Shown piece after piece: positions 1 to 57,170 of a stretch of DNA of 57,170 bases. The notes beneath the pieces were generated by a model. It made no database searches. It was not told the DNA's origin and saw nothing but the letters and a program-made list of their open reading frames with translations. A program made the position numbers and the translations under genes. How positions within the stretch are numbered: position 1 is the first letter of the stretch; each line of letters begins with the position of its first letter. Source of the DNA: Alphaproteobacteria bacterium. GTDB lineage: Bacteria > Myxococcota_A > UBA796 > SXON01. The stretch lies in assembly GCA_040376255.1 (NCBI GenBank), contig JBEIQZ010000001.1, forward strand, positions 1 to 57,170. Direction: 5' to 3'.

Positions 1-560
1 CCGCCGAAGCCGCCCGGACGCGGAGGGCCGCCGAAGCCGCCCGGACGCGGAGGGCCGCCGAAGCCGGGGCGCGGAGGGCCGCCGGGGCCGTCAGGGCGGA
101 AGCCGCCCCGATCCCCGAAGGCAGGGCGATCGCGGAAGCCGCCGGGACGATCCCCGCCAGGGCGATCCCCGGTGCGATCGCTGCCGAAGCCGGGACGATC
201 TCCGCCCCGATCCCCGCCACCGCCGAAACCAGGACGATCCCCGCCCCGATCCCCGCCATAGCCAGGACGATCCCCGCCCCGATCCCCGCCGTAGCCAGGG
301 CGATCCCCGCCGTAGCCAGGGCGATCCCCGCCCCGATCGCCGTAGGCCGGACGCTCCGGACGATCCCCGCCCGGACTCCCACCACGGTCGCCATAGCCGG
401 GACGATCCCCGCCGCGATTTTCATAGGGGGGGCGCTCAGGACGATCTCCGCCCGCAGCACCTGCCCTATAGGGAGGACGGTCCCCCTGACCAGCGAAGCG
501 GTCGCCACCGGCGCCACGGTCGCCACCGTAGCCACGATCTACGCCATAGCCACCACCGCC
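1..560. repeat. In-frame degenerate tandem repeats encoding the RRM protein tail
   Basis: The 27-bp unit ccgccgaagccgcccggacgcggaggg occurs at 1-27 and 28-54, with a shortened copy at 55-78. After that come many ~30-bp units containing gatccccgcc. Confidence 0.8.
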
Positions 561-821
561 GCCCGGGATATCTTTGGGGCGTGCAATGCTGACCTTGAGC
601 TGGCGTCCATGCATCATCTGCCCGTCGAACAGGCGCGCAATATCTTCTGCTGCCTGTTCAGTTGCCATCTCCACAAAGCCGAAGCCTCGGGGACGGCCGG
701 TCTCGCGATCCATGATGAGGTTGACGGATACGACCTTACGGCCGTCGCGTGAGAAAATCTCCCTCACGTCTTCCACAGTAACAGTGTAGGGAAGGTTCCC
801 TACATATACACTCCGGGACAT
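1..821 (-). CDS. RRM-type RNA-binding protein with a very long Gly/Asp/Arg/Pro repeat tail (3' end runs off the window)
   Basis: ATG at 821-819. Hand translation: MSRSVYVGNLPYTVTVEDVREIFSRDGRKVVSVNLIMDRETGRPRGFGFVEMATEQAADDIARLFDGQMMHGRQLKVSIARPK. This shows RNP2 (VYVGNL) and RNP1 (RGFGFVEM). It is followed by more than 190 aa of GDRPGYG / GGPPRPGGFG repeats, open to position 1. It is not in the ORF track because no stop codon lies inside the window. Confidence 0.85.
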   Translation of the reverse strand, partial: MSRSVYVGNLPYTVTVEDVREIFSRDGRKVVSVNLIMDRETGRPRGFGFVEMATEQAAEDIARLFDGQMMHGRQLKVSIARPKDIPGGGGGYGVDRGYGGDRGAGGDRFAGQGDRPPYRAGAAGGDRPERPPYENRGGDRPGYGDRGGSPGGDRPERPAYGDRGGDRPGYGGDRPGYGGDRGGDRPGYGGDRGGDRPGFGGGGDRGGDRPGFGSDRTGDRPGGDRPGGFRDRPAFGDRGGFRPDGPGGPPRPGFGGPPRPGGFGGPPRPGGFG

Positions 822-849
822 TCGGCCCGACACTCTCTTCTTGGGAAAC

Positions 850-901
850 TGGTCAAAAGCACTGACCGGGTTGCGGTCACACTGCGTCAAGCCTGACGCA
901 G
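850..901 (-). terminator. Two adjacent hairpins between the beta-barrel-like gene and the RRM gene; possible terminator or RRM-gene 5' leader
   Basis: Hairpin 1 is ctgcgtca(882-889)/tgacgcag(894-901). Hairpin 2 is tgaccg/cggtca (863-879), followed on the minus-strand RNA by GUGCUUUUG. The U-tract is short. Confidence 0.3.
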
Positions 902-955
902 CATGTGTAGAGTCTACGATCCGCGCTCAACAGTCAAGGGCTTTCTGAAAAAAAC

Positions 956-1534
956 CTACCACTGCACCAGCGCTTCCAGGCTGACCTGGGGGCGGAAGGT
1001 GAAATCTGCGGTCAGTTCGCGCTGATCGACGACCTGATAGCCCCAGCCCTTGCCCGCAAGCCGGAGCCCGTACTGGCCAAAGCGAAACAGCAGATCTCCG
1101 CCGCCCATCGCCGCGATAGAGGGGGAGACGTCATAGTTTGTGTCGTCGGTCACCAGCGCGTCGTTCGATACGTGGGCCGACCAGACCACGCCGGTCCCGA
1201 CGCGGAAGTGGAATTCCCAGGCGAAGCCCTTCGGCTGGTGGTGGGGGATGCGGAAGCCGAGATCGCCGTAGATGCCGTGGCGCAGGTAGAACAGATCCTC
1301 GTTCCGCTCAGCGTCCTCCCCGAGCCCCGGCTCCATCGGCAGCGGCGTGGCGAACCCGCCGAACTCTGCCGCGAGGATGCGCGTGGTGCGGGACTCGAAG
1401 CTGCCGGTCAGCCCGACCGGTGAAGGGCCGCCGACCCAGGTCGCTCCGACCATTACACGGTTGAGCGGATCCAGGGCCATCGGCACACCCGCCTCCGCCT
1501 CACTGATCATCGACAGACACAACAGGGCCAGCAT
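956..1534 (-). CDS. Small secreted protein, possibly an outer-membrane beta-barrel
   Basis: ATG at 1534 is preceded by GGGAGG. Signal-like N-terminus MLALLCLSMISEAEA|G. Alternating hydrophobic pattern and aromatic C-terminus (ALVQW). No named family recognised. Confidence 0.5.
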   Translation of the reverse strand: MLALLCLSMISEAEAGVPMALDPLNRVMVGATWVGGPSPVGLTGSFESRTTRILAAEFGGFATPLPMEPGLGEDAERNEDLFYLRHGIYGDLGFRIPHHQPKGFAWEFHFRVGTGVVWSAHVSNDALVTDDTNYDVSPSIAAMGGGDLLFRFGQYGLRLAGKGWGYQVVDQRELTADFTFRPQVSLEALVQW

Positions 1535-1600
1535 AGAACCTCCCGTCCCCGTACAGGTGCGGAGACGCTGGCGGATGTTTAGCCGCATATTACCGGACTG

Positions 1601-2707
1601 TCATCCCAGCAGATAGGGATGCAGCCTGCGGAGCCCCTCAAGGTCATGGATCTCGCCGGACAGGCGCGGGATCTCCTGGATCCACAGCCCCGCCCCGGCC
1701 ATGCGCCGCAGGCGCTCCACGCGCTCCCGATCCAGCGCTGAGAGCTCCCGGAGCCGCCGGTGCGCCGCGCCGAGCCGCGCGAGCACCCTGGGCGCCACCG
1801 CCGCATCGATCTGCCGCGCCGCCGCGCCCAGCAGCACCTCCGGATCGAGCGGGCGCTGGCTCGCCTGGTGGACCTGGTTCACCACCACCCCGGCGGTAGG
1901 GCAATTCCGCCGCCCCAGCTCCTGCAGGAAGAACTCTGCGACCTCCACGGACGGATCGGTGGGCGCGGAGACGACGACGAAGCGCGTCGTCGGCGCGATG
2001 AACAGCCGTCCGACCGCTTCATGTCGTTCCCTGAATCCCTCATAGAACTCTTTGAAAATATTGAAGAAAGTCGAAAGCTCATTGAGGAACTCCCGCCCGA
2101 AGATGTGGCCCAGCAGCCGGAACACCATCGTCGTCGTCCCCGCGAGGAGCCGCCGCCCCAGCCGCTCCTCCTCTGCGCCGCTGAGGAACCACTTCATGAT
2201 CTGCTTGTCGAGGAACCGGGTCATGCGCCCCGGAGACTCCAGGAAGTCCAGCGCGTTCTTGACCGGCGGCGTGTCGAGCACGATGAGGTCATACCGGCCA
2301 GAGCTGTAGACGTCATAGAGCCGCTCGGTGGCCATGTACTCCTGGCTGCCGGAGAAGTTCCCGGCGATGGCCTGAAAGATCCGGTTGTTGAGCACGGAGT
2401 CCCGGTGGGCATCATCGCGGGAGAGGCGCCCGATGACCTCCCGCAGCGTGCTGGGCGCGTCCAGCATCATCGCCCACAGCTCGCCCGGGACGTCCGGCAG
2501 CGGGATGCGGACCTCGGTGTTGCCGAACTCCCGGATGCCGAGCGAATTCGCCAGCCGCCGCGCCGGATCGATGGTCAGCACCAGCACCCGCCGCCCCGCC
2601 ATCGCGCCCGCCAGCGCCAGTGAGGCCGCCGTCGTGGTCTTACCCACCCCTCCCGACCCCACGCACACCAGCAGCCGCCTGCTCTCTACCACCTCACGCA
2701 GCCGCAT
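1601..2707 (-). CDS. ArsA/Get3-like P-loop ATPase (second of a tandem pair)
   Basis: Deviant Walker A in VGSGGVGKTTTAASLA. ATG at 2707 is preceded by GGAGGGAAG; the track ORF starts at GTG 2722. Confidence 0.75.
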   Translation of the reverse strand: MRLREVVESRRLLVCVGSGGVGKTTTAASLALAGAMAGRRVLVLTIDPARRLANSLGIREFGNTEVRIPLPDVPGELWAMMLDAPSTLREVIGRLSRDDAHRDSVLNNRIFQAIAGNFSGSQEYMATERLYDVYSSGRYDLIVLDTPPVKNALDFLESPGRMTRFLDKQIMKWFLSGAEEERLGRRLLAGTTTMVFRLLGHIFGREFLNELSTFFNIFKEFYEGFRERHEAVGRLFIAPTTRFVVVSAPTDPSVEVAEFFLQELGRRNCPTAGVVVNQVHQASQRPLDPEVLLGAAARQIDAAVAPRVLARLGAAHRRLRELSALDRERVERLRRMAGAGLWIQEIPRLSGEIHDLEGLRRLHPYLLG

Positions 2708-2740
2708 CTTCCCTCCTGCCACCCCGCAAGGGTGTCCGTA

Positions 2741-3685
2741 TCACGCCCGCCACACGAGCGGCGCGGCGCTCTGCCGGGCCAGCGCCGCGCTGGTCTGCTC
2801 CACCACCCGCGCCGATCCGTCGCCCCGCGACAGCACCGGCACCGAGAGCAGCGCGGTGTCCAGCCCCGCCAACCGCTCCCGCGCCTCCGCCGTCGCCACC
2901 TCCAGCCCGGCCTCCCACCGCCCCGCCTCCACCAGCTCCTGAGCGGGGCCCGGCGTGCCGGCGGTGTCCGCCGCCAGCCGCTCCAGCATCGCCCGCTCAT
3001 CTGCAGCGAGAGAGGGGTTGGTCGCACGGTTAAGTATCACCTGAAGGATCCGGAGCATCGGAAGTTCAGACCGGAGCTTCCGGAAGGTCTCGATGGTCTC
3101 AGTGACGACCATCTCCTCCGGCAGCGCCACCTGCACCACCCCTACGCCCTCCTTCGGGTAGAAGGCCAGCAGCTCGTCCGCGCAGGCCCGGATCGGCCCC
3201 GCGTCGAACAGCCGCCGCGCCGTGTTCGGCACCGCCAGCATCGCCACCGCGTTCCCCGACGCCGGGAGATCCACCACCACGCAGTCGTACTGCTGAGTGA
3301 GCCGGTACACCCGCCACAGCAGCACGAGATCCCGCGCCCCCGGGGTGGCGTCGAGGAAGATGCTGACCACCCGGTTGTGCGTGATCATGCGGACCACGCG
3401 CGGGATCGAGACGATGTCGGAGAGGAAGTCGTCCATCGCCGGGTTCCACTCGACGTTGCACACCGACAGCCGGGGCGACACCTCCTGCGGGACGTAGCCG
3501 GGCGTCACGCCGAAGATCGAGGTGAGCGAGGAGCGCTGATTGTCCAATTCGGCCACCAGCGTCCGCCGCCCCTGCGCCGCCGCGAGCCGTCCGATTGCCG
3601 CCGCGATGGTGGTCTTGCCCGTCCCCCCCTTCCCGGTCAGGAAGAGGGCACGGCTCCGGAGAAGCACGCTGCTGTCTGCGCTCAT
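2741..3685 (-). CDS. ArsA/Get3-like P-loop ATPase (first of a tandem pair)
   Basis: LTGKGGTGKTTIAAAIG P-loop. ATG 3685 is the first start after the gyrB stop; the track ORF extends to 3757 and would overlap gyrB. Confidence 0.75.
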   Translation of the reverse strand: MSADSSVLLRSRALFLTGKGGTGKTTIAAAIGRLAAAQGRRTLVAELDNQRSSLTSIFGVTPGYVPQEVSPRLSVCNVEWNPAMDDFLSDIVSIPRVVRMITHNRVVSIFLDATPGARDLVLLWRVYRLTQQYDCVVVDLPASGNAVAMLAVPNTARRLFDAGPIRACADELLAFYPKEGVGVVQVALPEEMVVTETIETFRKLRSELPMLRILQVILNRATNPSLAADERAMLERLAADTAGTPGPAQELVEAGRWEAGLEVATAEARERLAGLDTALLSVPVLSRGDGSARVVEQTSAALARQSAAPLVWRA

Positions 3686-3734
3686 GCTGCCCTGTATAGC
3701 GCGGGGGGCTTCGCCGCGACAGCGCCGCTCTGGA

Positions 3735-6194
<2,460 letters not shown>

Positions 6195-6262
6195 CTATCC
6201 CGTCCAGACAGATCCTGCACGCCTGATCTGCACAGATATTCAAATAACCGGGGCCGCACGGC

Positions 6263-7387
6263 TCAGTGCGCGAGGAGCGTCGCCTGCCCCTGATCTATCT
6301 TGTAATAGATGGCGTCTGACGCCCCGGATGGCAGGTATCGCACATCGGTCGTAGTGACAAATATCTGCGCCCCGAGCCCGCGCAGCAGCCGGACGAGCTG
6401 CTCGGTGCGGGAGGGATCCAGCTCGCTCCCGAGGTCGTCCATCAGGAACAGCGGCGCCTCGCCCGCCGCCCGCGCCACCTCGACCTCAGCGAGCTTCCAG
6501 GCCAGCACCAGCGACCGGCTCTGGCCCTGGGAGGCGAAGGCGCGCGCGCCCTGAGTGCCGCCCTGGGTGCCGCCCTGCGGATCTCCCTGGGCGCCGATGC
6601 GGAACAGCAGCTCGTCCCGCTGCGGCCCGACAAGGCAGCGCCCGCGCCGGATCTCCTCCTCGCCCTTCTCTGCCAGCTCCGCGCGCCAGCGCTCCTCCCA
6701 GCGCGCCGGATCGTCGCCCAGCGAGGGGCGGTAGCGCACCTCGGCCCGCTCCTGGCCGGTGAACTCGCCGTAGGTGCGCTCGAAGATGGGCACCATGCGC
6801 CGCATCGTGGAGGCGCGCCCCTCCATGATGCGGAGGCCGCTCTGGATGAGTTGCTCGTCGATGATCTCCAGCTGCGCCCGGTCGGGCGAGGGCTGCCGCA
6901 GCAGGGCGGTCTTGTGCGCCGAGAGCCGCCGCCAGACCTGCACCGGCTCCAGGTGGCCCGGCTCCACGGTGAACACCGCCCGATCCAGCAGCGCGCGCCG
7001 CAGCGAGGGCTCTCCCCGGATCAGCGCGGTGTCCTCGGGGGTGAAGTGGCAGGCGCGCATCGAGGTGAGCCAGGCGGTCGGCGCGACGGCCTTCCCGTCC
7101 CGGCGCAGCGCCCGCTCCCCCTCCTGCATGGTGAAGCGCCAGGTGCGGGTCATGCCCTCCGACTGGCCCTGACCCTCCACCGAGAAGCCCGGCCGCCCCC
7201 AGCCCGCCAGCTCCTGAAGCCGGGCCGTGCGGAAGCTCTTGAGCAGCCCCAGCACCCCCACCGCCTCCAGCAGGTTGGTCTTGCCCTGACCGTTGGGCCC
7301 GACAAACGCCACAAGCGGCGCCGCCAGGGAGATGTGCGCCTCGTGGAGGTTGCGGAAGCCGCTGACACCGAGCTGCTGGAGGAGCAT
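6263..7387 (-). CDS. recF: DNA replication/repair protein RecF
   Basis: FRNL...VGPNGQGKTNLLEA Walker A, LFLMDDLGSELD Walker B, and its position after dnaN. Confidence 0.93.
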   Translation of the reverse strand: MLLQQLGVSGFRNLHEAHISLAAPLVAFVGPNGQGKTNLLEAVGVLGLLKSFRTARLQELAGWGRPGFSVEGQGQSEGMTRTWRFTMQEGERALRRDGKAVAPTAWLTSMRACHFTPEDTALIRGEPSLRRALLDRAVFTVEPGHLEPVQVWRRLSAHKTALLRQPSPDRAQLEIIDEQLIQSGLRIMEGRASTMRRMVPIFERTYGEFTGQERAEVRYRPSLGDDPARWEERWRAELAEKGEEEIRRGRCLVGPQRDELLFRIGAQGDPQGGTQGGTQGARAFASQGQSRSLVLAWKLAEVEVARAAGEAPLFLMDDLGSELDPSRTEQLVRLLRGLGAQIFVTTTDVRYLPSGASDAIYYKIDQGQATLLAH

Positions 7388-7393
7388 GGGTCG

Positions 7394-8536
7394 TCAGTCC
7401 AGCCGGACGGGCATGACGACGAACAGCGCGTTGACGGACTGCGGATCGTCCTCCTGCGGCTTGAGGATGCAGGGGGAGAGCGCTTCTCCGAGCTCCAGCA
7501 CCACCCGCGCCGAGGGGATCGCGGCCAGCACGTCCTGCACGAACTTCGCGTTGAAGCCCATCGTCAGCGGCTCGCCCTGCAGCTCCACCGGCACCTCCTC
7601 GCGCGCGTCGCCCGCGTCGAGCTTCCGCGCGGTCAGCACCAGACCCTCCGCCGAGAACGCGAACCGCACCGAGTGCGAGCCGTCTGAGGCGAAGATCGAG
7701 ACGCGCTTCAGGCCATCGATGAACGCCTCGCGATCCACGATCACCCGGCGTTTGAACGTCGTCGGGAGAACCTCCTTGTAGCTCGGGAACTCCGCCTCCA
7801 GCAGCCGCATGTGGACCACCGTGCCCTCGAAGCGCACCACCGCTGAGCGATCCCCGAAGCCGATCTGCACCGGCCCTGACAGCCCGTCGAGCATCTTCCG
7901 CACCTCAGCCAGCGGCTTGCGCGGCAGCAGCAGGCGCTTGCCGATCCCCAGGGTCCCCTCGAACGGCCCCTGCGCCCAGGAGAGCCGGTTCCCGTCCGTG
8001 CCGACCATCCGGAGCGCCTTCGCCCCGTCCCGGCCCCCGTCCTTCAGCGGCACCACGTCCAGGTGCGCCCCGTTCAGCCCGTAGCGGTTGTCGTCCGGCG
8101 CGATGCTGAACCAGGTCTGATCGATGATCCGGCGCAGATCCGCCGCCTGCATCGTCAGCTGCCCCGGCGTCTCCAGCCCCGGCGTGGGCGGGAAGTCCCC
8201 CGGCGCCTGCCCGGCGAGCTTGTAGTAGGACTTGCCGCAGCGCAGATCGAGCCGGTGGTTGTCGCCGAGCGTCACCGCCACCACGTCCGAGGCCAACACC
8301 CGCGCCACCGAGAAGGCGTTGGCCGCGTCGACCGCCACCTCGCCCGGCACGTTCACCGTCGCAGCGAAGTCGCCGACGAAGGTCATCGCCTTGTCGGCTG
8401 CCGTGATCCGCAGCCCGCCCTCGCGGGCCTGGAGCAGGACGGCTGACAGGATGGGGGTGGCGCTGCGCTTCTCGATGATGCCCTGCACCCTTGAGAGGGC
8501 GCGGATCAGTTCATCCCGCTGGATCAGGAACTCCAT
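7394..8536 (-). CDS. dnaN: DNA polymerase III beta sliding clamp
   Basis: 380 aa with a typical DnaN N-terminus (L..AL..V..IIEKRSATPILS..LL). Sits between dnaA and recF. Confidence 0.95.
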   Translation of the reverse strand: MEFLIQRDELIRALSRVQGIIEKRSATPILSAVLLQAREGGLRITAADKAMTFVGDFAATVNVPGEVAVDAANAFSVARVLASDVVAVTLGDNHRLDLRCGKSYYKLAGQAPGDFPPTPGLETPGQLTMQAADLRRIIDQTWFSIAPDDNRYGLNGAHLDVVPLKDGGRDGAKALRMVGTDGNRLSWAQGPFEGTLGIGKRLLLPRKPLAEVRKMLDGLSGPVQIGFGDRSAVVRFEGTVVHMRLLEAEFPSYKEVLPTTFKRRVIVDREAFIDGLKRVSIFASDGSHSVRFAFSAEGLVLTARKLDAGDAREEVPVELQGEPLTMGFNAKFVQDVLAAIPSARVVLELGEALSPCILKPQEDDPQSVNALFVVMPVRLD

Positions 8537-8554
8537 GAATCTCCTCCGGTCATC

Positions 8555-8815
8555 AATTACAAGATCTCTCAGATCTTAGATCTATCTGAGAGATCTTGAT
8601 GATGTTGTTGCATGTCTATGGATAAGCCTAAGAACTCATATATGGCAGGTTGAAGCTGCCAACGTCTTATGGATAAGTCTATGGACAACTTCTGGATAAC
8701 TCGGCAGTTATCCATAGGGGGGGGCCGGGACGCACCTGGAGCGTCTAAGTTATCCATAGATGGGAAAACTTGTCCACAGGTTGTCCACAGGTTGTCCACA
8801 GGGTTATCCATAGGA
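8555..8815. other. Candidate chromosomal replication origin (oriC): AT-richer palindrome plus at least 10 DnaA-box-like 9-mers in the dnaA-dnaN spacer
   Basis: TGTGGATAA-type boxes at 8617-8625, 8668-8676, 8680-8688 and 8691-8699. TTATCCATA at 8708-8716, 8750-8758 and 8804-8812. TTGTCCACA three times at 8770, 8781 and 8792, spaced 11 bp apart. A 14-bp perfect inverted repeat lies at 8561-8574/8584-8597 in the least GC-rich part. Confidence 0.8.
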
Positions 8816-8981
8816 ATTGTCGGCGTTTGCCCGTGTACCAAATGTTTCTGCGTTGCGATGGGAGAGCGGCGGGCGGGACGGTTGTCCCCACCCCTGATCA
8901 CCCGCCGATCAGATCCGGTATGGCAGGCGCCCCGATCACGCGCATGATCAGGGGCGCCCGGCAGGTCGGCAGATCCGCTGC

Positions 8982-10286
8982 TCAGCTCGCCCGGCACAGC
9001 CGCTCCAGCAGGTCGATCTCTGCCCGCAGGTTCGGATCGATCTGCGCCTGCTCCTCCACCTTGCGGCAGGCGTACTGCACCGTGGAGTTGTCCCGCCCGA
9101 ACTCGCGCCCGATCTCCGGGAAGGAGAGGTTGGTCAGCTTGCGTGTCAGGAACATCGCCATCTGGCGGGGGTTGGCGATGTTCGCCGGGCGCCGGTTGCC
9201 CCGGATGTCCGTCGGGCGCAGGTGGTAGTGCTCGGCGATCCGGTTGATGATCTGCTCGGCGGTGGGCGGCGGCGCCATCGGCGGCACGAGATCGCCGAGG
9301 AAGTGCTGCACGGAGGCCATCGTCACCGGGCGCTGGTGGTGGTTCGCCATCGCCTTGAGCCGGTTCAGCACCCCCTCCATCTCCCGCACGCTGGCGCGGA
9401 CGTGGAGCGCGATCTGGTACTGCACCTCTGTCGGGAGGAACAGGGCCATCGCCTCAGACTTCTGAGCCACGATCGCCATCATCGTCTCAGTGTCCGGCGG
9501 CTGGACGTCCGCCAGCAGCCCGCCCTCGAAGCGCGTCCGCAGCCGGGGTTCGAGCTTGCCGATGCTGCGCGGCGGCTCGTCGGCGGTCAGCACGATCTGC
9601 CTGCCCTCCGCCTTCATCATCTCGAAGAGGTAGAACAGCTCCTCCTCGGTGCGATCCCGGCCCGCCAGGAATTGCACATCGTCGAGCAGCAGGACGTCCA
9701 CCTCTGTCTGGAGCTGCTTCCGGAAGTCCGCGATGCTGCGGTTCTGCAGCGAGCGCACCATCTGATCGAAGAACTGGTTGGACTGGTAGTAGGCGACCCC
9801 CTTGTTGCGCGCCGCCACCCGGTTCCCGATGGCATGCGCGAGGTGCGTCTTGCCGAGGCCCGTCTCCCCGTAGATGAACAGCGGGTTGTGCGCCCGCCCC
9901 GGATCGTCGGCGACCGCGCAGGCCGCCGCGTGGGCGAATTCGTTGCACTTGCCGACAACGAAGTTCTCGAAGGTCATGTTCGGGTCGATGCGCGTGCTGG
10001 GCCGGGGGCCGCTCGGCACCGCCGGCATCGCCATCGTCGAGCTCAGCCCCTCACAGAGCAATTCCACCGCGACGTTCGGCCCGACCAGCTCCTTCCATGC
10101 CTGCTCAATGTCGAGCAGGAGGTTGTCTTTGATCCAGTCGTAGTGGTAACGGCTCTCCACCCGGAGCTGGATCCGCTGCCCGCCGATCTGCTCGGGACGC
10201 AGTGCGGGCCGGATCCAGATCTCCATGTTCTGCGCCCCTACCCTGCGTTCCAGGGTACTGCAGAATTGGGCCCATGCCTGCTCCAT
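8982..10286 (-). CDS. dnaA: Chromosomal replication initiator DnaA
   Basis: 434 aa. Contains NPLFIYGETGLGKTHL (AAA+ Walker A), LLLDDVQF, and the C-terminal DNA-binding helix region (IANPRQMAMFLTRKLTNLSFPEIGREFGRDNSTV). Confidence 0.97.
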   Translation of the reverse strand: MEQAWAQFCSTLERRVGAQNMEIWIRPALRPEQIGGQRIQLRVESRYHYDWIKDNLLLDIEQAWKELVGPNVAVELLCEGLSSTMAMPAVPSGPRPSTRIDPNMTFENFVVGKCNEFAHAAACAVADDPGRAHNPLFIYGETGLGKTHLAHAIGNRVAARNKGVAYYQSNQFFDQMVRSLQNRSIADFRKQLQTEVDVLLLDDVQFLAGRDRTEEELFYLFEMMKAEGRQIVLTADEPPRSIGKLEPRLRTRFEGGLLADVQPPDTETMMAIVAQKSEAMALFLPTEVQYQIALHVRASVREMEGVLNRLKAMANHHQRPVTMASVQHFLGDLVPPMAPPPTAEQIINRIAEHYHLRPTDIRGNRRPANIANPRQMAMFLTRKLTNLSFPEIGREFGRDNSTVQYACRKVEEQAQIDPNLRAEIDLLERLCRAS

Positions 10287-10487
10287 ACCGCCTTTCCGCC
10301 TTCCCGTGAGCCTTCTTGTGAACCTTCCCCGTCCACGCTCTGTTTCCCCCTGTACCCGGATCGGTGCAGGGGTTCAAGGGAGGGAGGAGAAATTTCCGTC
10401 GCTGGATCTTCGCCTGCCCCCTTGCCAAGCGCCTCAGATCCGATTATCCGGCGGGGCCGTTTTTAGAGCCAGAAGAAGGGAGTTCCG

Positions 10488-10643
10488 ATGAAGCGTACCT
10501 ATCAGCCTCACAACCAGCGCCGCAAGCGCACCCATGGCTTCCGGGCCCGCATGCAGACCCCCGGTGGTCGCGCCACTCTCGCCCGCCGCCGCGCCCGGGG
10601 GCGCAAGCGTCTCGCCGTGGTGGTTGCAACCAAGCGCAGCTGA
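10488..10643 (+). CDS. rpmH: 50S ribosomal protein L34
   Basis: Hand translation: [51 protein letters not shown] (51 aa). AGAAGAAGGGAG lies upstream. Too short for the ORF track. Confidence 0.95.
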
Positions 10644-10674
10644 TACGCCGGTTTTCCGGAAGAGACACTCCACG

Positions 10675-11040
10675 ATGGAGAGGCTTCTGCGCAGCCATGA
10701 CTTCCGACGGATTCAGGGTTCCGGTCGGAAGGTGCGCTCCACGCACCTGCTCCTCCTCGCGCTCCCGCGAAGACGTGCTCCAACGACCCAACAGACAGTG
10801 TCATTGGGCGCTGTGCCGGTTGTCGATTGCCGGTTCGGGCTTACCGTAAGCCGCAAGGTGGGCAACGCTGTGACGCGCAATCGTATCAAACGCTGGCTCA
10901 GGGAGGCGATCCGTCACCTCCCCCCGCCTGCGCGCGGCCCGTGGGATCTCGTGCTGATCCCGCACGCGGAGGCCATCAACGCCGGGTACCACGCGCTCGT
11001 TCAGGAAGTCGCCGATCTCTGGCAACGGGTCGCCCGTTGA
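10675..11040 (+). CDS. rnpA: RNase P protein component
   Basis: Starts at internal ATG 10675 of the 10534 ORF: [13 protein letters not shown]...[25 protein letters not shown] (RNR motif). Follows rpmH. Confidence 0.9.
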
Positions 11041-11084
11041 GTGATGCTCTCCCACGGACAGATGCCCGGCCCCCGGATCAAGCT

Positions 11085-11351
11085 GTGGCTGCCGTCCGCC
11101 CTGCTCCGGGTCTCATCGTCCGCGCGCTCCTCGCGCTGATCAGGGGCTGGCAACGCTTTGTCTCAGCCTGGATGCCCCCGGTCTGCAGGTTCTACCCTTC
11201 CTGCAGCCGCTATACGGCAGAGGCCATCCAGGTGTGGGGGCCGTTCCACGGCTCCTGGCTGGGCGTCAAGCGCATCTGCCGCTGCCACCCGTTTCACCCA
11301 GGCGGCCTCGATCCGGTGCCGCTTCCGCCCGGAGAGAAGAGATCGTCATGA
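11085..11351 (+). CDS. yidD: Membrane protein insertion efficiency factor YidD
   Basis: [15 protein letters not shown]...[24 protein letters not shown] signature. The start is uncertain; the in-frame GTG at 11085 was chosen. The stop overlaps the yidC ATG (ATGA). Confidence 0.8.
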
Positions 11352-12991
11352 AGGATCAGGATCGCAGAACCCTCCTGGCGATGATTCTCGCCCTGGCCAC
11401 CTATTACGTCTGGTCGGTCTTCTTCATAAAGCCCCCGGAGCCCGCTGAGATCCCGGTCAGCGGCGCGCCTGCGGTCGGCACCCCCGACGGCACCCCCGCC
11501 GGTACCCCCGGCGTCCTGACCGCTCCGGCCGCGCAGCCCGCCCCGGACTTCTCCTGTACCGACGCCCGCACCACCTTCGGGAGCGCGGTCCGGTTCGAGC
11601 TCTCCGACTGCGGCGGTATACGGAAGGTGGAGATCCCCGGCTACGAGGCAGCCATCCAGGTCACCCCCTGGTGGACCTGGATCTGGGGCCGCGTCACCGG
11701 CACCCACAGCGGCGGCTGGGCGCCCTATCACAGCGCCGGCACCGCCCAGAACCTCGCCTCCGGCCGCTTCGCCGAGGCGGGCGCGGGCGATCCCCTGCTC
11801 GCCTCCACCGGGCTTTGGAAGATCCAGCCCGGCACGGGCGAGAGCGTCGAGGCCTCGTATACCACCCCGAACGGGGTCCTCATCCGCCGCGTCCTGAGCG
11901 CCACCGCTGAGCCGGACATCTACGATCTCTCCTGGCGCTGGGAGGCGCCCGCCGGGGCGCAGGGACCGTTCTGGGTCGGGCTGCAGGAGGAGCTTGTCAA
12001 GACCAGCGGCCCCTACGATCCGCACCTGCGCCTCGCTGCGGTGGTCGATGACTCCCTGGAGCAGCTCCACGCGCCCGAAGACGCCGCCGCCGGGCTGGTG
12101 TGGGACGGGCCTGTTTCGTGGATCGGACTGGAAGATCGGTACTTCGTCGCCGCCCTCCAGCCGCAGGATGTCCTCACAGACGTCCGCATCGCGACCGATG
12201 CAGGCGGCCTGACCCGCGCCTGGGTGCGGGCGACGAAGGAGTCGCTGACCCCCGGCGAGTCGGTGGAGCTGCGCTTCCGGCTGTACGTCGGCCCCAAGGA
12301 TGTGGAGCGCATGGCGGCGCTGGGCGGGGGGCTGGAAAAATCAGCCAACCTCGGTATCTTCGGGTTTTTTTCGAAGATCCTCCTGTTCTTCCTGGATCTG
12401 TTCTACCTCGGCGTGAAGAACTGGGGCATCGCGATCATCTGCCTCACCTTCTTCGTGCGCGCCAGCCTCTACCCCATCGCCTCGCGCGCCTTCAAGAGCG
12501 CCAAGGCTATGCAGGTGATCCAGCCGATGATGAAGGAGATCCAGGAGAAATACGCCGATGACAAGGAGCGTCTGAACGCCGAGTTGATGAAGCTTTTCAG
12601 CGAGTACAAGGTCAACCCCTTCGGCGGCTGCCTGCCGATGTTTGTGCAGATGCCTGTCTTCTTCGCGCTCTACTCCGCGCTCCAGGTCACGCCGAAGCTC
12701 TATCACCAGCCCTTCTGGTATATCCAGGATCTCTCTGCCCCCGATCCCTATGGCGTGTTCCCCGCCTTCATGGCCGTCGGCATGGTCGTCCAGCAACAAC
12801 TCACCCCGATGACCGGCATGGATCCCGCTCAACAGCGGATCATGAAATTCATGCCGTTGATGTTCGCGCTGTTCATGTTCACCGTGCCGTCAGGCCTCGC
12901 TGTCTACTACGCGATCAACACCGTCCTCAGTATCCTTCAACAGTGGCACAATATGCGGAGCTATTCGCTCTCCGCTCCGAAGCCGGCCTGA
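11348..12991 (+). CDS. yidC: Membrane protein insertase YidC
   Basis: Starts at ATG 11348 ([22 protein letters not shown]). Conserved C-terminal core includes [20 protein letters not shown]. Confidence 0.95.
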
Positions 12992-13021
12992 GCCTGGCAC
13001 TCTCCCGACAAGAGGTATCCG

Positions 13022-14170
13022 ATGAACGTACCTGAGAATCATGTAGTCGCCGAAGGGCGCACCCTCCGCGCCGCCCTCGACATCGCCGCCGAACAGCTTG
13101 GCGTCTCTGCTGATGCCGTCGAGCACAAGATCGACCTGCGCCACTTCCGCTCTGCCCAGGGGACCGGGATCGGCGTCGACACGGTCAAGGTCTTCGCCTG
13201 GATCCGCACCGGCCCGCCCCCGGCCCGGCCTGAGCCCCGGCCTGAGCCCCGGCCTGAGCCCCGGTCTGAGCCCCGGTCTGAGCCCCGGTCTGAGCCCCGG
13301 CCCGAGCCCCGCGCAGAGGCATACGGCGAACCCCGGCCCGAACCCCGGCCTGCTGCGCCGAGCCTGCCGCCCAGCCCTGCCGCCAGCGCGGCAGAGAAGT
13401 GGCTGCGCGACCTGCTGATCGCGATGAACATCCCCGGCAAGGTGTCTGTCACCTCCACACGGGATGAGGTCGTCCTCTCCCTCGACGCTGGAGAGCAGGC
13501 CCGTCACCTCGTCGGCAAGCGCGGCGCCACCCTCCACGCCATCCAGCACCTCCTCCACCTCTCCCTGCGCGATCGTTTCAACGATGAGCGCTTCCAGATC
13601 GACATCGCTGGAGGTGATCGCGACGAGCGGCGCGATGACCGGCGCGATGACCGGCGCGGCCCCCCCCGCGACGAGCGGCGCGATGACCGGCGCGATGACC
13701 GGCGCGGCCCCCCCCGCGACGAGCGGCGCGATGCCCCGCGCAGTGACCGCCCGCGCGATGATCGCCCCCGCGATGACCGCCCGCGCGATGACCGCCCCCG
13801 CGATGACCGCCCCCGCGATGACCGCCCCCGTGATGACCGCCCCCGCGATGACCGCCCCCGCGATGACCGTCGCGGGCCGCCGCGCGATGACCGTCGCGGG
13901 CCGCCGCGCGATGATCGCGGTCGCCGTAGCCGGGACGCTGAGGAGGAGGATCTGAAGCGCCTCGCCCGCAAGCTCGCGCAGCGCGTGCTGGCGACCGGCG
14001 AGCCGGAGCTGCTGCGCCGCGAGCTCAACAGCTATGACCGCCGCCTCGTCCACCTGGAGGTGGGCCGGATCGAGGGTGTCATGACCCGGTCGGTCGGTGA
14101 GGGCGTGGATCGCCGGATCGAGATCCTGCCAGGCGACGCCGGCAGCTCCGGCGAGGGCGCGGAGAGCTGA
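13022..14170 (+). CDS. jag: Jag/KhpB-like RNA-binding protein (Jag_N, KH, R3H) with two expanded low-complexity inserts
   Basis: N-terminal Jag_N-like segment, a KH-like segment (HLVGKRGATLHAIQHLL) and an R3H-like C-terminus (LNSYDRRLVHLEV). Position between yidC and mnmE. The domains are separated by PEPR and RDDRP repeat blocks. Confidence 0.85.
   Translation: MNVPENHVVAEGRTLRAALDIAAEQLGVSADAVEHKIDLRHFRSAQGTGIGVDTVKVFAWIRTGPPPARPEPRPEPRPEPRSEPRSEPRSEPRPEPRAEAYGEPRPEPRPAAPSLPPSPAASAAEKWLRDLLIAMNIPGKVSVTSTRDEVVLSLDAGEQARHLVGKRGATLHAIQHLLHLSLRDRFNDERFQIDIAGGDRDERRDDRRDDRRGPPRDERRDDRRDDRRGPPRDERRDAPRSDRPRDDRPRDDRPRDDRPRDDRPRDDRPRDDRPRDDRPRDDRRGPPRDDRRGPPRDDRGRRSRDAEEEDLKRLARKLAQRVLATGEPELLRRELNSYDRRLVHLEVGRIEGVMTRSVGEGVDRRIEILPGDAGSSGEGAES
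13222..13312. repeat. 12-bp tandem repeat (ccggcctgagcc-like, about 7 units) coding (P/S)EPR repeats in jag
   Basis: Read directly; the units are in frame. Translation: PEPRPEPRPEPRSEPRSEPRSEPRPEPR. Confidence 0.9.
13617..13925. repeat. Nested tandem repeats (15-bp cgcgatgaccgcccc units plus longer duplicated units) coding RDDRP / RDERRDDRRDDRRGPP repeats in jag
   Basis: Read directly. The block encodes about 100 aa composed almost only of R, D, P, G and E, lying between the KH and R3H segments. Confidence 0.9.
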
Positions 14171-14174
14171 GCCG

Positions 14175-15533
14175 GTGCTGGCTGATGCGCCGATCGTCGC
14201 CTGCCTGACCCCGTGGGGGGCGGGCGCCGTCTCGGCGCTGCGGCTCTCCGGGTCGGGCCTGCCGGAGATCCTCGCCCGGCTCTGCCAGCCGGGCCGGTTG
14301 CCGCCGCCCCGCCACGCGCGGCTTGTGCGCTTCCGCGACGCGGGAGGCTTTTTTGATGAGGGCCTGCTGCTGTGGATGCCCGGGCCGCGCTCCTGGACAG
14401 GGGAGGACGTGGCAGAGCTTTCCTGCCACGGGAACCCGCTGATCGTGGATCGGCTGCTGCAGGCATGCATCGACGCAGGGGCGCGGATGGCGCGACCGGG
14501 GGAGTTCAGCCGGAGGGCGGTGCTGAACGGACGCATGGATCTGTGCCGGGCTGAGGCGGTGCTGCAGACGCTCAGCGCGACATCAGCAGCGGGGCTGGAA
14601 TTGGCGCGGCAGGGGCGGGAGGGGCGGATCAGCGGGGTGGCGGAGGCGCTGCGCGCTGCGCTCGCGGACATCGCCGCCGATCTGGAGGCGATCCTCGACT
14701 ACCCGGGCGAGGATCTGCTGCTCCCTGACGACGCTGCGATCCGGGCGAGGCTGCTGGCGCAGGCGGCGGAGGCCGACCGGATCAGCGACACCTTCCGCGC
14801 CGGGCGGTTGGCGATCCAGGGGGCGCGCGTCGCCCTCGTCGGCCCGGTCAACGCCGGAAAGTCCAGCCTGTTCAACGCGCTGCTGGGCCGGAGCCGGGCG
14901 CTCGTGAGCCCCATCCCCGGCACCACCCGCGACATCGTGGAGAGCCCCCTCCAGCTCCCCGGCGTGCAGGTGCTGCTGCTCGACACCGCCGGGCTGCGCG
15001 CCTCCGGCGCCCCCGCCACCGATCCGATCGAGCAGGCCGGGCTCGATCTCGCCGCCGGGCTGATCGCAGAGGCCGATCTCCGCCTGCTCGTGTGGGACGG
15101 CAGCGCCGCCCCGCCAGATCTGGATCGCTACGCCGCCCTCGGCCCCTGCCTCCATGTCCGCACCCACGCCGACCTCTGCGCCGCGCCCCCCGATCCCGCT
15201 GCCCCCGATCCCGCCCCCGATCCCGCCACCCTCTCTGTCTCCAGCCGCACCGGCGCGGGCATGGAGGCGCTGAAGATGGCGATCCAGGCCGCCCTCGTCG
15301 GAGAGGAGCCCGGCGGCGTCGGCCTCCGGCTCGCGAGCGAGCGGCAGCGCGACCTGTTCCGGGCGGCGGCGGCGGCGGCGCGGGCGGCGGCAGAGGCGCT
15401 GCCGTCCGGCGGCCCTGCAGTCGCCGCCGAGCGGCTGTACGGGGGATTGGAGGCGCTCGACAGCCTGACAGGGCGGGAGACGCGGGAGTCAGTGATGGAT
15501 CGGTTGTTTGAGAAGTTCTGCGTTGGAAAATAA
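14175..15533 (+). CDS. mnmE: tRNA modification GTPase MnmE
   Basis: GTG 14175 lies 4 nt after the jag stop. G-domain GPVNAGKSSLFNALLG and DTAGLR. Canonical C-terminal CVGK. Confidence 0.92.
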   Translation: MLADAPIVACLTPWGAGAVSALRLSGSGLPEILARLCQPGRLPPPRHARLVRFRDAGGFFDEGLLLWMPGPRSWTGEDVAELSCHGNPLIVDRLLQACIDAGARMARPGEFSRRAVLNGRMDLCRAEAVLQTLSATSAAGLELARQGREGRISGVAEALRAALADIAADLEAILDYPGEDLLLPDDAAIRARLLAQAAEADRISDTFRAGRLAIQGARVALVGPVNAGKSSLFNALLGRSRALVSPIPGTTRDIVESPLQLPGVQVLLLDTAGLRASGAPATDPIEQAGLDLAAGLIAEADLRLLVWDGSAAPPDLDRYAALGPCLHVRTHADLCAAPPDPAAPDPAPDPATLSVSSRTGAGMEALKMAIQAALVGEEPGGVGLRLASERQRDLFRAAAAAARAAAEALPSGGPAVAAERLYGGLEALDSLTGRETRESVMDRLFEKFCVGK

Positions 15534-15803
15534 ATATATACCGTAAACTTCAACCGCAGACCTCCACTCGTCTTTTACTGTCCGCCCATTCTCCTGGCGT
15601 GTTCCCCGATACGCCCCGGCTGGCCCGGTGGACGTAAGGGGCGTAAACCCCAAAAGAGCCCCCGACATCATAGATATTACCGCCCCTTCCGTTCACCCCC
15701 GGCACGGGCCAGCCGTCGCGCGCCAATGCGCGCGGGGGGAGGCACCAGCGAAGCGCAGTGCCGATGCGGGGTTCCCCCCGCAAAAACAGGTTATCTCTAC
15801 GGC

Positions 15804-16772
15804 ATGATGCACCTGTTTGTGATGGATCCGATCGATCAGCTGAACTACCGGCATGATTCGACGTGGATGATGATGCGGGAGTGTTCGCGGCGCGGAGACA
15901 GGGTGGCGTGGTGTCACCCGGCGGCGATGTATGCGCGCGCGGGGCGCGCGTGGGCGCGGGCGCAGGCGGTGGTGGCGCTGGAGGGGGCGCCGTATTTTGA
16001 GGTCTCCGGGCCGGGGGACGGTTGGGCTGAGGTGGGGCTGGACGAGGCGGACGTCGTGTGGATGCGGAAGGATCCGCCGTTCGACATGACCTACATCTAC
16101 GCGACCTACCTGCTGGGGATGACGACGGCGCTGGTGGTGAATGAGCCGGGGGGGCTGCGGAGCCGGAACGAGAAGCTGTTCGCGTTCTCGTTCCCGGATC
16201 TGACGCCGGAGACGCTGATCACGGCGGACATCGGGCGGATCATCGCTTTCGCGGAGGAGCAGCCGGATCGGGTGGTGCTGAAGCCCTGGGACGGGAACGG
16301 GGGGCGCGGGGTGCTGGTGAGCCACAAGCGCGATCCGAACCTGCGGTCGATGGCGGAGATCCTGACCGGGGACGGGCGGTTCTCGATCATCGCGCAGCGG
16401 CACATCCCTGAGATCGTCGAGGGAGACAAGCGCGTCCTGCTGATCGAGGGGGAGCCGGTGGGGGCGATGCTGCGCGTGCCGACGGGGCGCGATCACCGGG
16501 GGAACATGCATGCGGGGGCGGGGGTCGTGGCATGCGGCCTCAGCGCGCGCGACCGCGAGATCTGCGACCGCATCGGTCCGATCCTGAGGAGGGAGGGGTT
16601 CGTGTTCGTGGGGATCGACATCATCGGCGGCCTCCTGACGGAGATCAACGTCACCAGCCCCACGGGCATCCAGGACATCAACCGGCTCGCAGGGAGTGCG
16701 CCGGGCGGGGGGATCGAGGTGAAGCTCTATGATGCGGTCGCGGCGCGCCATGCCAGTCGCTCCCGCGCCTGA
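15804..16772 (+). CDS. gshB: Glutathione synthetase (prokaryotic ATP-grasp type)
   Basis: Starts at ATG 15804 (MMHLFVMDPIDQLNYRHDSTWMMMRE). Contains LKPWDGNGGRGV and an ATP-grasp C-terminal part. Confidence 0.85.
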   Translation: MMHLFVMDPIDQLNYRHDSTWMMMRECSRRGDRVAWCHPAAMYARAGRAWARAQAVVALEGAPYFEVSGPGDGWAEVGLDEADVVWMRKDPPFDMTYIYATYLLGMTTALVVNEPGGLRSRNEKLFAFSFPDLTPETLITADIGRIIAFAEEQPDRVVLKPWDGNGGRGVLVSHKRDPNLRSMAEILTGDGRFSIIAQRHIPEIVEGDKRVLLIEGEPVGAMLRVPTGRDHRGNMHAGAGVVACGLSARDREICDRIGPILRREGFVFVGIDIIGGLLTEINVTSPTGIQDINRLAGSAPGGGIEVKLYDAVAARHASRSRA

Positions 16773-16821
16773 GATCAGCGCGCATGAAATGCGTGCTGAT
16801 TCACCTCCCTCTGATATGTTG
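16773..16821. repeat. Short palindromic repeat element, truncated intergenic copy
   Basis: atcagcgcgcatgaaatgcgtgctgat matches the reverse complement of 23452-23478 at 25 of 27 positions. gattcacctccctctgatatg matches 23415-23435 at 18 of 21 positions. The hairpin is agcgcgcat/atgcgtgct. The element supplies the ATG of the downstream TPR gene. Confidence 0.7.
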
Positions 16822-18060
16822 GAGCGGCTGAGCCGGAGGCGGCTGCTGGCGGGGCTGACGGCGGGGCTGACGGCGGGGCTGACGGCGCGTCCGGCGCGGG
16901 CGGAGGAGCCGGAAGAGCAGGAGGATCTGTCGGAGAACACGATCACCGGGCGCGCGCCGCCGCCGGCGTCGCTCATCCCGGTGACCCCGACGCTGGCGGC
17001 GGCGCCGCCGGCGGAGCTGGTGGCGCGGCAGCTGGGGGTGCCGCTGGATCTGGCGGCGGGGCTTCAGGCGGCCTGCGAGGGGATCTACGCGCGGGACTAC
17101 GCCGGGGCGAAGGCGGTGCTGGATCGGCTCACGGCGCAGTACCCGACGACGGGGGTGGGGCCGCTCGGCCACTCGATCATCTACCAGGCGTTGATGCTGG
17201 AGAACGTCGACTTCCGCTATGAGCGGGCCTGGCAGGCGGCCTGGGAGGCGACGCAGGCGCAGCTAAGCGCCGGGACGACCGGGGAGGCGAAGCGCGAGCT
17301 GGAGGCGCTGAAGGCGTTCATCCGGGCGGGATCGACGGGGCTGATGGCGATCCACCTGCTCCGGAAGAACGAGTGGGTGAGCGCGCTGGCGCAGGCGGTG
17401 GACGCGATGAATTCGCTGGAGCGCGCCTCCGCGCTGGCGCCGGAATTCGTGGACGTGCGGATCGGGGACGGGCTGTACCTGTACTGGCGCTCGGTGGTGA
17501 CGCTCCAGAGCCGGCTGTTGCCCCCGTTCCCTGACCGGCGTGCGGAGGGCTTCGCGCTGCTCCAGCAGGCGGAGCAGGAGGCGGCGTTCCTGGGGCCGGG
17601 GGCGAGCATCGCGCTCGTCTACTCCTGCATCGAGGAGCGGCGGCTGGATCTGGCGCTGGAGCGGTGCGCGTATCTGCGGCGGCGCTACCCGTCGAACGTG
17701 CTGAACCTGCTGACGATGGGGCGGGTGCTCTCAGCGATGCAGCGGCACGAGGAGGCGCTCCAGCTCTACGCGCACATCCGGGCGAAAATATCGTCCAACC
17801 AGCGGGTGTGGTACCAGGAGGCGGTTGCGCACACGCGGCTGGGGCGGTTCAGCGATGCGGAGCGGTGCCTGAAGATCTACCTGGGGTTCATCGACGTCAC
17901 GGCAGAGAACAAGGCGCAGACGCAGTTCCGGCTCGGGCAGGTCTACGAGAAGCTGCAGCGCCCGGCTGAGGCGCGGCGGTGGTATGAGGAGGCGATCCGG
18001 CTGACCGGGCATGCGGGCGCGGCGGCGGCGCTGAAGCGGCTGGATCGGCTGGGACTGTAG
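16816..18060 (+). CDS. Exported TPR-repeat protein with a twin-arginine-like signal
   Basis: MLERLSRRRLLAGLTAGLTAGLTARPARA, followed by TPR-like helical repeats. The start was chosen at ATG 16816; the track ORF begins at 16729 and would overlap gshB. Confidence 0.65.
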   Translation: MLERLSRRRLLAGLTAGLTAGLTARPARAEEPEEQEDLSENTITGRAPPPASLIPVTPTLAAAPPAELVARQLGVPLDLAAGLQAACEGIYARDYAGAKAVLDRLTAQYPTTGVGPLGHSIIYQALMLENVDFRYERAWQAAWEATQAQLSAGTTGEAKRELEALKAFIRAGSTGLMAIHLLRKNEWVSALAQAVDAMNSLERASALAPEFVDVRIGDGLYLYWRSVVTLQSRLLPPFPDRRAEGFALLQQAEQEAAFLGPGASIALVYSCIEERRLDLALERCAYLRRRYPSNVLNLLTMGRVLSAMQRHEEALQLYAHIRAKISSNQRVWYQEAVAHTRLGRFSDAERCLKIYLGFIDVTAENKAQTQFRLGQVYEKLQRPAEARRWYEEAIRLTGHAGAAAALKRLDRLGL

Positions 18061-18080
18061 GGGAGCCACGGGAGGGAGCG

Positions 18081-18680
18081 ATGTCGTTTTCGGTGTCACT
18101 GTGGGGGGCGATGTGGCTGGCTGCGATGTCCGGCTGCGTGACCGCCCCCGCGCCAGAGCGGCTGCTGGAGGTGCCTGAATTCTCGCTGGTGGATCAGGGC
18201 GGGCAGCCAGTGGGGCGCGCCGATCTGGCGGGGGAGGTGTGGCTCGCGGCGTTCATCTTCACCTCCTGTCCGGGGCCCTGCCCGATGATCTCCGGGCACA
18301 TGAAGGAGATCCAGGAGCACTACCGCGACGCACCGGCGGCGGCGGATCTGCGGCTGCTGTCGTTCACCGTCGATCCGGCGACCGACCGGCCGGAGGTGCT
18401 GCGCGCCTACGGGGAGCGGTTCGGGGCGGACTTCGGGCGCTGGCGGCTGCTGACGGGCGAGCCTGCGGCGGTGGAGGCGCTGATCGTCGGCGGGTTCAAG
18501 CAGGCGCTGCAGCGGCTCCCGCCGCCTGAGGGGGCGGCAGGCCCGGTCAACATCCTCCATGCCGAGCGGCTGATGCTGGTGGATCGGGCGGGCTGGATGC
18601 GCGGGCTGCCCGATCCGTATGAGCCGGACAAGCGGCGGCTGTACGCGATGGTGGACGCGGTGCTGGCGGAGGGAGGCTGA
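18081..18680 (+). CDS. SCO1/SenC family copper chaperone (thioredoxin fold), lipoprotein-like signal
   Basis: FIFTSCPGPCP CxxxC motif, a downstream His (ILHAERL region), and an LAAMSGC lipobox. Confidence 0.8.
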   Translation: MSFSVSLWGAMWLAAMSGCVTAPAPERLLEVPEFSLVDQGGQPVGRADLAGEVWLAAFIFTSCPGPCPMISGHMKEIQEHYRDAPAAADLRLLSFTVDPATDRPEVLRAYGERFGADFGRWRLLTGEPAAVEALIVGGFKQALQRLPPPEGAAGPVNILHAERLMLVDRAGWMRGLPDPYEPDKRRLYAMVDAVLAEGG

Positions 18681-18713
18681 TCGCGCAGCGGGCGACCATC
18701 CGCCGTCTATTCT

Positions 18714-21700
18714 TTATAGAGCTGTGCGAAATGCTGAAATCAGTTCCATCAGGCACTCGCTGGTGAAGACGGGGCTGAGCGCGCCGAAGGGGCGGGGCTG
18801 GCTGCTGGCGGCCTGGTAGAGCCGCACCTTCCCGACGCGCTGCGGCGGCTGATCAGCGGGGGGCGCGGGCGAGAGGCCCGGCTCCAATTCCAGCTCGACG
18901 ATAAAATTTCCGACGATCCGGTTGATCGGCGCCTCGCCGCCGCCCCCCCGCTCCCAGCCGCGTGACAGCAGCCCAAACAGCGGCCCCGGCTGCACGCTCC
19001 GGCCCTCCCAGCGGGTGAGGGCGGGGCTGGCGCGCTCTGAGGGGGTGAGCGCGTAGAATTCACGGGCGAGCTGCGGGAAGGGCTGGGCGATGCCGTAGTC
19101 CCCGAAGACGCGCGCCCAGGCGTCCCGCGCGGCGCCGGTCATCAGCAGCGGGTGGGAGAGCCGGACGGCGGCGCCGGGGGGGAGTGCCATCGGCAGATCG
19201 TCAACGTCGGCGGCGCTGCCGTCCTCAGCGATCCGGAACCGGATCGGCGCGTCCTCCCCGGCGGGGACGATCTCCCAGAGCAGGCGCCGGGCGAGGCCGG
19301 AGAGGAGCGGGTGGTCGGCGATGCAGTCGCGGAAGGTGCGGTGCGGCCACGCCTGCTGGCTGCAGAGCGCCTCCTCGAAGCGGCGGAGCTGCTGCCTGGA
19401 GATCTCCTTGAGATCCTGCCGGAGCGCAGCCCAGCGCGCGGCGGCCTCGGCGGCGAGCGCGGGATCGTCGGACTTCAGCGGGCGCGGCAGCGTCTGGAGC
19501 GGCGCCCCGGCGCCTGCCCCGGCGTCCGCTCCGGAGATGGCGTAGAGGCGCGGCTGGAGGAAGGTGTCGAGCCGGATCTCGAAGCAGCGCGGGCCGAAGT
19601 CGAGCAGCATCCGGCCTGCGGCGTCGAGCCCGAGATCCGGGACGAGCTGATCGGCGAATTCTCCGGGGAGGAGGCCCCGCCGCGCCGCGAGATCGGAGAG
19701 CAGGCGCTCCGCCTCCCGCCGGAGTCCGGGCTGGCGGGCGCGGGCCGTCCCGGCGAGGTGGAGCAGGCCGACCGGGGAGGGGTGGGCGGCGAGGACGGGC
19801 AGGGCGGCGAGGGCGCTCTGCTGATCGCCGTCGCTGATCCAGGCGCGGAGGCGCGCGCCCAGCAGGCGGATCGCCGCCCCGTCGCCCCAGAACGCCAGGG
19901 ACTTCAGCGCCCAGCGCCCGGCGGCGGGGCGGCCCTCCAGATCCCAGTGCTGGAAGGCGGCTGCGGCGAAGGCGGCGAGGGAGGCCGGGGTGCAGGCGTC
20001 GCCTGCGTCGGCGATCCCGGCGTAGGGGGTGGTCAGATCGGTGAAGTGGAACATCGCAGCGACGAGCGGGAGCGACCCCGGCGGCAGGGACATACCGGCG
20101 TACGGCCCTGAAGCGAGGACGGGGGCGGGGAGCAGCGGGGGCATCCATCCGGTCTGGAGCGCGGAGCGCTTCGCCGGGAGATCGGAGAGCGGATCCCGAT
20201 CGAGCAGCAGCGCCAGGGCGGCGAGGGCCGCCGGGTCGGAGAGGGCGGCCTCCATGCGCGCCCTGAACCCGGCGGCGGCCAGGTGGCGGAGCGGGGGAGC
20301 GGCCTGCCGGGCGGCGGGGTCGGCGCCGGTGGCGGGCGGCAGCAGCGCCTGAACCGCGACCTCCGGCCACGCCCGGAGCCAGCGGATCGCCTGGGCGCGG
20401 TGGGCCTGCCGACCGAAGGCGGCGGCCATATGGCGGGCGACCTCCGGAGCGCCGAAGGGCATCATCACCTCCAGCCGCTGGCGCGCATGCGAGGCGGGCA
20501 GCGCGAGGAGCCCCGGCAGCGCCGCCGGGCCGAGCCAGGCCATCACCGCGCGCAGGTCAGCGAGGGAGATCCCCCACGCCGAGCAGGCCGTGCGGTTCCA
20601 GACCTCCAGCGCCATCCGATCCGGCAGCAATTCCAGCATTGACACGTCGGGCGCGCAGACGTCCTCAGCGTCGAGCGCCGCGCAGAGCGCGCTGAACAGC
20701 GCCGGGTCATCTGCGCGATCCGCTGCCAGCGGCGCGAAGGCCGCGTCGAGCCCAATGTACTCCAGCACCTCAACCACCGGCTCCTCCGTGTCTGCGGGGA
20801 TCTCCGTCTCGCGGGTCTGCAGCCACACGGCGCGGGCGGCGAGCCACTCCTCGCGTTGATCCTGCTCCCACCGTACGGCGGTCGGGCAGGGGGGCAGCGT
20901 GATCGGGGGCTGCCTCCGGCGGGCAGGGCGCTTCTGCAGCCAGGGCGGCTCGCGCAACACGCGCGGCAGGGCGCTGTCCGGGGCGCTGTCCCCGGCGGTG
21001 AGCTGGAGGCCGGAGAGCAGCAGCCGGGCGGCCTGCGCGGCGCGGGTGCGCCCGATCCCGGCCTGTTGGAGCGGCGCGATGGCGGCGCCGGGGTCGCGGA
21101 GGCAGGCGCGGCGCGCGTGTTCAAAACAGAAGGGTACATCCAGGTTGTGGAGCAGCGCAGGCAGCACGCGCGGGTCGTCGACCCCGGCCAGCACCTCGCG
21201 GATCCCTCCGTCGTCGTCGCGGGGCAGCATCCGGAGCAGCAGCGGGATCGCCCCCCTGCCGAACCGCCACAGCAGCGTCCGGCAGAGGGAGCGGCTGGAC
21301 TCCGTGAGCCCGTCCGAGAAGATGGGCGGGTCCGCCGGGGCGTCCGCCGGGGCGTCCGCCGGGGCGTCCGCCGGGGCGTTCAGCAGCCGATCCAGCCAGT
21401 CCGCCGACGGCGCTGAGAACAGCAGGCACTTAGGCAGCTCCCCTCCCCTCCCCTGCGCCGCCGCCCGCGTCACCACCCCCGGCACAAAGTCCGCGTCCGG
21501 GAACAGGAACGCCAGCGCAGCCCCCTGGATCGGGCTGCTCTCCGGCAGCCACGCCGCGACGAGATCCCGCAGCCGCGCCCACTCCGCCTCCGGCAGCGCG
21601 CACAGCATCCCCCGCAGCGGCAGCCACAGCCGCAGATCGCCGCTCCACAGCCCGCCGCCCCTGCGCTCCGCCGGATCGTCCACCAGCACCATCCGGCGGC

Positions 21701-22145
21701 TCCCCTCCACCCAGCCCCGGGAGAGCCCCCGGTGCAGCACCGCCAGCACCCGATCCCAGCCGTGCAGCAGGTACAGCCGGTTCTGCCAGAGCCAGCGCGC
21801 CCCCACCGCGTCCGTCAGCGCCCACGGGTGATCGAGCAGCGCCGCCATCGCCGCCGCCGCCTCCTCGCCCTCCGGCGCCGTCCCCGCCTCCAGCCCCGCC
21901 TTGACCGCGAGCAGCCGGGCCAGGTTCTCCCCCTCCGTCCCGTCCAGCACATCGTCCCACGGGAGCTTCTTCATGCTCTGCCGCAGCGTCGCCCAGAGCT
22001 TCGCAGGACTCCCGGTGAAATTCCGGGCGGCGCCGGGGCGGGCGCGGAAGGGGTAGATCTCCTCCTCGGTGTCCGTGCTTCCTGCGATGCTGTCTGGGAT
22101 GTTGTCCGGGATGCTGTCCGGGATGCTGTCGGGGGTGCTGTCCAT
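18714..22145 (-). CDS. Large (1143 aa) helical-repeat protein with a DUF4132-like C-terminal domain
   Basis: The C-terminal block RRFEEALCSQQAWPHRTFRDCIADHPLLSGLARRLLWEI resembles the DUF4132 (MolR-like) core as I remember it. N-terminal PDSIPDSIPDNIPDSI and internal ADAPADAPADAPADPP repeats. Confidence 0.55.
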   Translation of the reverse strand: MDSTPDSIPDSIPDNIPDSIAGSTDTEEEIYPFRARPGAARNFTGSPAKLWATLRQSMKKLPWDDVLDGTEGENLARLLAVKAGLEAGTAPEGEEAAAAMAALLDHPWALTDAVGARWLWQNRLYLLHGWDRVLAVLHRGLSRGWVEGSRRMVLVDDPAERRGGGLWSGDLRLWLPLRGMLCALPEAEWARLRDLVAAWLPESSPIQGAALAFLFPDADFVPGVVTRAAAQGRGGELPKCLLFSAPSADWLDRLLNAPADAPADAPADAPADPPIFSDGLTESSRSLCRTLLWRFGRGAIPLLLRMLPRDDDGGIREVLAGVDDPRVLPALLHNLDVPFCFEHARRACLRDPGAAIAPLQQAGIGRTRAAQAARLLLSGLQLTAGDSAPDSALPRVLREPPWLQKRPARRRQPPITLPPCPTAVRWEQDQREEWLAARAVWLQTRETEIPADTEEPVVEVLEYIGLDAAFAPLAADRADDPALFSALCAALDAEDVCAPDVSMLELLPDRMALEVWNRTACSAWGISLADLRAVMAWLGPAALPGLLALPASHARQRLEVMMPFGAPEVARHMAAAFGRQAHRAQAIRWLRAWPEVAVQALLPPATGADPAARQAAPPLRHLAAAGFRARMEAALSDPAALAALALLLDRDPLSDLPAKRSALQTGWMPPLLPAPVLASGPYAGMSLPPGSLPLVAAMFHFTDLTTPYAGIADAGDACTPASLAAFAAAAFQHWDLEGRPAAGRWALKSLAFWGDGAAIRLLGARLRAWISDGDQQSALAALPVLAAHPSPVGLLHLAGTARARQPGLRREAERLLSDLAARRGLLPGEFADQLVPDLGLDAAGRMLLDFGPRCFEIRLDTFLQPRLYAISGADAGAGAGAPLQTLPRPLKSDDPALAAEAAARWAALRQDLKEISRQQLRRFEEALCSQQAWPHRTFRDCIADHPLLSGLARRLLWEIVPAGEDAPIRFRIAEDGSAADVDDLPMALPPGAAVRLSHPLLMTGAARDAWARVFGDYGIAQPFPQLAREFYALTPSERASPALTRWEGRSVQPGPLFGLLSRGWERGGGGEAPINRIVGNFIVELELEPGLSPAPPADQPPQRVGKVRLYQAASSQPRPFGALSPVFTSECLMELISAFRTAL

Positions 22146-22216
22146 CCGGGAGTCTATCCGGTGGCGGATCAGCAGCGCCGCAGCCCGGAGGGAGCGGCGG
22201 GCGCGCTCCCGGGCGC

Positions 22217-22333
22217 TGTGGATAAGCGGGGCGCTCCCTATGGATAACTTGGGGATAACCTATGGAGAAGAGCCGGGGCGTCGATCAATCTTGAGAGGTG
22301 AACCGGCAGATTTGCGGATTGGACTTATACACA
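22217..22333. promoter_or_regulatory. Second cluster of phased DnaA-box-like sites in the promoter region of the DUF4132-like gene
   Basis: TGTGGATAA (perfect consensus) at 22217-22225. TATGGATAA at 22239-22247, TGGGGATAA at 22250-22258 and TATGGAGAA at 22261-22269, all in the same orientation with 22/11/11-bp spacing. TTATACACA at 22325-22333 in the opposite orientation. Confidence 0.6.
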
Positions 22334-22427
22334 GGGGGGGAGGAAAACTCTGGAAGTTTCGGGATCGTCACGCGATCGCCCTCTTTATTTTTCCGGCCCT
22401 GACAGCACCGCTCTGCATCTTTTCATG

Positions 22428-23834
22428 TCAAGACTTGAACGATCCGGAGTCGGCCATATCTGCACGCCAGCGACGCCACTCTCCGGCCTCGTCGGCGGGG
22501 ACAAAAGCGCGGGCCGGGACTGCGGCGTGGTAGGATCGGAAGGCGGCGGTGAAGGCGGCGGGATCTGACCCGAACCAGCGGGCCGCCTGGGCGTCTCCGT
22601 GGAGCAGCCGCTCGAACCGGAGCCGCGCCACGAGCAGCCCCGCCGCCCGGAACCCGTCCGGGTCGATGCCGGCTGTCAGCGGCGAAGGCGCCGCGAGGGC
22701 GGCGCGCGGATCGGGCAGGCGCAGCGCGGCGGCGAGGAAGCTCTCCCAGCGGTCGAGGTGGTCAGGGGGGCCGGAGGGCAGCGGGGCGCTGGAGATCGCG
22801 CGAGCCGGTCTTGAGGCTGCGCGGCTCAGCATCGCCCGGACGCGCTCCAGCTCTGCCGCCAGCCCCTCCGCCTCGGCTCCGGTCGTCACGCTCCCCTCGA
22901 TGCGCTCCAGCGTGACCCCGCGCAGCCCTGTGCAGCGCGACAGCGCCGCCTCCAGCAGCGCCCACACCGGCTCCGGCACCGGCGCGTCGTGCCCGTCCAT
23001 CCACAGCGTGCGCAGCCTCCAGCCCTCCGGCGCGGGCCGACCCCCGGCGATGTGGATCTCGATCACCCGGTCGAGCGGCGCGCGATCCAGCCACGCCATC
23101 GCGTCGAAGCCGAGGTTCTGCGACATCGCATAGAGGTTGTGCAGATCGAGGAGCAGCCGGTGCGGGCCGACGGCCTCCGCGATCCAGCCCGGCTCGTCGA
23201 GCGGCGCCCCGGCCAGGAACAGGTGCGCGCTGTTCTCCACCCCGACCAGCGGCACCACCGCCGCCATCGCGTCCAGCCGCGTCCGCACCCGCGCCGCCGC
23301 CTCCCGCGTGAACGGCAGCGGCAGCGGCAGCGCGAGGTTCTCATATCGGAGGGAGTGGAATCGATGCTCGATGGCCCGGAGGGGCTGACGCCCCATCCCG
23401 GCCACCGAAGCCCCGATTCCACTCCCTCCGATATGTTGCTCTCTGATGATATCCGCACGCATTTCATGCGCGCCGATATCACCCGCCACCACCGTAAGCG
23501 CGAGGTGATCCGTCCACCAGCCGAACCCGAATTGCCGGTGATCGCGCGCCACCGCCGCCAACCAGCGCGCCCGCCGCGCCTCCCCGCCCGCGCTCCCCGG
23601 CGACACCCCGACGCTGTGCGCCACCGCCGCCAGCCCGCGCGCCTGCTGCAATTCTGCGAACGCCCGCCAGTAGCCGTTCGGCTCCAGGGCTGCGCCGCGC
23701 CACAGGGTCTCCGGCGTCAGCGATACATATTGTACAAGCTCCAACAGCGGCTCACACCACCGCATCCACTCCGGCTCCGGCGCCAGCGCCAGCCCGATCT
23801 GTACCGGCGCGCCGCGCTGCGCCTCAGCCGACAT
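22428..23834 (-). CDS. DUF692 / MNIO-family (MbnB-TglH-BufB-like) TIM-barrel iron enzyme with a ~140-aa C-terminal extension and an internal ~46-aa insertion
   Basis: Family blocks: VAHSVGVS, WWTDHLA, LPLPFTREAA, VGVENSAHL, LLLDLHNLYA, IEIHIAGG. Start taken at ATG 23834, 11 nt inside the end of the upstream gene; the track start is 23870. The extension has no recognised domain. Confidence 0.75.
   Translation of the reverse strand: MSAEAQRGAPVQIGLALAPEPEWMRWCEPLLELVQYVSLTPETLWRGAALEPNGYWRAFAELQQARGLAAVAHSVGVSPGSAGGEARRARWLAAVARDHRQFGFGWWTDHLALTVVAGDIGAHEMRADIIREQHIGGSGIGASVAGMGRQPLRAIEHRFHSLRYENLALPLPLPFTREAAARVRTRLDAMAAVVPLVGVENSAHLFLAGAPLDEPGWIAEAVGPHRLLLDLHNLYAMSQNLGFDAMAWLDRAPLDRVIEIHIAGGRPAPEGWRLRTLWMDGHDAPVPEPVWALLEAALSRCTGLRGVTLERIEGSVTTGAEAEGLAAELERVRAMLSRAASRPARAISSAPLPSGPPDHLDRWESFLAAALRLPDPRAALAAPSPLTAGIDPDGFRAAGLLVARLRFERLLHGDAQAARWFGSDPAAFTAAFRSYHAAVPARAFVPADEAGEWRRWRADMADSGSFKS
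23342..23480. repeat. Palindromic repeat element inserted in frame in the MNIO gene (full-length copy)
   Basis: Perfect 22-bp inverted repeat: catatcggagggagtggaatcg (23342-23363) and cgattccactccctccgatatg (23414-23435). A second hairpin lies at gcacgcatttcatgcgcgc (23454-23472). Related to 16773-16821. Confidence 0.75.
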
Positions 23835-24810
23835 AGTACTCCAGGAAGCGCGCCGCACGCGCCGGGACATGGCCCATCCCGCACCTGATCCCCGGCTGCT
23901 CCGCCTTCAGCGATCCGTCCGGTTGCTCATAGGAGACACCGCAGCCGGAGTCGTGCCCCCACCGCGAATTTACAGGTGCCTTCGCGCGGTACAGCGCCAC
24001 CCCGCGCTCCTGGAGCGGTGCGATGTCGGCTGGAAGCGGCCCGAGCGCGGCGCCCACCGCCCGCTCCACCGCCGCAGACAGCGCGTCGATGTAAAGATTG
24101 ATCAACCGGATCTGCTGCGTCACGCCCGGATCGGGATCGATGGTGATGCTGGACGCCGCCTCCAGGCGGATCGCCAGCCCAGACGCAGGCACCCCGGCGC
24201 AGGTGATCGCAGCCTCCAGCCGGGCGTAAATCTCCTCCAGCGCCCCTGACGCCTCCGCGAGCATTGACGTGTCCCTGTCCGCCAGGAGCGCCCCGATCTC
24301 ATGGAGCGTCCCCGCCGTCTCCGCCCGCGACGCTGCCGTCATGCACCCCGGCGACAGCCCCGCGAGCTCAGCGTTGATCGCCTGCCACTCCGACAGCTTC
24401 GCCTTCGCATCCAGCAACGGATCCACGGGCGGCGGCTCCACCACCGGATCGATGTCCGCCGCGACCGGCGCCCCGCCCGGCGGCACCAGCCAGAGCCACG
24501 GCGCTCCCGTGACGCTGAACACCTCCTCTACCGCCTGCGGATCGGCGCACACCGCCTCGCACTGCCCGAGCCGCGCCATCACCCGCTCATCGGCGTAGTT
24601 CAGGAGCGGCCCCCACCGCTCAGTCCGCTCCCACGACCGATCCGCAGGCGCCACAATGATCAGCAGCGGACGCCCCGCCGCCCGCGCCGACGACTGCGCC
24701 GTCAGGAGCCCCGGCACCGCACCCGCCGCGCCCCACGCCTCCTGCAGCCACAGCGGCATCGTGCCTGCAGTGAGCGCCCCGATCCCCGCCAGCAACCTCC
24801 TCCGGTTCAT
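23824..24810 (-). CDS. Tat-signal protein, paralog A, with a conserved C-terminal Cys motif; candidate MNIO substrate
   Basis: MNRRRLLAGIGALTAG twin-arginine signal. C-terminus: SRWGHDSGCGVSYEQPDGSLKAEQPGIRCGMGHVPARAARFLEYYVG. ATGA overlap with paralog B. Confidence 0.7.
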   Translation of the reverse strand: MNRRRLLAGIGALTAGTMPLWLQEAWGAAGAVPGLLTAQSSARAAGRPLLIIVAPADRSWERTERWGPLLNYADERVMARLGQCEAVCADPQAVEEVFSVTGAPWLWLVPPGGAPVAADIDPVVEPPPVDPLLDAKAKLSEWQAINAELAGLSPGCMTAASRAETAGTLHEIGALLADRDTSMLAEASGALEEIYARLEAAITCAGVPASGLAIRLEAASSITIDPDPGVTQQIRLINLYIDALSAAVERAVGAALGPLPADIAPLQERGVALYRAKAPVNSRWGHDSGCGVSYEQPDGSLKAEQPGIRCGMGHVPARAARFLEYYVG

Positions 24811-25757
24811 CCCGCCTCCCCGCCCGCCAAAAACTCAAGGAACCGTGCCGCCCGCGCCGGGACATGCCCCATCCCGCAGTCGAACCCCGGCGCGTCCGGC
24901 TCCCGCACCGCCTCCCCGTCCGGCCCCTCGTATGCGTCCGGCCCGCACCCCGATCTCTGCCACCAGCGGCTCATCGGCGGCGGCCTCCGGCGGAAGCGCG
25001 CGATCCCGTCCCCGGCGAGCCGCGCCCGCTCCGCCGGATCCTCCGGCAGCGCCCCGGCGACCTCCCGCGCCACCGCCTCCACCAGCTCCTCCAGCGCCGC
25101 GACCTGCGCCGCGCACCACCCGTCCTGCTGCCGCTCCCGGCTGTCCGGGGGCTGGAGCAGCAGCGCCCGCGCCGCCGTGATCGCCCCCGGCTCCCCCGGC
25201 TCTGCGCGCGGGCCGCAGAGCCAGCGGGCGATGTCCGTGAGCGGCCCCGCCGCCTGCCAGAGCCAGCCGGGATCGTCGCTCCACGGCACCTCCTGCGCGC
25301 GACGGATCGCCTGCCCGATCTTGCGGGCCTCCCTCGGCTGGAGCCGGTGATCGCAGGCGGCGGCCAGCGCCCGGATCGCCGCGATCCGCTCCTCCAGCAG
25401 CGACGGGGGGAGCAGAACCGCCGGGGTCCCCGCCACCGCCCACTCCCCGGAGAGCCCCCACAGCCAGCCCGCTCCCTCTGCGCCCTCCAGCCCGGTCACC
25501 TCCCGGATCGCCGCCTCCTGCGCGCAGATCACATCGCACTGGCCGAGCCGCGCCATCGCGGCCTCCCCACCCGCGTTGAGCAGCATCCCCCACGCCCGCC
25601 CGCGCCAGGCAGACCCCCCCGGATCCGCCGCGCAGAGCGCCAGCAGCGGGCGCCCCGCCGCCTCCGCCGCCTGCCGGGCCGCCTCCAGCGCGACCGCCGC
25701 CGGGGACACCGGCGCCCGCGCTGCCCACAGGCAGATCCTCACGGCTGGATCGGCCAT
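24807..25757 (-). CDS. Paralog B of the Cys-motif protein; candidate MNIO substrate
   Basis: Shares the blocks AAGRPLL...MARLGQC(D/E)x(I/V)CA...WLW with A. C-terminus: SRWWQRSGCGPDAYEGPDGEAVREPDAPGFDCGMGHVPARAARFLEF. Start taken at ATG 25757. No clear signal peptide. The longer track ORF (to 26228) has a junk-like N-terminus. Confidence 0.6.
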   Translation of the reverse strand: MADPAVRICLWAARAPVSPAAVALEAARQAAEAAGRPLLALCAADPGGSAWRGRAWGMLLNAGGEAAMARLGQCDVICAQEAAIREVTGLEGAEGAGWLWGLSGEWAVAGTPAVLLPPSLLEERIAAIRALAAACDHRLQPREARKIGQAIRRAQEVPWSDDPGWLWQAAGPLTDIARWLCGPRAEPGEPGAITAARALLLQPPDSRERQQDGWCAAQVAALEELVEAVAREVAGALPEDPAERARLAGDGIARFRRRPPPMSRWWQRSGCGPDAYEGPDGEAVREPDAPGFDCGMGHVPARAARFLEFLAGGEAG

Positions 25758-26125
25758 TCCAGCTCCATCGGCCGCTCCAGCGCGGGCCACGCCTGCGCCC
25801 CGACCGCCTGCCGCAGACAGTCCGCCTCCCCGATCCCTGACCACAGCGCCTGCTCCAGCCCCCGGCCCACCCGCACGCGCAGCGTCCCGGCCGCCCCGCA
25901 GCCCGCCGCCTGCCCGCTGACGCGCGAGAGGATCCCGATCACCTGCCCCGCGTCCCCGGCGGTCTCCGACGGCAGCCCGGGCGGCCCGATCAGCGTGACC
26001 TCCGGCAGCGCCGCCGGAGCAGCCTCCGGGATCGCCACCCCCGGATCGTCGATCTCCCGGATCGCCCAGATCGTCAGCCCGGTCAGCAGCACGATCCGCA
26101 GCACCAACCATCGGTTGTTCAGCAC
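25739..26125 (-). CDS. Small membrane-anchored protein, first gene of the MNIO operon
   Basis: One TM helix (WLVLRIVLLTGLTIWAI) followed by a ~100-aa domain. GTG 26125 is preceded by GGGGAG; ATG 26197 is an alternative start. Overlaps the start of paralog B by 19 nt. Confidence 0.5.
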   Translation of the reverse strand: MLNNRWLVLRIVLLTGLTIWAIREIDDPGVAIPEAAPAALPEVTLIGPPGLPSETAGDAGQVIGILSRVSGQAAGCGAAGTLRVRVGRGLEQALWSGIGEADCLRQAVGAQAWPALERPMELEWPIQP

Positions 26126-26228
26126 ACAGCTCCCCTGTCTCTCTTCTCTGTCTCTCTTTATCACGAGAGCGGGCGGCCAGTTGTAAGGCCCATGCATGTG
26201 CTTCCGTTGCCCGGCGCCTGGAGGACAT

Positions 26229-26780
26229 ATGCTCGACTGGATCTGGATCGGAAGCCCCTGTGAGGCGGACTGGGATGAGATGAAGGGGGACGGGAAGTCC
26301 CGGTACTGCCTTCGATGCGAGAAGATGGTCTACAACCTCTCTGCGATGACCGAGGCTGAGGCGCAGGCGACGGTGTGCGGCTCTGAGAGCAGCCTGCCCT
26401 GCGTGCGCTTCTCGCGCATGTCGGACGGGCGGGTGCGGACGACGGATCGGCGCCCGCTGCCGCGCGTCGTGATGACCGGCGGCCTGCTCGCGGCGGCGGC
26501 GGCGACGGCGGCGCTCACCTCGCAGGAGGACGCCGGGGACTGGCTGTGGTCGCGGTTGAGTCCGGCGCCGAGAGAGGAGCCGGGGGTGCTGGAGGTGCCG
26601 GAGGTGGCGGGCAGCATCCCGGAGGCGGGCGGGGAGCCGGTCTACCAGGAGCGGCGCGTCCAGCTCGACGGAGCGCCCGGGGCGAAGATTGAGCCGATAC
26701 GGGAGCGGGTCGTGGCCGGAGGGATCATGTATCCCGCCCCTATGGGTCGGATGGCGATCCCGGATCGGTCAAAGCGCTGA
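26229..26780 (+). CDS. Cys-rich (zinc-ribbon-like) N-terminal domain plus one TM helix; divergent from the MNIO operon
   Basis: ATG 26229 follows GGAGGA. Motif C-x3-W-x2-M-x8-Y-C-x2-C-x3-V-x-N-L-S, then CGSESSLPCVRF. TM segment VVMTGGLLAAAAATAALT. Confidence 0.55.
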   Translation: MLDWIWIGSPCEADWDEMKGDGKSRYCLRCEKMVYNLSAMTEAEAQATVCGSESSLPCVRFSRMSDGRVRTTDRRPLPRVVMTGGLLAAAAATAALTSQEDAGDWLWSRLSPAPREEPGVLEVPEVAGSIPEAGGEPVYQERRVQLDGAPGAKIEPIRERVVAGGIMYPAPMGRMAIPDRSKR

Positions 26781-28329
26781 TGCCGGTCAGGTCGAGCCAG
26801 CCGACCAGCGCCTCCGGGTCGGCCGGGTTGAGGCACAGCCCGGCGTAGCCGTCCGGCCGCACGACGAGCAGCGCGTCCTCCTCCCCCAGCGCGACCTCCG
26901 GGGCGGCGGACACCGCGAACCCGGCCTCCTTCCCGATCGCCGCGCAGATCCGGAGCCGACGGCGCCCGGCGGCAGAGCAGCGCGGGCCCTGGAGCAGGAT
27001 CATCTCGTGGCCGCCGTGCGGGGGCAGGACGGGGAGGCGCTCGCCGGGGCCGACGTCCGGGAGGCGCCCCGAACCGCGCACCACGGGGCTGTCGGTGTAG
27101 CAGACATCCAGCTCTGCCAGGGTTTTCGTGAGGCGGTCGCGCACCGGCTCCAGGCCGGACACGAAGCCCGCGACCGTGCCGCGCACGGCGGAGAGCAGCG
27201 GGTTCCGGCTAAGGCCGATCCGGGTAGCGGCGCCGGTCGCCCGCAGGACGGCGGCGGCGACGGGGTGGCGCTCGGCGTGGTAGCTGTCGAGGAGCAGCTC
27301 CGGCACGGGCTGGCCGCCAGACTCCGCCCGGCAGGCGAGCGCGAGCTTCCAGCCGAGGTTGATCGCGTCCTGGATGCCGGTGTTCATGCCCTGCGCGCCG
27401 ACCGGGCTGTGGATGTGCGCGGCGTCTCCGGCGAGGAACACCCGCCCGATCCGGTAGCGCGGCACCTGCCGCGCGTGGATGTGGAAGCGCGCCAGCCAGC
27501 CCGGATCGGTCATCGCGCCCGGTCTGCCGCTGCGGAGCGCGGCCAGCGCGGCCAATTCTTCCAGCGGCAGCTCGGCGCCGGTCTGGCCATGTCCGGCAGT
27601 ACCTGTTTGTACAACCTGTGTTTCACTGGCATCATGGCGCTCTGTCGCGATCAGCCGCCAGACGCCGTCCGGCAGCGGGAAGCAGGCGAGGAAGCCATGA
27701 TCGAGGAACACGCTCAGCCGGTCGCGCGGAAGGTCGGTGTCCCAGCGGACATCGCCGAGCACCAGCCGCTCCGCGTACGGGTGGCCGTCGAAGCTAAGGC
27801 CGAGCCCGTGGCGGACGGTGCTGTGGGCGCCGTCGCAGCCGACGAGCCATCGTGCGCGCGCCGGGCCGGTGCTGAGGGTGGCAGAGATCCCGGCGGCGTC
27901 CTGGGTGAACGACTGCAATTCAACGCCGCGCTCCACTTCTCCGCCCAGCGCGGTCAGCCGCTCCAGCAGGATCTCCTCTGTCGCGGACTGCGGGATGGAG
28001 AGCACGAACGGGTAGCGCGTCGGCAGCCCCGACAGCCCGACGTCCACCGCCGCCTTCCCGCCCGACCACATCTGGACGCGCTCCAGCCGCACCCCGGCCT
28101 CCACCAGCCGCGCCGTGACGCCCTGCGGCTCCAGCGATTCCAGCGTCCGCGCATGCACCCCGATGGCGCGCGACAGCGGCGACGGTCGCCGCATCCGGTC
28201 GATCACCCGCGCCCGGACGCCCTGCTGCAGCAGCAGGATCGCCAGCGTCAGCCCTGCCGGTCCGGCCCCGACGATCAACACGTCTGTCCGCACCGCTGTC
28301 TCCGCTGCGTTTCCCTTCTCTGTCACCAC
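26740..28329 (-). CDS. FAD-dependent aromatic-ring monooxygenase (PHBH/PheA-TfdB-like)
   Basis: DVLIVGAGPAGLTLAILL dinucleotide fold and FLAGDAAHIHSPVGAQGMNTGIQDAINLGWKL. GTG start at 28329/28326 overlaps the stop of the upstream gene. The 709-aa track ORF is a read-through artefact. Confidence 0.8.
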   Translation of the reverse strand: MVTEKGNAAETAVRTDVLIVGAGPAGLTLAILLLQQGVRARVIDRMRRPSPLSRAIGVHARTLESLEPQGVTARLVEAGVRLERVQMWSGGKAAVDVGLSGLPTRYPFVLSIPQSATEEILLERLTALGGEVERGVELQSFTQDAAGISATLSTGPARARWLVGCDGAHSTVRHGLGLSFDGHPYAERLVLGDVRWDTDLPRDRLSVFLDHGFLACFPLPDGVWRLIATERHDASETQVVQTGTAGHGQTGAELPLEELAALAALRSGRPGAMTDPGWLARFHIHARQVPRYRIGRVFLAGDAAHIHSPVGAQGMNTGIQDAINLGWKLALACRAESGGQPVPELLLDSYHAERHPVAAAVLRATGAATRIGLSRNPLLSAVRGTVAGFVSGLEPVRDRLTKTLAELDVCYTDSPVVRGSGRLPDVGPGERLPVLPPHGGHEMILLQGPRCSAAGRRRLRICAAIGKEAGFAVSAAPEVALGEEDALLVVRPDGYAGLCLNPADPEALVGWLDLTGISALTDPGSPSDP

Positions 28330-28937
28330 TTCCGGTACCTCCAGGTGTCGATGTGGAACCGGAGCCGCCCGTACAACCCCAGCCCGGCGCGGGAGAGCGG
28401 CCCCTGGGCCTCCCAGACCGTCAACAGTTCGTGGTGCAGCGCCTCGCGCGCCCACCAGTAGCGCGGGATCACGTCCACCGCCTCGAACCACTGGTGGCGG
28501 CTCCCCTTGGAGCCTCCTGCCAATTCGTTGAACAGTCCGGTGCGGAAGCCGGAGACCACCTCCACCGGCCCTACCTCCGGCACGATCCGATCCCGGAGCA
28601 GCCGGAGCGTCGGCACCATCCCCGCCCACTGATCGCGCGGCGGAACGGCGAACGGCGGCTGCATCGTCATGCGCCAGTCGGTCCCCTGCCGCCAGAGGTG
28701 CCAGGGAGGCGCGACGTCGTCCACATTGTGCTGCTGGAGGAACAGGACGAATTCTTCGTAGCGCCGACCCGCGTCCGGCCAGGTCTTCGCCACCACCGGA
28801 TCCGCCAGGAAGGCGTCGAACATCGCCCGATCCGGCACGTCCTGGCGCTGCACCTCGACCGCGCCGCACTGATCGAGGAAGCCCGGCAGGTCAGGGTGCT
28901 CCGGTCGGACGCCCGCGAGGAGGAACGCCTCATACAT
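28323..28937 (-). CDS. Peptidase M15 (zinc D-Ala-D-Ala carboxypeptidase-like / YcbK-type) family protein
   Basis: SGFRTGLFNELAGGSKGSRHQWFEAVD and RFHID zinc-ligand pattern. The first ATG is at 28937. The in-frame upstream sequence LIQTLQVAALAALLSCQ (to 29054) looks like a lipoprotein signal. Confidence 0.6.
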   Translation of the reverse strand: MYEAFLLAGVRPEHPDLPGFLDQCGAVEVQRQDVPDRAMFDAFLADPVVAKTWPDAGRRYEEFVLFLQQHNVDDVAPPWHLWRQGTDWRMTMQPPFAVPPRDQWAGMVPTLRLLRDRIVPEVGPVEVVSGFRTGLFNELAGGSKGSRHQWFEAVDVIPRYWWAREALHHELLTVWEAQGPLSRAGLGLYGRLRFHIDTWRYRKW

Positions 28938-29050
28938 CGGGTGCTCCTGACCCTCCGGCCAGGGGGGCGGCAGCAGCGGCGGCGCGGGCGCGGGCGGATC
29001 GGCCTGACAGGAGAGCAGGGCGGCCAGCGCGGCGACCTGCAGGGTCTGGA

Positions 29051-30235
29051 TCAGGGGATCACCGCGAACAGCCCCTTCCCGATGTCCGCGACATAGAGGC
29101 GGCGCTGGCGATCCTGGCCGAAGGCGCTCGGGTTCAATTCGAACGTGCCGAGCGACACCGGCTTCCCGCCCGCCGGATCGAGCGTCCAGAAGCGCCCGCT
29201 GGCGAAGTCCGCGTACACATAGCGCCCGTCGAGCGCGGGGATGGACGGACCCCGGTACACCAGCCCGCCGGTCACGGACTGCCCCTCCCGGTGCGAGTAC
29301 TCGGCCACCGGCGCGACGAGCCCGGCGCTGTCACAGGTCTCTGCCTCGAAGCAGTGCGTCGCCTCCATGATGTTCCAGCCGTAGTTGCCGCCCTTGACGC
29401 CCCGGTTGATCTCCTCCCAGGTGTCCTGTCCGACGTCGGCGAACCACAGCGTCGCCCCGTCGAAGTGCATCCCCCACGGGTTGCGGACGCCATACGCCCA
29501 TATCTCAGGGCGGATATTCTCCTGATTGGTGAAGGGGTTGTCGGCGGGGACACGGTAATTGCCCGCCCCGCCCGCTGCAGACCCGCTCACAGGCCCGCTC
29601 ACATCTATCCGCAGGATGCTCCCGAGCAGATCCCGCCGATCCTGGCCGGTCCCGCGCGGATCGCCGCCCGATCCGCCGTCCCCCACCGCCACATACAGCA
29701 TCCCGTCCGGCCCGAAGGCAAGCGCGCCGGAATTGTGGTTGGGCCAGGGTTGGTCATAGCGCAGGATCTCGACCTCAGAGGCGGTGTCCACCGCCCCCCC
29801 CGGCCCCTCTGCCAGCAGGAAGGAGGCGATCTTTGACTTGATCTGCCTGCCTTCGCGGAAGGTATAATTTACAAAGATCCGCCGATCCGTCGGCCAGCGC
29901 GGGTGGATCGCCAGCCCGAGCAGCCCCAGCTCTCCGCCCGACACCAGCCGCCCGCTGATGTCGCCGATGGGCGCTGCCTGATCCAGCTCGCGGAAGCGGC
30001 CGGCCGCCTCGACGTAGATGAGCCGATCCGGCCCCGCCGGGGTCGCCGCGATGCCGGTGATGACCTCGCCCGGCCCCGCCGGCTTCAGGCGGAAGGGAGG
30101 CCCGGCAGGGGCGCCAGCCGCGCCGGCCGCGCCGGCCGCCCGGGCTGCCTCCACGGGCGGCGGTGCCTGGAACGGGATCTCGCTGGAGGAGCAACCCGGG
30201 AGGGAGGACAGTGCGAGCAGAACCGCCACAATCAT
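29051..30235 (-). CDS. PQQ-dependent sugar dehydrogenase (soluble aldose/sorbosone dehydrogenase family), lipoprotein
   Basis: Contains HNSGALAFGPDGMLYVAVGDGG, EIWAYGVRNPWGMHFD, GGNYGWN and SVTGGLVYRG. ATG 30235 gives MIVAVLLALSSLPGC (lipobox). Confidence 0.8.
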   Translation of the reverse strand: MIVAVLLALSSLPGCSSSEIPFQAPPPVEAARAAGAAGAAGAPAGPPFRLKPAGPGEVITGIAATPAGPDRLIYVEAAGRFRELDQAAPIGDISGRLVSGGELGLLGLAIHPRWPTDRRIFVNYTFREGRQIKSKIASFLLAEGPGGAVDTASEVEILRYDQPWPNHNSGALAFGPDGMLYVAVGDGGSGGDPRGTGQDRRDLLGSILRIDVSGPVSGSAAGGAGNYRVPADNPFTNQENIRPEIWAYGVRNPWGMHFDGATLWFADVGQDTWEEINRGVKGGNYGWNIMEATHCFEAETCDSAGLVAPVAEYSHREGQSVTGGLVYRGPSIPALDGRYVYADFASGRFWTLDPAGGKPVSLGTFELNPSAFGQDRQRRLYVADIGKGLFAVIP

Positions 30236-30316
30236 ACAGCTCTGATAACATTCTGATAATACCCTGGGGCTGGATCTCCAGCGGCGATTCAGGTACACAA
30301 CGATTCCGGAGGATTC

Positions 30317-31180
30317 ATGGACGACGGACAGGAGGAACAGCCCTCTCAGGTGGCAGGTTGTCTGGTCAAGCTGATCTCGCACGGGGTGGTGTTGATGGCG
30401 GGCGTGATGCTCGGGTACATCATCCCTGTCCTCTATGAGCAGCTCCAGAACCCGGAGATCATGGCGTCTCCAGAGGCGGAATTCTCGCGGGCCGAGCTGA
30501 TCGCCAAGCTGGAGGCGCAGGAGAAGGCGTACCAGGATCTCCTCAACAGCACCTCCAAGCTCGACACAGAGCAGAAGGAGCAGATCGCCTCCGCCTCCGG
30601 CAAGGTCGTCGATCTGGAGGGAAAGGTCGCGGCGAAGCAGAAGGAGATGGAGGTCATCCAGGCTAAGCTGAAGAAGACCGAGGGCAAGAGCGCGTCGCGC
30701 AAGAAGGAGCTGGAGACCGCGCAGGCGGAGCTTGATGCGCTGCGGACGCAGCTCGCCGAGGCCGTCGCCGAGAAGGATCGGCTCACCGTCGAGCTGAACA
30801 TCTCCCGCGAGGAGACCACCGTGGCCCGCCAGGAGACCACCGTGGCCCGCCAGGAGACAGACACCGCCCGCGCCGACGAGGCATGGGCGAAATTCCGCAG
30901 CGATGCCTTCGTGCGGATCTGCAAGAAAGGAACAGCCAACAAGCTGGATCGTTGCCGTGAAGAGCTCGATGCCTCGCTCAGCGGCAAGAGCGCCCGCTTC
31001 AAGCAGTGCGTCCTCTCCAAGCAGGCCGCGCCCCGGCTCATCGAGATCGAGAACAAGCGCGATCCCTCGCTGCCGCGCAACTCGGAGTGGATGGGGCAGG
31101 ACTCTGACTTCATGAAAGATAAGTTTTATGTCACATTCTGTGATCCAAGCCTGCCGGAAGCAGGCGGACTCGACGATTAA
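30317..31180 (+). CDS. Membrane-anchored coiled-coil protein with a Cys-containing C-terminal domain
   Basis: N-terminal TM segment (VVLMAGVMLGYIIPVLY), then about 150 aa of heptad-like K/E/Q/A sequence with an ETTVARQ duplication. Visibly lower GC than its neighbours. Confidence 0.6.
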   Translation: MDDGQEEQPSQVAGCLVKLISHGVVLMAGVMLGYIIPVLYEQLQNPEIMASPEAEFSRAELIAKLEAQEKAYQDLLNSTSKLDTEQKEQIASASGKVVDLEGKVAAKQKEMEVIQAKLKKTEGKSASRKKELETAQAELDALRTQLAEAVAEKDRLTVELNISREETTVARQETTVARQETDTARADEAWAKFRSDAFVRICKKGTANKLDRCREELDASLSGKSARFKQCVLSKQAAPRLIEIENKRDPSLPRNSEWMGQDSDFMKDKFYVTFCDPSLPEAGGLDD

Positions 31181-31272
31181 TCAACCAGCAGAAGACGCCC
31201 TTGCCAGCCCCACGCGCCCCGATCAGCTCCGCTGATCCAGCCTCTCCCGCTGCAGACCTGCAGAGCCTCAAC

Positions 31273-31992
31273 ATGGAGCGGTTCCTCGATCTGTACCAGG
31301 ATCGCCCGCCGCTCACCACCGGGCTCGCCTGGGGCATGCTGTTCCTCTACGCCGCCGCCGCCTTCTGGGAGTGGACGCATGCGCGCACCGTCTGGTGGCT
31401 CGCGCTCATCGGCGAGCACTCCCTTGGCACGCTCCTGCTGTTCGGCGCGCGCTCCGCCGGTCGCGTCGCGCAGGGGGAGATGTGGCGCCTGCTGACCAGC
31501 GGCTTCGTCCACGGCGGCATCCTTCATGTCGGCGTCAACTGCCTCGCCCTCGTCGGCCTCGGTCGCATCGGAGAGACGGTGTTCGGCTCGACCCGCTTCT
31601 TCTGGATCTTCCTGCTCTCCATCACCGGCGGCGCGCTCCTCGCCCAGATGTCCGGCAGCCCCCTCTCCTTCGGAGCCAGCGGCGGCCTGTTCGGCATCAT
31701 GGGCGCGCTGCTCTCCTTCGGCTGGACGCGCCAGCACCTCCTCCCTGCCAACATGGTCCGCTTCTTCGGCACCCAGCTCGCCGCGTGGACGCTGCTGAAC
31801 CTCGCCATCGGCTTCGTCCTCCCCTTCATCAGCAACGCCAGCCACATCGGCGGCCTCATCACCGGGCTGGCCGCCGGAGCCGTCCACGCGGATCGGCTCA
31901 CCGGCAAGAAGTCCGGCTCAGACGATGTGATGTTCGCGCTGCTCTGCGGCGGGACGCTGCTGCTCTGCTTCGGCTGCCTGCTGCTCTCCTGA
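31273..31992 (+). CDS. Rhomboid family intramembrane serine protease
   Basis: Contains WRLLTSGFVHGGILHVGVNC, GASGGLFGIMGA (catalytic Ser) and ASHIGGLITGLAAG (catalytic His). Confidence 0.8.
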   Translation: MERFLDLYQDRPPLTTGLAWGMLFLYAAAAFWEWTHARTVWWLALIGEHSLGTLLLFGARSAGRVAQGEMWRLLTSGFVHGGILHVGVNCLALVGLGRIGETVFGSTRFFWIFLLSITGGALLAQMSGSPLSFGASGGLFGIMGALLSFGWTRQHLLPANMVRFFGTQLAAWTLLNLAIGFVLPFISNASHIGGLITGLAAGAVHADRLTGKKSGSDDVMFALLCGGTLLLCFGCLLLS

Positions 31993-32020
31993 GCGGCCCC
32001 GCCTGAGCGCGACGCCGGTT

Positions 32021-32896
32021 CTACATCAGCCCCCCCACCGCCTCCTGGCACCGATCCAGCGTCGCCGTCTTGCCCGGATCAGACGCGATCGCCGCCCCGA
32101 ACCTGAGGCGCACCGCCCCCGCGTACATCCCCGACTCGTCGCGCGGGAAGACGCGGTCGGTGCCGGTCTGGGCGAGGGGGAGGATCTGGAGGTCGGGGAG
32201 GGAGCAGTAGCGGGCGGCGGCGCGAAGGAAGGGCTGGAGCCGGCCGTCGCGGGAGCGGGTGCCTTCGGGGTAGAGGAGGATGATCCACCCCTCGTCCATG
32301 AGGCGGGCGCAGTCATCGATGGCGTCGAGGGCGATGCGGGCGACCTCGCGCGGGGGGAGGTTCAGCTCGGTGGCGACGGCGCCGCTCTGGGGGGTCTTGC
32401 GGGTGTTGAGGGAGATGGCGGCGACGCGGCGCCAGGGATCGGTGTAGACCTTCGGCCCGGCGATGGCGGTGAGGCGGTCGGCGGCGGCGTAGCCGAGGGA
32501 GGCGAGGACGGCGTCGGTGGTCTGGGTGTCGGTGTAGGAGAGGTGGTTGCAGACGATCATGCGGCGGCGGGGGCCGCTGCTCAGGAAGGCGTCGAGGTGG
32601 GCGGCGCCCTCGACCTCGGGCTGGAGGAGCAGGGGCATGAAGGCGCGGGAGAGACGCCGGGCGAGGGGGTCGGCGGGGTAGAAGCGCCACTCCTCTCCGG
32701 CGCGGGCGAAGTCCTGCTGCATGGCGACGATCTCCGCAGGATCGGTCTGTTCGAGGATGGCCCGGAGGCGGGCCTCGGCGGCGGCGGCGAGATCGGGGGC
32801 GCCCTGGATCTGCCCGGCCATCCAGGGGGGGAGCGAGAGCGCGAGCAGCTCAGGGGGGAGGTTGGCGATGATTTCGCCCAGTGCAGCAGGAGGCAT
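32021..32896 (-). CDS. Lysophospholipid (1-acyl-sn-glycerol-3-phosphate type) acyltransferase family protein
   Basis: NHLSYTD (HX4D) and YPEGTRS motifs. Confidence 0.75.
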   Translation of the reverse strand: MPPAALGEIIANLPPELLALSLPPWMAGQIQGAPDLAAAAEARLRAILEQTDPAEIVAMQQDFARAGEEWRFYPADPLARRLSRAFMPLLLQPEVEGAAHLDAFLSSGPRRRMIVCNHLSYTDTQTTDAVLASLGYAAADRLTAIAGPKVYTDPWRRVAAISLNTRKTPQSGAVATELNLPPREVARIALDAIDDCARLMDEGWIILLYPEGTRSRDGRLQPFLRAAARYCSLPDLQILPLAQTGTDRVFPRDESGMYAGAVRLRFGAAIASDPGKTATLDRCQEAVGGLM

Positions 32897-32929
32897 CGCA
32901 ACACATCATAACCGGATAGATCGGGTCTG

Positions 32930-34015
32930 ATGATCGCAGAGCGCAGCAGGTTGTCAGGTGAGTTGCCATCAGAGCTGCTGGAGGCGGACGCAGCCTACCA
33001 CCGGCTGCTCCAGCAGGTGGCCTTCTCGCAACACCTCAACCCGGTGAACGGCCCGCAGGCGCGGGCGCTCTTCATGCGGGGCATGGAGGCGCCGCCGCTG
33101 CTGTACGACGCGCCGCTGTGGGCGGAGGAGGCGCTGGCGCTGCTGGACGGGCTGGTGATCCCGCGCATGCACCCGCTGGGGGAGGAGCTCGCGCGCGCGG
33201 CGGCGCAGACGCGGCTGTTGATCGTGGCGCTGCAGGAGCGCACGGCAGAGGCGTTCGCGGCGCTGAACGCGGCCTCCGGCTGGGGCGCGCTGATCGAGGC
33301 GGAGCTGCCGGAGCCTGAGCCGGATCTGCCGGTTCCGGGCAGCGGGCTGGACGCGGCGGAGATGCGGCGGGTGCTGGAGGAGGCGCTTGAGGCGCGGGGG
33401 CTGTCGGGGTGGCGGGTGGAGGCCGATCCGGTGATGTCGGCGCGCGTGCTGGTGGACAGCCCGAAGAAGCTGCTGCGCGTCCACCCCGGCGCGCTGTTCC
33501 ACGCGGCGGATCGGGCGGGGCTGGTGGCGCACGAGATCGACGTCCATGTGATGCGGGGGGTCGCCGGGCAGCGGCAGCCGCTCCGGTTGTTCTCCAGTGG
33601 CCTCGCCGGGGCGGATCGGGCGGAGGAGGGGCTGGCGATCCACGCCGAGCGGCGCGCCGGGACGCTGTCCAACCGGTTCCCGCACCGCCAGCGCATCGTT
33701 CATCAGGCGATCGCCCGCGCCGCTGAGCAGGGCTTCCGTGAGATCTACGAGTGGCTGCTCGGCGAGACGGGCGCCTCCTTCGCCTGGGGCGTCTGTCTGC
33801 GGATCAAGCGCGGGCTGAAGGCGCCGGATCAGCCCGGCGTGTACGCGAAGGACTGCATCTACCTGCGGGGCTACCGCGAGGTCGGCGCGTGGCTGGCGGC
33901 GGAGAGCGACATCGATATGCTCTATGTCGGCAAGGTCGGGCTTCACCACCCGGTCGCTGAGTGGATCGCGGCGGGGTGGATCGCGCCGGGAACGGCGCCG
34001 CAGATATGGAAGTGA
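32930..34015 (+). CDS. DUF1704 (QEGLA-motif / MATCAP-like Tyr/Phe carboxypeptidase domain) metallopeptidase
   Basis: HEIDVHVMRG (HExxH) and RAEEGLAIHAE (QEGLA-type motif). Confidence 0.7.
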   Translation: MIAERSRLSGELPSELLEADAAYHRLLQQVAFSQHLNPVNGPQARALFMRGMEAPPLLYDAPLWAEEALALLDGLVIPRMHPLGEELARAAAQTRLLIVALQERTAEAFAALNAASGWGALIEAELPEPEPDLPVPGSGLDAAEMRRVLEEALEARGLSGWRVEADPVMSARVLVDSPKKLLRVHPGALFHAADRAGLVAHEIDVHVMRGVAGQRQPLRLFSSGLAGADRAEEGLAIHAERRAGTLSNRFPHRQRIVHQAIARAAEQGFREIYEWLLGETGASFAWGVCLRIKRGLKAPDQPGVYAKDCIYLRGYREVGAWLAAESDIDMLYVGKVGLHHPVAEWIAAGWIAPGTAPQIWK

Positions 34016-34016
34016 T

Positions 34017-36099
34017 ATGGAGATAGAAGAGTTTGCTCAAAATGTTTTATTGACTCCGACCCTCGCAGCGAAGCTGGAGATGCCCGCCGGGCTGACCGAT
34101 CGGCAGCCGGGGCCGGGCGGCTGGTACGGGGCGCGTCCGGCGCGTCCGGCGGGGCTCACGGCGCGCCCGGGGCAGGAGCGGGTGAAGCTGCCGGGGGGCT
34201 GAGGGGCTGCGGGAGGCGCGGGCGCGGGGGCTGCTGCTGCACCACTTCGCGAACCACGAATTGCTGGCGCTGGAGCTGATGGCGCTCGCGCTGCTGCGGT
34301 TCCCGGAGGCGCCGGCGGCGTTCCGGCGCGGGCTGCTGCAGGCGCTCGGCGAGGAGCAGCGGCACCTCGCGCTGTACATCGGGCGCATGGAGGCGTCGGG
34401 GGTGGCGTTCGGGGAGGTGGCGGTCAACGATTTTTTCTGGCGCTGCCTGGAGGACATGCGGACGCCGATGGATTTCGTGATCCGGATGTCGCTGACACTG
34501 GAGCAGGCGAATCTTGATTATTCAAGATACTACAAGAATATTTTTGAGATACTGGGAGATACAGAGACGGCGGCGGTGCTGGCGCAGGTGCATGCGGACG
34601 AGATCGGGCATGTGCGGCTGGGGCTTCACTGGTTCCGGCAGTGGAAGGAGCCGGGGGCGGGGGACTGGGAGGCGTTCTGCGCGGGGCTGGAGGGCGGGCC
34701 GGGGGCGGGCCCCGCTGTGCTGGGGCCGTCGCGGGCGAAGGGGCCGGAATTCGACAGGGAGGTGCGGCTGGGGCTGGGGCTGGACGCGGCGTTCGTCGAT
34801 CAGCTCCAGCTCTGGGGCCGGTCGCGGGGGCGGCCTCCGACCGTGTGGTGGTTCAACCCGTCCTGCGAGGAGGAGATCGCGAGGGGGAAGCCTGGGCATC
34901 AGCCGACCGCGCCGCTGAAGGCGCTGCAGGCGGATCTCGCCCAGGGGATGCTCTGGCTGGCGGCGCGGGAGGACGCGGTGGTGCTGGAGCGGCCCCCCTC
35001 GCAGGCGTGGCTGCAGGAGGTGCTGGCGGTGCGGGGCGGGCTGCCGGAGATCGCGGACTCCCCGGCGGCGCTGGCGGGGCGGAAGCTGGGGCGGCTGTCC
35101 CCGTGGGGCTGGAGCCCGGAGGCGGGGGTGCGGATGGCAGGGCTGAAGGGGCAGCTCACTGCGCCGGGGCGGTCGGAGTGGTCGCCGGAATTGGCGCCGG
35201 TGTACGCGAAGGACGGGGCGGTGGCGCTGCGGCGGCGGCTGTGGGAGGCGGTGCGGGACGATCCGGCGGAGCGGGCGGAGGAGTGGCTGTGCGCGCCGGA
35301 GGGTGAGGTCTGCGGGACGGTGGCGGAGGTGGAGGCGGCCTGCCTGCGGTGGCCGGAGGCGGTGATCAAGGCGCGGTGGAAGTGCAGCGGGCGCGACATG
35401 TTCCGGCGGACAGCGGAGGGCTGGACAGAGCCGAGGCGGCGCTGGCTGGAGCGGACGCTGGCGGCGCAGGGGGCGGTGATCGTGGAGCCGTGGTACCGGC
35501 GGCTGGCGGACTTCTCCTGGCACTGGGACGCGGTGCAGGAGCCGGCGGCCGGCGGGGGCGGGGCAGATCCCGGCGGTCAGGTGCGGCTGGAGGGGCGGGG
35601 GATCTGCCGCTTTGTCACCGATGAGGCGGGGCGCTTCCTCGGGACGCACCTCGGGGGCTGGCAGGAGGAGCTGGGCGAGCCGTTGCGGCGGTTCTTACAC
35701 GGGGATGGCCGCGATCCGCGCCGCCTGCCCCGGCTGAAGGCCGCGCTGGGGCGACTGCTGGCGCCGGTGATCGCGCCGCTCTTTGAGGGGGCGGGGCGGC
35801 AGGAGCAGCCGGTGGGCGTGGACGCGATGATCGTGGAGACCCCGGCGGGGCCGCGCCTGCAGCCGGTGGTGGAGATCAACCCGCGCTGGACGATGGGGCG
35901 GCTCTCGCTGGCGCTCGCCGCGCACCTCCACCCGAAGTCGACCGGCCAGTGGCGCATCCTGCCCGTCGCCATCGCCCGCGCGCTGCCGCCCGATCCGGTG
36001 CGGCTGTCCGGCGGGCGCTGGCAGGAGGGGCGCGTCTACACCACCGATCCGGCTACGGCGGCGGCGGTGGTGGGGGTGGCAGAGATCCGGCCCCGCTGA
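34017..36099 (+). pseudogene. DUF455 (ferritin-like di-iron) fused to an ATP-grasp-like domain; reading frame broken in a G6 run (frameshift or sequencing error)
   Basis: Frame A (34017-34199) gives MEIEEFAQNVLLTPTLAAKLE...ERVKLPGG then a stop. Frame B (open from 34186) gives AEGLREARARGLLLHHFANHELLALELMALALLRFPEAP...EEQRH, the DUF455 core. The C-terminal half has VIKARWKCSGRD, VIVEPWY and VVEINPRWTMG, which are ATP-grasp-like. Removing one G from 34193-34198 joins the frames. Confidence 0.6.
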
Positions 36100-37219
36100 T
36101 CTCCCCGGCCCGGATCGTCTGCTCCCACAGCGTCACCACCGGCTGATCGCTGAACGGCGCCGCATCGGGGAGGTTGCGGAGCCGGTGGTAGCGGACGGCG
36201 ATCCGCAGCGCCGCCCATCGGCCTGCCTCAGGCGGCGCGGCGAGGGGGATCCGGCGCGTCTCGTCAGGCAGCAGCGTGGTGTCGGCCTCCTCGATGAGCT
36301 GCGGGAGCCGGATGCGCCGCTCCAGCCAGACGGAGCGGGAGGTAACCGGCACGGGAGATCGTGTAGCATATTGTATAATATCAGCTTGCTCAAACCATTC
36401 AAGCTGTATCTCTACGGCACGGGCCGGTTCAGAGGTCGGGAGGTTGTGCCCGGCGAGGTTGTGGAGGACGAGGGCGGCGCCGGACAGATCGACGCGCACG
36501 TCGAGCGCGGCGCGCAGGAAGTCGGTGTCCGTCCCGCCGGGGAAGGTGTGCTGGCGGCCGGGGCGCGGCGGGAAGCCCTGCATGAGCGGGCGGGTGATCG
36601 CGGGCATGTGGCAGTCAGCGCAGGTGTCGGCGCGACCGGTCTGCTGCTGCCAGCGGTCATGCTCGCCGTGGGTGTCAGAGAGCGGGCGTTCGAGGCGCGT
36701 GAGCGGCGGGGCGTCGAGCTGGTGGCAGCTGATACAGCGCGCGGGAGAGGAAAAATCCGGGTCGTACCGGATCGCGTGGGGCGCAGACGGGAGGTCGTGC
36801 GGCCCGGCGATCACGGCGCCGTCCGCTGCGGGCTGGAGGTGGCAGGCGACGCAGGTGACGCCTTCATGGGTGAGGCGGGGATCGTAGCCGGGGTTGGGGC
36901 TGCCCTCGATGCGGAGGGGGGTGAGCGAGCTGAGGCGCAGGGGGAGCAGGGGGAGCTGGGCGGGGACGGGGGTGTGGCAGGCAAGACAGCTGTAGAATTG
37001 CTGATTGTCCGCCCAGTCCTTCTGGAACACCGGGTCTGACCAGCTCCCGGCCATCTGGCTGTGCCGCCACTCCTCGTAGATGGCGGTGTGGCAGAGGCCG
37101 CAGTCCTCCGCAGAGAGGCTGCTCAGCCCCTGCGGCGGGGGCAGATCGGAGAGGTGTGGCTGCGGCAGCCGCTCGTAGAGCCACTGGTTGATGCAGCCCA
37201 GAGAGAGCGCGAGCAGCAT
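36053..37219 (-). CDS. Pentaheme c-type cytochrome (cytochrome c554-like multiheme family), lipoprotein-like signal
   Basis: Five CxxCH motifs: CGLCH, CLACH, CVACH, CISCH, CADCH. N-terminal LALSLGC. The ATG immediately follows the kinase stop codon. Confidence 0.8.
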   Translation of the reverse strand: MLLALSLGCINQWLYERLPQPHLSDLPPPQGLSSLSAEDCGLCHTAIYEEWRHSQMAGSWSDPVFQKDWADNQQFYSCLACHTPVPAQLPLLPLRLSSLTPLRIEGSPNPGYDPRLTHEGVTCVACHLQPAADGAVIAGPHDLPSAPHAIRYDPDFSSPARCISCHQLDAPPLTRLERPLSDTHGEHDRWQQQTGRADTCADCHMPAITRPLMQGFPPRPGRQHTFPGGTDTDFLRAALDVRVDLSGAALVLHNLAGHNLPTSEPARAVEIQLEWFEQADIIQYATRSPVPVTSRSVWLERRIRLPQLIEEADTTLLPDETRRIPLAAPPEAGRWAALRIAVRYHRLRNLPDAAPFSDQPVVTLWEQTIRAGEISGAGSLPPPPPPPP

Positions 37220-39058
37220 TCAGGGCTTCTGCTTCCCGGCGCCCGGATCGAGGAAATTCTGCCCGATCCGGCCCGGCGGATCGTCGCGGAGGAAGACGAT
37301 GCCGGTCCAGGTCGTGCCGATCGTGAGCGTCAGGAAGAACAGATCGACGGTGTACGCCGGCAGGAGCATCATGCCGAGCCAGCCGAGGAGGAACGGGAGC
37401 GGCATGCTCCAGAACCGCAGCGAGACAGTCAGGTTGGCGCAGATCCCGTAGCCGATCAGCAGGAGATCGGTGCCGAGGACAGCCTCCGGCGGCGCGCCGA
37501 TGCGCCAGCCCCAGAGCCGGTTCATCAGGACGAGGAGCATGCAGGAGCCTGCGACGATTGTGTTGATCCGGCCGACGGGGTTGTCGAGCCAGACGCGGCG
37601 CTGGATCCAGGAGACAATTCCCATGATGAAGGTCATGCCGATGTGGCTGCCGACCATCATCGGGTAGTCAAACGGGATGTTCTCGTAGATCCAGCGGTAA
37701 CGGATCTGGGCGGTGATGATGATCAGGCAGAAGGAGAAGAAGCCGATCCCGAACGCCCGGCCCCGCGCGGTCCGCCGCAGGCTCTCCTGGAGGGGGACGG
37801 GGGCAGTCTGTTGGCGGAGGTTCTCCTTCAGCTTGAGCTCCAGCAACGGCAGATCCCCACCCTGGTCACGGATCTTTTTCAATTGCTGTTGGACGTAGTT
37901 CGTATCGCCAAGCTCCAGCAGCCGGATCAGCCGGAGCTCCTCCAGCGCCCAGCTCTCACGCAGGATGAAGGTGTGCTCCCCTGCCATGTCCTGCGCCTGC
38001 TGGATGCGGAAGCCCGCCCGCTCCACCTCGGCGCGCTGGTGCTCGGAGGGCGGCAGCGTGCTGAGGCGCTCCAGGTCGGTGCGGACGGTCTCCAGGCGCA
38101 TCTGAGCGTTGTAGCCGCGAACAAATCGAATCAGATCCTGCTGAAATTCCTCTGCGGTCTGGTAGCGCTTCGCTGCGTCCGTGTGGCAGGCGCGCCGACA
38201 GATCTCAGCGAGCTGCGGCGGGATGTTCATCGGGAAGTCTGGCAGGATGTTCTTCCGGATCTGTTCGGCGCTCATCAGCACATCGGCGGTGTTTTCGATG
38301 GCGTGCGGCGTCCGGAGCAGCAGCAATTCCAGCAGGCAGCCGCCGAGCATGTAGATGTCGGTGGCCTGGCTGTGGGGCGCGCCGGGCGTCGCCATCTCCG
38401 GCGGCAGGTAGGCGAGCGTCCCGATGATCTCCTCGGTGATCGGCCTGCTGCTCAGCTCAGCGGCGAGGCCCCAGTCCATGATGTAGATCTCGCCGAACTG
38501 GCCGACCATGATGTTCTCGGGCTTCATGTCCCGGTGGAGGATGCCCTTGCTGTGCGCGAAGCGGAGCGGGTTGCAGACCTGGATGAGGATGTCGATGTGC
38601 CGGAGCAGCCGATCTGCAGGGTTGAGTATCGGCGGCGTGTGCTGGTGCGGATCGATGATCAGCTCCTTCCAGGAGACCCCGCTGACGAACTTCATCACCA
38701 TGCAGTGCCCGAGCTGTTCATGCTGGAACAGCATGTGCATCGGGACGATGTTGGGGTGATCGAGCTGCGCCATGATCTGCGCTTCGCGGTACAGGACGCT
38801 CTGGAGCGCGGCGGTGTCGTGGAGCGCGCGCTTGATAGCGACGTAGCGCCGCAGCTCTTCCTGCCACGCCAGCGACACCACCCCCATCCCGCCGACCCCC
38901 AGATCGCGCAGCAGCGTGAAATGCTGGTTCAGCACGCCATCGCTCAGCCGGATCGGGGCGTTGGATGTACCTCTCTCCAGGATCTGCTGATCTGGGTTGG
39001 GCTGAGTCGGGGTATAGGGCGAAGGGTAGTTTTCGCCATTATCCGAGGAGGGGTTCAT
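37220..39058 (-). CDS. Hanks-type Ser/Thr protein kinase with a polytopic C-terminal membrane domain
   Basis: Contains LGVGGMGVV, VAIKR, HRDMKPENIMV, DWGLA and GTLAYLPPE. The C-terminal ~200 aa holds about 5-6 hydrophobic helices. Confidence 0.88.
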   Translation of the reverse strand: MNPSSDNGENYPSPYTPTQPNPDQQILERGTSNAPIRLSDGVLNQHFTLLRDLGVGGMGVVSLAWQEELRRYVAIKRALHDTAALQSVLYREAQIMAQLDHPNIVPMHMLFQHEQLGHCMVMKFVSGVSWKELIIDPHQHTPPILNPADRLLRHIDILIQVCNPLRFAHSKGILHRDMKPENIMVGQFGEIYIMDWGLAAELSSRPITEEIIGTLAYLPPEMATPGAPHSQATDIYMLGGCLLELLLLRTPHAIENTADVLMSAEQIRKNILPDFPMNIPPQLAEICRRACHTDAAKRYQTAEEFQQDLIRFVRGYNAQMRLETVRTDLERLSTLPPSEHQRAEVERAGFRIQQAQDMAGEHTFILRESWALEELRLIRLLELGDTNYVQQQLKKIRDQGGDLPLLELKLKENLRQQTAPVPLQESLRRTARGRAFGIGFFSFCLIIITAQIRYRWIYENIPFDYPMMVGSHIGMTFIMGIVSWIQRRVWLDNPVGRINTIVAGSCMLLVLMNRLWGWRIGAPPEAVLGTDLLLIGYGICANLTVSLRFWSMPLPFLLGWLGMMLLPAYTVDLFFLTLTIGTTWTGIVFLRDDPPGRIGQNFLDPGAGKQKP

Positions 39059-39115
39059 CCGGTTGGCCGATCAGGTAGAGGAGCGTATGCTATCATAGCG
39101 CGATTTGGAGATGAT

Positions 39116-40738
39116 ATGCGTATTCTGTTGGTCATGCCAACCGCATTTGAGACAGGTCGTCTCGGGTTGGAGAACGTAATCTGGCTGTCCGAGCCGGTCT
39201 CTCTCACCGCGATCGCGGCGACGGTCAGCGGGAGGCATGAGGTGAAGATCCTCGATATGCGGCTGGAGGAGGAGACGGTGCTGGCGCGCGAGCTGGCCCG
39301 GTTCCAGCCTGATCTGGTCGGCACCACGTCGATGACCACCGACGCCTACCAGGCCCGCGCCGTCCTCCGCACCGCCCGCCACATCTGCCCGCAGGCGCTC
39401 ACGGTGATCGGCGGCCACATGCCGACGCTCTCTCCGAAGACCTTTGAAGAGCCTTATGTGGATGTCATCGTCCAGGGCGAGGGGGAGCAGACCTTCCAGG
39501 CGCTGGTGGAGCGCTGGGATCGGCAGCGCATGGGCGCCGATGGCAGACAGGATCGGAGCTTCTCAGGCATCGACGGGCTGCGCTGGCGCGACGCTGACGG
39601 CGGCTACAGCCTCGCCCCCAAGCGCGCCCAGACCGTCGACCTCGACACCCTGCCCGCCCCTGACCGGCGCCTGCTCGACCGCTACAAGGGCCGCTACTTC
39701 TACACCACCGCGCGCGGCATCGCCTCGATCTTCACAAGCCGTGGGTGCAGCTTCGACTGCAATTTCTGCGCGATCTGGGAGTTCTACGAGCGGCGCACCC
39801 GCTTCCTCTCCGCGAAGAAGATCGCCGATCAGATGGAGTCCTGTGAGGAGAAGTGCGTCTTCATCCTCGACGACAACTTCCTCTCCCGCAAGTCCCGCCT
39901 CGTCGAGCTGTGCGATGAATTAGAGAGGCGTAACATCCGTAAATACTGGATGACCCAGGGGCGCACCGACTTCGTCGCGGACAACCCGGAGCTGATGGCG
40001 CGGCTGGCGAAGAACGGCATGGTGGGGCTGCTCTCCGGCTATGAGTCCAACGATGACGACTCGCTGAAGGCGCTCCGCAAGAACAATTCCTACGAGAAGA
40101 ACCTGAAGGCCAACCGCATCCTCTCTTCGCTGGGGATCCTCTCTACCGGCATCTTCATGGTCCGCCCCGACTGGACTGAGCAGCAATTCGATCAGCTCTA
40201 CGCCTACATCAACAGCCTGGAGGTCGGCATCCCGCTGGTCACCATCCTCACGCCGCTCCCCGGCACCCAGATGTACCGCACCTACGAGCAGCAGCTCCTC
40301 ACCCACGACTACCGCCTGTTCGATCTCATGCACCCCGTCCTCCCCACCCGCCTGCCGCGCGCCGAGTTCTACCGGCATTTTGCCCGCTCCGTCGATGCGG
40401 TCCGGCCCTCGATCCGGCGGGCCATGCGCGGGATGCTGCAGCGGCGGCCCGAGGTCATCCGCGAGATGCTGCCGGGCTTCGCGTGGTTCTTCGCCCGCAC
40501 CTGGCGCTACCAGCGGGTCCACCGCGATCCGCAGTCCTTCCTGCGCGACGAGCAGGGCCTCCTCACCGGCCCCGGCGCCCGCTCGCAGGCCGGGTGGTCG
40601 AGCGTCCTGTATTCGCAGGGCGAGGCCCATGAGGAGCAGGACGGGCAGCAGGCGATCCCGCAGGCTGTCCAGCGTCCGGGCGCCCGCAAGCGCCCGCGCC
40701 TGTGGTACGAGGAGCTTCCCATGGCAGGTGCATCATGA
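39116..40738 (+). CDS. B12-binding-domain radical SAM enzyme
   Basis: N-terminal Rossmann-like B12 domain (MRILLVMPT...TTSMTT). CSFDCNFC (CxxxCxxC) cluster motif. Only the last 540 codons of the 1225-aa track ORF are credible. Confidence 0.85.
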   Translation: MRILLVMPTAFETGRLGLENVIWLSEPVSLTAIAATVSGRHEVKILDMRLEEETVLARELARFQPDLVGTTSMTTDAYQARAVLRTARHICPQALTVIGGHMPTLSPKTFEEPYVDVIVQGEGEQTFQALVERWDRQRMGADGRQDRSFSGIDGLRWRDADGGYSLAPKRAQTVDLDTLPAPDRRLLDRYKGRYFYTTARGIASIFTSRGCSFDCNFCAIWEFYERRTRFLSAKKIADQMESCEEKCVFILDDNFLSRKSRLVELCDELERRNIRKYWMTQGRTDFVADNPELMARLAKNGMVGLLSGYESNDDDSLKALRKNNSYEKNLKANRILSSLGILSTGIFMVRPDWTEQQFDQLYAYINSLEVGIPLVTILTPLPGTQMYRTYEQQLLTHDYRLFDLMHPVLPTRLPRAEFYRHFARSVDAVRPSIRRAMRGMLQRRPEVIREMLPGFAWFFARTWRYQRVHRDPQSFLRDEQGLLTGPGARSQAGWSSVLYSQGEAHEEQDGQQAIPQAVQRPGARKRPRLWYEELPMAGAS

Positions 40739-41601
40739 ACGCCAGAGAATTCCTCTCCGACCTCCGCCGTGAGATCGCCGCCCACCCCGGCGTCAACCAC
40801 CTGTTCCTCAACCGCCTCGCCACCACGCCGTTCTCCAAGGAGGACTACCGGGTGTTCGGGGAGAACCACTTCCCCCTGGTCTGCGTGTTCACCTCCTACC
40901 TGGAGACCCTGCTGCTGCGCGCCCCTGACAGCGAGGCGCGGCTCTGGCTGGCGAAGGTGCTGGTGGATGAGTACGGCGAGGGGTCGGAGGGGCACGATCA
41001 CGCGCAGCTCTACGGCGACTACCTGAAGTCCGCCGGGGGCGATCCGGCCTTCGTGCGGGACGGTCGCGTGCCGGCCCCGGCGCTGCGGTTCATCCAGACC
41101 CACCGATCCATCGTCCGCACCCGCCCGTTCCTGGAGGGGCTCGGCGCGGTCGGGCCGGGGCATGAGTGGGCGATCCCGGCGATGTTCGAGGCGGTGATCC
41201 CCGGCCTGCGGCGGGCCGGGTTCGCTGAGTACGACATGCGCTACTTCACCCTGCACGTCGATCAGGACGGCGATCACGGCGCCTGGCTGGAGGAGGCGCT
41301 GGCCCGCTACGCGACCAACCCGGAGGCGCAGGCGCAGATCCGGAAGGGCGCGCTCGCCAGCCTGGAGGCCCGCGCGGAATTCTGGGACGGCGTTCAGCGG
41401 CAGGTCATCCGGTACCGCCAGCCCCGGACTGTCCGGCAGGACGCCCCGACGCCGCGCCCGATCCATCGGGAGCTCGCGCTGATGCTGTGGGACGCGCTGC
41501 CGATCAGCCGCCGCGTCGAGGCGGGTATCAGCCGCCTGCGCGACGCCCGGCTCCCGACGCTGACGGAGGTGGTGGAGGAGGGGCGCCGGATCGGCGCTTG
41601 A
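40735..41601 (+). CDS. Heme-oxygenase-like fold iron-containing redox enzyme (Haem_oxygenas_2 / CADD-PqqC-like)
   Basis: HPGVNHLFLNRL...FPLVCVFTSYLETLL...LVDEYGEGSEGHDHAQLY pattern. ATGA overlap with the radical SAM stop codon. Confidence 0.65.
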   Translation: MNAREFLSDLRREIAAHPGVNHLFLNRLATTPFSKEDYRVFGENHFPLVCVFTSYLETLLLRAPDSEARLWLAKVLVDEYGEGSEGHDHAQLYGDYLKSAGGDPAFVRDGRVPAPALRFIQTHRSIVRTRPFLEGLGAVGPGHEWAIPAMFEAVIPGLRRAGFAEYDMRYFTLHVDQDGDHGAWLEEALARYATNPEAQAQIRKGALASLEARAEFWDGVQRQVIRYRQPRTVRQDAPTPRPIHRELALMLWDALPISRRVEAGISRLRDARLPTLTEVVEEGRRIGA

Positions 41602-41632
41602 TCCGCGCCTGATCCGCCTCAGGGGCTCCGCG

Positions 41633-42748
41633 CTACTCCCACTGCCACTCCGGCGCCGGGGACGGCACATAGGCCGCCGCCTCGGCGTCCCCGAGCAGCC
41701 CGCGCAGCCACGCGGTGCTGACGGACTGCACGCGCGCCTGCGCGGTCGCATCGTCGAGGGTGGGGTCGCAATAGCTGTTGTCCGGGAGGATCTGGCAGGC
41801 GTTGGAGAAGGAGTAGTGGGAGGCGCCGACGAGCGTCGCCAGCCGCTTCTCTGCCTGGATGTCCGCCGCGATCCGCGCGACCTCCTCCGGCGGCACCGAG
41901 GTGTCCTCCGACCCGGCCATCAGCAGCACCGGGGCGCTGATCGAGGACAGCCCGCCCGCCAGCACCTCATAGGCGGCGGGCGCCATCGGCAGGCTCGCCC
42001 AGACGCGCGGGTCGCTGTGATCGATGATCGCGTCGTCGCCGTAGGATGCCGCGATCTCCTCCAGCTCCCCGCAGAGCCAGAGCCAGCCCCCCCCGGCGCA
42101 GACCTCCCGCCCCCGCGCGACGTCCACATAGGCGCCCGCCGTCGCGAGCGCGGTGTAGCCGCCGAAGCTGTGGCCAACCACCGCATAGCCCGCCGCCGCG
42201 TCCACGCAGCCCTCAAGCGCGTCCCCCGGCGTCTCCGAGCGCGCGACGAGCCGGTCGAAGGCGTCAGCCACGTCCCAGGGGCGCCGCAGCACGACCTCGG
42301 TCATCCGGGCGCTGTCGGCGTCGAGCATGGTGTTGGCGGTGTGATCGGGGGCGGCGACGATGAAGCCGTGGCTGGTGAGGTACTCCGTCAAAAAGTAGGA
42401 CTGCCACCGGATGCCCTCGTTGCCGTGGCTGAACACCACGACCGGGCGCGGGCTGTCGCAGGCCGCCGGGCCGTGGGCGGAGGCGGTCGGGGAGGCCCAG
42501 AAGCCGTCGTAGCTCGCCAGCCCGCCGTCGCCGCGCTCAGACGGGTACCAGATCTGGAGGGCGAGCGGCACACCCTCCCGCGACACGATCTCCTCCGCCT
42601 CCGTTACCGCGTCCCACGGGCCGGGCTGCTCCGGCGTGTACCACGGCGCGGCCTCCTGCTTCGCGCCCTCCGCGCACCCCGGCAGCCACGCGATCAGCAG
42701 CATCCCGCTCAGCACCCTCCCGCTCAGCACCCTCTGTGTCCCGCTCAT
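41633..42748 (-). CDS. Secreted alpha/beta hydrolase (PAF-acetylhydrolase / dienelactone-hydrolase-like), lipoprotein
   Basis: VVFSHGNEG and VVGHSFGGYTA (GxSxG). LIAWLPGC lipobox. ATG 42748 is preceded by GGAGG. Confidence 0.7.
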   Translation of the reverse strand: MSGTQRVLSGRVLSGMLLIAWLPGCAEGAKQEAAPWYTPEQPGPWDAVTEAEEIVSREGVPLALQIWYPSERGDGGLASYDGFWASPTASAHGPAACDSPRPVVVFSHGNEGIRWQSYFLTEYLTSHGFIVAAPDHTANTMLDADSARMTEVVLRRPWDVADAFDRLVARSETPGDALEGCVDAAAGYAVVGHSFGGYTALATAGAYVDVARGREVCAGGGWLWLCGELEEIAASYGDDAIIDHSDPRVWASLPMAPAAYEVLAGGLSSISAPVLLMAGSEDTSVPPEEVARIAADIQAEKRLATLVGASHYSFSNACQILPDNSYCDPTLDDATAQARVQSVSTAWLRGLLGDAEAAAYVPSPAPEWQWE

Positions 42749-42816
42749 CCCGCCTCCAGTGCGGCGCACACCCGGATCAGGTTACCCGCTCTGCCTCAAC
42801 ATACCACGGAACCCGC

Positions 42817-43854
42817 TTGTCCCTGCCTGCGACCCCCTTCGCCTTCGCGCTCTGCCAGCCCGGCACTGAGCGCCTGCTGAAAGCCGAGATCCTCCGGCTC
42901 CGCCCCGACCTCCACCCCGGCTTCCAGCGGCCGGGCATGCTCACGTTCAAGGCCACCGCCCGCCCCTGGCAGGCGGGGGAGCAGGTCGAGGGATCGCTGT
43001 TCGGGCGGCTCTGGGCATGCAGCGCCGGGACCGCTGCGGCGCCCGCCGATGTCCCCGCGCTGCTCGCCCGGCTCCCTGGCCGCTTCCGCCTGCTGGTCGG
43101 CCCGCGCGATCAGGGGATGGCCGACGAGGTGCCGCCCGCCCGGCAGGCCGCCGCCGACGCGCAGGCGGCGGAGTGGCGCGCCGCGCTCAGCGCGCTGCTC
43201 CCCGGCGCCTCGGACAGCGCCCCGGTCCCGGGCGATCCGGTGGTGGAGGTGATCACCAGCCCCGGAGAGCCGGCGCTGGTCGGCTGGCGCACCCACCGGG
43301 CGGGGCTGCCGGACGCCCCCGGCGGGCGCTACGCCTACGATCTGCCCGACCACATGCCCTCCCGCGCCTGGCGCAAGGTCACCGAGGGCGCCCGCTTCGC
43401 CGGGAACGGCCCCCGCCGGGGGGATCGGGTGCTGGAGATCGGCGCGTCGCCGGGCGGCGGCACCCTCGCGCTGCTGGGGATGGGCGCCTCGGTCGTCGCG
43501 GTCGATCCGCAGCCGATGGACCCGGCGGTCCTCGCCAGCCCCCACGTCCGCTGGCTGCCGAAGGCGGTCGGCAGCATCCCGCTGGAGGAATTGCCCGGCG
43601 ACCTGAGCTGGATCGTCTGCGACGCCGGGATCGCCCCCGCCCTCGCCATCCGGAGCATCCGGCGCCTCGTCGCCGGGCGCCGCCGCACGATCAAGGGGCT
43701 GTTCTGGACGCTGAAGCTCAACGACGCGGCCACGGTCGGGAGCCTGCCCGCGCTGCTCGGGCAGGTGCGCGAGATGGGGTTCTCTGTCGTCCGGGCGCGC
43801 CAGCTCCCCTCCAACCGCCGCGATCTGTTCGTGTTCGCGGAGATGCCTGCCTGA
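42817..43854 (+). CDS. SAM-dependent methyltransferase, RlmM/FtsJ-like
   Basis: SRAWRKVTEG...VLEIGASPGGGTLALLGMGASVVAVDP motif I and VCDAGIAP. The start is uncertain; TTG 42817 was chosen to avoid overlap with the divergent hydrolase. Confidence 0.5.
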   Translation: MSLPATPFAFALCQPGTERLLKAEILRLRPDLHPGFQRPGMLTFKATARPWQAGEQVEGSLFGRLWACSAGTAAAPADVPALLARLPGRFRLLVGPRDQGMADEVPPARQAAADAQAAEWRAALSALLPGASDSAPVPGDPVVEVITSPGEPALVGWRTHRAGLPDAPGGRYAYDLPDHMPSRAWRKVTEGARFAGNGPRRGDRVLEIGASPGGGTLALLGMGASVVAVDPQPMDPAVLASPHVRWLPKAVGSIPLEELPGDLSWIVCDAGIAPALAIRSIRRLVAGRRRTIKGLFWTLKLNDAATVGSLPALLGQVREMGFSVVRARQLPSNRRDLFVFAEMPA

Positions 43855-43871
43855 TCTTTGTGGGCCTGAGA

Positions 43872-44645
43872 TCAGGCGCGGTTCTTCCGCTCCGTCCGAT
43901 CCTCCAATTCCACCAGCCGCACCGTCAGCGCCTCCGAGATCAGCTCCGCGTCGGCCATCGCCCCGCGCGCGAACCCGTGCGGCCCGGCGGCGTTGACCAT
44001 CTCCAGGCAGCCGAGCACCCGATCCCCGTCCCGCAGCGGCACGCAGAGCAGGCTGCGGGTGCGCTGGCCGGTGCGCTCGTCGATCTGGCGGTGGAAGCGG
44101 GCGTCCGAGTAGGGTTCGTGGATGTTGAGCGCGGCGCTGTGCTCTACACAGAACCCGGCGAACCCGGCGCGCGGCGGGAGGATCTGCCCGATCAGCGCCT
44201 GACCGGACTCGCCTGTGGCGGCGATGAAGCGCATGCCGCCGTCCGGCTGCACCAGCAGCACCGCCCCGCCCTCGGTGGGGATGAGCAGGTCGCAGAAGGT
44301 CAGCGCCGCCAGCGCAGCCTCGTCGGGGGTGACGGCGGCGCGGATCGCGTCCATCGCGGCGGTCGTGGAGTCGGTGGTGTCCTCCGGCGCCTCGAACAAA
44401 AACTCGGATGTCTCCTCGTTCGATGGCTCCAGCTCGATCTGCCCCATCGGCTGTACCACGAACCCCTCGCCCAGCCGCGCGTCCTGCACGAGGATCTGCC
44501 CGTTCCGCAGCACCTCGCAGGCCAGCCGCTCGATGCGGGTGGACAGGCAGAGCTGCTCCATGGCCACCCCGAGCGCGATCAGCCAGTTGGCGGCGCTCAC
44601 CTCCCGATCCCCATACCGGACGGATTGAATGCGGAAGCGTGGCAT
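43872..44645 (-). CDS. GAF-domain protein
   Basis: The C-terminal ~150 aa has a GAF-like pattern (LLCVPLRDGDRVLGCLEMVN). Confidence 0.6.
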   Translation of the reverse strand: MPRFRIQSVRYGDREVSAANWLIALGVAMEQLCLSTRIERLACEVLRNGQILVQDARLGEGFVVQPMGQIELEPSNEETSEFLFEAPEDTTDSTTAAMDAIRAAVTPDEAALAALTFCDLLIPTEGGAVLLVQPDGGMRFIAATGESGQALIGQILPPRAGFAGFCVEHSAALNIHEPYSDARFHRQIDERTGQRTRSLLCVPLRDGDRVLGCLEMVNAAGPHGFARGAMADAELISEALTVRLVELEDRTERKNRA

Positions 44646-44677
44646 GCTGGACTCCCTGCATCGGTTATCCCGCCTGC

Positions 44678-46348
44678 ATGCAGAAAGCAGCCATCTGGAT
44701 CCTGTTGCTCGCCGCCGGGCTGCGCCTTTATGCGCTGGACTTCGGCCTGCCGCTCGCGGAGGCGCGACCGGATGAGCTGACCATCGCCTTTCAGGCGATG
44801 AAATTCGGTACGTTTGACTTCAATCCGCACTCCTTCAATTACCCCAGCCTGTTCAAATACGTCGTGTTCGGCCTGTTCGGTGGCTGGTACGTCATCGGGC
44901 GGTTGATCGGGCTGTTTGGCGGGCAGGAGGAATTCCTGCGGTCTTTTTTCACCGGCGCGGTCAGCTTCCGCCTGATTATGCGGCTGCTGAGCGCGCTGAT
45001 GGGGACGCTCAACGTCTGGCTCCTGCTGCGCCTGCCCGCGCCGCCCGCTCAGATCGACCGCGCAGGCCCCGTCGCCGCGCTGTTCCTCGCCCTCTCCTTC
45101 CTGCATGTCCGCGACAGCCACTTCGGCGTCACCGACGTCACCATGGTCTGCCTCGCCACCGCCGCCGTCCTGCTCGCCCAGCGCATGCACCGGCTCCGCA
45201 CCCCGGACGCCGCTCTGATCGCCGGGGTCGTCGCCGGGCTCTGCACCTCCACCAAGTACAACGGCGCGCTGCTCGCCCTGCCCCTCGCCCTCGCCGCGCT
45301 CCTGCCCTCCCCCGGCATGCCCTGGGCGCCGGATCGGGGCAGGCTCTCGCGGCTCGGGCTGGCGGCGGCGGCGATGATCGGCGGCTTCCTGCTCGGCACG
45401 CCGTACGCCCTGCTCGACGCCCCGACCTTCTGGCAGGATTTTTCCTACGAGGCCCGCCACCTCGCCGCCGGTCACTACCTCGACATCGGCATCGGCTGGG
45501 TCCACCACGTCCAGAATTCCCTCCGCTACGGCATGGGCCTGCCCGCCCTGGTCGTCGCCGGGGTCGGGGTGCTGTGGCACCTCTGGCGCGATCCCCGGCA
45601 GGCCGCGCTGCTCTACTCCTTCCCTGTCGCCTATTATCTGCTGATCGGGCGCGGAGAGACAGCGTTCTTCCGCTATATCCTCCCGGTCATCCCCTTCCTC
45701 TGCATCGCCGCCGGTCACCTGCTCGCCCGCCTGTTCCCCCGTGGCCGCACCGCGCTGCTCCTCGCCCTCCTGCTGCTGTCCCCCTCGCTCCAGCGCTCCC
45801 TCTCCGCCCTCCGCCTGATGGGCCACGGCGACACCCGCGACGCGATGGGCGCGTGGATCGAGCAGAACGTCCCCGACGAGGCCCGCATCGTCCACGCGGG
45901 CGCCTACACCGGCGCGCCGATGCTGCAACGCAGCGTAGAGAACCAGATGCGCGAGTACCAGGCCAAAGCCGGGCGCAGCGACGTCGCCGGCTTCCGCAAG
46001 CCCGACGACCCCCGCTGGTACGACCGCAGCCGCCCCACCTACGACGTGCTGTTCGTCCGCAAGGAGGGCATCGAGTTCGCCAGCCAGCTGTCGGTCGGGG
46101 AGATCGTGGCGGAACCGCCGGAGTGGCTGATGCTGGAAGACTATTTTCTTATCCACTACAGCCATGTCCCTGAGGAGATCCGCGAGATGGCCGCGCGCGG
46201 CTACACGCTCGCCCACGAGGAGAGCGCCTGGGAGGGAGATCTGAACCCCGTCTTCGACCAGCAGGACGCCTTCTATCTGCCAGTGGACGGCTTCAAAGGC
46301 TTCAGCCGGATGGGCCCGACGCTGCGGCTCTATCGCCGGAGCAGGTAG
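44678..46348 (+). CDS. GT-C fold glycosyltransferase (family 39 / ArnT-PMT-like), polytopic membrane protein
   Basis: MQKAAIWILLLAAGLRLYAL...DELT N-terminal loop motif. More than 10 hydrophobic helices. Soluble C-terminal domain. Confidence 0.7.
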   Translation: MQKAAIWILLLAAGLRLYALDFGLPLAEARPDELTIAFQAMKFGTFDFNPHSFNYPSLFKYVVFGLFGGWYVIGRLIGLFGGQEEFLRSFFTGAVSFRLIMRLLSALMGTLNVWLLLRLPAPPAQIDRAGPVAALFLALSFLHVRDSHFGVTDVTMVCLATAAVLLAQRMHRLRTPDAALIAGVVAGLCTSTKYNGALLALPLALAALLPSPGMPWAPDRGRLSRLGLAAAAMIGGFLLGTPYALLDAPTFWQDFSYEARHLAAGHYLDIGIGWVHHVQNSLRYGMGLPALVVAGVGVLWHLWRDPRQAALLYSFPVAYYLLIGRGETAFFRYILPVIPFLCIAAGHLLARLFPRGRTALLLALLLLSPSLQRSLSALRLMGHGDTRDAMGAWIEQNVPDEARIVHAGAYTGAPMLQRSVENQMREYQAKAGRSDVAGFRKPDDPRWYDRSRPTYDVLFVRKEGIEFASQLSVGEIVAEPPEWLMLEDYFLIHYSHVPEEIREMAARGYTLAHEESAWEGDLNPVFDQQDAFYLPVDGFKGFSRMGPTLRLYRRSR

Positions 46349-46410
46349 CTTAAACGGGCTGGGTCCTCCGTGTATAGCGCAGCGTGTGCCTCCCAAACCG
46401 GCCTTTGGCT

Positions 46411-47649
46411 CTAAACCCTGCCCGTCCTGGGATTCATATCCTGCAGGTTCACCTCCAGGATCGCCCGCTCATTCGCCTTCGACACCGTGAACGCCCAGTT
46501 CCCCCAGGTCAGCCGCTCCCCCTGCGCCGGGATGTGCCCGAACCGGTCGAGCAGGAACCCGGCGAGCGTCTCATAGTCGCCCTCGGGGATGTTGAAGCCG
46601 GTGGAGGTCTCCAGCCGGGTGAGCTCGATGCGACCGGCGGCGAGCCACTCGCGCTCTCCGACGCGGCGGACGAGGGGGGTGCGGCGGGTGAACTCGTCAT
46701 CGATCTCGCCGACGATCTCTTCGAGGATGTCCTCGACGGAGACCATGCCGATGGCGCCGCCGTACTCGTCCACCACGACGGCGATGCGGGCTTTTTTCTT
46801 GCGGAGCTCGCGGAACAGGACTTCGACGCGCTGGGTCTCCGGGGCGAACATGACGGGCTTCAGCACGGTGGTCACCAGGCTGGAGGACTCGGCGAACAGG
46901 ACGTCCTGGTGGGTGACCACGCCGACGATGCGGTCGACGCGCTTGCGGTAGATGGGGAGGCGGGAGTGGCCGGCCTCGGACATCGCCTGGGCGGCCTCCT
47001 CGCAGGTGGCGGTGTCGGGCAGGGCGACGACCTCGATCAGCGGCACCATGATCCCGGCGACGAGGGTGTCGCTGAAGTCGAACACCCGCTGGATCATCTC
47101 TTTTTCGGCGGCGTGGATGGTGGCGTCGTCGAGGAGCAATTGGATGTCCTCGCGCCGGACGGTGTGGACCTGCGCCTCCTTGATGCCCATCATGCGGAGG
47201 GCCAGCCGCGTCGCGCCCTCCATGAGCCACAGCACCGGGCGCAGCGCGACCATCAGCGCGCCGATGACGGTCCCGACCATCGGGGCCAGCCATGTCGCGT
47301 ACTGGTGGAAGATGCTCTTGGGGATCAGCTCGGCCATGACGATGCTGATCGGGGTGTAGATCGCGACGATGGCGATCTCCGGCACGTCCCAGCGGGAGAG
47401 CAGGTGCGTGAACAGCGTAACGGCGGAGACGGCGAACCCGGCGGTGCCGATCAGGCAGGTGCCGACGAGGAGGGTGGGGTGCTCCAGCAGCCGCAGCACG
47501 CGCTGAGCGGAGGTGTCCCCGTTGTCGGCCCGGTTCTTCAGCACCAGCCGGTCGCTCCCGACCAGCGCGATCTCGGAGCCGGCGAAGAACGCCTGCAGGA
47601 ACATGCAGACGGCGATGAGCAACCCCTCCATCAACACGTCCGGGGTCAT
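46411..47649 (-). CDS. CNNM/CorB-type protein (DUF21 TM domain, CBS pair, CorC_HlyC domain)
   Basis: The domain order was read from the translation. The C-terminus has the typical CorC_HlyC ending. Paralog of the upstream gene. Confidence 0.8.
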   Translation of the reverse strand: MTPDVLMEGLLIAVCMFLQAFFAGSEIALVGSDRLVLKNRADNGDTSAQRVLRLLEHPTLLVGTCLIGTAGFAVSAVTLFTHLLSRWDVPEIAIVAIYTPISIVMAELIPKSIFHQYATWLAPMVGTVIGALMVALRPVLWLMEGATRLALRMMGIKEAQVHTVRREDIQLLLDDATIHAAEKEMIQRVFDFSDTLVAGIMVPLIEVVALPDTATCEEAAQAMSEAGHSRLPIYRKRVDRIVGVVTHQDVLFAESSSLVTTVLKPVMFAPETQRVEVLFRELRKKKARIAVVVDEYGGAIGMVSVEDILEEIVGEIDDEFTRRTPLVRRVGEREWLAAGRIELTRLETSTGFNIPEGDYETLAGFLLDRFGHIPAQGERLTWGNWAFTVSKANERAILEVNLQDMNPRTGRV

Positions 47650-47659
47650 GATCTCTCAC

Positions 47660-48967
47660 TCATGGTTTTTCATCGCGCACGGCGCCCTCCTCCTGGGTCT
47701 CCAGGCTGACCGTCACATCGGTGATCCGGCGACCCTCCACCCCGGTCACCAGGAAGCGCGTCCCGTCCCAGGTGATCTCGTCGCCCTTCTTGGGCGCCTC
47801 GCCGAGCTGGTGGAAGATGAAGCCTGCGAGGGTGTTGTACTCGCCCTCCGGGATGTTGATCCCGACCTTCTCGGTGAAGTCCTCAATGTCGATGGAGGCG
47901 CGCACCGACCAGACGTTGCGCCCGATGCTCCGCACCTCCGGCTCCTCGGCGTCGTTCTCGTCGAGCAATTCCCCCACCAGCTCAGAGAGCAGATCGTCGA
48001 GGGTGATCAGCCCGACCACCGATCCGTGCTCGTCCACCACCATCGCCATGTGCTGGTTGCGCTTGCGGAACTCGCTCAGCAGATCCTGGGCGCGCTTGGA
48101 GGGCGGTACAAACATCGCCGGGTGCAGCATCTTCTGGATCTGACGGGGATCCGGCGTCGGCTGGCCGCGCAGCTTCAGCAGATCCTTGACGTGGAGGATG
48201 CCCGCGACGTTGTCGGGATCGCCCTTGTAGAAGGGGATGCGGCTGTAGCCGGAGGTCCGCAGCACCTCCCACAGCTCCGACCACTCTACAGTCAGGCTCT
48301 CTGAGACGATGTCCGGGCGCGGCGTCATCAGCCGCGAAACCGGCAGATCACCGAAGTCGAACACGCGGTGGATGATCTCCTGCTCGGCAGGCTGGATCAC
48401 GCCGGTCTCGCGCCCCTGATCGATGAGCATGCGGAGCTGCTCCTCCTTGATCTGCTCCGCCTCCTGGTGCGGCTGCACGCCCGCGATCCGGAGCAGCCCG
48501 TCCGCCACCCCCGACAGCAGCCAGCGCAGCGGGCTCACCACCTCGCACCAGAACGCCAGCGGGCGGATCACCACGCGCACCACCGCCCGCGCGAACCGGA
48601 GCCCGAGCGTCTTCGGGATCACGTCCCCGAACATGATGAGGATCGGCGCGACGATCAGGATGTTCAGCCAGGGCGCGTCCGGGGCGATGGCCAGCACCAG
48701 CGAGGCGGAGAGCGTCGTAAGCGTCGCGTTGGAGAGCTCCGCCCCGATCAGCAGCGCCGCCAGCAGCCGCCTGGGCCGCACCAGCAGGTGCCGGAGCGTC
48801 TCCCCGATGGCGGCCTCCTCCTTCAGCGCCTCCCTGTCGATCTTCTGGAGCGAGAAGATCGCCGTCTCAGAGAGCGCGAAGAAGGCGAACACGACGAGCA
48901 TCGCCAGCGATCCGAGCAGCTCCAGCGCGCTCGCGCCCAGGAGGTTCAGGATCTCGCCGGGGCTCAT
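47660..48967 (-). CDS. CNNM/CorB-type protein (DUF21 TM domain, CBS pair, CorC_HlyC domain)
   Basis: Same architecture as its paralog. ATGA overlap with the thiL stop codon. Confidence 0.8.
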   Translation of the reverse strand: MSPGEILNLLGASALELLGSLAMLVVFAFFALSETAIFSLQKIDREALKEEAAIGETLRHLLVRPRRLLAALLIGAELSNATLTTLSASLVLAIAPDAPWLNILIVAPILIMFGDVIPKTLGLRFARAVVRVVIRPLAFWCEVVSPLRWLLSGVADGLLRIAGVQPHQEAEQIKEEQLRMLIDQGRETGVIQPAEQEIIHRVFDFGDLPVSRLMTPRPDIVSESLTVEWSELWEVLRTSGYSRIPFYKGDPDNVAGILHVKDLLKLRGQPTPDPRQIQKMLHPAMFVPPSKRAQDLLSEFRKRNQHMAMVVDEHGSVVGLITLDDLLSELVGELLDENDAEEPEVRSIGRNVWSVRASIDIEDFTEKVGINIPEGEYNTLAGFIFHQLGEAPKKGDEITWDGTRFLVTGVEGRRITDVTVSLETQEEGAVRDEKP

Positions 48968-49905
48968 GCGCCTCCCGGTGTTCGGATCGTTGTCGGGAAG
49001 TGCTCAAACAGAGGCGATGGCCAGCCCGCACCACTCAGCCCGCTGTTCTTCAGCCGCACCGCTCCACCCTCTGTCAACACACCGATCCGGGACAGGTCGA
49101 TCCTCTCCAGCTCTGCCAGAGAGCGTAGCTCATTTTCCCGCTCCGGGGGAACCGTCAGCAGCAATTCGTAGTCTTCACCGAACGAAGTCTTCCAGTTCAA
49201 AGCACGGTCGCCAGGTATTTTGTCTGCTTCTATATCAGCCCCGCACCCGCTGGCAGCGCAGAGCCGCCGTAGATCCCGGCACAGCCCGTCCGACAGATCC
49301 ATCATCGCCCCCGCGATCCCGGCCACCGCCGCCCCGAACCGCACCGGCGGCTCAGGCCGCCTGAGCCACGCGAGCGCCGCCGGTCGCGGAGCCGCCGCCA
49401 GGAACCCCTCCGCCGCGCGCCCCGCCTCCCCGGTCATCCACACCCCGTCCCCCGGCCGCCCGCCGGATCGCCGCACCGCCCGCCGCGCGTACCCGCCCAC
49501 CGTCAGCGCCGCGAACCGCGCCGGGCCGCGCGTCGTGTCGCCGCCGATCAATTGCAGATCCCAGCGGCGGCAGGCCGCCGCCAGCCCCCCGATGAACCCC
49601 TCCGCCCAGGCCCGATCCAGCGGCGCCGGGAGCGACAGGTTCAGCAGCGCCCAGGACGGCACCGCCCCCATCGCCCCCAGATCCGAGACGTTCACCGCCA
49701 CCAGCTTCCACCCGACGTCCTCCGCCGACAGCCGCCCGTCCCAGTGGACGCCCTCCACCATCGTGTCCGTCGACAGCACCGGCGTCCCTGCGCCCGGCGG
49801 CGGCACCGCGCCGTCATCCCCGATGCCCAGCGGCGCGGCGCCCGGCACGCGCCTGCAGATCTGGTCGATCAGCCACTGTTCGTCGTCCTGCTCCACGGCG
49901 GTCAC
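48964..49905 (-). CDS. thiL: Thiamine-monophosphate kinase
   Basis: Contains GIGDDGAV, STDTMVEGVHW, KLVAVNVSDLGAMGA, GGDTT and DLSDGL. GTG 49905 overlaps the upstream stop codon (GTGA). Confidence 0.85.
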   Translation of the reverse strand: MTAVEQDDEQWLIDQICRRVPGAAPLGIGDDGAVPPPGAGTPVLSTDTMVEGVHWDGRLSAEDVGWKLVAVNVSDLGAMGAVPSWALLNLSLPAPLDRAWAEGFIGGLAAACRRWDLQLIGGDTTRGPARFAALTVGGYARRAVRRSGGRPGDGVWMTGEAGRAAEGFLAAAPRPAALAWLRRPEPPVRFGAAVAGIAGAMMDLSDGLCRDLRRLCAASGCGADIEADKIPGDRALNWKTSFGEDYELLLTVPPERENELRSLAELERIDLSRIGVLTEGGAVRLKNSGLSGAGWPSPLFEHFPTTIRTPGGA

Positions 49906-51887
49906 TGCTCCGGCGGCGCCCACACCGGCAGCGGCTCGATCCCGCCGGAGGTGATCGTCAGCAGCCGCCAGCTCCGGCTCCACTGCCGATCCGCGCCCAT
50001 CGTCAGCATCCCGGTGAGCGGCTGCTTGAGCTGGGCCAGCCGCAGCGCCTCGTCCGGCAGCTCAGCGCGCCCCGCCGCCGCCGCCGCGAGCCGGACGCTG
50101 TCGTAGCCGACCGCCTCGACCAGCGTGGGCATCGCGCCGACCTTGCCCTTGTAGGCGTCGATGAAGCCGCCCACCACCGGATCGTCGACGTCCTCATAGA
50201 AGGCGTCGATGAAGATGCTGTCCTGCACGTATTGTCCGCCGCGACGGACCAATTCCGGGTTGTGCCAGCCGTTGAGCCCGATCAGCGTGATCGGCCCGCT
50301 GCGGCCCCGGAAGCGGCCCACCGACAGATCCTCAAACGCCAGCGCCGAGGCGATCAGCGCCACCCGCTGGTAGGCGTCGGGGATGAACAGCGCGTCCAGC
50401 ACCTCCCCCGCGAGCGCCGTCTTCAGCGCCACCGCCGTCTTGCGGAAGTCCACCGAGGTCGTCTCATAGGCGACGGCCGCCACCGGCGCCGTCCCCTTCG
50501 CCTTCAAGGCCGCCACGAACGCCGCCCGCGCCGTCTCCCCGTAGTTGTTCTTCGGGTACAGCACCCCGTACCGCCGCATCGCGCGCACGTCCCAGGTCTC
50601 GCGGAGCAGGCCGTTGATGAGCTGGTTGGTCGAAGGGTAGGCCCGGAACACCTGATCCCCCGCCGCCGCCACGTCCTCCCACGAGGTCAGCGCCACCATC
50701 GGCAGGTGCATCGCCTGCGCCATCGGCGCGCACTGCTGCGCCTCCTCCTTGAGCAGCGGCCCGATCACCATCGCGGCCCCCTGCTTCAAGAACGCCTCCT
50801 CCAGCTTGCCGGTGCAGGTCGTCCCGCTGCCAGCCGTGTCGTAGAACACCAGCTCCAGCCCGCTCCCCGCCGCCGCCAGCTCCATCGCCACCCGCAGGTT
50901 GCGCCCCGCCGGGGCCCACGTCCCGCTCTGCGGCAGCAGCACCGCCACCCGGCTCCGCTTCGGCCAGACCCCCGCCGCCGCCCGCTTCTGCGCCCAGCCG
51001 GCCTCCGCCGCGTAGGGAGATCCGGCCAGCTCAGCGGTGAACCGCCCTGCCTCCTGGAGCACCGTCGCCGCGTCCCCCTTCCATACCGCCGCCCGCAGGG
51101 CCTCAATCGCCAGCTGATCGGGCGGGCCGAGCGGCTCCTCTCCCGCTGCAGGCTGCCCTTCCGGCTTCACGGCGGTCTGGCCGCCGGGCTGCTCTGCTCC
51201 GGGCGCGGCCTTCCCGCCCTTGTCAGGGCGGGTCTTCAGGACCGGACGCATCGAGGTCGATGTGGCGGCCGGAGCGGTCGCCGCTGCAGCCGGAGCGGGG
51301 GTCGCCACCTGCGCCGCCGGAGATCCGATGCCGAGCCTTCCCAATTCCCGGCTGACGCGCCGCTGGACGGCCTCATCAGAGGCTGCGTAGGCGCGGGCCT
51401 TCTTCGCCCAGATCAGCATCTCCTCCTCCGGCGCGTGTTCGCGCAGGCCGGCAGACACGAGCGCGAGGAAGCGATCCGCGTTGAGGGTGTCGGGGACCGA
51501 ATCCTCGCTCAGGTAGGTGAGGGTGGCGAGGATGTTCCCGCCGGGGTTCCCGGCCCCGTCGATCAGCGCGAGCCCGAGGCGGGCGGCGTTGGCGGCGCCG
51601 GGATCGGCGCTGCCGGTGGCGACGCGCTCAAACTGCTGGCGCGCCAGCACCGGCTCCCCGGCCAGACGCAGGCTCTCAGCCAGGTAGAGCCGGATCCAGA
51701 GCTGATCTGCGCTGCTCAGGCCGCGCTGCCCGAGGGCGGCTTCGAGCTGATCGGCTGCAGCGCGCGCGTCCGGCGCCTCCAGCGCCCGGGCGACCGCCTC
51801 CGGCAGGGCGCTCCCCCACGCCGTCCCGGCGGCCAGCCCCGCCCACAGCAGGCCCGCCGCCAGCAGTCCCTTCAAAAAGCTGCTCAT
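49902..51887 (-). CDS. Exported TPR-like N-domain plus type-I periplasmic-binding-fold protein (LpoA-like / LivK-like architecture)
   Basis: Signal peptide MSSFLKGLLAAGLLWAGLAAGTAWG, an Ala/Pro-rich linker, then VAVLLPQSGTWAPAGRNLRVAMELA...VIGPLL, a PBP type-I pattern. ATGA overlap with the dnaJ stop codon. Confidence 0.6.
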   Translation of the reverse strand: MSSFLKGLLAAGLLWAGLAAGTAWGSALPEAVARALEAPDARAAADQLEAALGQRGLSSADQLWIRLYLAESLRLAGEPVLARQQFERVATGSADPGAANAARLGLALIDGAGNPGGNILATLTYLSEDSVPDTLNADRFLALVSAGLREHAPEEEMLIWAKKARAYAASDEAVQRRVSRELGRLGIGSPAAQVATPAPAAAATAPAATSTSMRPVLKTRPDKGGKAAPGAEQPGGQTAVKPEGQPAAGEEPLGPPDQLAIEALRAAVWKGDAATVLQEAGRFTAELAGSPYAAEAGWAQKRAAAGVWPKRSRVAVLLPQSGTWAPAGRNLRVAMELAAAGSGLELVFYDTAGSGTTCTGKLEEAFLKQGAAMVIGPLLKEEAQQCAPMAQAMHLPMVALTSWEDVAAAGDQVFRAYPSTNQLINGLLRETWDVRAMRRYGVLYPKNNYGETARAAFVAALKAKGTAPVAAVAYETTSVDFRKTAVALKTALAGEVLDALFIPDAYQRVALIASALAFEDLSVGRFRGRSGPITLIGLNGWHNPELVRRGGQYVQDSIFIDAFYEDVDDPVVGGFIDAYKGKVGAMPTLVEAVGYDSVRLAAAAAGRAELPDEALRLAQLKQPLTGMLTMGADRQWSRSWRLLTITSGGIEPLPVWAPPEQ

Positions 51888-53005
51888 TTTTCTGCCTCTC
51901 TGCCGGTCTCTCTGCCGGTCTCTCTGCCGGTCTCCTGCGCCACCCGATCGAGGAAGTCCCGCCGCTGCGGGTGGACCTCCGGGCCGAGCTGCGTCGAGAG
52001 CGCCTGGAGCGCGGCGCGCTGGACAGCGCTCAGCCCGGTCGGCACCTCCACCATCACCCGTACATGGAGATCGCCGCGCCCGCTCCCGCCGAGCGTCGCC
52101 ATCCCGCGCCCGGGCAGCCGGAACGACTTGCCGGAGGCGGTGGAGGGCGGGATGCGGATCACGCTGCTGCCGTCGAGGGTCGGGACGCGGAGATCCACGC
52201 CCAGCACCGCCTCCGCGTAGGTGATCGGGATCTCACAGAGGAGATCCGCGCCGCGCCGCCGGAACAGCGGGTGATCCTCGATGGCGATCACCACATAGAG
52301 ATCGCCCGGGCTCCCCGCCTGCCCCTCCGGGCCGCTGCCCTCGTGCCCCTTGCCCTTCAGCTTCAATTTCTGTCCCGTCGCCACCCCTGCAGGAACCTTG
52401 ACCTTCAGGTTGTCTTCCGACAGGATCAGCCCCTGCCCGCTGCAGGGATCGCACTTGCCCGCGCCCTGGTAGCCCCGGCCGGTGCAGTGCGGGCAGTCAG
52501 AGCGCAAAAACCGCCGGGTCGGTGACTTCCCGCTGCCGCCGCAGGCGGCGCAGGGCGCCCGGTTCTCCTGCGCGTCGCCGGTGCCGTGGCACCGCCCGCA
52601 GCGCTGCTGCCGGTGGATCGTGACGCGCCGCTCCACCCCGGTCGCCGCCTCCCGCAGCGGCAGGGTGACGGTGTAGCGGATGTCCTCGCCGTTCCGTGCC
52701 CCCGCCTTCCGCCCGAACAGGGAGCCGAGCGTGTCGCGCAGGAACTCGTTGAGCTCCTCCGGAGAAGGGGGGCGGCCCGACGCGGTGTACATCGGCCCCA
52801 TGCGGTCATAGCGGGCGCGCTGCTCCGGATCGCCCAGCACCTCCCACGCCTCCGCCACCTCGCGGAACCGCTGCTCCGCCCGGGCGTCGCCAGGGTTCCG
52901 GTCGGGGTGGAGCTGCTTCGCCAGATCGCGGAACGCCTTGCGGATGTCGTCTGGATTCGCGTCTTTCCGGACGCCGAGGATCGCGTAATAGTCCTTGCGG
53001 GCCAA
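51884..53005 (-). CDS. dnaJ: Molecular chaperone DnaJ
   Basis: The TTG 53005 start gives (M)ARKDYYAILGV...HPDRNPGD (J domain). Four CxxCxGxG zinc-finger repeats. C-terminal ETGRETGRETGRE repeat. Confidence 0.92.
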   Translation of the reverse strand: MARKDYYAILGVRKDANPDDIRKAFRDLAKQLHPDRNPGDARAEQRFREVAEAWEVLGDPEQRARYDRMGPMYTASGRPPSPEELNEFLRDTLGSLFGRKAGARNGEDIRYTVTLPLREAATGVERRVTIHRQQRCGRCHGTGDAQENRAPCAACGGSGKSPTRRFLRSDCPHCTGRGYQGAGKCDPCSGQGLILSEDNLKVKVPAGVATGQKLKLKGKGHEGSGPEGQAGSPGDLYVVIAIEDHPLFRRRGADLLCEIPITYAEAVLGVDLRVPTLDGSSVIRIPPSTASGKSFRLPGRGMATLGGSGRGDLHVRVMVEVPTGLSAVQRAALQALSTQLGPEVHPQRRDFLDRVAQETGRETGRETGREAEK

Positions 53006-53006
53006 G

Positions 53007-54869
53007 CTATTTCTCGTCGTCGACCAGATCGCCGCCGAGGCCCAGCGGTGAGCTGCCCGCGTCGGCGGCGACCGCCGCATAGATGGCCTCTGCCAGCGTC
53101 TGGCCTGCCCCCGCCAGCTCATCATGCGCCCGCACGATGATCGCCGGGTTGCCGGAGTCGAGCGACTCCTCCGCCCGGTTCAGGACGGCGAGCAGCGCGG
53201 CCCGATCCTCGCCCTTCAGCGCGGCCCCGAACTCCTCCAGGCTCCGGCGCGTGGAGTAGATCAGCCCGTCCAGCCGGTTCCGCGCCTCCGCCGCATCCTT
53301 CCGGAGCTTGTCCTGATCGCGGAAGGCGTCAGCGTCCTGCACCATCTGGTGGATGTCCGCCTCAGACAGCCCGGAGTCGGAGACGATCCGCATCGACTGC
53401 GCGCGACCGGTCCCCTGATCGTTGGCGTGGACGTGCAGGATGCCGTTGGAGTCGATCTCGAACGTCACCTTGATCGCCGGTACGCCGCGCGGGACCGGCG
53501 GGAGCCCGTGCAGCTCCAGGAAGCCCAGCGACTTGTTGTCCGCCGCCATCTCGCGCTCCCCCTGGAGGATGTGGACGCGCACCATGTCCTGCCGATCCTG
53601 GGCGGTGGTGAAGATGTTGAACTTCTTGCACGGGATCGTGGTGTTTCGCGGGATGATCGGCTCGAAGATGCCACCCGCCGTCTCGATCCCCAGCGAGAGC
53701 GGGGTCACGTCCAGCAGCAACACGTCCTTCACATCGCCCCGCAGCACCGATCCCTGGATCGCGGCGCCCACCGCCACCACCTCGTCCGGGTTGATCCCGC
53801 GCTCCGGATCCATCCCGAACAGCTCCCGCACCCGCTCCTGCACGCGCGGCATCCGGGTCATGCCCCCCACCAGCAGCACTGCGTTCAGATCCGATGCCCG
53901 CAGCTTCGCGTCGGCGAGCGCCCGCTGGCAGGGATCGGCCAGCCGCTCGATCAGATCCGCCACCAGCTCCTCCAGCCGATCCCGGCTCAGCTCCGCCACG
54001 AGGTGCTGAGGCCCGTCGGCGGTCATCGCGATGAACGGCAGGTGGATCTCAGTCTCAGTAGCCACAGACAGCTCGTGCTTGGCCTTCTCCGCCGCCTCCT
54101 TGACGCGCTGCATCGCCACCGCATCGCCCCGCAGGCTCACCCCGGTCTCCTCCTCGAACTGCTGGAGCAGCCAGTCCGCGATCCGGTTGTCGAAGTCCTC
54201 GCCGCCCAGAAAGGTGTCGCCGTTGGTGGAGCGCACCTCGAACACGCCGTTCTCGATCACCAGGATCGAGACGTCGAACGTCCCGCCGCCCAGATCGAAC
54301 ACCGCCACCTTCTCGTGTCCCTTCTTGCCGAGCCCGTAGGCGAGCGCCGCCGCTGTCGGCTCGTTGATGATCCGCAGCACCTCCAGCCCCGCGATCCGGC
54401 CCGCGTCCTTCGTCGCCTGCCGCTGCGCGTCGTTGAAGTAGGCGGGGACGGTGATCACCGCCTCCTGCACCGGCTCACCGAGGTATGCCTCTGCGGTGGC
54501 CTTCATCTTCTCAAGAATGATCGCGGAGATCTGCTGCGGTGACCACGTCTGCCCGTCCGCCTCGATCCAGGCGTCCCCATTCGAAGACTCAGTGATGCCG
54601 TAGGCGACCATAGACTTCGTGCGATCGACCTCGGCGTCCCCGTAGCGGCGTCCGATCAGGCGCTTGGCGACGTAGATGGTGCGGCGCGGGTTGGTGACCG
54701 CCTGACGGCGGGCGACCTGCCCGACGAGCCGGTCGCCGTCCTTGAACGCCACGACCGACGGGGTCGTGCGGCTGCCCTCTTCGTTGGGGATCACCAGCGG
54801 ATCGCCGTGCTCCATGATGGAGACACAGGAATTTGTCGTGCCCAGATCGATCCCAATCACCTTTGCCAT
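53007..54869 (-). CDS. dnaK: Molecular chaperone DnaK (Hsp70)
   Basis: [16 protein letters not shown] and [10 protein letters not shown]. 620 aa. Confidence 0.98.
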
Positions 54870-54927
54870 CGTCGTTCTCCGTACGCGTCTGTCCTGTCCG
54901 TGTAATCGTCTTTTCCCGGCTTGTCCG

Positions 54928-55851
54928 CTATGCCGCCGCAGCTACTACCACGCGCGCCGGCCGGATCAGCCGCCCCTTCAACCGGAAACCCGCTGAGACC
55001 TCCTCGACGACGCTGCCCTCCGGCAATTCCGCGTGCGGCATGTGCAGGATGGCTTCATGGATCTCCGGATCAAAGGGCAGCCCCTTCGCCGCCTCCACCC
55101 GCTCCGCTCCCGCGCGCTTCAGCAGCTTGTTGTACTGATCGAGGATCATCTTCAGCCCGTCCAGCACCTTCGCCGGATCGCGCCCCGCGTCCCGGACCGC
55201 GTGGTTGAACGCCCGCTCCAGGTTATCGACGACGTCCAGGAAGGGCTTGATCGCGCGCTCCTCCGCCACCCGCTCCGCCTCCTCCCGATCCTTGCGCTGA
55301 CGCTGGCGGCTCATCTCAAACTCTGAGAGCTTCTCTTCCAGGTTGCTCCGAAGCTTCTCAGCCTGTCCGCGCAGATCGTCCCGCTCGTCACGGACCTGCT
55401 TCAGCTCCTTCTCCAGCCGCCGGATGCGGTCGGTCTGCTCCAATTGCCGCATCAGCCAGCGCTGGCGCTCCTCCGCCGGAAACGCCGGCTGTGAAGGGGG
55501 CCGGGATGTGGAAGCCGGAGCGGAAGCCGGGGTCGCAGCCGGGGGCGCAGCGGGCGCGACCTCCGGCGGCTCCGCGCCGCGTGCGTCCTGCAGCTCCGCC
55601 CCGTTCCCGTCCTGCACCTTCGCCGGGACAGGCCCGGCGCGTCCGGCCAGATCCGGCGCGTCCAGCTCCAGATCGATGATGACCTCTCCGGGGCGATCAG
55701 CGGCCGGAGCCGCCCGGCGTGTGTTCCGATCCACTGAGTCCATCGCCTCCTGCAGGAGGGAGCTGTCAATCTCCAGAGAGAGGTCTGAATCAGATCGGGA
55801 GCCTGGCATGTACCTGTCCGTCGTTCGGGAGACGATAGCGTATCTGTTCAC
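54928..55851 (-). CDS. grpE: Nucleotide exchange factor GrpE with an extended N-terminal region
   Basis: Coiled-coil region plus [11 protein letters not shown]...FDPEIHEAI...[19 protein letters not shown] 55851 overlaps the hemW stop codon (GTGA). ATG 55809 is an alternative start. Confidence 0.9.
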
Positions 55852-56963
55852 AGAATGGAAGCAGCCCAGAGCGCCTTAGCAATTGAATCAGCAACTGGAA
55901 AACCAGCCTCTGACAGTCCGATCCGATCATCCGTTTCCCACACCAGCCGGTGCTGCAGGAGCGCCCCGGGGACCACCAGGCGCCGCCCGCACATGCGCCG
56001 ATAGCGCGCCCGATCCAGCCCCTCGACGATCCGCAGCCCGCTCCACAGCAGATCCCACCCCAGCAGCGGATCATGGATCGGGCCGATCTCAGCCGCCGGA
56101 TGGCGCAGATAGCCGTCCACCGTGTCCGGGTTGACCGTCCGCTGCCCGCTCCGGAGGAAGCCGTGCGCGCCCGCGCCGAGGCCCGCCCACGGGTTCGCCA
56201 ACCAGTAGTGACGGTTATGCACGGATCGGTGTCCGGGGCGCGCGAAGTTGCTGACCTCATAGCGGCGCAGCCCGGCCTCCTCCAGCCGCGTCACCGCCCC
56301 CGCATACATCTCTGACCACTGATCCTCGTCCGCCGCCCCCATGTCCCGCACCAGCCGCTCACCCAGCCGCCCGAAGGCCGTCCCCTCCTCCTGAGTCAGC
56401 CCGTAGAGCGAGAGGTGATCCACCCCGAGCGCCACCGCCTCCGCGATGTCGGCCCACAGCCCCTCCCCGGTCTGCCCCGGCCCGCCGAAGATGAGATCGA
56501 CGCTTATTGAGTCGAAGCCTGTCCTCTGCGCCTCCCGCACCGCCGCCGCCGCCGCCCGGCTCCCGCGCCGCCGCCCCAGCCGGCCGCCCGTCTCCTCCGA
56601 GAAGCTCTGGACGCCGATGGACAGCCGGTTGATCCCCGCCGCCCGGTAGTCCGCCAGCCGACCGTCGCAGTCCTCCGGGTTGGCCTCCATGCTCACCTCC
56701 GCGCCCGGACGCAGCGGGAACGCCCGCACCAGCCGCTCCACCTCTTCAGGGGGTGTGCGCGAGGGCGTGCCGCCGCCGAAGTAGAGCGTGTCCGCCAGCC
56801 CCTCCGCAGCGAACAGCGGCGCCAGCGCAGACCACTGCTCCAGCACCGCGCCGGTGTACTCCCGGTGCGGCGGCTGCGGGCGCGCATCCACCACGAAGGC
56901 GCAGTAGGGGCAGCGGTAACGACAGAAAGGGAGGTGGACATAGATCCCCCAGGAACCGTCCAC
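55848..56963 (-). CDS. hemW: Radical SAM heme chaperone HemW (HemN-like, oxygen-independent coproporphyrinogen oxidase family)
   Basis: IYVHLPFCRYRCPYCAF (CxxxCxxC) and LYFGGGTPS. The start is uncertain: GTG 56963, TTG 56987 and CTG 56999 are all in frame. The track ORF start at 57134 would overlap ssb. Confidence 0.8.
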   Translation of the reverse strand: MDGSWGIYVHLPFCRYRCPYCAFVVDARPQPPHREYTGAVLEQWSALAPLFAAEGLADTLYFGGGTPSRTPPEEVERLVRAFPLRPGAEVSMEANPEDCDGRLADYRAAGINRLSIGVQSFSEETGGRLGRRRGSRAAAAAVREAQRTGFDSISVDLIFGGPGQTGEGLWADIAEAVALGVDHLSLYGLTQEEGTAFGRLGERLVRDMGAADEDQWSEMYAGAVTRLEEAGLRRYEVSNFARPGHRSVHNRHYWLANPWAGLGAGAHGFLRSGQRTVNPDTVDGYLRHPAAEIGPIHDPLLGWDLLWSGLRIVEGLDRARYRRMCGRRLVVPGALLQHRLVWETDDRIGLSEAGFPVADSIAKALWAASIL

Positions 56964-57000
56964 CTCCCCCTCTGCCGGGCCGCTCAACCCGTCGCGCAGA

Positions 57001-57170
57001 CTAGAACGGGATGTCGTCGTCGCCGCCGCCGAAGTTGCCGTCATCTGCCGGTGCGGGGCGCGCGGCCCCGCCGCCGCCGGGTGCGCCGCCACGGCTGTAG
57101 CCGCCGCCCGAAGCGCCGCCGAATGCGCCGCCACGGCTGTAGCCGCCGCCCGAAGCGCCGCCGGATGCGC
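57001..57170 (-). CDS. ssb: Single-stranded DNA-binding protein, C-terminal tail only (5' part outside the window)
   Basis: Hand translation ends ...GGASGGGYSRGGAFGGASGGGYSRGGAPGGGGAARPAPADDGNFGGGDDDIPF followed by a stop. DDDIPF is the canonical SSB acidic tip. Confidence 0.85.
   Translation of the reverse strand, partial: ASGGASGGGYSRGGAFGGASGGGYSRGGAPGGGGAARPAPADDGNFGGGDDDIPF

Follow-up and report, generated by a model that had tools for sequence, protein, structure and literature searches.

Described MNIO systems closest to the locus

Enzymes of the ChrH/DybH/MelH subfamily, including that of the MelA1-MelH-MelHc system of Melainabacteria, have an extra C-terminal helical domain that is either fused to the MNIO or split from it, and their substrates include MelA1, a 34-kDa secreted protein with a CPACGMG core (PNAS 2026; PMC13056109). 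The split domain of MelH/MelHc is needed for activity (PMC13056109), and ChrH rearranges a C-G-M triad, with a second Cys as cross-link donor (PMC10214503). The macrocycle/heterocycle product typical of the subfamily shows a mass shift of -4 Da (or +10 Da). In the bufferin and oxazolin systems (BufA-BufB-BufC; HvfABC), the precursor comes before the MNIO; precursors are exported and in some cases large, and the enzyme acts on their Cys-Gly sites (PMC11626156, PMC12452194). Bufferin systems have their own separate DUF2063-RRE partner, Sec signals, precursors of the DUF2282, Buf_6/12Cys or EGKCG types, and DoxX or sigma-factor neighbours. The partners called PME-type 2 are short DUF2063-like helical proteins, and the MNIO landscape paper of 2025 had already proposed protein substrates (PMC12452194).

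The operon studied here resembles the ChrH/MelH (chryseobasin) systems yet is distinct from them, and it belongs to a widespread unannotated system of Myxococcota and Planctomycetota. We put at roughly 60% the probability that its four genes form one module in which the MNIO modifies a C-terminal motif of two paralogous proteins, A and B, before their folding and export, with ChrH/DybH-type chemistry as the best guess. The initial annotation of the locus had matched its architecture to no described MNIO class; a precedent does exist in ChrH/DybH/MelH (PMC13056109), as do the proposed protein substrates (PMC12452194).

A chain of four overlapping genes

The four genes lie on the minus strand of the window, by which we mean the whole 57,170-nucleotide stretch of alphaproteobacterial DNA analysed:

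25739-26125, minus strand: small N-terminally membrane-anchored protein of 128 aa, first gene of the chain (GTG start at 26125, TGA at 25739-25741)
24807-25757, minus strand: paralog B, 316 aa, candidate MNIO substrate (ATG at 25757, stop at 24807)
23824-24810, minus strand: paralog A, 328 aa, candidate MNIO substrate (ATG at 24810, stop at 23824)
22428-23834, minus strand: MNIO gene (PF05114; ATG at 23834, stop at 22428)

As initially annotated, the small gene and B overlap by 19 nt, an ATGA at 24807-24810 is common to the B stop and the A start, and the MNIO start lies 11 nt inside A, although an alternative in-frame ATG upstream, at 23870, is possible for the MNIO. These overlaps, together with the intact reading frames of all genes, indicate translational coupling. 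An SD-like AGGGGAG sits upstream of the GTG of the small gene, whose product is 97% identical to its counterpart in a close relative (L004) and has no detectable homology to the ~290-aa lipoprotein holding the same position in 34 Myxococcota loci.

With 35% identity (BLASTP E=5e-31), A and B are paralogs; they share, exactly as initially quoted, an N-terminal and a C-terminal block, and B matches the C-terminal HMM of the family (E=3.5e-20). A Pfam search matched no domain in either protein. The twin-arginine signal reported for A is indeed present, its N-terminus (MNRRRLLAGIG...) having the canonical motif, with the N-terminal RR followed by a hydrophobic stretch (start MNRRRLLAGIGALTAG...):

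24718-24810, minus strand: twin-arginine (Tat) signal region of A, MNRRRLLAGIGALTAGTMPLWLQEAWGAAGA

The RR motif is a family-wide trait, found in 224 of the 229 motif-bearing members (Pfam TAT_signal matches 14 of them). The N-terminus of B, like that of its close homologue P0002, has no RR motif, and B lacks the Tat signal.

The MNIO enzyme and its fused extension

The product of 22428-23870 matches Pfam PF05114 (MbnB_TglH_ChrH) with E=4.9e-27 and 95.3 bits, well above the cutoff of 25, so that its assignment to DUF692/MNIO holds. Three parts can be distinguished in the gene:

22797-23834, minus strand: catalytic core, residues 1-346 counted from the ATG at 23834
23337-23483, minus strand: lineage-specific in-frame insertion in the core
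22428-22796, minus strand: C-terminal extension, residues 347-468 plus stop, a fused partner domain

The core retains H73, H110, E200, D230, N233, H261, D280, H282 and E310, all invariant in 32 sequences; we take this full H-H-E-D-N-H-D-H-E set, as in MbnB, to be the multi-iron ligands. In a PDB profile search, the core retrieved TglH (8hci, 2.9e-26) and 3bww (1.1e-25). The window MNIO aligns only to positions 104-261 of the PF05114 profile, whereas its relatives align over the full length, because of the insertion, which is absent from 31 of 31 other aligned MNIOs. Located in the MNIO barrel, with the H110 strand on one side and the LPLPLP segment on the other, it measures 49 residues by its GDIGAHE.../LALPLPLP boundaries and 46 empty columns in the alignment, and it holds a near-perfect 27-nt inverted repeat (arms 23342-23368 and 23409-23435, 93% complementary) with a fold energy of -118.6 kcal/mol (z=-11.9). 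An identical MNIO protein is found on an independent ENA contig.

The C-terminal extension, ~120 residues beyond the core, is conserved across hundreds of relatives of 400-480 aa. Its counterpart has a gene of its own in Sandaracinus amylolyticus (115 aa) and is likewise encoded by a distinct ORF in Sorangium, Minicystis, Chondromyces and others, which identifies the extension as a fused partner. The earlier proposal that it replaces a partner protein is thereby strengthened by split genes in many relatives, with its length corrected from ~140 to ~120 aa. The Sandaracinus protein, encoded right after the MNIO and devoid of any Pfam signature, recalls the PME-type 2 partners, whereas in the window the counterpart is fused to the enzyme. 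A search with the DUF2063 model had been suggested for the MNIO product; Pfam gives no DUF2063 hit on the extension, and hhalign against three BufC sequences likewise found no similarity.

A two-cysteine motif in a predicted folded domain

The C-terminal blocks of A and B contain the motif W-x5-GCG-x(12-25)-CGM[G/A]-x7-RFL, which members of the family keep:

24831-24971, minus strand: C-terminal motif of B, SRWWQRSGCG...CGMGHVPARAARFLEF, in columns conserved across the family (Cys271 at 24945-24947, Cys294 at 24876-24878)
23836-23967, minus strand: C-terminal motif of A, SRWGHDSGCG...CGMGHVPARAARFLEY (Cys290 at 23941-23943, Cys310 at 23881-23883)

Among the 116 best-scoring family members, W284, C290, C310, G311 and R321 (A numbering) are invariant; in a more diverse set of 61 sequences the second Cys does not vary and no fewer than 90% retain the first, so the C-terminal Cys pair flagged initially is conserved in homologs. 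CGM[G/A] occurs in every member examined (229 motif-bearing members) and GCG at the first Cys in 200 of them. The two Cys are usually 12-25 residues apart, a CxxC arrangement (CxxCGMG) being found in just 4/229, and the motif is never C-terminal, 14-42 residues following it. The residue after CGMG is His in ~64% of cases and otherwise F, Y, R or S.

An AF2 model of A, built with the 116-sequence alignment (mean pLDDT 76), predicts a Tat signal, a thioredoxin-like N-domain, a helical middle region and a C-terminal mini-domain with the Cys motif. Residues 31-118 have pLDDT >90 and an order of secondary structures matching the thioredoxin fold, although Foldseek retrieves weak, local thioredoxin-fold matches only (E >0.1, probability 0.6-0.8) and the family consensus has no CxxC at the canonical thioredoxin position. 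The model puts the Cys motif in a beta mini-domain predicted with confidence to be folded (pLDDT 81-97), not in a free tail. For the GHVPARAARFLE segment, initially read as a recognition tail, it accordingly predicts a place within a folded beta-structure and not a free peptide for recognition; the His of this segment is the ~64%-conserved one mentioned above.

A widespread pairing of motif and enzyme

Clustered at 50% identity, the family to which A and B belong falls into at least 824 clusters, chiefly from Myxococcota and Planctomycetota, with Sorangium cellulosum So ce56 among the sources, and no Pfam or NCBIfam model covers it. Its association with the enzyme, suggested as a check on the substrate assignment, is almost without exception, whichever of the two is used to find the loci: of 80 loci centred on the MNIO, 75 have 1-8 A/B-like genes immediately upstream in the same orientation (for three of the remaining five there is no upstream DNA), and of 40 centred on the motif, 39 have an MNIO immediately downstream. 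Such recurrence in ~115 independent loci is more than chance. The close relative L004 has a single, chimeric substrate gene, and a Brocadiaceae locus whose MNIO and partner belong to the same clade has a substrate ending in ...GC-x9-CPACGMGFVPPE... Beyond the core genes, the loci compared have no conserved neighbour. Within the window, no other ORF has CGM[G/A] in a comparable context and the gaps flanking the operon hold no small Cys-rich ORF, in keeping with the view that A and B are its only plausible substrates and that a short precursor is absent.

Relationship with ChrH-type and bufferin systems

Several features bring the system close to ChrH/DybH/MelH: a C-terminal domain that is fused or separate according to lineage, the absence of a DUF2063 or MbnC partner, a two-Cys substrate motif with C-G-M-G, and substrates with export signals that can be full-size secreted proteins, as MelA1 is. 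Of the named MNIO families, NCBIfam MNIO_ChrH scores highest with typical clade members (93-116 bits), and it gives 71 bits for the window MNIO; since the equivalog cut-off is 600, none of these scores places the enzyme in that subfamily. The HMM of the window clade likewise ranks ChrH above BufB, scoring ChrH-family enzymes at 150-180 bits and BufB enzymes at 100-119 bits, and a published ChrH-family sequence gives 45-71 bits against the window clade and 33 bits against BufB; the core of the window MNIO itself is ~25% identical to ChrH-type and BufB-type enzymes alike. The window MNIO thus falls in a separate clade outside the subfamily. The published ChrH network does list Myxococcota and Planctomycetota, but those sequences are genuine ChrH-type enzymes and do not belong to this clade.

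The two systems also differ in their other components. The window extension is longer (~120 aa versus ~7.8 kDa for the ChrH type), and hhalign finds no homology between it and ChrH C-terminal domains (probability <1%). The ChrH-type CPxCGxG motif lies at or near the C-terminus, whereas the universal CGM[G/A] of the window family is internal and followed by a conserved x7-RFLxF strand, with its wide Cys spacing in place of CPxC. Unlike the Sec/SPI or SPII signals of ChrH/DybH/MelH substrates, those of the window family are Tat signals, and its members have a conserved predicted thioredoxin-like N-domain and form tandem arrays of up to eight paralogs. With bufferins and oxazolins the locus shares the gene order and candidate Cys-Gly sites in exported proteins. 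None of the bufferin hallmarks (DUF2063-RRE partner, precursor families, neighbours) was found in the window system, and its MNIO, at 76 bits against the BufB equivalog cutoff of 310, lies well outside that family.

Proposed modification and alternative readings

In the mechanism that we favour, the cytoplasmic MNIO, probably a multi-iron TIM barrel with its partner domain fused C-terminally, would oxidatively rewrite the W-x5-G-C-G-x(12-25)-C-G-M-[G/A] segment of A and B. Since this motif is predicted to lie in a folded domain, it could reach the active site only if modified before folding, and the prevalence of RR signals fits, from Tat biology, proteins that are modified and folded while still in the cytoplasm. 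A would then leave through the Tat pathway, and the signal-less B may hitch-hike with A or remain intracellular. A four-electron oxidation of the ChrH/DybH type is our best guess for the chemistry, with the upstream Cys thiol (C290 in A) cross-linked to the rearranged downstream triad C310-G311-M312 to give a thio(hemi)aminal macrocycle and an imidazolidinedione-type heterocycle; the fused or split extension parallels MelH/MelHc. A folded and exported protein of thioredoxin-like type would thereby acquire a covalent staple or a protein-derived prosthetic group. Weighing against ChrH-type chemistry, macrocyclisation across a 12-25-residue Cys spacing is unprecedented, the motif always has residues behind it, the MNIO scores far below the ChrH equivalog cut-off, and profile comparison does not relate the extension to the C-terminal domain of ChrH.

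A and B could be substrates of a bufferin-, oxazolin- or methanobactin-like reaction instead, each Cys-Gly being converted separately into a 5-thiooxazole or oxazolone-thioamide that, with Met or His, would form a periplasmic metal (copper) site. Gly follows both conserved Cys, as in EGKCG and MbnA-type sites (PMC13056109, PMC12452194), the products are exported like bufferins, and the window MNIO scores marginally better with BufB than with ChrH; for typical clade members, however, ChrH ranks over BufB. The DUF2063, DoxX and sigma/anti-sigma genes of bufferin operons are absent, the His after CGMG is kept in only ~64%, and the full invariance of C-G-M is explained by ChrH chemistry, not by thiooxazole formation. 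The SCO1/SenC gene that had inspired the copper idea is real (17988-18677, plus strand, E=1.9e-25, 3.7 kb away), but it is not conserved with the system and comparison lends the link no support. On balance we consider this alternative unlikely.

Another reading, which we find very unlikely, makes A and B ordinary Tat-exported (metallo)proteins, or chaperone-like proteins of thioredoxin fold, with a Cys pair that serves as disulfide or metal site; the MNIO and partner would then act on something else or serve A and B otherwise, for example in cofactor delivery. In favour of this reading, the motif of A and B is predicted to be folded instead of forming a flexible core peptide, both are much larger than classical RiPP precursors, and Tat export is typical for cofactor-containing proteins. 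No alternative substrate gene is conserved across the ~115 loci, though, a copy number of 1-8 per enzyme is typical for precursors, the CGM[G/A] core is common to proven ChrH-family substrates, and the characterised MNIOs of the papers cited all act on a co-encoded peptide or protein. Equally doubtful is a module decaying in this genome only and functional elsewhere, with an MNIO disabled by its palindromic insertion and B a signal-less remnant. The unique insertion and the Tat-less B do mean that the window copy could be impaired, and the lack in B and P0002 of so prevalent an RR motif and the single chimeric gene of L004 point the same way. Against decay stand the intact, apparently coupled reading frames, the retention of nine of nine invariant MNIO residues and the identical enzyme on the independent contig. 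In-frame palindromic insertions can also be tolerated in surface loops, as Rickettsia palindromic elements are.

Modification of A and B before folding and export remains our preferred reading. A more tentative one, held at somewhat less than even odds, is that these proteins represent an undescribed, widespread Tat-exported class, predicted to be thioredoxin-like, in which a dedicated MNIO clade installs an intramolecular cross-link and heterocycle between invariant Cys ~14 residues apart. If so, modification would have to come before folding and Tat export, and what MNIO chemistry makes would be a staple or protein-derived cofactor within a folded protein instead of a natural product of peptide type.

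Organization and surroundings of the MNIO operon

Gene junctions taken directly from the window sequence, together with BLASTP comparisons, bear out in every detail the arrangement described in the initial annotation, namely a chain of four overlapping genes, sequence blocks shared by the two paralogous candidate substrates A and B, and a twin-arginine signal on A.

Genes of the overlap chain
26125-25739, minus strand: small gene, from GTG to stop, overlapping paralog B by 19 nt
25757-24807, minus strand: paralog B, from ATG to stop, its end sharing an ATGA with the start of A
24810-23824, minus strand: paralog A, from ATG to stop, overlapping the MNIO gene by 11 nt
23834-22428, minus strand: MNIO gene, from ATG to stop, last of the chain

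A and B (35% identity, E=5e-31) have both their N- and C-terminal blocks in common, and the twin-arginine motif at the N-terminus of A is canonical. The enzyme, for which an alternative in-frame ATG exists upstream (23870), matches the Pfam family PF05114 (DUF692) as anticipated (95 bits, cutoff 25); the NCBIfam models BufB, ChrH, HvfB, and ApyH all match it as well, far under their cut-offs. Neither A, B, nor the small gene has a Pfam or NCBIfam match. A comparable Cys motif is absent from every other ORF of the window, no small ORF was found in the gaps flanking the operon, and scanning the operon for promoters and terminators found nothing.

Several neighboring genes are listed below. The Cys-rich protein, divergent from the operon and with its start adjoining it, is 86% conserved at the same position in L004, the locus most closely related to the window operon; it has no Pfam or NCBIfam match and could be a regulator. 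The DUF4132 protein, directly downstream of the operon, carries short tandem peptide repeats, PDSIPDSIPDNIPDSI in its N-terminal part and APADAPADAPADAPAD internally. Positions 3738-18677 hold a gene set typical of the neighborhood of a replication origin, gyrB, gshB, and a TPR protein among them, and in Sorangium genomes, too, the homologous MNIO locus is no more than about 0.2-0.3 Mb away from coordinate 1. For the window GyrB, identity to any species-representative genome does not exceed 67% (the top match being a Myxococcota MAG), and the organism therefore belongs to a poorly sampled lineage.

Genes surrounding the operon
26196-26780, plus strand: Cys-rich 194-aa protein (CFRC...C-x...CLRC)
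18714-22145, minus strand: 1143-aa DUF4132 protein
17988-18677, plus strand: SCO1
14085-15530, plus strand: mnmE
11045-12988, plus strand: yidC
8985-10373, minus strand: dnaA

A candidate substrate family tied to its own MNIO clade

A word-indexed search, whether run with A by itself or with a profile of 61 sequences, recovered only five relatives each time because Ala-rich words swamp the index, so that an exhaustive HMMER search was needed. Run against 1.84 billion representatives, it yielded 824 clusters at E<=1e-3, 633 at <=1e-10, and 149 at <=1e-30, the best-scoring 150 of the 824 matches being 229-364 aa long. In the 116 best-scoring sequences W284, C290, C310, G311, and R321 (numbering of A) are invariant, and R3, R4, G289, G291, E295, M312, G313, F322, and L323 are at least 90% conserved; in the more diverse set of 61 sequences C310 is invariant and C290 at least 90% conserved. 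The conservation expected of the two C-terminal Cys thus extends well past the window. Over 244 unique sequences, all members have the CGM[G/A] core, most often as CGMGH (146), followed by CGMGF (27) and CGMGY (14); the two Cys are usually 12-25 residues apart, with a mode of 14, and 14-42 residues lie C-terminal to the motif. The first Cys sits in GCG in 200 of the 229 motif-bearing members, 224 of which have an RR signal. Scanning 116 members with Pfam and NCBIfam gave Tat-signal matches only, with no model covering the family, and we found no paper on it, nor any relevant one on CGMGH, on an MNIO with a twin-arginine substrate, or on DUF692 in Sorangium.

The enzyme has hundreds of relatives, mostly of 400-480 aa, which cover 95% of the query and therefore carry the same C-terminal extension, the others being about 290 aa long. 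Among the loci found by the word-indexed search, a Deltaproteobacteria MAG encodes a lipoprotein, two paralogs that both have a Tat signal and the C-terminal motif of A and B, and a 416-aa MNIO extended in the same way, and a JGI contig has two tandem A/B-like paralogs. Searching 185,579 species genomes with an alignment of 32 long MNIO forms gave 80 loci from Planctomycetota and Myxococcota (in the latter Sorangium, Minicystis, Sandaracinaceae, Nannocystis, Haliangium, Kofleriaceae, and Bradymonadia). A C-terminal family HMM (75 residues) detected, in 75 of them, one to eight family genes directly upstream and in the same orientation, and three of the five exceptions are loci without upstream DNA. 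From the substrate side, a genome search for [VIM][AGR]CGMGHVP, based on a 14-sequence alignment, gave 41 confirmed loci; of the 40 that were new, 39 have an MNIO directly downstream, and the MAG containing the single orphan has a full system on another contig. Co-occurrence, which the initial annotation had suggested checking across genomes, is near-absolute in both directions, and the candidate substrate family is undescribed, large, and tightly tied to an MNIO clade of its own. Planctomycetota have the highest copy numbers; eight paralogs stand in tandem before a single MNIO in the Planctomycetota MAG JAPLOE010000277 (L011), and two further loci (L031 and L025) have arrays of six and four.

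All-against-all clustering of neighboring ORFs revealed no conserved neighbor except a lipoprotein of about 290 aa without Pfam domain, encoded immediately upstream of the substrate genes in 34 Myxococcota loci (for example, L085 4242-5108 in Sandaracinus amylolyticus CP011125). No counterpart was detected in the window, where its position is occupied by the 128-aa membrane-anchored product of the small gene, for which homology to the lipoprotein was not detected. As for the copper-related role once entertained from the nearby SCO1, the gene itself is real, but the clustering places it outside the conserved module and we rejected the link as a conserved feature.

The enzyme extension and the predicted structure of A

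The extension was thought to stand in for a separate partner protein, and a homologous separate gene indeed exists in several genera. Sandaracinus amylolyticus encodes a 299-aa MNIO followed by a 115-aa gene plainly homologous to the window extension, with which it shares a ...DPDG-R-ALLVARLR-ERL... block. Two ORFs likewise cover the enzyme profile (positions 4-295 and about 300-420) in Sorangium, Minicystis, Chondromyces, and many MAGs, and the enzyme is a single ORF in the window and at about ten further loci. Judged from these homologies, the window extension is a fused partner. It has no Pfam match, DUF2063 included, and hhalign, with small alignments, found no similarity to ChrH C-terminal domains or to BufC/DUF2063, the bufferin-type partner.

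An AlphaFold2 model of A based on seven sequences had a disordered C-terminus, a result overturned by a run with 116 sequences (mean pLDDT 76). The latter predicts an N-terminal beta-alpha-beta-alpha-beta-beta domain (residues 31-118, pLDDT >90), a helical middle region of low confidence, and a C-terminal beta mini-domain (residues 240-328, pLDDT 81-97) with C290 at a hairpin turn, CGMGH in a loop, and RFLEY as the final strand. A Foldseek search of the PDB with this model found no significant whole-chain match and only weak local matches to thioredoxin folds (probability 0.6-0.8); the canonical thioredoxin CxxC is absent from A. The motif, previously likened to a core and recognition sequence, is thus predicted to be folded, and any action of the MNIO must therefore precede folding, which would fit Tat export of a finished, folded protein.

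Peculiarities of the window copy

Unique to the window MNIO gene is an insertion in frame (23337-23483, minus strand), of 49 residues by its sequence boundaries or 46 by empty alignment columns, that is absent from all 31 aligned relatives. It includes an inverted repeat of 27 nt, 93% complementary (23342-23368 and 23409-23435), its RNA fold reaches -118.6 kcal/mol (z=-11.9 versus shuffled controls), and no exact copy of the palindrome arm turned up in 185,579 genomes. The insertion resembles a palindromic element of the MITE/REP kind placed in frame. A separate ENA contig encodes an identical MNIO protein. B and a close homologue are without the twin-arginine motif, in contrast to 224/229 family members; B may hitch-hike with A, remain cytoplasmic, or be degenerating. 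L004 (Logan SRR23086393) has a single substrate gene (1037-1963), with the MNIO start directly after it, encoding a B-like body with an A-like C-terminal tail (FLEYYVG), which suggests B/A recombination or loss of A.

Relation to described MNIO systems and possible chemistry

A 2025 survey of the MNIO landscape proposed these enzymes as possible protein modifiers, reported Sec signals on most precursors, and defined DUF2063-like 'PME-type 2' partners; neither the motif nor the taxa dealt with here come up in its main text (PMC12452194). Among described systems, the ChrH subfamily comes closest. Its enzymes end in a helical domain, which in cyanobacteria is a separate protein, MelHc, needed for activity; their substrates bear CPACGMG, and one of them, the secreted 34-kDa protein MelA1, is modified with a loss of 4 Da (PMC10214503, PMC13056109). 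MelA1/MelH/MelHc is a close functional precedent, and the claim that the window architecture matches no described class had to be toned down because of it. In the ChrH reaction two Cys become cross-linked through the thiol of one of them, and the carbonyl of the other moves between the amide nitrogens of the next Gly and Met (PMC10214503, PMC13056109); this C-G-M triad plus second Cys is exactly the invariant part of the A/B family. CxxC itself, as CxxCGMG (compare chryseobasin CPACGMG), occurs in only four of the 229 motif-bearing members. A Brocadiaceae MAG (CAYMRG010000024, L141 3943-5787) encodes an MNIO and split partner of the window clade after a substrate-like protein with a Sec-type rather than a Tat signal, which contains ...GC-x9-CPACGMGFVPPE... 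and ends ...PLGCTAEVLQGDPCPACGMGFVPPELNTLLKLVGP. This protein bridges the chryseobasin and A/B-family motifs.

Among the NCBIfam MNIO models, ChrH ranks first for typical clade members (93-116 bits, cut-off 600), and the clade HMM gives 150-180 bits to ChrH-type enzymes from genomes and 100-119 to BufB from plasmid-bufferin operons, with mean core identity of 25% to both types. ChrH-type signatures are present in the Myxococcales and Planctomycetes sequences that the ChrH paper lists in its supplement; one of these sequences scores 133-191 bits with ChrH/MelH, 45-71 with the window clade, and 33 with BufB. The argument for ChrH as nearest family rests on these rankings because the neighbor-joining tree, with BufB as its sole outgroup, cannot show it. 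Scores, identities, and the supplement comparison therefore indicate a clade that is related to the ChrH family and leans towards it but is distinct, being neither a member of the subfamily nor the published Myxococcota/Planctomycetota ChrH cluster.

We favor a mechanism in which the MNIO, with its fused partner, would carry out a ChrH/DybH-like oxidation in the cytoplasm that links C290 to a rearranged C310-G311-M312, the protein then folding and leaving through the Tat pathway after modification. The core interpretation is a prediction that comparative genomics supports well; we put the probability that A and B are modified at about 0.6, and consider the specific linkage tentative, somewhat below even odds. 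The same two conserved Cys-Gly sites could each instead acquire an independent thiooxazole or oxazolone-thioamide and form a metal site, which seems unlikely next to the match between the family's invariant residues and the C-G-M triad of the ChrH reaction.

That A and B are not MNIO substrates at all is improbable. We give equally little weight to local decay of the window copy, to which the inserted palindrome and the missing twin-arginine motif of B could be ascribed and which is compatible with the other readings, including modification of A and B by the MNIO.

Significance

MNIOs are a fast-growing enzyme family with unusual chemistry, most substrates of which are yet to be identified. 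Members of the family described here are found in myxobacteria that can be cultivated and are genetically tractable (Sorangium, Minicystis, Chondromyces, and Sandaracinus), and the prediction is therefore directly testable. If true, ChrH-type chemistry, so far described for short peptides and one TPR protein, would extend to a conserved family of folded proteins, the Tat pathway would join the export routes of MNIO products, and the question would arise of the role of a modified loop in a periplasmic thioredoxin-like protein. Should the chemistry prove to be neither ChrH- nor bufferin-type, it would be a new MNIO reaction.

Follow-up and report, generated by a model that had tools for sequence, protein, structure and literature searches.

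Rickettsia palindromic elements (RPEs) are palindromes of ~100-150 bp that lie both between genes and inside unrelated coding genes, where they are read in frame without a stop and add a peptide at positions where the fold is predicted to allow it (Ogata et al. 2000, via PMC10969869). Bacterial MITEs such as Correia/NEMIS, ERIC, Nezha and those of Anabaena are small and non-coding, carry terminal inverted repeats and short flanking direct repeats, give hairpin transcripts, are present or absent in relatives, form internally deleted derivatives and occasionally occur in frame inside genes (PMC10969869, PMC3184786), in-frame intragenic copies being documented for MITEs and RPEs alike (PMC10969869). 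REP sequences, which like BIMEs and REPINs are mobilised by RAYTs, are imperfect palindromes that measure 20-40 nt and bear a terminal GTAG or CGTC tag (PMC3733652).

Here we describe a palindromic element located in a 57,170-nucleotide stretch of DNA, referred to as the window. It shares the listed features with RPEs and MITEs, and with the REP/BIME/REPIN group it has in common imperfect palindromes within a larger hairpin, a conserved stem and probable recognition as a hairpin. Its sequence, however, is unrelated to RPEs, and when four element frames were compared by phmmer with 1.84 billion representative proteins, the host protein and P0122 were the only matches, none being a Rickettsia protein. 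RPEs are present in dozens of copies whereas the element has very few, and its host belongs to a free-living lineage of 70% GC; further differences from RPEs are that its terminal inverted repeats, though short, are clear, that its TGA/TCA flank is constant and that an empty site is documented. Compared to MITEs it has no known cognate insertion sequence, its target duplication is a candidate only, and the inverted repeat proper spans just 6-9 bp, since each end is the foot of a different hairpin. Unlike REPs and REPINs its main hairpin comprises 94 nt instead of 20-40 nt and one copy is intragenic; the element holds no GTAG/CTAC, has GACG in the apical loop only, and no RAYT gene is known near it. 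The initial annotation had likened the repeat to REP, MITE and Rickettsia-type elements, which holds for its behaviour and not for membership: as there is neither a GTAG/CGTC tag nor a match to a Rickettsia protein, MITE-like/RPE-like is the right level of claim.

An in-frame insertion in an MNIO/DUF692 gene

The host gene (22428..23870, minus strand) encodes a maturase of the MNIO/DUF692 family (PF05114), an iron-dependent enzyme that modifies peptides, and is extended at its C-terminal end. It comprises 480 codons without frameshift or stop and is translationally coupled to the upstream operon genes; public assemblies call its start at the ATG at 23834, resulting in 468 aa. The assignment to the family is based on the PF05114 score (95.3 bits, cut-off 25), on conserved metal-ligand residues, with 15 of 15 family-invariant columns being kept, and on the TIM-barrel fold of an AlphaFold2 model, which resembles TglH and MbnB (Foldseek to 8hi7, 8hci, 7fc0 and 7tcr, probability 1.00). 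The protein stays below the cut-offs of every named NCBIfam MNIO subfamily. The Pfam alignment covers only profile positions 104-261, from residue 183 onward, and the NCBIfam and PDB alignments resume at residues 174-194.

Translation and alignment with homologs located an in-frame insert of 46 codons at 23343..23480 on the minus strand, corresponding to residues 131-176 (DIGAHEM...FHSLRY). The insert is absent from all 119 homologs, as expected from the initial annotation, which had anticipated an insertion of roughly 45 aa; the minus strand indeed yields the peptide quoted there for a stop-free block of ~139 bp, the length added to the gene being, however, exactly 138 nt, i.e. the 135-nt body of the element plus one triplet. 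The distance between His122 and Pro182 is 13 residues in 117 of the 119 homologs and 59 residues in the window protein, so that an ancestral loop, the alternative named by the initial annotation, failed. The insertion site thus lies in an otherwise fixed-length segment of the family, and two homologs have insertions of 4 and 6 residues at the same turn. The composition of the insert is foreign to the gene, its GC3 being 0.63 as compared to 0.89 in the rest of the gene, and below that of every other 46-codon window in the gene (lowest value 0.74). Without the 138 nt the site would read GGGTGAGAACC, and the insert-bearing protein would have the junction peptides EQHIGGSGIGASVAGMGR and FHSLR.

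Mapping the insertion onto the AlphaFold2 model, in which the barrel is confident, placed it at a β-hairpin turn between strands 125-129 and 176-183, in a loop with a pLDDT of 30-41 (residues 132-174 all < 50). It begins 9 residues past the invariant His122, which we take to correspond to the iron ligand His90 of the MbnB structures.

The second assembly of the organism, L001, has 8 SNPs elsewhere and carries an identical insert, ruling out an assembly artefact as its source. A translational bypass of the insert is unnecessary with an open frame, and matching take-off and landing codons are absent. The nearest MNIO homolog is 53% identical, and searches for exact matches to gshB, P0123 and the two upstream operon proteins led to L001 or to nothing, no close MNIO ortholog free of the insertion being found.

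Anatomy of the element and its other copies

The boundaries of the element were set by comparison with an independent full copy on a marine contig (L079 1239-1382, ERZ909423), which lies between genes at an unrelated locus and is 90% identical without gaps, the similarity ending sharply at both element boundaries. The body (TATCGG...CCGATA) comprises 135 nt at 23344..23478 and is flanked by matching TCA triplets at 23341..23343 and 23479..23481, so that element and triplets together span 23341-23481. The triplets, which may be a 3-bp target-site duplication or else the target itself, form a direct repeat with a period of 138, and the L079 copy has the same termini and identical TCA flanks.

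Folding and inverted-repeat analysis divided the element into two hairpin modules. The long one (94 nt, 23342..23435) has at its base the perfect 22-bp arms reported in the initial annotation (23342-23363 and 23414-23435), which no other inverted repeat of the 57-kb window matches in strength and which were not equalled in any of 100 dinucleotide shuffles of it. The GC-rich stretch described as the loop does lie between the arms but is itself base-paired, 23342-23435 being a single uninterrupted hairpin with a 4-nt apical loop. The adjacent second hairpin was also confirmed by folding: it comprises 35 nt (23447..23481) with the core GCACGCATTTCATGCGCGC, which is common to a short copy of the element elsewhere in the window, and the foot of its stem is an A-T pair in the L079 and short copies and a mismatch in the MNIO copy. 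Both modules have the foot sequence ATATCGG/CCGATAT, which gives the element its short terminal inverted repeats (8 of 9 positions at the ends with the flanking triplet included, 14 of 19 if extended). The RNA fold of the element has an energy of -111.6 kcal/mol (z = -11.8; DNA z = -11.0). When the window copy is compared with that in L079, differences occur at 1 of 80 paired and 4 of 14 unpaired positions (Fisher p = 0.0015), demonstrating preferential conservation of the stem. Three of the six reading frames of the element are stop-free, among them the MNIO frame. Rfam has no family for the element at gathering score, its sub-threshold miRNA-precursor matches reflecting only the long hairpin shape, and no sigma-70-like promoter or intrinsic terminator is present in or around it.

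The short copy (44 nt, 16773..16816) at the gshB/TPR junction has the opposite orientation on the plus strand and consists of the short hairpin module fused to the terminal arm. It is collinear with both ends of the long copy (38 of 44 positions identical), the internal 91 nt being missing, which bears out its description as truncated. The identities given for this second copy, then placed at 16773-16821, are correct as well (25/27 and 18/21); in the window search the hairpin core matched at 19/19 positions (E = 2.9e-5) and the adjacent arm at 16/17. With forms of 135 nt and 44 nt and no transposase open reading frame, the element is in the size range of MITEs (< about 600 bp).

The empty site of the short copy is found in L080 (SRR23086393), which is 93.9% identical over 3.7 kb and lacks exactly 47 nt at one TGA, and L081 likewise lacks the copy; presence/absence polymorphism is thus documented for the short copy only. 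L080 reads GCGCCTGA directly followed by TGGAGC, with a single TGA that overlaps the ATG of the TPR gene. According to this comparison the insertion target was the TGA stop codon of gshB (16770..16772, plus strand), and alignment with the relative identifies TGT at 16817..16819 (plus strand) as an imperfect second target triplet. The TPR gene now starts at an ATG at 16816-16818, of which the copy, said to supply the whole codon, contributes the A as its last base, the TG coming from the flanking triplet. The ancestral ATG has become TTG at 16819-16821, and the N-terminus reads MLERLSRRR in the window and MERLSRRR in P0124.

The further copies whose existence the initial annotation had made its reading depend on were thus found in the short copy, in L079 and in P0121 (ERZ21989563), which is known from a translated open reading frame only, is 77% identical and uses a different frame; its flanks, obtained by back-translation, are mismatched (A[C/T]A and T[A/C/T]A). 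The copies known so far thus number four, in three or four organisms, two of them within the window and one of them intragenic. Searching GTDB representative genomes, a collection that does not include the window's genome, with the hairpin core GCGCGCATGAAATGCGYGC resulted in 76 loci, all with at most 23 nt in common with the element. In JGI metagenomes the arm pattern GATTCMMCTCCCTCYGATATG, which is over-strict at its 3' end as the L079 copy ends in GATATT, matched only once, by chance, within an EAL-domain gene of low GC. Only chance matches were obtained from PLSDB plasmids (blastn, E up to 10) and IMG/VR viral contigs, and no longer element or transposase with matching termini was detected in the window, the plasmids or the viral contigs.

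Mobility of the element and fate of the host enzyme

The element is a mobile MITE/RPE-like palindrome of a rare, unnamed family, a new example of known behaviour, and the MNIO insert is very probably a small non-autonomous mobile element that entered the gene at a TGA (TCA on the plus strand). Upon hitting this TGA the element would have added 135 nt and one triplet. The MNIO frame stays open because 138 is a multiple of three and the element is stop-free in this frame, and the ribosome would be expected to read through the insert, adding 46 residues, for which the prediction is a disordered loop extending from the tip of the β-hairpin after His122. The enzyme would tolerate this loop. In the transcript, the ~44-bp RNA stem would suit RNase III well as a substrate and might lower expression; other transcribed bacterial hairpin repeats have been reported as substrates of RNase III.

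A transposase encoded at another locus would mobilise the element in trans, with a DDE enzyme making a 3-bp TNA duplication (IS427/IS1031-type or Tourist/Harbinger-type) as the leading idea. The IS427 and IS1031 groups of the IS5 family and the Tourist/PIF-Harbinger MITEs generate 3-bp TNA/TWA duplications, and the flanking triplet of the element has the same TNA form. Unlike in the IS5 family, no transposase is linked to the element, and we know of no IS5-family end that resembles its termini. Both full copies have TCA/TCA triplets, whereas the short copy has TGA/TGT and its empty site a single TGA; as the triplets are perfect direct repeats in only two of the four copies, the short copy and P0121 deviating, a true target duplication is no more than a candidate, and the sequences alone would also fit insertion beside a fixed TGA. 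A TA duplication of the IS630/mariner type was rejected, the end TAs being 133 nt apart, a distance that is not divisible by three and is at odds with the 138-nt insertion, and so was an IS91-like GTTC target, as GTTC precedes the MNIO copy only.

That the frame is open says little in favour of retained function, since about half of random insertions of the element would keep a frame open. The insertion might instead have inactivated the gene, leaving a recent pseudogene whose frame is open only owing to a frame-neutral element devoid of stops and to the rarity of stop codons at 70% GC, a possibility that we regard as the lesser one but take seriously. In TIM barrels the β-α loops form the catalytic face, and in the model the insert, so close to His122, would lie in such a loop. 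The constant His122-Pro182 spacing of the homologs and the very stable hairpin in the mRNA point in the same direction, as does position 311, which is Ser in the window strain and Pro in the sister assembly and in at least 90% of homologs (Pro311Ser). On the other hand, all 15 invariant residues are intact, the 480 codons contain neither frameshift nor stop, the translational coupling persists, and the two homologs with small insertions indicate that the turn tolerates them. Moreover, RPE-type insertions are usually fold-compatible (PMC10969869).

A different route of transfer, which we consider unlikely though still worth weighing, is that the same element moved as single-stranded DNA by means of a hairpin-recognising Y1/HUH transposase, being an IS200/IS605-derived PATE or RAYT/REPIN-like. 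It would then insert directly 3' of a fixed TGA without target duplication, the terminal TGA/TGT being element-borne. The hairpins at both ends, with conserved stem and unconserved loop sequence, are in line with this mechanism, as is the TGA that adjoins the short-hairpin end at all three sites with available DNA, and the opposite end carries variable triplets (TGA in two copies, TGT in one and probably also in P0121), as expected of an element-borne end. PATEs share the hairpins and the constant TGA with the element, yet the latter also has recognisable terminal inverted repeats, whereas IS200/IS605 ends are not known to have any. Furthermore, its hairpins directly abut the termini, the 94-nt one far exceeding typical LE/RE or REP hairpins, and no RAYT or TnpA gene is known to accompany it. 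The hairpin foot also carries no GTAG or CGTC tag (as defined in PMC3733652).

Farther-reaching and improbable is an undescribed class of frame-neutral hairpin transposons that home to TGA, including stop codons, via single-strand hairpin guidance, with a length divisible by three and half of the frames stop-free; the insertion would then be no passenger, and either its loop on the MNIO catalytic face would alter partner or substrate recognition or the ~44-bp RNA stem would put the RiPP operon under RNase III control. Finally, a lineage-specific protein loop or domain that is palindromic in DNA by coincidence would account for the stop-free translation and for the segment being in both assemblies of the organism but is practically refuted by the L079 copy between genes at an unrelated locus, and it also conflicts with the different frame of the P0121 copy, the low GC3, the lack of the segment in 119 homologs, a conservation that tracks base-pairing rather than codon position, and the absence of a confident AlphaFold2 fold.

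Meaning for hairpin repeats and MNIO enzymes

These findings leave the current understanding of MITEs and MNIOs unchanged. As the insertion splits the profile match of the MNIO protein, with Pfam, NCBIfam and PDB alignments confined to the residues that follow the insert, automated RiPP mining may give the enzyme a wrong score or cut it short. The short copy illustrates how such an element rebuilds a gene junction, having hit an overlapping stop/start TGATG and given a new ATG. The RPE phenomenon, selfish hairpin DNA that is translated as protein, has its best-known cases in Rickettsia, a few cyanobacteria and enterics and is extended here to a high-GC environmental lineage and a metalloenzyme, in which the insertion is a natural experiment on the capacity of a TIM barrel to accommodate extra residues in a catalytic-face loop.

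The element inside the MNIO/DUF692 gene

The palindromic element lies within the minus-strand ORF 22428-23870 (480 aa; public gene calls begin at Met13, giving 468 aa), which encodes an MNIO/DUF692 protein (PF05114, 95.3 bits, cut-off 25) and, as stated in the initial annotation, reads through the block without a stop (DIGAHEMRADIIREQHIGGSGIGASVAGMGRQPLRAIEHRFHSLRY). Alignments of Pfam, NCBIfam and PDB sequences to this protein do not start until residues 174-194, near profile position 100, so that the domain match is split. Among 119 aligned homologs, each at most 53% identical to the window protein, the invariant His122 and Pro182 are separated by exactly 13 residues in 117 and by 17 and 19 in the other two, whereas the window protein has 59 (13 + 46), which puts the size of the insertion at exactly 138 nt (23343-23480), a length of 46 codons. 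The suspected insertion of roughly 45 residues thus amounts to 46, and none of the 119 homologs has this segment. GC3 of the insert is 0.63 as compared to 0.89 over the remainder of the gene, where no other 46-codon window falls below 0.74, and all 15 invariant family columns are kept. L001, another assembly of this organism, differs from the window by 8 SNPs over 8.2 kb, with none inside the element; its insert is identical, and the insert is thus no assembly artefact. Judged by these sequence comparisons, the 46-codon segment is an insertion in the enzyme.

On the plus strand, positions 23342-23363 (CATATCGGAGGGAGTGGAATCG) are the exact reverse complement of 23414-23435, which makes the pair the perfect 22-bp inverted repeat noticed initially; it ranks first among the inverted repeats of the entire 57-kb window, and no such pair occurred in any shuffle of the window. 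The segment between the arms had been taken for a GC-rich loop but is not an unpaired one, being itself base-paired: as RNA or DNA, 23342-23435 forms a single nearly continuous 94-nt hairpin with an apical loop of 4 nt. The adjoining second hairpin is also present (35 nt, core GCACGCATTTCATGCGCGC), separated from the first by an 11-nt spacer. Folding of the transcribed strand as RNA gave -111.6 kcal/mol, compared to -59.3 ± 4.4 for shuffled sequences, a z of -11.8; when folded as DNA, z was -11.0.

The short copy and its empty site

The second copy between gshB and the TPR gene is located at 16773-16816, reads GATCAGCGCGCATGAAATGCGTGCTGAT followed by TCACCTCCCTCTGATA, and is collinear with both ends of the long element, with 25 of 28 positions identical in the short hairpin module and 13 of 16 in the terminal arm; the internal 91 nt are absent. 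Over 3.7 kb the window shares 93.9% identity with Logan contig L080, which encodes a homolog of the TPR protein (P0124, 97% identical). In L080 the junction is ...CGCGCC TGA TGGAGC..., compared to ...CGCGCC TGA (44 nt) TGT TGGAGC... in the window, so that exactly 47 nt are inserted at one TGA, which in L080 is the gshB stop codon overlapping the TPR start codon (TGATG). L081, from a more distant relative, likewise lacks the 47 nt. The proposal that the copy supplies the ATG of the TPR gene is essentially right: the new in-frame ATG (16816-16818) combines the final A of the element with TG of the second triplet, and the N-terminus changes from MERLSRRR to MLERLSRRR. The ancestral ATG is now TTG (16819-16821), which could serve as an alternative start codon.

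Two further differences from L080 were seen nearby. The trmE-gshB spacer (15534-15725) is about 180 nt longer, unrelated in sequence save for the last ~30 nt ahead of gshB, and holds a 16-nt inverted repeat (15612-15627 and 15705-15720); it may represent a second, different insertion or a replacement. The TPR protein has a signal peptide of the twin-arginine type, whose AGLT-AGLT-AGLT stretch comes from a 12-nt unit present three times in tandem at 16851-16886 (GGGGCTGACGGC); L080 has 15 extra nt there (...AGLAPVLTARPARA), so that the signal-peptide core differs in length among close relatives.

Other copies, classification and proposed mobilisation

DNA scans of GTDB representative genomes with the hairpin core, of JGI metagenomes with the arm, and of plasmids and viral contigs gave chance matches only. 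More came from protein collections queried with translations of the element's open frames. A word-index search yielded P0121, a 144-aa ORF on a 935-bp contig (ERZ21989563 / JGI) that is 77% identical to the element in a different frame, this copy being known from translation alone. HMMER, run exhaustively against 1.84 billion representative proteins, returned nothing but the host protein and a 42-aa ORF, P0122, which lies on L079, a 3.8-kb marine-metagenome contig (67% GC) with unrelated genes including a HipA homolog. Positions 1239-1382 of L079 match window 23341-23484 at 90% identity without gaps, the similarity stopping abruptly at either end, and this copy is intergenic. The termini of the two full copies are TATCGG...C(C/T)GATA, and each copy has TCA...TCA flanks with a period of 138, so that a 135-nt body plus one triplet accounts for the 138 nt gained by the MNIO gene. 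Of 141 positions compared, 13 are not the same in these copies: 1 among the 80 paired and 4 among the 14 unpaired ones of the long hairpin (Fisher p = 0.0015), and 8 among the remaining 47. Conservation thus tracks nucleic-acid structure rather than the peptide.

The P0121 ORF extends past the element on both sides with peptides such as HPALRATFSPKGRRDGG and GPPGHLLPQGGEGTEGAP, which we take to resemble translated GC-rich intergenic repeats of other kinds; this copy is likely to lie in non-coding DNA crowded with repeats, and its ORF is probably spurious. The 19-nt hairpin core GCGCGCATGAAATGCGCGC is also central in other, unrelated nested-palindrome repeats (L003, L005, L025, L030, L039, L059; L015, L017, L023, L048), among them ...tcatcctgagg-core-gtctcgaaggacgagg... 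in Hyphococcus, Parvularcula and Caulobacterales and ...gtgggagaaggtg-core-cggatgaggggt... in Bradyrhizobium, and it occurs inside a high-copy repeat of the rumen Clostridiales MAG RUG467 (~25 loci, e.g. L006, L014, L016). It may be a recurring module or reflect mere convergence of GC-rich palindromes.

In-frame intragenic MITEs and Rickettsia palindromic elements (RPEs) are well documented (PMC10969869; PMC3184786; PMC3733652), and the window element shares their behaviour. It differs from RPEs in that its peptides match no Rickettsia or other protein beyond the host protein and P0122 among the 1.84 billion, and from REPs by the absence of the GTAG/CGTC tag; no Rfam family was matched either. 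By sequence it is a member of none of the families compared. The initial REP/MITE-like or RPE-like reading is borne out in behaviour, with copies elsewhere, an empty site for the short copy and absence from homologs. The feature is real. Its family is new and rare; the element and the event are both of known kinds. For the MNIO and the TPR protein alike, the closest named homologs are from Myxococcota (40-50% identity), and as the host lineage is poorly sampled, this no more than suggests its taxonomy.

In the simplest reading the element would be a non-autonomous transposable element moved in trans, and the short form would have arisen either as a deletion derivative that is itself mobile or, after insertion, through loss of the palindrome between the GAT repeats. 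Two mechanisms fit the sequence. A slight edge seems to belong to a MITE of DDE type that duplicates a 3-bp TNA target, supported by the terminal inverted repeats and by TCA/TCA flanks that are perfect in two of the four copies. Slightly behind, insertion of a single strand guided by hairpins (HUH/Y1), 3' of a fixed TGA and with no duplication, would fit the hairpins at both element ends, the TGA next to the short hairpin at each of the three sites known as DNA, and the far-end triplet, which varies alike twice (as TGT in the short copy and probably, from back-translation, in P0121).

Consequences for the MNIO enzyme

The AlphaFold2 model of the MNIO protein is a confident barrel (mean pLDDT 81.7, pTM 0.83) that Foldseek matched to TglH (8hi7, 8hci) and MbnB (7fc0, 7tcr). 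Mapped onto it, insert residues 132-174 have a pLDDT of 30-41 and bulge from the turn between strands 125-129 and 176-183. As the insertion adds a multiple of three nucleotides and the element is open in three of its six frames, about half of random intragenic insertions would keep the ORF open, and the open frame by itself is no demonstration of selection for function.

Sequence and model point both ways as to whether the insert-bearing enzyme still functions. Its catalytic residues are intact, the coupling of the gene to its operon is preserved, and the same turn takes the 4- and 6-residue insertions of two homologs; yet the site is otherwise length-fixed, in the loop following a metal-ligand strand, and the mRNA would carry a very stable hairpin. 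In addition, one of the 8 SNPs relative to L001 is nonsynonymous at codon 311 (window 22940), giving Ser311 (ALSRCTG) in place of a nearly invariant Pro kept in the 99.9%-identical assembly L001 (protein P0001) and in at least 90% of homologs, which may hint at relaxed constraint on the insert-carrying gene.

The protein has a conserved C-terminal extension of ~130 aa (residues 350-480) common to many homologs, and it scored under every cut-off of the named NCBIfam MNIO subfamilies (BufB, ChrH, HvfB, ApyH). Its gene forms an overlapping minus-strand operon (22428-26197) with those of three proteins of 152, 316 and 328 aa, which have no match in Pfam or NCBIfam; an FAD monooxygenase gene adjoins. 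The region looks like an uncharacterised MNIO/RiPP-like cluster. The main relevance of the element is for annotation of the MNIO gene and as a natural loop-insertion experiment in the enzyme.
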